A DNA stretch of 24,000 bases from Promethearchaeota archaeon. GTDB taxonomy: Archaea; Asgardarchaeota; Lokiarchaeia; Sigyniarchaeales; SOKP01. Below are positions 1 to 24,000 of the stretch, one piece after another. The notes beneath the pieces are model-generated. The model was not told the DNA's origin, did not search any database, and saw only the letters and a list, made by a program, of their open reading frames with translations. Location: the NCBI GenBank assembly GCA_018238625.1, contig JABCSY010000043.1, forward strand, positions 1 through 24,000, read 5' to 3'. Every line of letters starts with the position of its first letter. Positions within the stretch are counted from its first letter, which is position 1. The position numbers were made by a program, and so were the translations under genes.

Positions 1-1
1 T

Positions 2-454
2 TTTCTGGAAATTCTCTCAAGAGGTGCCTCACTAACATCTGCGCATCAAGCGGCATTAAATTTTAAGGAAATCGTCAAATCTTACTCGGAAGCAAGTTCT
101 ATATCAACTTTTAGGCACGGTGGTATCGAATGCTTAAAAGAGAGTACTAAACTCGTAATTCTTTCGTCCGATAAAGAGAATTTCGCATTCAACACTCAAT
201 TCATAGATAAATTAGTTAACAAATGGGCTTGTGGAAAAATTCTGCACATCACAAATCAAGAATTTGACGAGAAAGCAAAGAAAATACACGACAATCCAAA
301 GATTATAACTTATAAGCATAAAATAATGGACCCTCATTTAGCACCGATAATGGAAATAATAATTCTTCAATTACTGTTTTACAAGATGGCAGAAAAAAAC
401 GGAATTGAACCAGGTAAGTTTTTATATTCACAGAAAATAACTAACGACATATAA
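2..454 (+). CDS. SIS-domain sugar-phosphate isomerase/aminotransferase (GlmS/AgaS-like), C-terminal fragment entering from the left edge
   Basis: Frame 2 is open from the window edge to TAA at 452-454. It is absent from the ORF track because it has no start in the window. The translation ...STFRHGGIECLKESTKLVILSS...LAPIMEIIILQLLFYKMAEKNGIEPGKF... fits the second SIS domain and terminal helix pattern of GlmS-type proteins (HGp..l, P....iPlQLLaY..A...G.dpd.pr). Confidence 0.55.
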   Translation, partial: FLEILSRGASLTSAHQAALNFKEIVKSYSEASSISTFRHGGIECLKESTKLVILSSDKENFAFNTQFIDKLVNKWACGKILHITNQEFDEKAKKIHDNPKIITYKHKIMDPHLAPIMEIIILQLLFYKMAEKNGIEPGKFLYSQKITNDI

Positions 455-508
455 CAATATTAAGATATTAAGAAAAATTCTTCTTATTAAGTTTAAAATT
501 CAATTCAA

Positions 509-1783
509 TTGTTGGAAAAGATGGAAACAACTGCTACGGGACAATCATTTAGAAGCTATATATATTTTTGGTCGGGTCAATTATTTTCGTTGTTAGGATC
601 ATCTATAGTTCAAATTGTACTAATATATTGGATTTATTTTGAAACTAAAAGCTTGACGATAGTATCACTAGCCTCTTTTTTTTCTTTTCTGCCAATATTT
701 ATTCTCGGACCTCTTGCTGGCGTATTTGCCGATAGATGGAATCGAAAACTTTTAATTGGGGTTTCTGATTTTTGTCAAGCGCTTACTACTTTAAGTTTAA
801 TTCTTTTATTTTTCTTTAATATTCATGAAATATGGTTGATAATTTTAATTAATAGTATTAGAAGTGTATTTCAAGCATTTCATTGGCCAGTTGTAAACGC
901 AATAATTCCCTTAATGATACCAAAGAAACATTTAAGCAGAATGAATGGTATTAATTATTTCTTTACCGGTTTAGTCAATACAATGGGCCCAATTATTGCT
1001 GGCATTTTGTTGATATTATTTCCAATTGATCAAATATTATGGGTTGATGTTCTTACTTTTTTGATCGCTATAACCCCTCTATTGTTGATAAAAATACCCC
1101 CTATACTAAAGAAACATCTTCCTAAGCATGAAAGATCATATTTTAGGGAATTGAAAGTAGGGTTTAAAGCTATAAAAATTGTTCCGGGGCTCCTAACATT
1201 GCTTTTTGTAGCAACCATTTTAAATTTTTTAGGAAACCCTTTTAACACTTTAATGATACCTTATGTTAGTGGGACTCATTCTGGGAGCGTGGAAAACCTA
1301 TCTATTGTTCTAGCATCAATTCAAGCTGGGATGTTTGTTGGAGCAATAATTGTAATTATTAAAAAGGTTTGGAATAAAAAACCCTTAATTATTTTTACTG
1401 GGATTTTAATAGGCGAGATCGGACATTTAATATTAGCCTTGGCACCTCCAGGCAATTTTCTTATGATTAGTATTGGTGGCTTTATGTTTGCGTTTATTGT
1501 TCCTTTTGTTAACACCATGTTTTTAACTATTCTACAAACCGTCATACCTCCAGATCAACAAGGACGAGTTATGTCTAATGTTATTACTATAGTTACTTTA
1601 GTATCTCCGATAGCAATGCTAATATCAGGGCCGATAGCAGAACTGATTGGTATTAGGACCCTTTTTAGTATAAGCGCTGTACTAAACTTTATTTTTATAA
1701 TATTTGTTTGGATTTTTTCGAATATTAGGAATAATGATTATGATAGAGTATATGAATTTGAATTGGATGAAAATATTAATTAA
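509..1783 (+). CDS. MFS transporter (MFS_3 / EntS-like efflux family)
   Basis: 424-aa ORF that is hydrophobic throughout with about 12 TM-like segments. It has a GVFADRWNRK loop motif after TM2, typical of this MFS subfamily. The track start is TTG at 509; an alternative ATG lies at 521. Confidence 0.75.
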   Translation: MLEKMETTATGQSFRSYIYFWSGQLFSLLGSSIVQIVLIYWIYFETKSLTIVSLASFFSFLPIFILGPLAGVFADRWNRKLLIGVSDFCQALTTLSLILLFFFNIHEIWLIILINSIRSVFQAFHWPVVNAIIPLMIPKKHLSRMNGINYFFTGLVNTMGPIIAGILLILFPIDQILWVDVLTFLIAITPLLLIKIPPILKKHLPKHERSYFRELKVGFKAIKIVPGLLTLLFVATILNFLGNPFNTLMIPYVSGTHSGSVENLSIVLASIQAGMFVGAIIVIIKKVWNKKPLIIFTGILIGEIGHLILALAPPGNFLMISIGGFMFAFIVPFVNTMFLTILQTVIPPDQQGRVMSNVITIVTLVSPIAMLISGPIAELIGIRTLFSISAVLNFIFIIFVWIFSNIRNNDYDRVYEFELDENIN

Positions 1784-1852
1784 CAAAATAGTTTTTAAAA
1801 AAGAGCTTTTTAATTATTCTATACATCCCATTAAAACTTTATATTAAAAAAA

Positions 1853-2989
1853 ATGACGAAAGCAATAATTTTATCGGGTGGTTGGGGGACGCGATTAAGA
1901 CCCCTAACGTGTACTATACCCAAAACATTAATTCCAATCGTGAATAAACCAGTTATGGAGCGACAGATACTCTTATTAAAAGCAGCTGGAGTTAAAGAAA
2001 TAGTTTTAGCTGTAAGTGTGATGGACGATATTGTTAGAAGCTACTTCAAGGAAGGAAGAAAGTTAGGAATAAAAATCCATTATACGGGCGAAAAACATCC
2101 AATGGGGACTGCGGGAGCCATTAAATTAGCAGAATCTTACCTCGAAAACGACAACTTCTTCATGCTAAATGGAGATGTAATTCTAAATTATGACTTTAGC
2201 GATATGCTTAAATTTCACGAAAATTGTAAAGGTATTGGTACAATAGCCGGTAAAACCGTAGAGGACCCCTCAAGATATGGCGTATTGATAGTAAATAATG
2301 AAACGCAACAACTACTAAAATTTCTTGAAAAGGACGAATACACTCCTCCAGACGGCAAATATGTTCCTATGCCTATTAACGCAGGCGTATATATCCTAGA
2401 ACCTGAAATATTCTCCTTTATCGAACCAAACAAAAAGGTGTCTATTGAAAGAGACGTATTTCCTAAAGTTGCCGATAAAAACATGCTCTATCATTACCCT
2501 ATAAGTGGGATATGGAGCGATGTAGGTAAACCCTCCGATTTATTGCAAGGAAACATTCTATTAATGAACGATTTAATAAAAAATCAGGAAGGAAACGTAA
2601 GAAATTTAATAGAACCTTCTACAGACATCCACCCAAGTGTGAAGATTTATCCTCCTTGCACAATTGGTGAAAGCGTTGTAATTCGAGAGAATTGTAAAGT
2701 TGGTCCAAATGTAATAATTGGCGAGGATGTATTTATAAATAACCATTCCGAACTTAAGGAATGTCTAATCTATAACAAGGCACATATCTCAAGTAATGTT
2801 CAAATCGAAAAAGCTATTATCGCTGATAATTGTAATATCCAAGAAAATGTAAAATTAAAAGGTAATAACGAAAATTTAATAATTTTAGCCTCATATGTGC
2901 AGGTTATGAAAAACCTCGAATTAATTGCCCCCAAAACAATCTCATTAACGGTATGTCATCACGAAGTAGTAAAAGAAAGTATAAAGTAA
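1853..2989 (+). CDS. Sugar-1-phosphate nucleotidyltransferase (NTP_transferase domain + C-terminal left-handed beta-helix; GDP-mannose pyrophosphorylase / ST0452-like)
   Basis: The N-terminal ILSGGWGTRLRPLT signature corresponds to GGxGTRLxPLT. GTAGA and NGD motifs are present. The C-terminal third has hexapeptide-like repeats (IGESVVIRENCKVGPNVIIGEDVFINNHS...). Confidence 0.8.
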   Translation: MTKAIILSGGWGTRLRPLTCTIPKTLIPIVNKPVMERQILLLKAAGVKEIVLAVSVMDDIVRSYFKEGRKLGIKIHYTGEKHPMGTAGAIKLAESYLENDNFFMLNGDVILNYDFSDMLKFHENCKGIGTIAGKTVEDPSRYGVLIVNNETQQLLKFLEKDEYTPPDGKYVPMPINAGVYILEPEIFSFIEPNKKVSIERDVFPKVADKNMLYHYPISGIWSDVGKPSDLLQGNILLMNDLIKNQEGNVRNLIEPSTDIHPSVKIYPPCTIGESVVIRENCKVGPNVIIGEDVFINNHSELKECLIYNKAHISSNVQIEKAIIADNCNIQENVKLKGNNENLIILASYVQVMKNLELIAPKTISLTVCHHEVVKESIK

Positions 2990-2991
2990 AA

Positions 2992-3813
2992 ATGAGCGAC
3001 CAATTAACACCTGAAGAAATTTATTTCAAAGTACTTAATAACGAGGTAGGAAAGAAGGACGCCTTAAAGCTTTTCGAATCGTTAATAAATAAAAGTGATA
3101 ACGATGACATTAGATATTCAAGCTTAGAATATATCGGTAAATTATCGATTGAAGACGAACTAACCTTTAACATAATTGAAAATTGCCTAATTTCTGACGA
3201 ATCTACTCTAGTTAGATTTGAAGCAGCTAAAGTATTGATCCAGAACTTTCCAACACGGGAACATGAGCCTTTAATATGGGCGATCCAAAACGAAAAATCT
3301 ATTTATTTCTTTAAAAAACTATTAGATTTATTTGAAACAGAAGAGTATCATCAATTTGAAGAAATTCGAGAAAAAGCGTTAAAAAAGATTAGAACTTATT
3401 ATAATTTAAACTCAACAGACTCAAAATTTGTTCTCGATATCGATTATTTAGATTATATGAAATTTAGGAACGAATTAAAGAGTTTTTTACAAAAGTTTGA
3501 GTTATCAGACGAAGCTAAACAAGTATTAATTAAAGAAAATACCGAAATAGGGTATAAAGGACTAGGTCGCGTTAAAGCTACCAAAAAAGGCTTCATAATA
3601 AGTTTGTCTCTCAAAGACCTTAAAGAAATTCCATCGTCGATTTGTAAGCTATCAAAATTAGAATCCTTGGAAATATCTTATTGTAAACTAGAAAAATATC
3701 CAGACCCTTGCCCAAATCTTTTGTCACTTAAGAAGTTAGTTTTCAGCAACAATCAGTTAGACGATTTACCCAGCTGGGTTATAGAGGTTGCAAAGAAAAA
3801 TAAGAGTGTGTAA
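2992..3813 (+). CDS. HEAT-like repeat + leucine-rich-repeat (LRR) protein
   Basis: The N-terminal half has PBS-lyase/HEAT-like repeats (DDIRYSSLEYIGKL..., DESTLVRFEAAKVL). The C-terminus has about 3 LRR units (LKEIPSSICKLSKLESLEISYCKLEKYPD..LLSLKKLVFSNNQLDDLPSWV). I prefer ATG 2992 (MSDQLTPEE) over the track start 2953, which overlaps the upstream gene. Confidence 0.6.
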   Translation: MSDQLTPEEIYFKVLNNEVGKKDALKLFESLINKSDNDDIRYSSLEYIGKLSIEDELTFNIIENCLISDESTLVRFEAAKVLIQNFPTREHEPLIWAIQNEKSIYFFKKLLDLFETEEYHQFEEIREKALKKIRTYYNLNSTDSKFVLDIDYLDYMKFRNELKSFLQKFELSDEAKQVLIKENTEIGYKGLGRVKATKKGFIISLSLKDLKEIPSSICKLSKLESLEISYCKLEKYPDPCPNLLSLKKLVFSNNQLDDLPSWVIEVAKKNKSV

Positions 3814-3814
3814 A

Positions 3815-4075
3815 ATGGAAGATTTGAAGGAAAAAGGTTTAAAAATATATAACGCAATGTTTCAAGGAGAAAAATATGTCGAAATTGACGAGATTCAATA
3901 CACTATAAAGAAATTTTCAAACGGAATTAAATATATGGATTTATTTGGGTATCGCTTTATAGAACAAAATCACAGAAAAAAATCAGAATGGGGGAAGAAA
4001 GCTCGAGAAGGACACAAAATCATGTGGATAATTAAAGGAAGGAGATACATCTCCCAAATACTAGATGGAGAATAA
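3815..4075 (+). CDS. Small hypothetical protein (86 aa), tightly coupled to the LRR gene
   Basis: ATG at 3815 lies 1 nt after the LRR gene stop (3811-3813). The frame stays open in AT-rich DNA. No motif recognised. Confidence 0.45.
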   Translation: MEDLKEKGLKIYNAMFQGEKYVEIDEIQYTIKKFSNGIKYMDLFGYRFIEQNHRKKSEWGKKAREGHKIMWIIKGRRYISQILDGE

Positions 4076-4459
4076 ACCGATTTAAAGAAAAAATCGGTGT
4101 AAAACTATTTGATTTTATGAAAAAATCCTCATAATCTACATATAAACTTATACAATTTCAAAATTACTTCATTTAATCTTTTAACTGACCTTAAACTCTT
4201 CAGAGTTGCATCCAAAATTATTCTTTCGAGTTAAATTCAGAAAAAAAGAAGAATAGATCAAAATCTGAAGATATAAATCGTTTTAAAAATGGGACTGCTT
4301 TCCCATTTAATGTTTTAGCATGTTATAGAATCACATTAGTTAGTATTACTCAGAATTCTGAACCCACAAAGACTGGACTCCAGATTATTTTTAATTGTAT
4401 ATTGCTATTTTGTAATTGTAAGAAAATAAAAATAACTTAAAATGGAGAATTGAAACGTG

Positions 4460-4648
4460 ATGAATGAATTAGTAGAAAGTAATGTTGAATATTATGAATT
4501 TTTGAGCGTCATTCACGAAATATCGAAAAAATCGCAATCTATACAGAAAGATTTAATAAAGAAAGTCTATCAGAATTACGATTTGGGGCTATATCGAATA
4601 AAATTAGAGAAAGAAATAGCAGAGCTCGATAAATTAATAATTAAGTAG
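4460..4648 (+). CDS. Small helical hypothetical protein (62 aa)
   Basis: Short ORF (GTG 4457 / ATG 4460) with a heptad-like charged sequence. It is followed by a T8 run at 4672-4679. No homology recognised. Confidence 0.3.
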   Translation: MNELVESNVEYYEFLSVIHEISKKSQSIQKDLIKKVYQNYDLGLYRIKLEKEIAELDKLIIK

Positions 4649-4677
4649 AATACCTACTTATCTTTTAATTCTTTTTT

Positions 4678-5277
4678 TTATATTATGTTTAATTTTTCTG
4701 CAATTAATTCCAAATACGATTTTCTAATTGATTCTTCCTTCTTAATTCCAAATTTCTCTAAAAATTGAAAAAGAATCTTTTTACTATTCTCTATATCTTC
4801 ATACGATTCGGTCATTAATTCAACTTCTACGAAATGTCGCTTTAAAATAGGTAAATAATCGATTAAAGCTTCGATTTTCGCGTCTTTAAACAAAAATTCA
4901 TATAATTCTCTTTCTTTAACGACGGTAAAAACTTCTCGAAATCCTAATAGTTTAAGAAGATTTTTCATATCTTCAATTTCATTTATTTTTACTTCGATCT
5001 CTTCTCTTGTTTTGGTTGTTTTATCAATTTTCTTCCCTTTATAGGTTATAAAATAATTGATTTTTTGAGCTATCGCTTTATCATCCCTATTAAATTCAAT
5101 GGATTTTCTTAACCTTAATGCTTCGTCAGTCTGTTTAAAATCCCTTAAACCCTTAGGCATATTAAAGTAAGTATCTTCATGATGTAAGGAAATTTTGTAA
5201 ACCCCTTTGTTCTCTTCAAATCTCTTCCTCACTTGATTAGGATCAGAAATTTTAACTTTAATTTCGACTTCAATCAT
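4678..5277 (-). CDS. CYTH-domain protein (triphosphate tunnel metalloenzyme; CyaB-like class IV adenylyl cyclase / thiamine triphosphatase family)
   Basis: The N-terminal MIEVEIKVKI contains the ExExK signature of CYTH domains. The ~200 aa size and alternating charged beta-strand pattern fit this family. Confidence 0.7.
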   Translation of the reverse strand: MIEVEIKVKISDPNQVRKRFEENKGVYKISLHHEDTYFNMPKGLRDFKQTDEALRLRKSIEFNRDDKAIAQKINYFITYKGKKIDKTTKTREEIEVKINEIEDMKNLLKLLGFREVFTVVKERELYEFLFKDAKIEALIDYLPILKRHFVEVELMTESYEDIENSKKILFQFLEKFGIKKEESIRKSYLELIAEKLNII

Positions 5278-5422
5278 AATGCTACTCTATTCTATATTAA
5301 TAACAAATATAATAAATTAATTTTTATTAAGTAATAATAGTTTCACTTAGAGTTGATATTTAATTTCTCAGAACGTTAGAACTGCTCATAAACTCGCGGA
5401 AGAATACGGATATCTCCCTTAT

Positions 5423-6331
5423 ATGCTTGAAAGATATGTTCAATTCTTAGGATTAGATGAAACATTAAAATTATTAAAGGCAAATGAGCAGCCATTAATA
5501 CCTTCAATACGTGTTAATACTCTTAAAATATCTATATTAGAATTAAAAAAACGGCTAGAGAAGAAAGGAAATGAGTTAAAACCAATTGAATGGGTTCCTT
5601 ATGGGTTCAATGTTGTTAAAGAAAGTTTTAATTTAGGCTCTTCTCACGAATTTCTACAAGGTTATTACTATTTACAAAATATCGCTTCAATGCTTTCAGC
5701 TATTATTCTCGATCCTAAGCCTAATGATGTTGTAATTGATATGTGTGCAGCTCCAGGAAGTAAATCAACACACTTAGCTCAACTAATGGTAAATAAAGGG
5801 ACGCTCATTTTAGTTGAAAAGAATTTAAATCGAATTCCCGCTTTAGAAGTCAACCTAAGAAGAATGGGAATTAATAATTCAATTGTACTTAATATGGATG
5901 CTATTAATTTATCAAACACAAATGTTAAAGGAGATAAAATTCTATTAGATGCTCCATGTACTGGGGAAGGGTTAATAAGACAAGACCCAAGTAGGAAAAA
6001 AAGTAAAAGAATGAAAGATATTGAAAAAATGGCTTCAATTCAAAAGAGGTTATTAACTACCGGGTTGAAAGCATTAAATTCAGGCGGGATGCTTTTATAT
6101 TGTACTTGTTCTATTGCTCCTGAAGAAAATGAGCTAGTTGTTGATGAAGTATTGAACAAATCTAATAATTTTAAAATCGTTGAAATTTCCAAAAATTATG
6201 GCGTGAAAGGATTAACTAAAGTTTTTGGAGTTAACTTATCAGAAGATTTAAAGTTTTCACAGCGCTTGTATCCTCACCTACATAATACTATTGGCTTCTA
6301 TTATTGTCTTATAAAAAAAGAAGATTCATAA
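5423..6331 (+). CDS. NOL1/NOP2/Sun (RsmB/Trm4-like) RNA cytosine-C5 methyltransferase
   Basis: SAM motif DMCAAPGSKSTHLA, motif IV LDAPCTGEG (catalytic PC) and motif VI YCTCSIAPEENE (TC) are present. IRVNTLK lies upstream of the catalytic domain. Confidence 0.85.
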   Translation: MLERYVQFLGLDETLKLLKANEQPLIPSIRVNTLKISILELKKRLEKKGNELKPIEWVPYGFNVVKESFNLGSSHEFLQGYYYLQNIASMLSAIILDPKPNDVVIDMCAAPGSKSTHLAQLMVNKGTLILVEKNLNRIPALEVNLRRMGINNSIVLNMDAINLSNTNVKGDKILLDAPCTGEGLIRQDPSRKKSKRMKDIEKMASIQKRLLTTGLKALNSGGMLLYCTCSIAPEENELVVDEVLNKSNNFKIVEISKNYGVKGLTKVFGVNLSEDLKFSQRLYPHLHNTIGFYYCLIKKEDS

Positions 6332-6353
6332 ATTTGGAATTTGGGAATTTCGG
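6331..6353. repeat. Three tandem AATTT(G/C)GG units (contains GGAATTT twice)
   Basis: Read directly: aatttgg (6331-6337), aatttggg (6338-6345), aatttcgg (6346-6353). The repeat lies 75-97 bp upstream of ATG 6428. Confidence 0.5.
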
Positions 6354-6427
6354 TCTATATAGATTTATATGATAAAATAAATTACTTGTAAATCATAAGT
6401 TGCATTTTTAATGGAATCCTCCTTGTT

Positions 6428-7477
6428 ATGTTGAATCTTCTTAGTAGGTACCTTAAGAAAAATTATAATGCACTTGAAAAAATTAATATTTTAGTTTTAG
6501 TTCTACAAAATAACCAGAGGATTGAAATAATCAATAAAAGAAGCTATCAATTTTTTAGGCTTTCAAAAAAGTTAAGACCTATTTCTATTTTTTTTGTTTT
6601 CAACGATAGTTTTTATCTATATTTATTAAGAAGCAATCTTTATAAATTTCTTAACAGAAGTATAAAAGATACCGACTTTAGGAAATTAATAAAACTTGAA
6701 ATTCTGAAAGCCCCTGAATTTCAAGAATACGGTGTAATTTTTAATCTTATAATAAAATTAGTTATCTCTATTATGGAAACCAAGATCTTATCTAAGTCTA
6801 TTGGTTTAGAGCATCCTAATGTGAAGAAAGTTATAGAAATAGCTGAGGAGATTATGAGTAAAAATAAAGTCTTAAACATAGAAACTCTCTATAACGTGGC
6901 AAAAAAAAGCTTGAAATTGCCCCGAAACGGGCTCTTATTTATAATACAATTATTAATAAATAAAAAAATTTTAATTGAAGGTTCAAAGTTTTCAAGGGAA
7001 ACAGTTCTTGTAAATCCTACTAGAAGAGGGCTTTACAATTACATTAGCGCGAACCCCGGCGCACACTTCTCTATTTTAAGAAAGAGAGCGCTTTCTATGG
7101 GATCGGAGAGTTCAGGCCAATTAGTATGGCACTTAGAGATGTTATTAAATTTTAATTATATCTATAAAATTAAAGTAGGAAATTACACAGTGTTTCTTCC
7201 CATTGAGATGGAAGTCGATTTAGGAATAATCAATTTTTTACTAAGAGATAAGATAAATAGGAAAATTGTAGACTTATTAAGAACACAAAGATCAATTAAA
7301 AATTCAGAAATCTTTAAATTTTTAGATGAAAAACGAGAACAAGTTAATTATCGACTAAAAACTTTAATTAATTACGATTTAATTTGCTTTAAAGAAGATC
7401 TGAGTAAAGAAGTCTATTTAAATCCAGATAAACAAGAGGATGTAATTAATATATTAAATAATATCAAAATAGGTTGA
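6428..7477 (+). CDS. Multi-winged-helix (wHTH) protein of unknown function; putative DNA-binding or scaffold protein
   Basis: The C-terminal 230 aa contain about three wHTH-like units. One example is RRGLYNYISANPGAHFSILRKRAL....GQLVWHLEMLLNFNYIYKIKVGNYTVFLP; another is INRKIVDLLRTQRSIKNSEIFKFLDEKREQVNYRLKTLINYDLICFKED. The N-terminal 115 aa are unrecognisable, but a 345-nt open frame in DNA this AT-rich is unlikely to arise by chance. An alternative start is ATG 6773. Confidence 0.5.
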   Translation: MLNLLSRYLKKNYNALEKINILVLVLQNNQRIEIINKRSYQFFRLSKKLRPISIFFVFNDSFYLYLLRSNLYKFLNRSIKDTDFRKLIKLEILKAPEFQEYGVIFNLIIKLVISIMETKILSKSIGLEHPNVKKVIEIAEEIMSKNKVLNIETLYNVAKKSLKLPRNGLLFIIQLLINKKILIEGSKFSRETVLVNPTRRGLYNYISANPGAHFSILRKRALSMGSESSGQLVWHLEMLLNFNYIYKIKVGNYTVFLPIEMEVDLGIINFLLRDKINRKIVDLLRTQRSIKNSEIFKFLDEKREQVNYRLKTLINYDLICFKEDLSKEVYLNPDKQEDVINILNNIKIG

Positions 7478-7516
7478 TATAAAAAATAATTAAAATTAAG
7501 TAAATGGAATAAGAAA

Positions 7517-8833
7517 ATGGTATTAAATTGGACACCTGAAGTAATCGTTGAAATTTTCACGAGTACAGTTATTCTAGTCGCTATTCTATTGATGTATGTC
7601 ACACCGAGAACTAAGAAAATAAAATCTTTATCTTATATTAGATTAGCTCTTTTTTTTATGGGCATGCTCTTTACCTTAGACTTGTTGGCAAATCTTTTTT
7701 TGATCACATTACTTTCTCGGATTTCTGGTCTTATGCTATTTCCTAGTGCAGTGTTTTTTGCGATTGGGATCAATTATACGATAAAAGAAACATCTAATTC
7801 ACCTTTCTTAATTATAGTAGTTGGTTTAGGTGTTTTATTTTGTTATCTTGCTTTTCAACCTGGAGCTGTCGGATTTGAATTAGTGGGAGGGCATCTAAAT
7901 TTAAATTGGACTGGATTGTATGAATTGATGGGTTCAATTTTTATATTCTTCGTTGGTAGTGCGTCGTTTTATTGGGGTTTAAAAACCTGGTTGAATGCTC
8001 CATTTTTGATAAAAAGAGAAGCTCTTATATTTTTTATGGGTACTGTAATAAATGGGCCATTAACTCTAGTTATATACCTTTTTTACTATTGGAATCCAAT
8101 TTTTATTCTATTTGCTTACGCTACTACAGGTTTAGGAATCTTAATTTTTTGTATAGGTGTAATAAAAGAGCCTAAACTCCTTTATATTCTACCATTTACA
8201 GTTAATAGGCTTGTTGTAAGAGATCGAGAAGGAAACCCTTTATTCGACCACGATTGGGCTCTTTCTAGCTTAAGTGAATCAATTTTTCCGGGATTTCTAA
8301 ATGCTGTGCAACTTATGAGCGAAGAAGTTATAAATTTGGGGGGGCTATTGGACATTAAATTAGAAGAAGGTATCTTTACATTATATGAATCTGAATTAAT
8401 CTCAGTTGGTTTAGTCGCATCTAAGTACTCTATATTATTACGAGAGTGTGTTGTACAATTTACTCGAGATTTCGAGCAAAAATTCGAACGAGAATTGAAA
8501 AGACAGGTTAAGGATGTGGTCCAATACGAAGGAGCATTTGAATTGATTGAAAAATATTTTTCTAATTTTCCTTATAAAAATATTAAAAGTAAAAAACAAC
8601 CATTATTATTAGCTGGAAAATTTGCGAAAGTACCATTAGAGATAGAGAATAAGCTAAGCAATATTTTTACGGATGAAAAAGAGTATCAAGCAATAAAAAC
8701 TGAACTACTAAAATCACCTATTGGACTTACTTCGGCGTTCTTTACTCTCTATAATGATTTATTAGATGAAACTAAGCGAATTTCTGAAGAAGAATCCCTA
8801 CTTTTGAATGATAATAACGATTTGGATAAATGA
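7517..8833 (+). CDS. Polytopic membrane protein with a C-terminal cytoplasmic longin/roadblock-like domain
   Basis: About 7 hydrophobic helices occupy the first ~220 aa. The next segment, RLVVRDREGNPLFDHDW...ESIFPGFLNAVQLMSEEVI..LLDIKLEEGIFTLYESELISVGLVAS..ILLRECVVQFTRDFEQKF, follows a beta-beta-alpha-beta-beta-beta-alpha pattern, and its GFLnAvq helix is typical of longin/roadblock-type domains. A helical acidic tail follows. Confidence 0.5.
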   Translation: MVLNWTPEVIVEIFTSTVILVAILLMYVTPRTKKIKSLSYIRLALFFMGMLFTLDLLANLFLITLLSRISGLMLFPSAVFFAIGINYTIKETSNSPFLIIVVGLGVLFCYLAFQPGAVGFELVGGHLNLNWTGLYELMGSIFIFFVGSASFYWGLKTWLNAPFLIKREALIFFMGTVINGPLTLVIYLFYYWNPIFILFAYATTGLGILIFCIGVIKEPKLLYILPFTVNRLVVRDREGNPLFDHDWALSSLSESIFPGFLNAVQLMSEEVINLGGLLDIKLEEGIFTLYESELISVGLVASKYSILLRECVVQFTRDFEQKFERELKRQVKDVVQYEGAFELIEKYFSNFPYKNIKSKKQPLLLAGKFAKVPLEIENKLSNIFTDEKEYQAIKTELLKSPIGLTSAFFTLYNDLLDETKRISEEESLLLNDNNDLDK

Positions 8834-9076
8834 ATTTACCCCGTTTCACCTCTTTTACTCAATTTTTCTATTTTAAGGTTTAATGAATGATTGAATTATT
8901 TTTTAGAAATTCAGTCCTAATAGATTTATATATGCAAAAAAAGTAAATCATAGTGTGTGAATCTTCTTCAAAGGAAGAGATATTGAAGCGAAATTCAATG
9001 TTGAATTAATTTAAGAGGTTAATATAACGATTCACTTTTCAGTTTTATTTTTCTTTTTTCAGAAGAAGTTATCAAA

Positions 9077-9655
9077 TCATTGATTTCTTCTTAAATAATA
9101 ACCTTTATCATTTAAATTAATAGCAATAATTGCTTTCGGCTTGAGTTTTTGAATATTTTGATAATTATATTTAGATTGGGCTATTGCTATAATTTCATCA
9201 TTACTATTAAAAATCAATAGAATATCGTTCTGTTTTAACGAACTTGGAATAGCGCGTATCATAGTTTTTAGAATACTATTCCCATAAAGAATGGATTTTT
9301 CTCCTTTATCATTTAAATGAATTCTCTTAAGATCAGAAAACAAATTATTATGATATAGAAATTCTGCACCTTCTAAACTGATATAGAAATTTCCTTTCTT
9401 AATAAAACCAAAATATAAACCTGCTGAGATAATTTTATCGTTTTTTAAAGTCGGTAAAAATCTAAGTTGATCTTTTGAAATTAAAAAAATTGAAGGAAAC
9501 TTGCTTTTTGCTTCCAAGTCATTTAAGGAAATAGATAATCTATAGTCTGTTTTCTCGAAAAAGGTTAATATCTTGGGGGATATTTTTATAAGGGAGTCGT
9601 AAATCATCGTTGTTTCAATTTTATTTACAAGCCTAAAAGTTTTTAAATCTCTCAT
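9077..9655 (-). CDS. nip7: NIP7 homologue (60S ribosome biogenesis protein, UPF0113 with C-terminal PUA domain)
   Basis: By eye it is collinear with eukaryotic Nip7: GLYFGFIKKGNFYISLEGAEFL, then GEKSILYGNSILKTMI, then a PUA-like ILLIFNSNDEIIAIAQSK...KPKAIIAINLNDKGYYLR. Confidence 0.65.
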   Translation of the reverse strand: MRDLKTFRLVNKIETTMIYDSLIKISPKILTFFEKTDYRLSISLNDLEAKSKFPSIFLISKDQLRFLPTLKNDKIISAGLYFGFIKKGNFYISLEGAEFLYHNNLFSDLKRIHLNDKGEKSILYGNSILKTMIRAIPSSLKQNDILLIFNSNDEIIAIAQSKYNYQNIQKLKPKAIIAINLNDKGYYLRRNQ

Positions 9656-9661
9656 TACTCA

Positions 9662-10027
9662 CTAAGGATTTATTTGCTTATCTTGAAATAAATCTTTTAA
9701 CATTTTTTTTAATTGCTTTTTGGATTCTGGAATATTTTTTGTAATAATGTCCCATATTATTTCCAAATCAATTTTGAAATAACCATGAGCGGCGATATTT
9801 CTTAATCCTATCATTTGAGGCCAAGGAAGATCAGGAAACTTAATTTTAATTTCCTCTGGAATGTTTTTTGATGCTTCTCCTATAAGTTCTAAATTTCTTA
9901 AAACCGCATCAATTACCATTTGATTCTCGCAAAAATTTTTATAATCTAAACCCTCAATATATTTCTCAATCAATAAAATGAATTCATTAATATCTTCAAG
10001 AAATAATTTAACGGTTCGTTTTTTCAT
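9662..10027 (-). CDS. hepT: HepT-like toxin (DUF86, nucleotidyltransferase substrate-binding family)
   Basis: The Rx4HxY motif is present (RNIAAHGY). The ~120 aa size fits. The ORF overlaps the upstream MNT gene by 4 bp. Confidence 0.8.
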   Translation of the reverse strand: MKKRTVKLFLEDINEFILLIEKYIEGLDYKNFCENQMVIDAVLRNLELIGEASKNIPEEIKIKFPDLPWPQMIGLRNIAAHGYFKIDLEIIWDIITKNIPESKKQLKKMLKDLFQDKQINP

Positions 10028-10314
10028 ACATAAATCACTTCATGCAGAATTTTATCTTTCATTTGAGGTCTAAGAGCATTTTTTGTTGCCAAATCAACTT
10101 TTTTGTTTAATATTTTTTCAAGAAATTCTTTAAGTATAGAATATTTCCAACCAATTGGACCGTTGAATTTAACATAGATATCTATGTCGCTTTCAGGCGT
10201 TTCTTCACCTCTAGAATATGAACCGAAAACGCCAATTTTCTCAACATAGAATTGATTTTTTAAATAATCTTTTTGTTCTCTTAAAATAGATTCAATTTTC
10301 TTTAACTCAAGCAT
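10024..10314 (-). CDS. mntA: MNT-type minimal nucleotidyltransferase antitoxin
   Basis: The GSxxRG...DxD signature is present (GVFGSYSRGEETPESDIDIYV). The protein is 96 aa. An ATGA overlap joins it to hepT at 10024-10027. Confidence 0.8.
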   Translation of the reverse strand: MLELKKIESILREQKDYLKNQFYVEKIGVFGSYSRGEETPESDIDIYVKFNGPIGWKYSILKEFLEKILNKKVDLATKNALRPQMKDKILHEVIYV

Positions 10315-10481
10315 AATATTTTAGAATTAATTATTCCTAGATAAATATTTTTTTTTATATTATATTAAATATTAGAGGTTAAAAATTTTTAAAATCTCTC
10401 TTCATCAATCAAAATAAAAAGAAATAAGTAATTTTATTATTATTAGTCAATTAAGGTATTAAATAATAGTGATATTGAAAA

Positions 10482-11198
10482 ATGGGCATTCGAAAGATTG
10501 AAGATGAAATTGATTTAAGAGAAGCTATGAAAAGGAAGGCAGCAGAGTTAAAAGTAAAAGATATTCAAGCTAAAGCTTCGACAGAAAACTTTACAAAAGA
10601 AAAACTTCGGGAACTGGCAAAAAAACATGGAGTTATATTGGCTTTAACTCCTGAATTGAAGGATCAAGTCAGAGATTTACAAAGAAAGTATAACATACCG
10701 TCTTCAAAAATCATAACAGAACAAATCATGGAAAACGATGTTTTGAAGAAGTTTTCAAAAATCGACCACGAAAAGTTAGGAATGCTCGCTTATCAAAGAG
10801 TTTTGATGCAAAAAGAAGAAATTGGAGTTGGTTTAATGCCCATTTCTGAAGTTTATGACTTAGTAAATACAGGTATTTTAAAAGAAGTATTAGATTTAAA
10901 AGATTTACTCAAAGCATTAAAGATTCTAAAAAAAGATCGCGTTATAGAGGAATTACAAGAATTAAAGGGCAGTTCCGTAATGGTAAGGTTCTTTCCGGTT
11001 CAGTACACTAACGACCAAGTGAAAATTATCGGAATCGCAAAAGAAAAAGGTTATGTTTCGATTGAAGATATTTGTATTGCTCTAACATGGTCTCAAGATC
11101 GCGCCCTACAAACCCTAAAATCGTTAGAAGATAGTGGAATCGCTAAATTTAGGGAATCTCTTTTAAAAGGAAAGCAGTGGTATTTCCCTTCAATATAA
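10482..11198 (+). CDS. vps22: ESCRT-II EAP30-domain protein (Vps22/Vps36-like)
   Basis: An N-terminal helical region is followed by tandem winged helices. The C-terminal block IAKEKGYVSIEDICIALTWSQDRALQTLKSLEDSGIAKF....QWYFPSI parallels the SNF8/Vps22 block (..AEKNGYVTVSEI...L.W...RA..VLE.L..EGLAW.D....YW.PAL, recalled from memory). Confidence 0.7.
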   Translation: MGIRKIEDEIDLREAMKRKAAELKVKDIQAKASTENFTKEKLRELAKKHGVILALTPELKDQVRDLQRKYNIPSSKIITEQIMENDVLKKFSKIDHEKLGMLAYQRVLMQKEEIGVGLMPISEVYDLVNTGILKEVLDLKDLLKALKILKKDRVIEELQELKGSSVMVRFFPVQYTNDQVKIIGIAKEKGYVSIEDICIALTWSQDRALQTLKSLEDSGIAKFRESLLKGKQWYFPSI

Positions 11199-11203
11199 GA
11201 GAT

Positions 11204-12100
11204 TTATTCTATTTTAATTTTAAAAGAAAGCTGACCGTCATCAAGTTTTATAATCTGCCCTCTCTTATCCTTTTCCAATATTTTAAATATTTTTATTATG
11301 TCGTTATTGGGAAGCGTATTAAAAGCTTTGTTAGATTCTCTTATTTCAAATATTAATATTGGTTCTAATGGTGAAATTTCCATGGCCCAATCATAGATAT
11401 CTTCGGCCCAATTATCTAGACTTTTCCAATAAACTCTTAATTTTTCTTTACTTTTTGATAGCCATTCAGCTTGTTCTTTATTTACTAGTTCTTCAGCGAG
11501 TATCTTTAAAGCTGAGTTACGATCTTCAAAGTTTGAAAAAGGTTTATCGGATTCTAACTTTCTAAGATATAAGATGTGGAGAATAGCGTAGCGAGCGTAG
11601 TCAAAAAGAACTTTAGACCATTCGCTTTTCCAAGATTCGTAATCCTTCAAGTTTGTTTTTTTATTAGGAAGAGAAAACATGAAAACATATCTTTTTTCTT
11701 CGAGCCAAGGATAATCGTTCAATAACAACTCGTAAGTTGATATTTCTCTGACAACGACACCCTTCTCTCTTATTATTTCTAACTCAATCTCTTGGAGCTC
11801 TTTCTCGATTTGAATGGCATTTTGTTTATAAGCTGTTTGATCGATTTCTCCTAGCTTTGATGTGAGAAAGTCTTCAATTTTATCTAAACGCGCTTCTATT
11901 TCTTCGCTTGTTTCTTCCTCAGTAATTTCTTCTGTACCCGCTTCTTGTATCGCTTCTTGCCTTTCTTTCGCTTGTTGGCTTCTTAGTACTTTTAACCGAG
12001 CCAACTCTTTTCTTAAGTCTTCAAGTTCCTTATCTGCTTTTTCTTTAACTTCTTTAGGAACTTCTTTAGGTTTTACCTTTTGCCTCTCCATATTTTCCAA
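11204..12100 (-). CDS. vps25: ESCRT-II Vps25-like protein with a long N-terminal charged coiled-coil extension
   Basis: The C-terminal ~170 aa are collinear with Vps25/EAP20. FMFSLPNKKTNLKDYESWKSEWSKVLFDYAR corresponds to FFTLQPN..TR.KQL..W..L.L.FCR. LAEELVNKEQAEWLSKSKEKLRVYWKSLDNWAEDIYDWA corresponds to LEELRKKGNLEWLDKSK..FLIMWRRPEEWGKLIYQW. The ORF ends in a second winged helix. Confidence 0.75.
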   Translation of the reverse strand: MENMERQKVKPKEVPKEVKEKADKELEDLRKELARLKVLRSQQAKERQEAIQEAGTEEITEEETSEEIEARLDKIEDFLTSKLGEIDQTAYKQNAIQIEKELQEIELEIIREKGVVVREISTYELLLNDYPWLEEKRYVFMFSLPNKKTNLKDYESWKSEWSKVLFDYARYAILHILYLRKLESDKPFSNFEDRNSALKILAEELVNKEQAEWLSKSKEKLRVYWKSLDNWAEDIYDWAMEISPLEPILIFEIRESNKAFNTLPNNDIIKIFKILEKDKRGQIIKLDDGQLSFKIKIE

Positions 12101-12112
12101 CTTTAATTTTTA

Positions 12113-13330
12113 TTAATATTCTCCGAATTCTTTTGCCCATTGTTCGTATTGGTTTAGAGCCGCTTTAGTTGTCATTGGTTTAACTTTTTTTAATGTTTTA
12201 GCAAAATCTTTTAAATTAAGATCCCTTACAATTACTTCTTGATCGGAGTTTTCTAAAAGCCCACCCATATCTAATTCTCTAATTGGAAGCATAATGACTT
12301 CGCGGCACACGTTAGAAATATCTCTTCCCGAATATCCTTCAGACCGAACTCCTAATTCGATAAAATCTTCTTCAGTTAACGCCATATTAATACCTGCGGT
12401 ATGAATTTTAAAGATTCCAATTCTGGCTGTTAGATCTGGAAGTGGCACATACACTTTCTTCTCAAATCTACTAAGCATAGCAGCGTCAATGTCCCAAGGT
12501 CGATTAGTAGCCCCTAAAACTAATAATGGTTTTTTAGAACCCGATTTAACGCCTTGAATTTCGCTTAACAATTGCGTTTTTACCCGTCTTTCGCCACCTC
12601 CTTCGTGCCCTTGACCTCTCTTAGTTGCCACCGAGTCAATTTCATCCATAAAAATTAAACTTGGAGCTTTAATTCGAGCAACTTTAAAAAGCGAGCTGAT
12701 TAATTTCTCACTTTCGCCTAACCATTTGCTTAATAAATCTGCGGATGAAACGCTAAAAAATGTCGCTTCGCATTCCGTAGCAGCAGCTCTCGCTAATAAT
12801 GTTTTTCCACAACCAGGTGGGCCAAACAATAAAATGCCTGACCATGGTTTTCTTGCTCCCGTAAAAAGTTGGGGTTTCATAATTGGCAACACTATCGCTT
12901 CTCTTAAAGCTTGTTTAGACGACTTTAAGCCCGCAATATCGTTCCACCTTACGTTAGGAGATTCTGTTAATATTGTGCCTGAAATCGAATCTATAATTTC
13001 TTGTTCTTCAGCAGAGTATTGTCCCTCCTCCCCTTTTCCCTCGCCATCTTTGGCTTCACTTGTTCCAATAGAGGGTCTACCTTTTCTGGCACGAGGGCCA
13101 CTTAAATGTACTTTTAGTACGTTAGCACGATTAATATACTGTTCAATTTGATCGTGACATTTTCTAACCATTATTGGGTTTTTGTTAAATTGTACGAATT
13201 GAATAAGAATTTCTGCGGCTCTTTGATATTTATTTAGCGCTTGTCTATAATGTCCCTTCTCGTCTAATGCTACTGCTGCTTGTGCTTCTTGAACAGCGTA
13301 TTGATAAAGTTTACTGTCAACACTACTCAA
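12113..13330 (-). CDS. vps4: Vps4 (CdvC-type) MIT-domain AAA+ ATPase
   Basis: There is an N-terminal MIT-like three-helix region (AVQEAQAAVALDEKGHYRQALNKYQRAAEILIQF). Walker A is GPPGCGKT, pore loop 1 is SKWLGESEK and Walker B is LIFMDEID. A C-terminal Vps4_C-like helix is present (LNQYEQWAKEFG). The stop lies 12 bp upstream of the vps25 start, giving an operon-like arrangement. Confidence 0.9.
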   Translation of the reverse strand: MSSVDSKLYQYAVQEAQAAVALDEKGHYRQALNKYQRAAEILIQFVQFNKNPIMVRKCHDQIEQYINRANVLKVHLSGPRARKGRPSIGTSEAKDGEGKGEEGQYSAEEQEIIDSISGTILTESPNVRWNDIAGLKSSKQALREAIVLPIMKPQLFTGARKPWSGILLFGPPGCGKTLLARAAATECEATFFSVSSADLLSKWLGESEKLISSLFKVARIKAPSLIFMDEIDSVATKRGQGHEGGGERRVKTQLLSEIQGVKSGSKKPLLVLGATNRPWDIDAAMLSRFEKKVYVPLPDLTARIGIFKIHTAGINMALTEEDFIELGVRSEGYSGRDISNVCREVIMLPIRELDMGGLLENSDQEVIVRDLNLKDFAKTLKKVKPMTTKAALNQYEQWAKEFGEY

Positions 13331-13544
13331 ATTTATAATGACCTTTTTAAATTATTTATTTATCTTGTTTATCTTAAAAAATTATTAATATTTATAGCTA
13401 ATCTAGTTCGATACTTATTTTATTTATTAATACATCCAAATATATCAAATTTTCTCTTTAAAATTGTACTGTAAACATTGGTCTACAACAAAAAATTATA
13501 TAATCTTGGATTTTTAATATTATTATATAGTAATAACGAAAAAA
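13331..13544. promoter_or_regulatory. Divergent promoter region between vps4 (-) and the ESCRT-III gene (+)
   Basis: This 214-bp AT-rich spacer lies between divergently oriented genes. TATA-like elements sit at about 13496-13503 (preceded by an A-rich BRE-like run) and 13521-13530 on the plus side, and around 13350-13365 on the minus side. No transcription start sites can be determined from sequence alone. Confidence 0.3.
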
Positions 13545-14183
13545 TTGATGATGAATATGGGATTTCTTAAAGATATGTCAAAGTGGTTGTCCGGTGGCCA
13601 AAAAAGTGATTCTGTTCGCTCTGCTACCGTCAAATTAAAGGTGTTCAACAAAAGATTGGCTCGTCAGACTAGGAAAATGGAGATGACATCTAAATTAGCG
13701 AGAGATAAAGCTGTAAAACTTCGAAAAGCTGGTGATATGGACGGTTCAGAATTTCACGCGCGAAATTATCTTCAAGTTAAAAAGCAAGCTAGAGCGATTG
13801 ACCATTTCAGAACTAACTTAGAAGGAATGGTATTTAAGTTGGAACAGGCTAACGCTGTTAAAGATATTTCATTTATCATGCAAGGTATTGCCACTAGCTT
13901 AGGTGCATTAAAAAATCAGTTATCGGTTCCTCAGCTTACAGACTTGATGACCACAATTGGTATTGATATGGAAGATTTTTCTGTTGTTGAAGAGATAACA
14001 TCTGACGGAATAGACGACATGACTCTCGATACAGCAGTTACTGATAACCAGGTTAAGGAGATATTAGGCGAAATCGATGCCGAGATACAAGTTGAAGTAG
14101 GTGGAGCATTACCTTCGGTTGATCCCGATGGAAAGGTAAAAGAATTAGAAGATGAATTAAACAAGTTGAAGTCGCGAGATTAG
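13545..14183 (+). CDS. ESCRT-III (Snf7 family; Vps2/24/46 = CHMP1-3-like by its C-terminal MIM1)
   Basis: A basic N-terminal helical hairpin (KLKVFNKRLARQTRKMEMTSKLARDKAVKLRKAG...) is followed by an acidic C-terminal half. The terminal KELEDELNKLKSR fits the MIM1 spacing. The start is ambiguous (TTG 13545, ATG 13548/13551/13557); MGFLKD at 13557 resembles typical ESCRT-III N-termini. Confidence 0.8.
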   Translation: MMMNMGFLKDMSKWLSGGQKSDSVRSATVKLKVFNKRLARQTRKMEMTSKLARDKAVKLRKAGDMDGSEFHARNYLQVKKQARAIDHFRTNLEGMVFKLEQANAVKDISFIMQGIATSLGALKNQLSVPQLTDLMTTIGIDMEDFSVVEEITSDGIDDMTLDTAVTDNQVKEILGEIDAEIQVEVGGALPSVDPDGKVKELEDELNKLKSRD

Positions 14184-14184
14184 A

Positions 14185-14195
14185 TTTTTTTTTTT
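14185..14195 (+). terminator. Oligo-T tract (T11) immediately after the ESCRT-III stop codon
   Basis: Eleven consecutive T residues begin 2 nt after TAG 14181-14183. Archaeal RNA polymerase terminates at oligo-T. Confidence 0.5.
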
Positions 14196-14286
14196 AAGTT
14201 TCTCTTTTTGACTACCAAGCAAAATTATTTAAGCTAAAACTCTATTTTTAATTTATTCTCTAATTCAATATTTAAAAGTGTTAAAA

Positions 14287-15294
14287 ATGAATCCAGAATT
14301 AATAACGATTGGTAGTTGTACTCTTGATTGTATGCTACAAGTTAAAGATATTCTTAGATTTGAATTGTTTGATAAAGAAATTGTTAAAAAATACACTGCA
14401 ATTGAATACAGTCGCAAACTGAATGTCGATGGCGTTCTATTTGTTCCTGGGGGGTCTGCTGCCAATATTGCGTCAAATTGCGCGATGTTGGGGTTAAAAA
14501 GCGCTTATCTTGGCGTATTAGGGAACGACTTTTCAGCAAGTATTTGTTTAGATGATATGAAAAAAAGAGGTGTAGATCTTTCAAGTATCATTCAAACTGA
14601 TGAGGATTGTACGGCGTTTTCAGTAATTTTAAAAACTGAATGGGGAAAAGACAGAAGTATTCTTGCTTATAAAGGTGCAAATAACATGTTAAAACCAGAG
14701 GATGTAAAAGAAGATATATTTCAAGATATCAAAGCTTTTGCTTGGACATCGTTAACTACCGAAAGTGGTTGTAGAGCAATTGAGAAAGCACTAACGCTCA
14801 CTTTAGAAAACGGTGGTAAAGTATTTGCCGCACCCAGCATGTCAATTATTAAAAACAACCCAAAATGGGCAAGAATTCTTATTTCAAACTCAAATGTCGT
14901 TTCATTAAATAAAGAAGAGGCTCAAGAGTTTACAAACGAGACAGATATAGTTCACATGATTCATAACTTTTTAGATCTTGGAATAAAATTAATTTCAATT
15001 ACCGATGGTCCCAATGGCTCAATTATATCTGATGGCAAACATATTGTGAACAGTTCAATTTACGAGGGTCCGGTCGAAGACACCACAGGAGCAGGAGACG
15101 CTTTTCTAAGTGGACTACTAATATCCCAACTAAACGAGTTTAGTTTAGAGAAATCGTCTAAGATGGCAACAGCAATGTCTTACTTAGAAAGCAAAGAGGT
15201 CGGGGTTCGAGAGGGCTTACCTAATAGTTTACGTGAGTTAGAAGCCTTTATAGATAATAATGAGATAAAACAAAAAGTTTCAAAGATAGTTTGA
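14287..15294 (+). CDS. PfkB-family carbohydrate/nucleoside kinase (ribokinase-like)
   Basis: GGSAANIA lies near the N-terminus and the C-terminal anion-hole motif is DTTGAGDAFLSG. The size is ~335 aa. I prefer ATG 14287 (MNPELITIG) to GTG 14278. Confidence 0.8.
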   Translation: MNPELITIGSCTLDCMLQVKDILRFELFDKEIVKKYTAIEYSRKLNVDGVLFVPGGSAANIASNCAMLGLKSAYLGVLGNDFSASICLDDMKKRGVDLSSIIQTDEDCTAFSVILKTEWGKDRSILAYKGANNMLKPEDVKEDIFQDIKAFAWTSLTTESGCRAIEKALTLTLENGGKVFAAPSMSIIKNNPKWARILISNSNVVSLNKEEAQEFTNETDIVHMIHNFLDLGIKLISITDGPNGSIISDGKHIVNSSIYEGPVEDTTGAGDAFLSGLLISQLNEFSLEKSSKMATAMSYLESKEVGVREGLPNSLRELEAFIDNNEIKQKVSKIV

Positions 15295-15381
15295 TTGAAA
15301 AGATAAAAAGATACAAATAAACCTGCTGAAATCAGATCTATTGGAAGATGGTACGGGCAATTTTTAAAAGGGTACGCTGGA

Positions 15382-15636
15382 GTGTCAGTAATACTTTCCT
15401 ATATTGAATTTTTTAATTTATTTGTACCTCAACTTGCAAAAGATCTGTCGCTAACAATTTTCATCATGCTATTAATAGTGTTTATCCCGTTTCCATTAGT
15501 AATGATGATTCCTATAATTCCAGCTTTTATAATTTCGGATCGGCTAAAAGGGCACAGAATAAGATATATAAGGAAAAAAGCAAGCAAATTGGGTATTACA
15601 TCTAAAGCAGAAGTGAATTTTGAATTAAAAAATTAA
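15382..15636 (+). CDS. Small two-TM hypothetical membrane protein
   Basis: 84-aa ORF with a GTG start, two hydrophobic segments and a basic tail. No homology recognised. Confidence 0.3.
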   Translation: MSVILSYIEFFNLFVPQLAKDLSLTIFIMLLIVFIPFPLVMMIPIIPAFIISDRLKGHRIRYIRKKASKLGITSKAEVNFELKN

Positions 15637-15727
15637 ACATTCCCTTCTTTATATTAACTCATATTAAAGCAATAAATTTTAATTTCTTAATATATTTTTT
15701 ATATCGTTAAACAACTTATACTAAAAA

Positions 15728-15859
15728 GCGCTGCTAGTATAGTTCGGATGATTCTTATTCACCGAGTATAATGGTCAGTATGCCAGGTTGCCATGAAAGT
15801 TTTAATCTAAAGATTTTCGCAATGACTTGGCGACCCGGGTTCGATTCCCGGGCGGCGCA
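15728..15859 (+). tRNA. tRNA-Gly (anticodon GCC) with two introns and no encoded CCA
   Basis: Hand-folded. The acceptor stem is gcgctgc (15728-15734) paired with gcggcgc (15852-15858), with one G-U pair, and the discriminator is A15859. The D-stem is gtat/gtat around the loop aatggtca (15770-15777). The anticodon stem is ccagg (15783-15787) / cttgg (15826-15830), and the anticodon loop reads tt-GCC-a. The T-arm is ccggg-ttcgatt-cccgg (15835-15851). A 29-nt insert in the D-arm (about 15741-15769) has a boundary that is ambiguous within the agtata duplication. A 31-nt intron at the canonical 37/38 position (15794-15824) has a gcaa that can pair with the ttgc of the anticodon loop. The spliced length is 72 nt. 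Confidence 0.8.
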
Positions 15860-15901
15860 TAATTTTCTTTAATAATATTACATTTGAAATCCAGGAAAGT
15901 A

Positions 15902-16720
15902 CTAATCTAAAATAACCGATAGGTCGTGATCGAAATAGCTAGTTAGTATAATTAACAATAATTCAAGATAATTTCCTGATAAATTAATATTCCATCTTTT
16001 ATTTAACTGTTTAAGAAGTTCCTTCTTCCGTAATTTTTTAGGTTTTTTATATTTATCGAGAAGATCAATCAAATCTCTTGAATATTCGTGAAGATTTAAA
16101 AGTTCATTTTTTAATACAAATTTACTCGTCTCTAAATTGTAAGTGTCGAAAAAATTTTGAACGATAGCTCGTTCAATACCCATTTTTTTCGGATTAATAA
16201 TATTAGTATCGTCCTTGACTATTTGATTAGCTTGAAGAACTATGTGTTCCTCGTATAGTATTTTGTCCTTTTTATAATCTTCTGCTGAAATTATCGCTAT
16301 CTCATTTTTAAAAGAATTTGAAGTTATATATTTGAGAAAGTTTTTAATTTGTTTATTAATGAAAGGATCGCTAGAGAGAATCACTATTTTTTTACCAGTA
16401 ACGATTGCTCTAATCGTGTTTATTAATAGAGAAGGAAGTAAATTTATTTTAATTAAAGATATATTAAATTCTTCTATTTCAGTAGGTACCGTTTCAATTT
16501 TTTTATTTGGTAAAGCTTCAGGAAGCGCTATCTGGAAATCAGCAATATAACAATCTCTAATAGAAAAATTTTTATCTACATACGCAATAAACGAATGTGA
16601 ACAGAAAGTCTTATCAATATTAATAGCAAATAATCCCTTCGCTGCCTTTTTAACATCTTCCTCGGAGATTTCAAGCTCTCCTCTTTTTGAACAAGCGGGG
16701 CAACGAACTTCAATTTTCAT
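15902..16720 (-). CDS. Uncharacterised Zn-knuckle + alpha/beta-core protein, paralogue A (hypothesis: folliculin-like longin + DENN-like architecture)
   Basis: 272 aa. The N-terminal domain contains CPAC...CSH. The central part is IRAIVTGKKIVILSSD, then a helix, then EIAIISAEDY. A helical tail follows. It is clearly paralogous to 19579-20424. Confidence 0.6.
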   Translation of the reverse strand: MKIEVRCPACSKRGELEISEEDVKKAAKGLFAINIDKTFCSHSFIAYVDKNFSIRDCYIADFQIALPEALPNKKIETVPTEIEEFNISLIKINLLPSLLINTIRAIVTGKKIVILSSDPFINKQIKNFLKYITSNSFKNEIAIISAEDYKKDKILYEEHIVLQANQIVKDDTNIINPKKMGIERAIVQNFFDTYNLETSKFVLKNELLNLHEYSRDLIDLLDKYKKPKKLRKKELLKQLNKRWNINLSGNYLELLLIILTSYFDHDLSVILD

Positions 16721-16732
16721 AAATTCTTATTA

Positions 16733-16791
16733 AATTATTCAACTTACCGAAGTATTAGTATAACTCGAATTATCAATAAAGTTGAATTATT
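16733..16791. repeat. Imperfect inverted repeat (13-bp arms, 1 mismatch, 33-bp spacer) upstream of paralogue A
   Basis: aattattcaactt (16733-16745) pairs with aagttgaattatt (16779-16791). It lies between the methyltransferase stop (16858) and the paralogue A start (16720). Confidence 0.4.
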
Positions 16792-16857
16792 CTTTTTTAA
16801 GTAACTATTAACCATTTGAGTTTATTAAGATAGCTAAGAAAAATGTAATGCTTTTTT

Positions 16858-17466
16858 TCATTTTCTTATAATGTAGTCAATCATGCCTTGAGTAGAATCC
16901 CGCTCACTCAGATATTCCCTTCTGATTTGTTTATAGATAATTTTATAATCTTCAAAATATCTATCGCCTTCTTTATATTCGAAATAAGTGTGTGAAAATT
17001 GTTCTCCATTTTCTTCATCCATAAATGTACCCGAACTAATTTCTTTTCCAATTCCATAACTAGAATCGTCTATCGAAAGTAAATTCACATAAATTAATCC
17101 TTGCTTTTTAAGAACACGAAACATTTCATTGATAGCTTCTGCTATTTCTTCTTTATTCATATGAAAGATGGTATTGTAAGTGTATACAAATCCAAATGCT
17201 TCATTTTCATAAGGAAGTTTTCTCATGTCCCCCTTAGTAATGTTTAAGTTAAAGCCGTTCTTTTTAGCAAAATTTTCTGCATTTTGAATCCGCTCTTCTG
17301 AAATTTCGATTCCATAAGTTTCAAATCCATGGATTGCAAAAAGTGCGAGTTTAGGAAAGTTACCCCCCGCCCCACAATCTAGTATAGTCTGTTCAACTTG
17401 AGCATCATGTGTGTAATCTAGAAAATTATATAAAGGTGCTGGAAAAATCTTTTGAGTCATTTTCAT
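16858..17466 (-). CDS. Class I SAM-dependent methyltransferase (Methyltransf_11/25-like)
   Basis: Motif I is ILDCGAGGN. It is followed by YGIEISE, an acidic post-I residue, and FGFVYTYNTIFHM / LKKQGLIYVNL. The substrate is unknown. Confidence 0.75.
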   Translation of the reverse strand: MKMTQKIFPAPLYNFLDYTHDAQVEQTILDCGAGGNFPKLALFAIHGFETYGIEISEERIQNAENFAKKNGFNLNITKGDMRKLPYENEAFGFVYTYNTIFHMNKEEIAEAINEMFRVLKKQGLIYVNLLSIDDSSYGIGKEISSGTFMDEENGEQFSHTYFEYKEGDRYFEDYKIIYKQIRREYLSERDSTQGMIDYIIRK

Positions 17467-17587
17467 ATCACTAATTCTTACTGTACTTAAATTAATTTGA
17501 ATTTCTTATTAAAATATTGTATAAAAGTCATAATTATCTTCGTGAAAGGGCTGTTTCACGATCTGTTTTTAAAAATAAAAAAAAAAG

Positions 17588-19315
17588 TTAAAATTTTGAT
17601 TCTCTATAAAATATCCGTATTGGTTCTTTCAAACCATAATGAAGCGTTAAAAAGCCCATGGCTATTGCAAAGATTGCTAAACTTGGCCAAAAAGAAGCCC
17701 ATGGGGCATTGTATAAATAGTTTCTTGCCTCACTGACATTAGTTCCTAATTGTACTAGCACTAAAGGATCGGAAAATCCAAGGAAACCTATTGCTTCGAA
17801 TAACAAAATATTGAACGCCATGAATAACGGGAAATATACAATTAACTTCTTTACGGTTAATTTTAAGCTGTAATTTCCCCTACTGATTATTAAAGTGACC
17901 CAAGGTATCATATACAGGGACATAATGTTCATTATGACTGAGATATTTCCTCCTCCCAAAATACTAAATGACATTATTATCAAAACTATGCTGGGTATTA
18001 TGAAAAGGATTACCATGAATCCCAATACCAATCCTTTTACCCACCTATGAACTTTGGATAAATAACCAAATAATATTCCTATCGCAATTCCTATGAGAAC
18101 AGGCAAGATACAAACTCTCATCGATGTTGATACACCATATGCCAATAATGCAAGTACATCGCGTCCAAATCTAGCTTGTCCTAAGGGATGATTAGCCGAT
18201 GGCGGATCCCAAGCACCCGCATAAATGCCAGTTGCTTCTTCTATAGTAAATGGAGTTAATATCTGTGGAAATATAGCTATTATTGTTGTGAATACCACCA
18301 CAGCTATTCCTATTATTGTTAATGGCGTTTTTAGCCGATAAAATATAAAATCTTTAAATTTTTGGTCTGAATCGACACTATATTGAGTACCTTCTTCAAT
18401 CATTCGCTCGGATTTCCCTAAATACTTAGTAAAAATTGGTGATTGGCTTTCCTCTGAGAAAAAAGCGTAAATTGTGTATCCTATATTCGATAGGAATAGA
18501 ATAATTGCGGGAAGTACGACTAGGATAAATACGTATGCTCTGCATAACCAATAATCCATAAGATTAATTGCAGTAATGAAAAGTCCAAAAAAACCATGTA
18601 TTCCGAATGTAACTTCGAGAATGAAAATACTTGCAATTAAAACGCTTAAATTCATAATTATCTGCAAGCTATTGGATAAAATATGTTTTTCCTCTGATTT
18701 CCTCAAATAATTAGAACGAACTTGTCTTGTCGTGAGAAATAAAGTTAACAGAAATAACACACAAGACGGTAAAAATGAATCTCCCACCGGGGGAAAAAGT
18801 CCCAATTGATAACCTAAAACGTATTGGAACCACATCCCTAAAGAAAATATCGGTATCGAAATACCTAAAATAATAAGGATTTGAATAAATACTTTAACCA
18901 ATTTATATCTAACTCTAAATGATAATATCCCTAGTAAAATACCTACAATTAAACCTAAAACAATCGGTAATATTGTAAAACCTAAAGTTACTGGAATCCT
19001 CTCAGTTAAAAGTTCAACTACAGTGCTACCTTGCGAAATAGCAATGGAGATCCCTAGATTTCCTGAAAAGAGCTCAGAAAGATACCTAAAGAACTGGACA
19101 TCCAAAGGTTGATCAAAACCTAATGATATAAACGCTGCATCATGTGCTGCTTGCGAAAACGGAATACCTTGAGCTTGTAGATATGCAAGAACTATATCAC
19201 CAGGCAGTAACCGAAGTAACTGAAAAAATTGAAAGCTCAGAACCAATCCGAAAAATAGTGGCACGATAGGGAGTAGAATAGTATAGAGTATGTTTCTAAT
19301 AACATCTTTTAACAT
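17588..19315 (-). CDS. Fused ABC-transporter permease (OppB/DppB-like N-half + OppC/DppC-like C-half)
   Basis: The N-half starts MLKDVIRNILYTILL...LLRLLPGDIV, a typical DppB N-terminus. The C-half has HPLGQARFGRDVLALLAYGVSTSMRV...GILFGYLS, the typical DppC signature. I prefer ATG 19315 over the track start 19471. Confidence 0.75.
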   Translation of the reverse strand: MLKDVIRNILYTILLPIVPLFFGLVLSFQFFQLLRLLPGDIVLAYLQAQGIPFSQAAHDAAFISLGFDQPLDVQFFRYLSELFSGNLGISIAISQGSTVVELLTERIPVTLGFTILPIVLGLIVGILLGILSFRVRYKLVKVFIQILIILGISIPIFSLGMWFQYVLGYQLGLFPPVGDSFLPSCVLFLLTLFLTTRQVRSNYLRKSEEKHILSNSLQIIMNLSVLIASIFILEVTFGIHGFFGLFITAINLMDYWLCRAYVFILVVLPAIILFLSNIGYTIYAFFSEESQSPIFTKYLGKSERMIEEGTQYSVDSDQKFKDFIFYRLKTPLTIIGIAVVVFTTIIAIFPQILTPFTIEEATGIYAGAWDPPSANHPLGQARFGRDVLALLAYGVSTSMRVCILPVLIGIAIGILFGYLSKVHRWVKGLVLGFMVILFIIPSIVLIIMSFSILGGGNISVIMNIMSLYMIPWVTLIISRGNYSLKLTVKKLIVYFPLFMAFNILLFEAIGFLGFSDPLVLVQLGTNVSEARNYLYNAPWASFWPSLAIFAIAMGFLTLHYGLKEPIRIFYRESKF

Positions 19316-19578
19316 TTTATTTTGCCTTTTTTTTAATAAATGAAGATAATATAATTCGTTAAGATACTGAAATATATAAATGTGATAGAACCAAATATTA
19401 TTCATATTTACTACAGGGTGACTTTTAATTCTAAAAGCGATGGAACCATTTAGTCTAGCACTTAAAGACAATTGGGGCGGAAATAAATTAGCAAAAGTAA
19501 TAATTCATCAAAATGATGAATTAGTTGCTGATTATTTAACAAAGATTTTCAAATAATTTAAAATATAAAAAATCTTAC

Positions 19579-20424
19579 TTACAAAGCTCCAAGAAAATTA
19601 GAAACATTTGAAGATTTAGGAACTTCAACATTGAAATAACTCTCAACGATTTCAAAAAGAAAATCGAGATATTTTAATTGGATTTTTACATTGTGAATGT
19701 TAGATAAATCTTCAATTATTTTTTTTGAATAAACCTTCTCTTTTTTTTTAAAATTTTTAACTATGTCTACTATCGTTTCAGATAATTGGTAAGCTTTTAG
19801 TAGTCCATTTTGTAGATATATTAAACTGGGTCTTGGCTCATATTCCTCAAAAAATTTCTGCACTAAGGCTCTTTCTATGCCTAATTTTTTTACATTGATG
19901 ATACCATCGTCGTCCTTTATAATGTCCTTACGGTTAAAAACAATAAAATCTTTATAACTTTCGCTATTATATTGATCTTCTGAAATGACAACAAGCTCAG
20001 TTTCAAAAGAATTTCTTGTTATATAGTCAAAAAACCTTTGAACATCATCAAACATAAATAGCTGGTCAAAAATTAAAACGATCTTTCTCTTATGTAATAT
20101 AGCTCTAATTACATAAGCGATTAAGGAAGCAGACAAATTAAGTTTGATTGAACTTACGTTAATTGAATCAAGTTGAGCGGAGTCTTTAGGTTCTATACTT
20201 TTTTCCGGAATTATCTCAGGAAGTTCTAATTGAAAATCTGCCATAAATGTGTCTCTTACCATGAAGTTCTTATCTATGTAAGCAACGAAAGAATGCTCGC
20301 AAATAATACCTTCCGCCAAATTTACTGCAAACACCCCTCTTTTAGCTTTTTCTATTTCCTCTTCAGAAACTTCAATAAAGCCTCTACTTGAACATGAGGG
20401 GCAACGAACTTCTATTTTCTTCAT
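19579..20424 (-). CDS. Uncharacterised Zn-knuckle + alpha/beta-core protein, paralogue B (hypothesis: folliculin-like longin + DENN-like architecture)
   Basis: 281 aa. It has CPSC...CEH, IRAILHKRKIVLIFD followed by a helix and ELVVISEDQY, and GIERALVQKFF. It is collinear with 15902-16720 over its full length. Confidence 0.6.
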   Translation of the reverse strand: MKKIEVRCPSCSSRGFIEVSEEEIEKAKRGVFAVNLAEGIICEHSFVAYIDKNFMVRDTFMADFQLELPEIIPEKSIEPKDSAQLDSINVSSIKLNLSASLIAYVIRAILHKRKIVLIFDQLFMFDDVQRFFDYITRNSFETELVVISEDQYNSESYKDFIVFNRKDIIKDDDGIINVKKLGIERALVQKFFEEYEPRPSLIYLQNGLLKAYQLSETIVDIVKNFKKKEKVYSKKIIEDLSNIHNVKIQLKYLDFLFEIVESYFNVEVPKSSNVSNFLGAL

Positions 20425-20578
20425 ATTTAAAAATCTTAATGATTGAAATATATTTTAAAAATTCCGATTAAATACGAACTGTAACTAATTTTTAATCATT
20501 TTAATATTTAAATATTAACTGAGTTAATAAAAATTTTTTGTTGATTTATATACAGTTGTGTTAATTCATTCAAATTTT

Positions 20579-21058
20579 TTAATGTCTAGAAATTTTTGCG
20601 TATTTTTTCTCAATAAAATTAGCTATTAGTAAGGAAACTAATGTGGCTAAATTCTCCGCTATTAAAAATGACATGATGTTGTTTAAGAAAATATAACATA
20701 TTCCATATGTACTAAAAAATAGAATAGTAAAAATAGGGAAAGTTATAGCTAAAGGTCTCACAATTGGAAAATACAAGAATTTTTGAATTTTCGAAGTTTT
20801 TTGTCGCGATTTACTAAATTGAGTTTTTAATTTTTTCGTTCTTTCGACTTGAGCAAACGATTCAAAAATAATAACTACTCCAAAAAATAAGGCTACTGTT
20901 GCTCCAATAGGGATTAGAATTACAACAAGATGATTACCTACGCCTAAAAAGTATTGAGCTACAAATATAAAAAATACCTGGAAAAGCCCACATGCACCGA
21001 ATAACATAAAAGCAATCGGTATATATTCCTTAGTTGACCAGCGAAATCTTATTGGCAT
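20579..21058 (-). CDS. Hypothetical 4-TM membrane protein
   Basis: 159 aa with two hydrophobic hairpins separated by a basic loop (KKLKTQFSKSRQKTSK). No motif recognised. Confidence 0.45.
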   Translation of the reverse strand: MPIRFRWSTKEYIPIAFMLFGACGLFQVFFIFVAQYFLGVGNHLVVILIPIGATVALFFGVVIIFESFAQVERTKKLKTQFSKSRQKTSKIQKFLYFPIVRPLAITFPIFTILFFSTYGICYIFLNNIMSFLIAENLATLVSLLIANFIEKKYAKISRH

Positions 21059-21083
21059 TTTAATCTAATTCTTTTCTGTAATT

Positions 21084-21158
21084 TGGTGGGCCAAGGGAGG
21101 ATTGAACTCCCGACCTTCCGCACGTCAAGCGGACGTCATACGACTAGACCATTGGCCC
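21084..21158 (-). tRNA. tRNA-Val (anticodon GAC), intron-less, with genomically encoded CCA
   Basis: The reverse complement reads GGGCCAA-TG-GTCT-AGTCGTA-TGAC-G-TCCGC-TTGACGT-GCGGA-AGGTC-GGGAG-TTCAATC-CTCCC-TTGGCCC-A-CCA. It forms a standard cloverleaf with a fully paired 7-bp acceptor stem. Confidence 0.85.
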
Positions 21159-21302
21159 ATGTTTAATTTATATATAAAAATATTAAACTTAGAGATAAGT
21201 ATTTTATATTATTAAAAAATAAATATTTTATTAAATTTGCTGATGCTTGGCATTTTTAATTTAATATTAGAGAATTCACTTCATGGCTTAAAATAAGTAA
21301 GC

Positions 21303-21319
21303 AAAAAAAATTAAAAAAA
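21303..21319 (-). terminator. Two oligo-T tracts (as read on the minus strand) just downstream of pgk
   Basis: Plus-strand A8 (21303-21310) and A7 (21313-21319) lie 4-20 nt beyond the pgk stop (21323-21325). Confidence 0.35.
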
Positions 21320-21322
21320 TTA

Positions 21323-22546
21323 TTATTTTAATGGTTTTTTTTCTCTTAGAGCTCTTACCATTGGTACGTCCTTTCCTGATAATATTTCTAACAACGCACC
21401 TCCACCCGTAGAAATAAATGAAACATCCTTTGCATATCCTGACATTTCTGCTGCAGTTCCCATTTCGCCGCCTCCAATTACGGCAAGCGCACCCCCTGTT
21501 TTAGCAGCTTCAGCCATTGCTTCGACCATATCAAAGGTTCCCTTTCTAAATACTTCTTTTTCAAATATTCCTGGTGGCCCGTTAGCGATGATAGTTTTAG
21601 CTTTAATGATTATACTTTTGAATTTTTCCGCAGTTTTAGGTCCAATATCACCAGTTACGGCGTTATATTTCTTTAATTCGTCGATATTAATTGCTTTTCT
21701 GTTGCCATTATCGTCAATTACCAAGTCTTTTGGTAAAATTATCTTATCTTTGAATTTTTCGTAAGTTTCTTTAATGTCCTCTTTTGCTTTGTCTAAATCT
21801 TTTGCTATTGCCGCCTTATTAGGTTCCCCAGTTTCGATTCCTATAGCTTCCATAATTAAGATTGCCGTTAAACCGGAGCAAAGTGCGTAATCAAGTTTTT
21901 CGTTCTCAAAATTAAATTTCATAGCCTTAAATTTATCTATTGCTTTCGCCCCTCCAATAAGCATGACCATAGGTTTTTCCGGGCTTTCTATTATTTTACT
22001 CATGTATTTAAATTCTTTAACTGTTGTAGGACCTGCAAGTAAAGTAGGCCATCCAATTATCGAGGGTTGTGCTCTATGGGCCGCACCAAACGCATCTGCG
22101 ATGAAATAATCGAATAATGGCGCAAGAGTTTGAATCATTTCTAATTCTTCAGCTTCGGAGAAATCTTTAAACTGTTTAGTTTCAAACTCCCAGGTTCGCA
22201 CATTATTAAGAACTAAAACTTCGCCTATTTTGAGATCTTTTATAGCATGAATCGCCTTTTCTCCAAAAACATCTTCTACATACTTTACAGGACGATCTAA
22301 TAGTTTCCGTATTTCTTCGGCATGCATTTCCAAAGAAGTAAAATCTTTAGCTCCTGGACGAGATTGGTGTGCCATAATTACCACAGCACTATCTTTTAAT
22401 TCTTCTAATGACGGAATTAAAGCGTGAATACGAGGTGATTCGCGAATTCTATTGTTTTCAATGTCGATATTAGAGTTGATATCGACTCTCATCAAAACTT
22501 TTTTTCCTTTTAAATCAACATCTTTATACGATTTATAATCAAACAT
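21323..22546 (-). CDS. pgk: Phosphoglycerate kinase (archaeal type)
   Basis: 407 aa. The N-terminus DLKGKKVLMRVDINS...RI...PSL, the motif AHQSRPG and the C-terminal ISTGGGALLE are PGK signatures. Confidence 0.9.
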   Translation of the reverse strand: MFDYKSYKDVDLKGKKVLMRVDINSNIDIENNRIRESPRIHALIPSLEELKDSAVVIMAHQSRPGAKDFTSLEMHAEEIRKLLDRPVKYVEDVFGEKAIHAIKDLKIGEVLVLNNVRTWEFETKQFKDFSEAEELEMIQTLAPLFDYFIADAFGAAHRAQPSIIGWPTLLAGPTTVKEFKYMSKIIESPEKPMVMLIGGAKAIDKFKAMKFNFENEKLDYALCSGLTAILIMEAIGIETGEPNKAAIAKDLDKAKEDIKETYEKFKDKIILPKDLVIDDNGNRKAINIDELKKYNAVTGDIGPKTAEKFKSIIIKAKTIIANGPPGIFEKEVFRKGTFDMVEAMAEAAKTGGALAVIGGGEMGTAAEMSGYAKDVSFISTGGGALLEILSGKDVPMVRALREKKPLK

Positions 22547-22684
22547 TTAGAACCACTTTTAATGGATATAATTATAGTATTGATTAATATCAAAAAAAGT
22601 TTGATTAGTTAATATTGTTTTTTAAAAACCTAAATTTTTGCTAAATTCTAAAATAATAGTAATAATGAGATTTGAGATAATTAT

Positions 22685-23551
22685 TTAGTTCCTTTTCCTT
22701 CTTTTTAGCCATATTACTACACCGCTTATTATTGCTATATACGCCAAGCCATTAAGAATGACCATAAAAACGATTCCAAAGACATCTTCGGATGTTGGGC
22801 CGTAATATATAATTCCTACATATATCGATTCAACTTTTCCTTTATTCCATTCGAATAAAGCACTTTGCCCTCCTTGAATATCTGAAATTTGCAGATCCAC
22901 ATCAATCCCCCCACTATATATAGGAAGCTTACCAAATACTTTAAACTCTACTCTTTGCGTTAGATTTCCTTTCCAAACCCTTGCAGTTTCTAAATAATAC
23001 GCCATGTAGAATAAATTCCGAAAACCTAACGGTTTAGGTATTGAACCGCTGAATTGATAATTAATAATGTAAGAATTGTTTTCTAAAAGGGTTAAATTGG
23101 AAGTAATTAAAGTTATTGGGCAATGGACGACAAATCTGGATAAGAAATCAAGATTTATTCCCGTACTAGTTAAGTTTTCTTCAGTATTACTTAACACTTC
23201 GAAAGGGATTTGCGTATCGTTTACGGACACATCAAAAGTGGAGTTTTGGACATCCATACATAGCGAGAATGGTAAGATTAGGGTAAGATTCGTTGTATAT
23301 TCTGGGTTAAACAGCGTGTAATTTCCATTAAAATTAATTTCCATTTTGTTGGAAAAGTCTGTAGCATTCATGGTAATCATCGTGTTGATGTTTATTAAAC
23401 GAACGGTTGTGTTGGTGCTGGGAAAGATATCTGCGATAAATTGATCTGGTAAAGATGGAGGAGGGGCTGTTATATTAAGGGGTAAGACGATACCGTTCGT
23501 TAAGAGAAATAGGGCAATAAGAACGGAAAGTATTTGATAGTGTTTTCTCAT
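22685..23551 (-). CDS. Secreted, C-terminally membrane-anchored protein rich in N-glycosylation sequons (candidate surface glycoprotein)
   Basis: An N-terminal signal-like segment (MRKHYQILSVLIALFLLTNG) and a C-terminal TM followed by KRRKRN are present. I count 11 N-x-S/T sequons by eye. An alternative start lies at 23572. Confidence 0.55.
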   Translation of the reverse strand: MRKHYQILSVLIALFLLTNGIVLPLNITAPPPSLPDQFIADIFPSTNTTVRLININTMITMNATDFSNKMEINFNGNYTLFNPEYTTNLTLILPFSLCMDVQNSTFDVSVNDTQIPFEVLSNTEENLTSTGINLDFLSRFVVHCPITLITSNLTLLENNSYIINYQFSGSIPKPLGFRNLFYMAYYLETARVWKGNLTQRVEFKVFGKLPIYSGGIDVDLQISDIQGGQSALFEWNKGKVESIYVGIIYYGPTSEDVFGIVFMVILNGLAYIAIISGVVIWLKRRKRN

Positions 23552-23765
23552 ATAATCACCTTGTAAATTCATCTAATGGGATTCAATTAGTATTTTTAAA
23601 CCTATCGTTAGATTCTTTGTAATATTAAAATAATCAATAGTATAATCAATACATTGGAGCTATGTTTTTAAATTTATTAAGACCAAAAGATTCTATTTAG
23701 TATATATTATACTAGTAAATTATTATGAACTGAAAGTTTGAAATGTTTTGAATTGGTGATTGAGT

Positions 23766-24000
23766 GTGGATGAGATTAGAGAAATTTTAAATAAACTGCT
23801 TGATAAGAAGTGTTCTATTGAAGAGGCAGAAAAAATGTTGAAGGCTAATACTATCGAAGAGGTAGGAGATTTGGCTAAGCTGGATGTCTTCAGAAAGTTA
23901 CGCACTGGCGTTGTTGAGGTTATTTATGCGGAAAACAAAACGCCTCAAATGATTATAGAAATAATTTATACTTTCCTAAAGAAAAATAAATTTGCTATTG
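23766..24000 (+). CDS. larB: LarB-like (PurE/AIR-carboxylase-related) protein, N-terminal fragment running off the right edge
   Basis: The frame is open from the stop at 23757-23759 to the window end, with candidate starts TTG 23760 and GTG 23766. The translation ...LKANTIEEVGDLAKLDVFRKLRTGVVEVIYAENKTPQMIIEII... matches the LarB N-terminal pattern (a..D..R..R.GfpEvIyg.gKt..qi). It is missed by the ORF track because it is truncated. Confidence 0.55.
   Translation, partial: MDEIREILNKLLDKKCSIEEAEKMLKANTIEEVGDLAKLDVFRKLRTGVVEVIYAENKTPQMIIEIIYTFLKKNKFAI

Follow-up and report, generated by a model that had tools for sequence, protein, structure and literature searches.

The chromosomal ESCRT-II, ESCRT-III, and Vps4 gene cluster of a Lokiarchaeia-type archaeon

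Four adjacent ORFs were noticed in a stretch of 24,000 nucleotides (the window) that belongs to a genome bin of Promethearchaeota (Loki-type Asgard archaea). A sequence-only reading had taken them as ESCRT-II core genes, a Vps4 gene, and one Snf7-family gene in a partial arrangement. Is this a peculiar, reduced ESCRT set or the usual one of its clade? The features are listed in Table 1. In summary, the region is, with high confidence, the chromosomal locus for ESCRT-II, ESCRT-III, and Vps4 in an Asgard archaeon of the Lokiarchaeia type (Promethearchaeota). The four-gene cluster is not new; it is the ordinary ESCRT locus that has already been published for Asgard archaea of the Lokiarchaeota type.

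Table 1. Features of the ESCRT locus and its flanks (window positions)
Feature	Positions	Strand	Basis
MNT/HepT toxin-antitoxin pair, flank	9662..10314	-	NTP_transf_2 63.2 bits, HepT-like 98.8 bits (Pfam)
Vps22-like ESCRT-II subunit (EAP30 family), 238 aa	10482..11198	+	Pfam EAP30
Vps25-like ORF as first listed	11204-12100	-	Pfam ESCRT-II/Vps25
Vps25 tandem winged-helix core, about residues 116-295, with stop codon	11204..11746	-	Pfam ESCRT-II, PDB matches
Vps25 N-terminal extension, about residues 1-115	11747..12091	-	absent from solved Vps25 chains
Vps4 AAA+ ATPase, 405 aa	12113..13330	-	Pfam MIT, AAA, AAA_lid_3, Vps4_C
Vps4_C helix	12122-12241	-	Pfam
Vps4 AAA core	12440-12835	-	Pfam
Vps4 MIT domain	13112-13303	-	Pfam
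Divergent AT-rich control region, Vps4/ESCRT-III intergenic	13331..13556	.	alignment of related loci
ESCRT-III ORF as first listed	13545-14183	+	Pfam Snf7
ESCRT-III subunit, Vps2/24/46 (CHMP1-3, 'ESCRT-IIIB') class, 208 aa	13557..14183	+	Pfam Snf7, PDB ranking
MIM1-like C-terminal helix KELEDELNKLKSRD of ESCRT-III	14139-14180	+	motif
PfkB-family kinase, flank downstream of ESCRT-III	14278..15294	+	Pfam PfkB 137.9 bits

Identity of the four genes

In a profile search, all four ORFs were found where the sequence-only reading had placed them, each scoring at least the Pfam gathering score, and the EAP30, Vps25, MIT, AAA, Vps4_C, and Snf7 profiles all exceeded their curated cut-offs. As judged from these matches, it was confirmed that 10482-14183 encodes a Vps22-like protein, a Vps25-like protein, Vps4, and one ESCRT-III subunit. 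The ORF coordinates held, but two start sites were corrected: an ATG at 12091 is the more likely start of Vps25, giving 295 aa as in the NCBI records, and an ATG at 13551 or 13557 that of ESCRT-III, giving 210 or 208 aa. The Vps22-like protein matches EAP30 with 37.1 bits (cut-off 26.8) over profile positions 2-214 of 219. Its best PDB matches are human SNF8/VPS22 (2.7e-8) and yeast Vps22 (4.1e-5), while VPS36 reaches just 0.036. The Vps25-like protein scores 44.1 bits against the Pfam ESCRT-II profile (cut-off 27), and its core matches 9uyv_A 'ESCRT-II complex subunit' (1.2e-44), 7pb9_A 'Tandem WH domains of Vps25' (5e-23), and human VPS25 (1.9e-8). The entry 9uyv is probably the crystal structure of MK-D1 Vps25, although the preprint text does not carry that code.

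The Vps4 protein has a MIT domain (46.5 bits), an AAA domain (136.8 bits), AAA_lid_3 (33.5 bits), and Vps4_C (30.3 bits). It aligns with yeast Vps4 (5uie_A, 330 bits) in one stretch, query residues 13-355 on chain residues 11-356, and also matches the solved structure of human Vps4. The Walker A motif GPPGCGKT and the pore loop SKWLGESEK are identical in 31/31 copies, Walker B is LIFMDEID in 30 of the 31 and LIFIDEID in one, and the R...RR pattern of the 'arginine collar' is matched in 27/31. Because the second region of homology has a single arginine (AMLSRF), in comparison with RRRF of yeast and human Vps4, full ATPase activity is only assumed.

The ESCRT-III protein matches Snf7 with 56.4 bits (cut-off 27.3). 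Its PDB ranking lists CHMP2A (1.5e-9), CHMP1B (5e-7), and Heimdall ESCRT-IIIB (3.7e-4), and no eukaryotic CHMP4, CHMP6, Snf7, or Vps20 was found among these PDB matches. By this ranking, the single ESCRT-III of the cluster is classified as Vps2/24/46 (ESCRT-IIIB). Its MIM1-like tail is near-invariant among 26 loci. Leucine-rich, MIM1-like C-terminal motifs are known from Asgard Vps2/24/46 proteins, while CdvB lacks a well-characterised MIM1 (Lu 2020).

Might the two genes instead belong to a TACK-type Cdv division system, with CdvB and CdvC beside unrelated winged-helix neighbours? The top NCBIfam names are indeed CdvC for the ATPase and CdvB for ESCRT-III, and the latter matches chain 9s9j, 'CdvB, Vps2 like protein', with 32 bits. 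However, the scores lie far below the NCBIfam equivalog cut-offs (CdvC 272 versus 650 bits, CdvB 37 versus 370), the sole CdvA match is noise (E=3.3), and Vps4 scores higher, in its MIT domain and in its C-terminal part, with eukaryotic Vps4 than with crenarchaeal CdvC. The 120 nearest representatives of the ESCRT-III family include some eukaryotic CHMP1 proteins, and not one of the 120 hits the CdvB model at E<=1e-30. The MIM1-like tail also argues against CdvB, and the winged-helix proteins are true homologues of Vps22 and Vps25. The Cdv system is effectively refuted by the sub-cut-off scores, the lack of CdvA, and the ESCRT-II genes, and I give it hardly any credence; the sequence-only reading had likewise kept Vps4 and ESCRT-III apart from TACK Cdv proteins.

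Layout of the locus and its conservation

The four genes lie on strands + - - + and thus form three transcription units rather than one operon. The Vps22 gene is a single-gene unit convergent with the Vps25 gene. Vps4 is located upstream of Vps25, and the gap between the Vps4 stop codon and the Vps25 ATG is about 21 nt; therefore, the two genes are probably co-transcribed as one operon, while Vps22 and ESCRT-III would each have their own promoter. In the intergenic alignment of related loci (columns at least 80% conserved), TATA-like boxes are conserved in the control region between Vps4 and ESCRT-III, as is the block TTGTAGACCAAT at 13477-13488 on the - strand; no enrichment of this block was found elsewhere in the window.

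Is this layout kept in other genomes? The order PfkB <- ESCRT-III / Vps4 -> Vps25 / <- Vps22 / NIP7 -> was found in 26/26 related species-level Promethearchaeota genomes, in which the four ESCRT proteins are 56-97% identical (63-97% for Vps22-like orthologues). A set of four genes that keeps its order at such identities in 26 genomes goes far beyond chance. The cluster is embedded in a housekeeping block with PGK, NIP7, RsmB, and CYTH. The homologues and related loci carry the names Promethearchaeota, Promethearchaeia, or Lokiarchaeota, which bears out the Asgard origin proposed from the sequence, and the layout agrees with published synteny (Hatano 2022, PMC9192718; Makarova 2024, PMC10936438).

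The modest Pfam scores of EAP30 (37 bits) and Vps25 (44 bits) could be taken to suggest an artefact: contamination by eukaryotic DNA, recent acquisition of the genes from a eukaryote, or weakly matching ORFs that lie together by chance. This is refuted by the conserved synteny, and its probability is negligible: the locus recurs in four NCBI assemblies that are independent of each other and in another 26 species-level Asgard genomes, the ESCRT genes have no introns and their starts fit table 11, the whole window is evenly AT-rich (G+C 26-37% with no shift at the cluster), archaeal housekeeping genes lie on the flanks, and the Vps25-like protein has a match of 1e-44 to a solved chain named 'ESCRT-II complex subunit'. 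An identical Vps4 sequence is present in the four assemblies, and this sequence is thus already public in genome bins. The ESCRT system itself has been studied experimentally in Lokiarchaeota and MK-D1 (Hatano 2022, PMC9192718; Lu 2020; bioRxiv 10.1101/2025.11.01.685982). With both system and sequence public, the interest originally attached to the cluster was rated too high.

The flanks are as first described, a MNT/HepT toxin-antitoxin pair on one side and a PfkB kinase on the other (Pfam). The MNT/HepT pair does not belong to the ESCRT module and has been inserted between Vps22 and NIP7 in a lineage-specific manner; it is found at this position only in loci L001/L002/L004 and L009. Most relatives lack it there, and about 80 nt separate the start of Vps22 from that of NIP7. 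The PfkB kinase adjoins ESCRT-III in every related locus reaching that far and is a conserved positional neighbour.

Pfam searches agree that the window has one ESCRT-III gene and no match for ESCRT-I, ubiquitin, or E1/E2/E3 in any ORF (unannotated ORFs were searched to E<=10). Among the 26 relatives, no ESCRT-I, ubiquitin-system, or second ESCRT-III gene was found up to about 10 kb from the cluster, and a near-identical contig, followed for another 10 kb, has no Vps20/32/60-class ESCRT-III, ESCRT-I, or ubiquitin gene there. The term 'partial' is correct as a description of the layout but not as a peculiarity of the window: all 26 relatives share it, and it is therefore the normal layout of the clade.

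The N-terminal extension of Vps25 and a possible pathway

PDB alignments to solved Vps25 chains start only at query residue 115-130. The preceding residues begin with a basic segment, followed by an acidic linker that varies and then by conserved helices; a low-confidence AF2 model (pLDDT 45) places helices at residues 13-51, 59-76, and 85-109. The best 120 homologues are all 291-301 aa in length, with 91-100% of the query aligned, and the mean column conservation is 0.78 in the extension versus 0.90 in the core. From these alignments, the extension is judged to be clade-specific. An N-terminal extension or subdomain of Asgard Vps25 has already been published (bioRxiv 10.1101/2025.11.01.685982 for MK-D1; Makarova 2024, PMC10936438).

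Does this Loki subclade have a streamlined pathway free of ESCRT-I, in which the extension of about 115 residues, possibly steadiness-box-like, replaces the adaptor or membrane-targeting role of ESCRT-I/Vps36? The absence of ESCRT-I and ubiquitin genes within about 10 kb in the window and 26 relatives, the purifying selection on the extension, and the report that some Asgard Vps25 N-terminal subdomains are steadiness-box-like (Makarova 2024, PMC10936438) would fit. However, this absence covers a region of 24-44 kb and not the whole genome, and ESCRT-I (Vps23, Vps28, and a free steadiness-box protein) and ubiquitin are reported from other parts of Lokiarchaeota genomes, with ESCRT-I/ESCRT-II interactions (Hatano 2022, PMC9192718). 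Moreover, the extension has no Pfam steadiness-box or Vps23_core match at E<=10, and that of MK-D1 Vps25 is described as unstructured in an AF3 model (bioRxiv 10.1101/2025.11.01.685982). An ESCRT-I-free pathway is thus improbable, and the ordinary Lokiarchaeota-type locus is preferred.

In such a locus, a Vps22-like dimer would bind Vps25 to form an ESCRT-II-like complex without Vps36, as may be extrapolated from the biochemical homodimerisation of Heimdallarchaeota Vps22 and the yeast two-hybrid self-interaction of Heimdall-, Loki-, and Thorarchaeota Vps22 (Hatano 2022, PMC9192718). Published Vps25-ESCRT-IIIB two-hybrid interactions and the tight gene linkage suggest that Vps25 may recruit the neighbouring ESCRT-IIIB (Vps2/24/46-class), which would polymerise on the membrane with a partner of the Vps20/32/60 class whose gene would lie at another genomic site. 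The Vps4 MIT domain would then bind the MIM1-like helix of ESCRT-IIIB, both motifs being observed here, and hexameric Vps4 might thread and disassemble the polymer for membrane remodelling or scission. The process served could be vesicle budding, protrusion upkeep, membrane repair, or division.

Comparison with known systems

As in TACK (Thermoproteota) CdvABC, the MIT-AAA ATPase gene adjoins an ESCRT-III-family gene. Unlike CdvABC, the locus has ESCRT-II genes and no CdvA, and its ESCRT-III lacks a C-terminal winged helix and has a MIM1-like motif instead of a MIM2-type contact.

In comparison with eukaryotes, the tandem winged-helix cores are homologous to those of ESCRT-II (Vps22/Vps36/2xVps25), but there is no Vps36, GLUE, or NZF ubiquitin-binding subunit, and Vps25 has about 115 extra N-terminal residues. 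The ESCRT-III shares the Snf7 fold and the C-terminal MIM1-type helix of the CHMP1-3 class, while only one gene is found locally. Vps4 shares MIT, AAA, and a C-terminal helix with its eukaryotic counterpart, and both have the pore loop KW[LM]GE and an arginine collar. It differs in the single arginine of the second region of homology (RRR in eukaryotes) and in lacking the Vta1-binding beta-domain insertion; the yeast alignment ends at 355/356, while katanin and spastin align to the end.

A Lokiarchaeota ESCRT gene region was reportedly described by Spang et al. in 2015. The published Lokiarchaeota/Promethearchaeia regions (PMC9192718; PMC10936438; bioRxiv 10.1101/2025.11.01.685982) contain the same four families. 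Unlike in the published Lokiarchaeota region, ESCRT-III here is divergent from Vps4 rather than co-directed, Vps22 stands alone rather than co-directed with vps23-like/vps28-like genes, and the MNT/HepT pair is inserted beside Vps22. Hatano et al. (PMC9192718) found a steadiness-box gene near Lokiarchaeotal ESCRT genes, whereas no free steadiness-box or Vps28 gene lies nearby here. As in that region, Vps4 and Vps25 form a tightly linked, co-directed pair, Vps25 has an N-terminal extension, the one Vps22-like gene resembles Vps22 more than Vps36, the ESCRT-III belongs to the Vps2/24/46 class and has a MIM1-like tail, and the ubiquitin genes belong to a separate genomic region.

Identity of the four ESCRT-family genes

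As listed in the table, four adjacent ORFs at 10482-14183 encode proteins of the ESCRT families. The sequence-only reading had proposed an ESCRT-II/ESCRT-III/Vps4 cluster at this position, and the profile searches bore it out: the Pfam models EAP30, ESCRT-II, MIT, AAA, Vps4_C and Snf7 all scored above their curated gathering cut-offs, and the PDB matches of the four proteins agree with the Pfam assignments.

Table. Features of the window, in order of position
Feature	Position	Strand	Description
SIS-domain gene	1-453	+	C-terminal part; cut by window end
Two-gene accessory unit	6428-8833	+	between NIP7 and RsmB; gene 1 at 6428-7477 (349 aa), gene 2 of 438 aa
MNT/HepT toxin-antitoxin pair	9662-10314	-	two genes, 4-nt overlap; beside Vps22
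Vps22/EAP30-family	10482-11198	+	238 aa; Pfam PF04157 EAP30 37.1 bits (cut-off 26.8), E 3.7e-9
Vps25-like	11204-12100	-	Pfam PF05871 ESCRT-II/Vps25 44.1 bits (cut-off 27)
Vps4	12113-13330	-	405 aa; Pfam MIT 46.5, AAA 136.8, AAA_lid_3 33.5, Vps4_C 30.3 bits
Block TTGTAGACCAAT	13477-13488	-	within Vps4/ESCRT-III spacer (13331-13556); adjoins AGATTATATAATTTT
ESCRT-III	13545-14183	+	Pfam Snf7 56.4 bits (cut-off 27.3)
PfkB-family kinase	14278-15294	+	immediately 3' of ESCRT-III
Paralogue, shorter copy	15902-16720	-	272 aa; no Pfam match
Paralogue, longer copy	19579-20424	-	281 aa; no Pfam match
tRNA-Val (GAC)	21084-21158	-	adjoins PGK
Protein with many sequons	22685-23572	-	295 aa
Gene looking LarB-like by eye	23761-24000	+	N-terminal part; cut by window end

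The EAP30 profile matched the Vps22-like protein over its full length (profile positions 2-214 of 219). Among PDB chains, human SNF8/VPS22 (2.7e-8) and yeast Vps22 (4.1e-5) were matched far better than VPS36 (only 0.036). Membership of the Vps22/EAP30 family of ESCRT-II was taken to require a match along the whole EAP30 profile, which spans an N-terminal helical region and two winged helices, and greater similarity to Vps22 than to Vps36; on this basis the product is assigned by sequence to that family, on the Vps22 side. Neither the window nor the ~10 kb around the cluster in 26 relatives contains a second EAP30-family or Vps36-like ORF, and a eukaryotic-type Vps36 subunit with a GLUE/NZF ubiquitin- or lipid-binding module is missing from these neighbourhoods as well. 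This fits the Asgard form of the complex, where Vps22 pairs with itself and not with Vps36.

The Vps25-like protein matched the PDB chains 9uyv_A ('ESCRT-II complex subunit', 1.2e-44), 7pb9_A ('Tandem WH domains of Vps25', 5e-23) and human VPS25 (1.9e-8). The first chain is probably the MK-D1 VPS25 crystal structure, and the second presumably the crystal structure that Hatano et al. obtained for Odinarchaeota Vps25. Judging from these matches, the product belongs to the Vps25 family and has a homologous tandem winged-helix core. Its start is more likely the ATG at 12091 (295 aa), as called by NCBI on identical contigs. It has 482 homologues, the best 120 of which are all 291-301 aa in length and, where named, come from Promethearchaeota (including Loki_b31), Lokiarchaeota and other Asgard labels. 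The core is preceded by an N-terminal extension of ~115 residues, which runs from a basic start through a variable acidic linker to conserved helices, with a mean column conservation of 0.78 versus 0.90 for the core. A Pfam search of the extension at E<=10 gave no Vps28, Vps23_core, UEV, ubiquitin or UBC match. The AF2 model of the full-length protein (pLDDT 45, pTM 0.28) is unusable because the underlying alignment of 20 sequences, 74-96% identical to the query, is too shallow. Extensions of a similar kind were previously noted in MK-D1 (bioRxiv 10.1101/2025.11.01.685982), and extra N-terminal subdomains are recorded for Asgard Vps25 in general (Makarova et al. 2024, PMC10936438).

The ATPase aligned with yeast Vps4 in a single stretch (330 bits) that takes in the MIT domain and reaches as far as the small AAA subdomain. 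Its N-terminal MIT domain, one AAA cassette and C-terminal Vps4 helix assign it to Vps4 of the meiotic clade. Walker A (GPPGCGKT) and pore loop 1 (SKWLGESEK) are kept in 31/31 copies, Walker B (LIFMDEID) in 30/31 and the R...RR arginine-collar pattern in 27/31. The second region of homology (window 12380-12450, residues ~294-317) reads AMLSRF, with a single Arg, in all 31 copies, whereas it is RRRF in yeast and human Vps4 and RPGR in Cdc48. It was also found that the beta-domain insertion of the small AAA subdomain, which is the Vta1/LIP5 binding site, is absent (C-terminus, window 12113-12265). The yeast Vps4 alignment stops at 355/356, and only ~9 residues then lead to the Vps4_C match, versus ~40 in yeast. 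The alignments with katanin and spastin, in which the insertion is missing too, run end to end.

Among PDB chains, the ESCRT-III protein ranked CHMP2A first (1.5e-9), followed by CHMP1B (5e-7), 'CdvB, Vps2 like protein' (9s9j, 9.4e-7) and Heimdall ESCRT-IIIB (3.7e-4), and no eukaryotic CHMP4, CHMP6, Snf7 or Vps20 appeared among its PDB matches. By sequence, it is classed with Vps2/24/46 (CHMP1-3, ESCRT-IIIB), nearer CHMP1/2/3 than CHMP4/6. The start is more likely the ATG at 13551 or 13557, according to NCBI gene calls on identical contigs. The C-terminus is KELEDELNKLKSRD, with Leu at i, i+4 and i+7 and then Lys, and is near-invariant in 26 loci. A MIM1 motif of the type that binds the Vps4 MIT domain was taken to be a C-terminal helix with L-x3-L-x2-L-K/R spacing; the tail has this spacing, and MIT binding is predicted. 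Leucine-rich MIM1-like motifs were described in Asgard Vps2/24/46 proteins, and CdvB as being without a well-characterised MIM1, by Lu et al. (2020). When 1.84 billion cluster representatives were searched exhaustively, no more than 179 turned out to be related to the ESCRT-III protein. The named archaeal ones are Asgard Snf7-family proteins (Freyarchaeota, Hodarchaeales, Promethearchaeota), while the eukaryotic ones include Anaeramoeba CHMP1b and a Coleochaete protein; within the family representatives, the eukaryotic neighbours that carry a name are CHMP1 proteins.

Might these genes rather be a TACK CdvABC system? The NCBIfam models scored far under their cut-offs (272 bits against 650 for the CdvC equivalog, 37 against 370 for CdvB). 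At E<=1e-30, none of the 120 nearest full-length ESCRT-III representatives matched the CdvB model. The MIT domain scored 29.6 bits against yeast Vps4 and 17-21.6 bits against crenarchaeal MIT/CdvC chains, and the C-terminal part of the ATPase scored 65 bits against yeast Vps4, with no CdvC chain among its best 60 matches. CdvA is absent from the window ORFs, the sole match being noise (E=3.3). The CdvABC identity was rejected, and nothing that the sequence-only reading had named as refuting it was seen; the assignment to Vps4 and ESCRT-III rests on score comparisons in place of a maximum-likelihood phylogeny with labelled TACK and eukaryote sequences.

Gene layout and neighbouring genes

The four genes lie on strands + - - +, with Vps22 converging on Vps25. 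Since the Vps4 stop codon is ~21 nt from the Vps25 ATG, Vps4 and Vps25 probably form one operon. ESCRT-III is divergent from Vps4 across an AT-rich region of 214-226 bp. Inside this spacer lies the relatively G+C-rich block TTGTAGACCAAT, which is conserved at >=80% across related loci and shows no excess over chance in the rest of the window (4 matches versus 2.6 expected). The block may act as a regulator site or a 5'-UTR element. A sigma-70 promoter/terminator scan, whose models are irrelevant for an archaeon, gave no intrinsic terminators, and Rfam matched nothing in the window besides the tRNA-Val.

Is this layout common among the relatives? I scanned one genome per species, which gave 26 loci; each belongs to a Promethearchaeota or Promethearchaeia MAG. 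NCBI assigns the class Promethearchaeia to the kingdom Promethearchaeati, presumably the NCBI term for Asgard archaea. By tblastn with all window proteins, it was revealed that every related genome has a block of the order PfkB <- ESCRT-III / Vps4 -> Vps25 / <- Vps22 / NIP7 -> (TM protein, HTH protein) RsmB, CYTH, and this extends to the most distant locus (L029, whose Vps25 is 56% identical). Four NCBI MAGs (GCA_018238745.1, GCA_018238725.1, GCA_030622695.1 and GCA_018238565.1) have contigs encoding an identical Vps4, and their gene order is identical as well. The ESCRT cluster securely identifies the contig as Loki-type Asgard. Some loci show local changes. In L029, a 248-aa multi-pass membrane protein (7644-8390, -) is inserted between ESCRT-III and Vps4, and in L002, a near-identical strain, a DDE transposase (16242-18047) stands in place of the window's HTH gene.

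The G+C content is 26-37% throughout the window, without a break at the cluster, and the surrounding genes are archaeal housekeeping genes (PGK, NIP7/PUA, RsmB, CYTH, an MFS transporter and a sugar nucleotidyltransferase). The flanking MNT/HepT pair and PfkB kinase are as the sequence-only reading had described. The starts of Vps22 and NIP7 are ~80 nt apart in most relatives, and among the more distant ones the MNT/HepT pair was found only in locus L009. From this comparison, the pair is read as a lineage-specific insertion into the Vps22/NIP7 divergent gap. PfkB lies directly downstream of ESCRT-III in every related locus reaching that far; because the adjoining housekeeping genes are equally syntenic, this adjacency more likely reflects inherited gene order than functional coupling.

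The two-gene accessory unit is kept in some relatives and missing in others. The product of its first gene carries two or three winged-helix/HTH domains (HTH_HVO_0163_N, HTH_24), and its second gene encodes a polytopic membrane protein whose cytoplasmic C-terminal domain looks longin-/roadblock-like by eye. Comparison by hhalign of the Vps25 profile with this HTH protein and with Vps22 gave probabilities of <1%, which are uninformative at a Neff of 1.4; no sign was obtained that the HTH protein is a Vps36-like subunit or that the unit is linked to ESCRT-II. The 281- and 272-aa paralogues are 43% identical and share an invariant N-terminal CxxC...CxH site. The family is Loki-specific, with 252 homologues (of the 120 listed, 119 have a length of exactly 281 aa), and the 272-aa copy is confined to the window's own lineage. 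The top fold matches of the AF2 model (pLDDT 78.6, pTM 0.82) were the DENN-domain Rab-GEFs DENND1B/DENND1A and the folliculin/FNIP2 complex; the DENND1 matches had a Foldseek probability of 0.94-0.97 but an E of only 1.6e-3 and a TM of ~0.3. Going by the model, the pair probably belongs to an Asgard DENN paralogue expansion. Expanded DENN paralogue families in Loki-type Asgard archaea are described in a preprint by Liu et al. The 295-aa protein is probably a surface glycoprotein, since it has N- and C-terminal hydrophobic segments and many N-x-S/T sequons.

Extent of the gene set and a proposed mechanism

The sequence-only reading had counted one ESCRT-III gene and no ESCRT-I, ubiquitin or E1/E2/E3 gene, and the profile and Pfam searches of the window ORFs agree. 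No Pfam match to ESCRT-I, ubiquitin or E1/E2/E3 was obtained in any window ORF, including small, unannotated and end-truncated genes; at E<=10, the unannotated ORFs gave no Vps28, Vps23_core, UEV, ubiquitin or UBC. Iterated jackhmmer searches with the four proteins, over all ORFs of 30 loci and the window, found no second ESCRT-III and no extra Vps22 or Vps25 paralogue within ~10 kb in any locus. The sole extra match was a 73-aa Vps25-like fragment downstream of NIP7 in the related locus L007 (12491-12709, +), probably a pseudogene remnant. Beyond the window, a further 10 kb on the near-identical contig JABCSS010000004.1 contain metabolic genes only, without ESCRT-I, ubiquitin-system or second ESCRT-III genes. 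The partial ESCRT-II/III/Vps4 layout is real, yet it is the norm of the clade, because it is common to every related genome and additional ESCRT genes are absent nearby.

The domain composition, the Vps4 motifs, the MIM1-like tail and the close, conserved clustering of all four genes were seen directly. By analogy with published work on other Asgard proteins, a Vps22 dimer and Vps25 would form an ESCRT-II-like complex without Vps36, and Vps25 would recruit ESCRT-IIIB. The ESCRT-III polymer may then form on the membrane with a Vps20/32/60-class partner encoded elsewhere, and the Vps4 MIT domain would engage the MIM1 tail before disassembling the polymer. A Y-shaped Vps22-Vps25 complex able to recruit ESCRT-III is suggested indirectly, by the gene linkage and by two-hybrid and biochemical data from other Asgard lineages. 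It is very improbable that the Vps22/Vps25/Vps4/ESCRT-IIIB set of this Loki subclade is a self-sufficient, ESCRT-I-independent remodelling unit with the Vps25 extension as a built-in adaptor. If it were, the helical extension would provide the adaptor, membrane-targeting or steadiness-box-like role of eukaryotic ESCRT-I plus Vps36.

Comparison with known ESCRT loci

The observation was confirmed and its interpretation supported, and the finding is already known. The locus type, the synteny, Vps22 self-association, the Vps25-ESCRT-IIIB contact, MIM1-MIT pairing and the Vps25 extension have all been published, and the identical sequence is in NCBI assemblies. In the survey of Hatano et al. (2022, PMC9192718), ESCRT-III and Vps4 show the tightest linkage to Vps25, Vps22 usually adjoins Vps25, ESCRT-I genes are not tightly clustered, and the ubiquitin and ESCRT regions of Lokiarchaeota are separate. 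Makarova et al. (2024, PMC10936438) found vps25 co-directed with vps4. A 2025 preprint (bioRxiv 10.1101/2025.11.01.685982) gives the MK-D1 VPS25 crystal structure, together with human-cell tests of MK-D1 ESCRT proteins.

Asgard ESCRT-II/ESCRT-III/Vps4 genes are among the best evidence for eukaryote-type membrane remodelling in the archaeal ancestors of eukaryotes. The window is a clean, correctly read case of such a locus and adds no new principle; some modest value may rest in the clade-wide details, namely the Vps25 extension, the single-arginine second region of homology and the missing beta-domain. The present locus is an orthologue of the published Asgard ESCRT loci, from which it differs only locally. 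Here, ESCRT-III is divergent from Vps4 rather than co-directed, no vps23-like or vps28-like gene is co-directed with Vps22, no steadiness-box gene lies nearby, and a toxin-antitoxin pair is inserted. In contrast to the eukaryotic ESCRT proteins, the window Vps25 has the ~115-residue extension, while the window Vps4 is without a beta-domain and has a single Arg in its second region of homology.

What the first reader, a model, noticed from the sequence alone, without database searches (positions are those of the whole stretch)
15902..20424. Pair of divergent paralogues of an unrecognised Zn-knuckle/alpha-beta family: possible folliculin-like (longin + DENN-like) heterodimer
Two same-strand ORFs (272 and 281 aa) start 3.7 kb apart and bracket a SAM methyltransferase and a fused ABC permease. 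They are collinear paralogues.

By hand alignment, more than half of the first ~70 residues are identical, and identity is lower after that. Shared blocks are:
- IEVRCPxCSxRG
- CxHSF[IV]AY[IV]DKNFx[IV]RD..[IM]ADFQ..LPE
- IK[IL]NL
- IRAI...[KR]KIV[IL]
- F..YIT.NSF..E...[IV]IS..[DQ]Y
- I[IV]KDD..IIN.KK[ML]GIERA[IL]VQ.FF..Y
- YL[ED][LF]L..I..SYF

I recognise no characterised prokaryotic family with these motifs. The order of elements is a CxxC...CxH knuckle inside a small mixed alpha/beta domain, then a helix-strand-helix-strand core (KIVILSSD - helix - IAIISAEDY), then a helical tail.

From memory, this order resembles folliculin. Folliculin has an N-terminal CxxC followed by G, an SHTFFIKD..ARG block carrying the Arg finger for Rag GAP activity, and a C-terminal DENN-like core of the type VIWKSRD - helix - RIIPYSSQY. 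The invariant Arg in F[SM][IV]RD would be the candidate finger residue.

Eukaryotic longin-DENN regulators act as heterodimers of two divergent paralogues (FLCN-FNIP, C9orf72-SMCR8, NPRL2-NPRL3). A paralogue pair in an ESCRT-bearing, Asgard-like genome is therefore provocative. No small GTPase gene is present in this window, and the folliculin link is a hypothesis, not a result.
Basis: partly seen in the sequence, partly recalled or inferred. Interest (0 to 1): 0.85.

Follow-up and report, generated by a model that had tools for sequence, protein, structure and literature searches.

The report
Asgard zinc-ribbon DENN-fold protein paralogues
The two ORFs are diverged copies of an unannotated Asgard-archaeal protein that joins a zinc-binding N-terminal domain to a DENN fold (the eukaryotic small-GTPase-regulator domain); DENN proteins are already known in Asgard archaea, so this is a new variant of a known kind, and the folliculin-like heterodimer idea is only partly borne out.

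Summary
ORF A (15902-16720, 272 aa) and ORF B (19579-20424, 281 aa) are paralogues: 43% identity over 265 aa, E 4e-67.

No Pfam, NCBIfam or PDB sequence search recognises them. AlphaFold2 models are confident (pLDDT 86-89). By Foldseek, the C-terminal two thirds matches only DENN-family structures: DENND1A/B, FLCN and the C9orf72-SMCR8 complex (probability 0.95-0.99, TM 0.45-0.52).

The N-terminal 64 residues carry invariant CPxC...CxH ligands on two beta-hairpins. That is a zinc-ribbon arrangement. It has no GP motif and does not fit a canonical longin.

The family has 649 clusters at 50% identity, and every named genome hit is an Asgard MAG. It is normally single-copy. Copy A is a retained tandem duplicate found only in the window's lineage, later separated from B by an ABC permease and a methyltransferase.

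The constant partner is a 159-aa four-TM protein immediately upstream (68 of 81 genes). The pair sits in a conserved block next to Snf7, Vps4, Vps25 and EAP30.

Ras/Rab-like GTPase genes recur next to four distinct subfamilies, once in a tight operon, but none lies in this window.

Best reading: a membrane-associated DENN-type regulator of a small GTPase. This is a new variant of a known Asgard kind, not a demonstrated folliculin-like heterodimer.

The parts
19579..20424 (-). ORF B, 281 aa: the widespread, syntenic copy of the Zn-ribbon + DENN-fold family
   Evidence: ORF. 252 homologues in the 5.8-billion-protein search. AF2 model pLDDT 85.9, pTM 0.87. Foldseek top 4 are DENND1A/B.
20233..20424 (-). 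B residues 1-64: five-stranded beta domain with zinc ligands C8, C11 (CPxC knuckle, beta1-beta2) and C42, H44 (before beta4), and the motif YxDKNxxxRDxxxxDF with Arg57
   Evidence: DSSP. Conservation: C8/P9/C11/C42 76/76, H44 74/76, D51 75/76, R57 74/76, D63 73/76. 102 of 105 full-length-size representatives carry CxxC...Cx[HD].
19627..20160 (-). B residues 89-266: DENN-like region, with an alpha/beta core (strands 114-118, 143-147, 160-164, 167-170) and a helical lobe (197-262)
   Evidence: by homology with A.
15902..16720 (-). ORF A, 272 aa: lineage-specific diverged duplicate that keeps all near-invariant residues and lacks the 15-residue C-terminal tail of B
   Evidence: A orthologues are 82-87% identical and always lie downstream of a B copy (L085, L086). 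Long branch in the NJ tree.
16535..16720 (-). A residues 1-62: zinc-ribbon-like N-domain (C7, C10, C40, H42; Arg55)
   Evidence: Alignment.
15938..16462 (-). A residues 87-261: DENN fold (cDENN-like core plus dDENN-like helical lobe)
   Evidence: Truncated AF2 model pLDDT 88.6, pTM 0.85. Foldseek top 7 are all DENN-family chains, probability 0.95-0.99, TMq 0.45-0.50.
20579..21058 (-). 159-aa protein with four predicted TM segments ('TM159'), the constant upstream neighbour of the family
   Evidence: Immediately upstream on the same strand for 68 of 81 family genes that have at least 700 bp of upstream sequence. 46-92% identical across 72 loci; hydropathy gives 4 TM segments. No Pfam or NCBIfam hit.
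20425..20578 (-). TM159-B spacer of conserved length (median 149 bp across loci), with a conserved TTTAAATA-type box at about 20501-20513, about 77 nt upstream of the B start codon. It is a candidate promoter for B.
   Evidence: Promoter function is inferred, not tested.
16858..19471 (-). Cargo between the two copies: SAM methyltransferase (16858-17466) and fused Opp/Nik-type ABC permease (17588-19471). It lies in a variable region and is not part of the conserved module.
   Evidence: Relatives have B>A directly (L085), B>permease>A (L086) or B>MTase (L002-L004).
10482..15294 (.). Conserved flanking block: EAP30/Vps22-36 (10482-11198 +), Vps25 (11204-12100 -), Vps4 (12113-13330 -), Snf7 (13545-14183 +), PfkB kinase (14278-15294 +)
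   Evidence: Pfam. The same order occurs in up to 47 other loci.

Best explanation
A and B belong to a large Asgard-archaeal family of about 280-aa cytosolic proteins. Each has a zinc-ribbon-like N-terminal beta domain followed by a DENN domain (alpha/beta core plus helical lobe). By analogy with every characterised DENN protein, the family most likely binds and regulates a Ras/Rab-like small GTPase, as a GEF or GAP; which of the two is open. It probably acts at the membrane together with a co-encoded small multi-pass membrane protein, which in this window is the 159-aa protein upstream of B.

B is the ancestral, syntenic copy. A is a tandem duplicate that arose in the window's own Lokiarchaeial lineage, diverged strongly and has been retained. 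It was later separated from B by insertion of an ABC permease and a methyltransferase into a variable region.

Shown: paralogy, family size, conserved zinc ligands and Arg57, the predicted DENN fold, the synteny and the GTPase neighbours. Inferred: zinc binding, GTPase regulation, the membrane-partner interaction and any A-B interaction.
For: - Paralogy: 43% identity, E 4e-67.
- Family size: 649 representatives at 50% identity with E<=1e-3, 155 with E<=1e-30, almost all about 280 aa.
- Taxonomy: the 80 genome loci retrieved are all Asgard MAGs.
- Models: confident AF2 predictions.
- Fold of A 62-272: DENND1B 3tw8 (probability 0.99, TMq 0.47), DENND1A 6ekk_A (0.98, TMq 0.50), 7mge_C of C9orf72:SMCR8:WDR41 (0.97), FLCN 6ulg_L (0.96), 7o2w_B (0.95). 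More DENN chains follow at ranks 9-11 and 16. Non-DENN hits reach 0.14 at most.
- Fold of full-length B: DENND1A/B at ranks 1-4.
- Sequence hint: a weak Pfam DENN hit (E 0.059) on the helix-strand-helix core of two members.
- Zinc ligands and Arg57 are near-invariant.
- GTPase association, primary locus: a Ras-family GTPase (PF00071, E 1e-48) lies beside Snf7 in 18 of 42 loci that hold both the family gene and Snf7.
- GTPase association, L090: family gene > 242-aa multi-TM protein > Rab-like GTPase, with 31-bp and 12-bp gaps.
- GTPase association, L089 and L091: the family gene lies next to GTPase-fusion proteins and a conserved multi-TM protein.
- Membrane partners: TM159 is adjacent in 68/81 cases. 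The c26 multi-TM family lies next to secondary paralogues and in L092.
- Duplication history.
Against: - No sequence-level link to DENN or FLCN: Pfam, NCBIfam, PDB HMM searches and hhalign are all non-significant.
- No Foldseek E-value is below 1e-3; the best is 5.6e-3. TM-scores sit around the 0.5 borderline.
- The MSAs behind the models are shallow (15 and 30 sequences).
- The window itself has no GTPase.
- The primary-locus synteny is one large block that also holds housekeeping genes (PGK, PfkB, LarB/LarC-like genes). Closeness to ESCRT genes and to the c13 GTPase (2-8 kb away, opposite strand) may therefore reflect general gene-order conservation among related genomes rather than function.
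- Small GTPases are abundant in Asgard genomes, so some adjacency is expected by chance.
- One divergent member (L087/L088) has no GTPase or membrane neighbour.
- B appears to have its own promoter rather than forming an operon with TM159.
Confidence: 0.5

Rival explanations
1. One reading: A and B are a folliculin/FNIP-like heterodimer of longin + DENN subunits, in which the N-domain is a longin and Arg57 is the catalytic arginine finger of a GAP for a Rag/Arf-type GTPase.
For: - FLCN and chains of C9orf72-SMCR8 complexes are among the top structural matches.
- Arg57 is 97% conserved and lies at the beta4-beta5 turn, the loop type that carries the finger in FLCN (my reading of the FLCN sequence; the sequence itself was verified).
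- Tandem or paired copies arose at least three times (window/L085/L086, L041, L077), and A is retained at 82-87% identity.
- A P0268-type relative carries an extra N-terminal region with GP...ARG motifs reminiscent of FLCN-type longins (motif reading only).
Against: - The GP motif, described in PMC12290439 as specific to the GAP longins, is absent in 0/76 sequences.
- The four invariant zinc ligands tie the beta1-beta2 loop to the beta3-beta4 loop. In a canonical longin sheet these loops lie at opposite ends (inference from the known longin topology).
- The helix between beta2 and beta3 has only 5 residues.
- hhalign to FLCN gives probability 0.2.
- 82 of 85 loci carry a single copy.
- Both copies keep the Arg, so there is no catalytic asymmetry.
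- No Rag or Arf GTPase and no roadblock gene lies in the window.
- No A-B interface could be modelled with these tools.
Confidence: 0.1
2. The protein has a DENN fold but is not a GTPase regulator. It would be a scaffold or adaptor for the neighbouring membrane protein TM159, or an accessory of the adjacent ESCRT-III/Vps4 machinery.
For: - TM159 adjacency is the tightest association seen: 68/81 genes, with a constant spacer of about 149 bp.
- The pair lies 2-4 genes from Snf7/Vps4/Vps25/EAP30 in up to 42 loci.
- The window's lineage lacks the c13 GTPase at this locus.
- From my own knowledge, some eukaryotic DENN proteins such as DENND10 in Commander have no demonstrated GEF role; DENND10 is among the structural hits.
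Against: - GTPase genes recur beside four distinct subfamilies, including one tight operon.
- The synteny block also contains unrelated housekeeping genes, so the ESCRT proximity is weak evidence.
- The ESCRT survey papers I could read do not list such a component.
Confidence: 0.25
3. The protein is a zinc-ribbon nucleic-acid-binding regulator whose C-terminal alpha/beta domain senses a ligand or partner.
For: - Weak hits to the Zn_ribbon_Brz domain of a transcription regulator in 6/85 members.
- In two relatives (P0243, P0267) the zinc domain is replaced by a winged-helix HTH (HTH_IclR E 1e-6, TrmB) fused to the same C-terminal domain.
Against: - The zinc-ribbon hits are non-significant (E>=0.04).
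- The HTH fusions are rare: 2 of the 150 listed representatives.
- There is no basic surface motif or DNA-related neighbour.
- The membrane-protein and GTPase neighbourhood points elsewhere.
Confidence: 0.07
4. The DENN resemblance is a modelling or search artefact: a generic three-layer alpha/beta domain plus helices that happens to score best against DENN chains.
For: All Foldseek E-values are above 1e-3. TM is 0.45-0.52. There is no sequence-profile support. The MSAs are shallow.
Against: - Two independent models (B full length, A truncated) from different alignments both rank DENN chains first.
- Eleven DENN-family chains from five proteins or complexes appear in the top 16, with a sharp probability gap (>=0.95 against <=0.14).
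- The weak Pfam DENN hit maps to the equivalent core element.
- The GTPase neighbourhoods fit DENN biology.
Confidence: 0.08

Closest known systems
DENND1A/DENND1B DENN domains (Rab35 GEFs; PDB 6ekk, 3tw8)
   Same: Best structural matches for both models. The order of elements is the same: alpha/beta core, then a helical lobe. The helix-strand-helix element (LIAYVIRAILHKRKIVLIFD...FFDYI) gives a weak hit (E 0.059) to the central part of the Pfam DENN model in a relative.
   Different: No significant sequence similarity. The protein is about 100 residues shorter. The N-terminal lobe is a small zinc-binding beta domain rather than a uDENN/longin. The core has 4 predicted strands. GEF activity is untested.
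Longin-DENN GAP complexes: FLCN-FNIP2 and C9orf72-SMCR8 (PDB 6ulg, 8dhb, 7mge, 7o2w)
   Same: The C-terminal DENN domain matches FLCN and chains of C9orf72-SMCR8 complexes (probability 0.95-0.97). An invariant Arg lies in the N-domain. A diverged paralogue pair exists in this lineage.
   Different: No GP motif. The N-domain is not a canonical longin. There is no profile similarity to FLCN. The family is normally single-copy. Both copies keep the Arg. No Rag/Arf GTPase or Ragulator-like genes are adjacent.
Asgard DENN-domain proteins reported by Liu et al. 2020/2021 (bioRxiv 10.1101/2020.10.19.343400)
   Same: [quoted passage not shown] The L090 operon found here (family gene, membrane protein, Rab-like GTPase) resembles their DENN-GTPase operon.
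   Different: Their operon contains a LAMTOR1-like roadblock protein, which I did not find here; the partner here is a multi-pass membrane protein. I could not check whether their asCOGs include this family, because the supplementary tables are not held. Sources name these proteins only 'hypothetical protein'.
Zinc-ribbon domains (e.g. Pfam Zn_ribbon_Brz PF23454)
   Same: Two knuckles (CPxC and CxH) on successive beta-hairpins, with four invariant ligands.
   Different: Only sub-threshold Pfam hits (E>=0.04). An extra strand is present, and a strongly conserved YxDKNxxxRDxxxxDF motif is not part of known zinc ribbons. The domain is fused to a DENN domain.

Membership tests
DENN domain superfamily | cDENN alpha/beta core followed by a dDENN helical lobe, superposable on solved DENN structures | tested here: met
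   the top 7 PDB hits are all DENN-family chains (probability 0.95-0.99, TMq 0.45-0.50; 7o2w_A TMq 0.52). DENND1A/B at ranks 1-4 for the full-length B model. This rests on predicted, not solved, structure.
DENN domain superfamily | Significant match to the Pfam DENN profile (PF02141) | tested here: not met
   A and B: no hit. 85 members: 2 hits at E 0.059, 13.7 bits against a cut-off of 23.4. Family consensus: no hit.
DENN domain superfamily | N-terminal uDENN (longin-type) lobe | tested here: inconclusive
DENN domain superfamily | Binds or regulates a Rab-type small GTPase | not testable with these tools
   Genomic association only: the c13 Ras-family GTPase in 18/42 loci, the L090 operon, and the L089/L091 neighbours.
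Folliculin-type longin-DENN GAP subunits (FLCN, SMCR8, NPRL2 class) | GP motif in the loop before beta2 of the longin domain (PMC12290439) | tested here: not met
   0 of 76 aligned members have GP within 16 residues of the CPxC. The loop reads CPxCxxxG.
Folliculin-type longin-DENN GAP subunits (FLCN, SMCR8, NPRL2 class) | Conserved arginine finger in the longin domain | tested here: inconclusive
   Arg57 is conserved in 74/76 sequences. Its structural equivalence to FLCN R164 was not tested.
Folliculin-type longin-DENN GAP subunits (FLCN, SMCR8, NPRL2 class) | Heterodimer of two divergent paralogues | tested here: not met
   As a family trait: one copy at the locus in 82 of 85 loci. A pair exists only in the window, L085/L086, L041 and L077. 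Physical interaction was not testable.
Folliculin-type longin-DENN GAP subunits (FLCN, SMCR8, NPRL2 class) | Profile-level sequence similarity to FLCN | tested here: not met
   hhalign of the 76-sequence profile against human FLCN (sequence verified against 6ulg_L): probability 0.2, E 0.32. The FLCN side was a single sequence, so sensitivity was limited.
Zinc ribbon | Two zinc knuckles on beta-hairpins supplying four conserved Cys/His ligands | tested here: met
   C8/C11 at the beta1-beta2 turn and C42/H44 before beta4. Conservation is 100%, 100%, 100% and 97%. 102 of 105 representatives carry the motif. Metal binding itself was not tested.
Asgard DENN operon of Liu et al. (roadblock + Rab-like GTPase + DENN) | Operon with a LAMTOR1-like roadblock protein and a Rab-like GTPase | tested here: not met
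   The window has neither gene. The relative L090 has family gene > multi-TM protein > Rab-like GTPase, with no roadblock protein detected.

The most novel reading that the evidence does not exclude
The family, its obligate small membrane-protein neighbour and a Rab-like GTPase form a primordial membrane-anchored DENN switch that is functionally coupled to the adjacent ESCRT-III/Vps4 genes in Lokiarchaeia. The retained A/B pair in this lineage would then be an independent, recent re-run of the duplication that produced heterodimeric DENN complexes such as FLCN-FNIP in eukaryotes.
Probability: 0.12. Interest if true: 0.85.

Novelty: new variant of a known kind. Interest (0 to 1): 0.55.

Why it matters
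DENN and longin-DENN proteins are core regulators of Rab, Rag and Arf GTPases in eukaryotic membrane traffic, and their prokaryotic roots are a live question in eukaryogenesis.

This family is a compact DENN-fold protein that Pfam, NCBIfam and the source annotations seen here do not name. It has 649 clusters at 50% identity. It has a zinc-ribbon in place of the longin lobe, a constant membrane-protein neighbour, recurrent GTPase neighbours and a fixed position beside the Asgard ESCRT genes.

If the GTPase link is real, the family offers a small candidate for reconstituting an archaeal DENN-GTPase-membrane module. It would also give a concrete hypothesis for how GTPase signalling and ESCRT might be connected before eukaryotes. 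The A/B pair offers a natural experiment on how DENN paralogues diverge after duplication.

Tried and rejected
**Sequence searches that found nothing significant**
- Pfam on A and B, on 85 members and on the family consensus.
- NCBIfam.
- phmmer and hmmsearch against PDB sequences with A1 and A2.
- hhalign of the family profile against human FLCN: probability 0.2.
- hhalign of the family profile against the N-terminal extension of P0268: probability 0.1.

**The P0268 N-terminal extension**
- PDB and Pfam searches gave only chance hits.
- The third homologue search, spent on it, found one fragment. Its longin-like GP...ARG reading therefore stays a motif impression only.

- The search for related loci with the 85-sequence alignment failed for lack of conserved stretches. 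The 15-sequence alignment worked, but its patterns restrict it to closer relatives, so 'Asgard-only' is shown only for those.

**Literature**
- The supplementary tables of Liu et al. are not held.
- The FLCN cryo-EM paper and a longin-GAP review are not held.
- The ESCRT surveys and the Asgard structural-modelling paper do not mention this family.

**Ideas considered and rejected**
- That A and B form an operon with the permease and methyltransferase as a functional unit. Those genes are variably present cargo in a rearrangement hotspot.
- That TM159 and B form an operon. A conserved TATA-like box lies in the spacer.

Full report
**1. The observation**

The window is AT-rich (26-37% GC). On the minus strand it encodes ORF A (15902..16720, 272 aa) and ORF B (19579..20424, 281 aa).
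- BLASTP of A against B gives 43% identity and 66% positives over 265 residues with four gaps, E 4e-67.
- Identity is 58.8% in residues 1-70 and 36.1% afterwards.
- Between the two ORFs lie a SAM methyltransferase and a fused Opp/Nik-type ABC permease.

**2. Setting**

Pfam annotation of the other ORFs shows an Asgard ESCRT locus:
- EAP30 (10482-11198), Vps25/ESCRT-II (11204-12100), Vps4 (12113-13330) and Snf7 (13545-14183)
- then PfkB kinase, A, the methyltransferase, the permease, B, a 159-aa membrane protein (20579-21058) and phosphoglycerate kinase.

The closest named homologues of B come from 'Promethearchaeota/Lokiarchaeota' MAGs.

**3. Family**

- B has 252 hits in the 5.8-billion-protein search, all about 281 aa and all unnamed or 'hypothetical'.
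- A has only 16 close relatives, plus weak hits to B-type proteins.
- A profile of 15 sequences finds 649 cluster representatives (50% identity clusters) at E<=1e-3 and 155 at E<=1e-30. Nearly all are 270-300 aa.
- A pattern-seeded scan of one genome per GTDB species returned 115 relatives. The 80 that were kept are all Asgard MAGs.
- In 76 diverse full-length members, C8, P9, C11 and C42 are invariant. H44 (74/76, otherwise Asp), D51, R57 (74/76), D63, N96, F140 and F191 are nearly so.
- 102 of 105 full-length-size representatives carry CxxC...Cx[HD].

**4. Fold**

AlphaFold2 on B with 15 sequences gives pLDDT 85.9 and pTM 0.87. The elements are:
- five strands with one 5-residue helix (residues 2-61)
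- a poorly conserved linker
- three helices (79-110)
- an alpha/beta core (strands 114-118, 143-147, 160-164 and 167-170, with helices between them)
- a helical lobe (197-262).

Foldseek against the PDB ranks DENND1A and DENND1B first to fourth (E 5.6e-3 to 1.6e-2, probability 0.72-0.84). DENND10 has the best TM (0.41 over 217 columns). Everything else is incoherent.

I then modelled an independent sequence, A residues 62-272, with a different 30-sequence alignment (pLDDT 88.6, pTM 0.85). Its top seven PDB hits are all DENN-family chains:
- DENND1B (probability 0.99, TMq 0.47)
- 7mge_C of the C9orf72:SMCR8:WDR41 complex (0.97)
- FLCN 6ulg_L (0.96, TMq 0.45)
- DENND1A (0.98, TMq 0.50)
- 7o2w_B of the C9orf72-SMCR8 complex (0.95).

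DENND10, 7o2w_A (TMq 0.52), 8dhb_I and 7mge_B follow at ranks 9-16. Unrelated folds reach probability 0.14 at most.

I take the DENN fold of the C-terminal two thirds as well supported, with three caveats. No E-value is below 1e-3, the TM-scores are borderline, and there is no sequence-profile support. Pfam DENN appears only at E 0.059 in two of 85 members, although on the structurally equivalent helix-strand-helix element.

**5. The N-terminal domain**

Three points argue against a canonical longin.
- *Zinc ligands.* They come from the beta1-beta2 turn (CPxC) and from just before beta4 (CxH). For one metal site these loops must be neighbours. In the canonical longin sheet (order 2-1-5-4-3 with a crossover helix after beta2, from established knowledge of the fold), the beta1-beta2 loop neighbours the beta4-beta5 loop, and the beta3-beta4 loop lies at the opposite end.
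- *Crossover helix.* The helix after beta2 is only five residues long.
- *GP motif.* PMC12290439 describes this motif as specific to the FLCN, SMCR8, C9orf72 and NPRL2 GAP longins. It is absent from all 76 members.

Two knuckles on successive hairpins is the zinc-ribbon pattern. The only Pfam hints, all sub-threshold, are zinc-ribbon families. hhalign of the family profile against human FLCN gives probability 0.2; I had first confirmed my recalled FLCN sequence against 6ulg_L.

**6. Is the pair a heterodimer?**

I clustered ORFs from 84 related loci plus the window.
- The conserved order is PGK > TM159 > family gene > [variable region] > PfkB < (Ras-like GTPase <) Snf7 < Vps4 > Vps25 > EAP30 < NIP7.
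- Only the window, L041 and L077 hold two family genes.
- Contigs carrying A-type proteins show B>A in direct tandem (L085) or B>permease>A (L086). A therefore arose as a tandem duplicate just downstream of B, and cargo genes were inserted later.
- The region between the family gene and PfkB is a rearrangement hotspot with many different inserts.
- A orthologues are 82-87% identical to each other and B orthologues 87-91%, while A against B is 39-43%. A is thus maintained after an early burst of divergence. It sits on a long branch in an NJ tree.
- The L041 duplication is independent. The second L077 copy groups with a different paralogue subfamily.

Paired copies are therefore recurrent but exceptional. 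Both copies retain every near-invariant residue, including the Arg. That does not exclude an A-B complex, but it removes the argument that the family works as an obligate heterodimer.

**7. What travels with the family**

*Membrane proteins*
- The tightest partner is TM159. It lies immediately upstream on the same strand for 68 of 81 family genes that have enough upstream sequence. The spacer length is remarkably constant (median 149 bp, mostly 125-160).
- TM159 has four hydrophobic segments and is better conserved than the family gene, at 46-92% identity.
- The spacer holds a conserved TTTAAATA-type box about 77 nt before the B start codon, so B probably has its own promoter.
- Secondary paralogues elsewhere in the same genomes sit next to a different multi-pass membrane protein family, c26.

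*GTPases*
- In 18 of the 42 loci that contain both the family gene and Snf7, a 183-aa Ras-family GTPase (PF00071, E 1e-48) lies beside PfkB and Snf7, 2-8 kb from the family gene. The window's lineage lacks it.
- In L090, a divergent member is followed by a 242-aa multi-TM protein and a Rab-like GTPase (35-38% identical to c13), with 31-bp and 12-bp gaps. This is an evident operon.
- In L089 and L091, two further subfamilies lie next to 555-aa and 471-aa GTPase-fusion proteins (46% identical to each other) and a conserved multi-TM protein (64.5% identical). L089 also has a separate 196-aa GTPase.
- L092 has the c26-type membrane protein 8 bp downstream but no GTPase.
- L087/L088 have neither.

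From my recollection, small GTPases are roughly 2% of Lokiarchaeal genes, so a GTPase within two genes should occur at under 10% of random loci. Finding it in two or three of four or five independent contexts is suggestive, but it is not a formal test.

**8. Caveats on the ESCRT link**

The conserved block also includes PGK, PfkB, LarB/LarC-like genes and others on the far side. The proximity to ESCRT genes may therefore be inherited gene order among related Lokiarchaeia rather than functional clustering. The ESCRT surveys I could read do not list a DENN-like or GTPase component at this locus.

**9. Comparison with the literature**

- Liu et al. reported DENN-domain proteins in Asgard archaea. 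They described a conserved operon with a LAMTOR1-like roadblock protein and a Rab-like GTPase, expanded paralogue families in Loki, Hel and Heimdall, and Heimdall proteins with FLCN-like architecture.
- PMC12290439 describes Asgard FLCN/SMCR8-type longins with a GP motif and an arginine finger.
- PMC13392464 notes DENN-like folds in prokaryotes without pursuing them.

The general kind is therefore known. I did not find the following described elsewhere: the zinc-ribbon + DENN architecture, the TM159 partnership, the fixed position by the ESCRT genes and the A/B duplication. I could not check the asCOG tables of Liu et al..

**10. Verdict**

The most likely function is a membrane-associated DENN-type regulator of a Ras/Rab-like GTPase (confidence about 0.5). 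The main alternative is a DENN-fold adaptor for TM159 or ESCRT without GTPase activity. I classify it as a new variant of a known kind, of moderate interest.

Noticed in passing
window 20425-20578; loci L001-L084: The spacer between TM159 and the family gene has a nearly constant length (median 149 bp, mostly 125-160) across 68 loci. It contains a conserved TTTAAATA-type box (window about 20501-20513) and a semi-conserved downstream stretch, possibly a promoter plus 5' UTR element.
   Followed up: partly
window 15313-15627 (+): The 84-aa ORF at 15382-15636 is the C-terminal remnant of a 287-aa membrane-protein family (c11) that is full length in 22 related loci. Only residues 183-285 of c11 align (61% identity). 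The 5' two thirds are deleted right after PfkB.
   Followed up: yes
window 9662-10314 (-): A HepT-like toxin (9662-10027, PF01934 E 2e-28) overlaps by 4 bp an MNT-type nucleotidyltransferase ORF (10024-10314, motif GVFGSYSRGE...DIDI). This toxin-antitoxin pair is inserted between NIP7 and EAP30, which are adjacent in relatives such as L001-L005.
   Followed up: partly
L019, L021, L023, L026-L028, L037, L040, L044, L046, L048, L049, L051, L056, L061, L065, L070, L075, L080, L082, L083: A 183-aa Ras-family GTPase (PF00071, E 1e-48) sits directly beside PfkB and Snf7 at the Asgard ESCRT locus in many genomes, but it is missing from the window's lineage. I did not find this noted in the ESCRT papers I read.
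   Followed up: partly
P0268/P0303; L089 5180-6505: A 441-aa family member has an extra N-terminal region of about 170 aa with 'YFDEIRGPKIF' and 'YIDNKFARGRQ' motifs, reminiscent of the GP motif and Arg finger of FLCN/SMCR8-type longins. In its zinc domain the conserved Arg57 is replaced by His. No search confirmed the longin reading.
   Followed up: partly
P0243, P0267 (L093 1504-2847): In two relatives the zinc-ribbon domain is replaced by a winged-helix HTH (HTH_IclR/TrmB) plus about 150 residues, fused to the same DENN-like C-terminal domain.
   Followed up: no
L089 7434-9101 and L091 7618-9033: Proteins of 555 and 471 aa (46% identical) carry a roadblock/longin-like N-terminus by eye, a central Arf/Ras/Roc GTPase domain and a long helical C-terminus. 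They are conserved next to family members and next to a multi-TM protein (64.5% identical between the two loci).
   Followed up: partly
window 17588-19471 (-): The fused OppB/OppC (Nik-type) permease has no ATPase or solute-binding gene beside it in the window. Its mechanical TTG start gives 627 aa against 564-568 aa in orthologues, so the real start is probably downstream. It is one of many alternative inserts in the hotspot between the family gene and PfkB.
   Followed up: no
window 19579-19626 (B residues 267-281): B-type proteins end in a semi-conserved, low-confidence tail (consensus ...PKSSxxSNFLxxL) that copy A lacks. It may be a short linear interaction motif.
   Followed up: no
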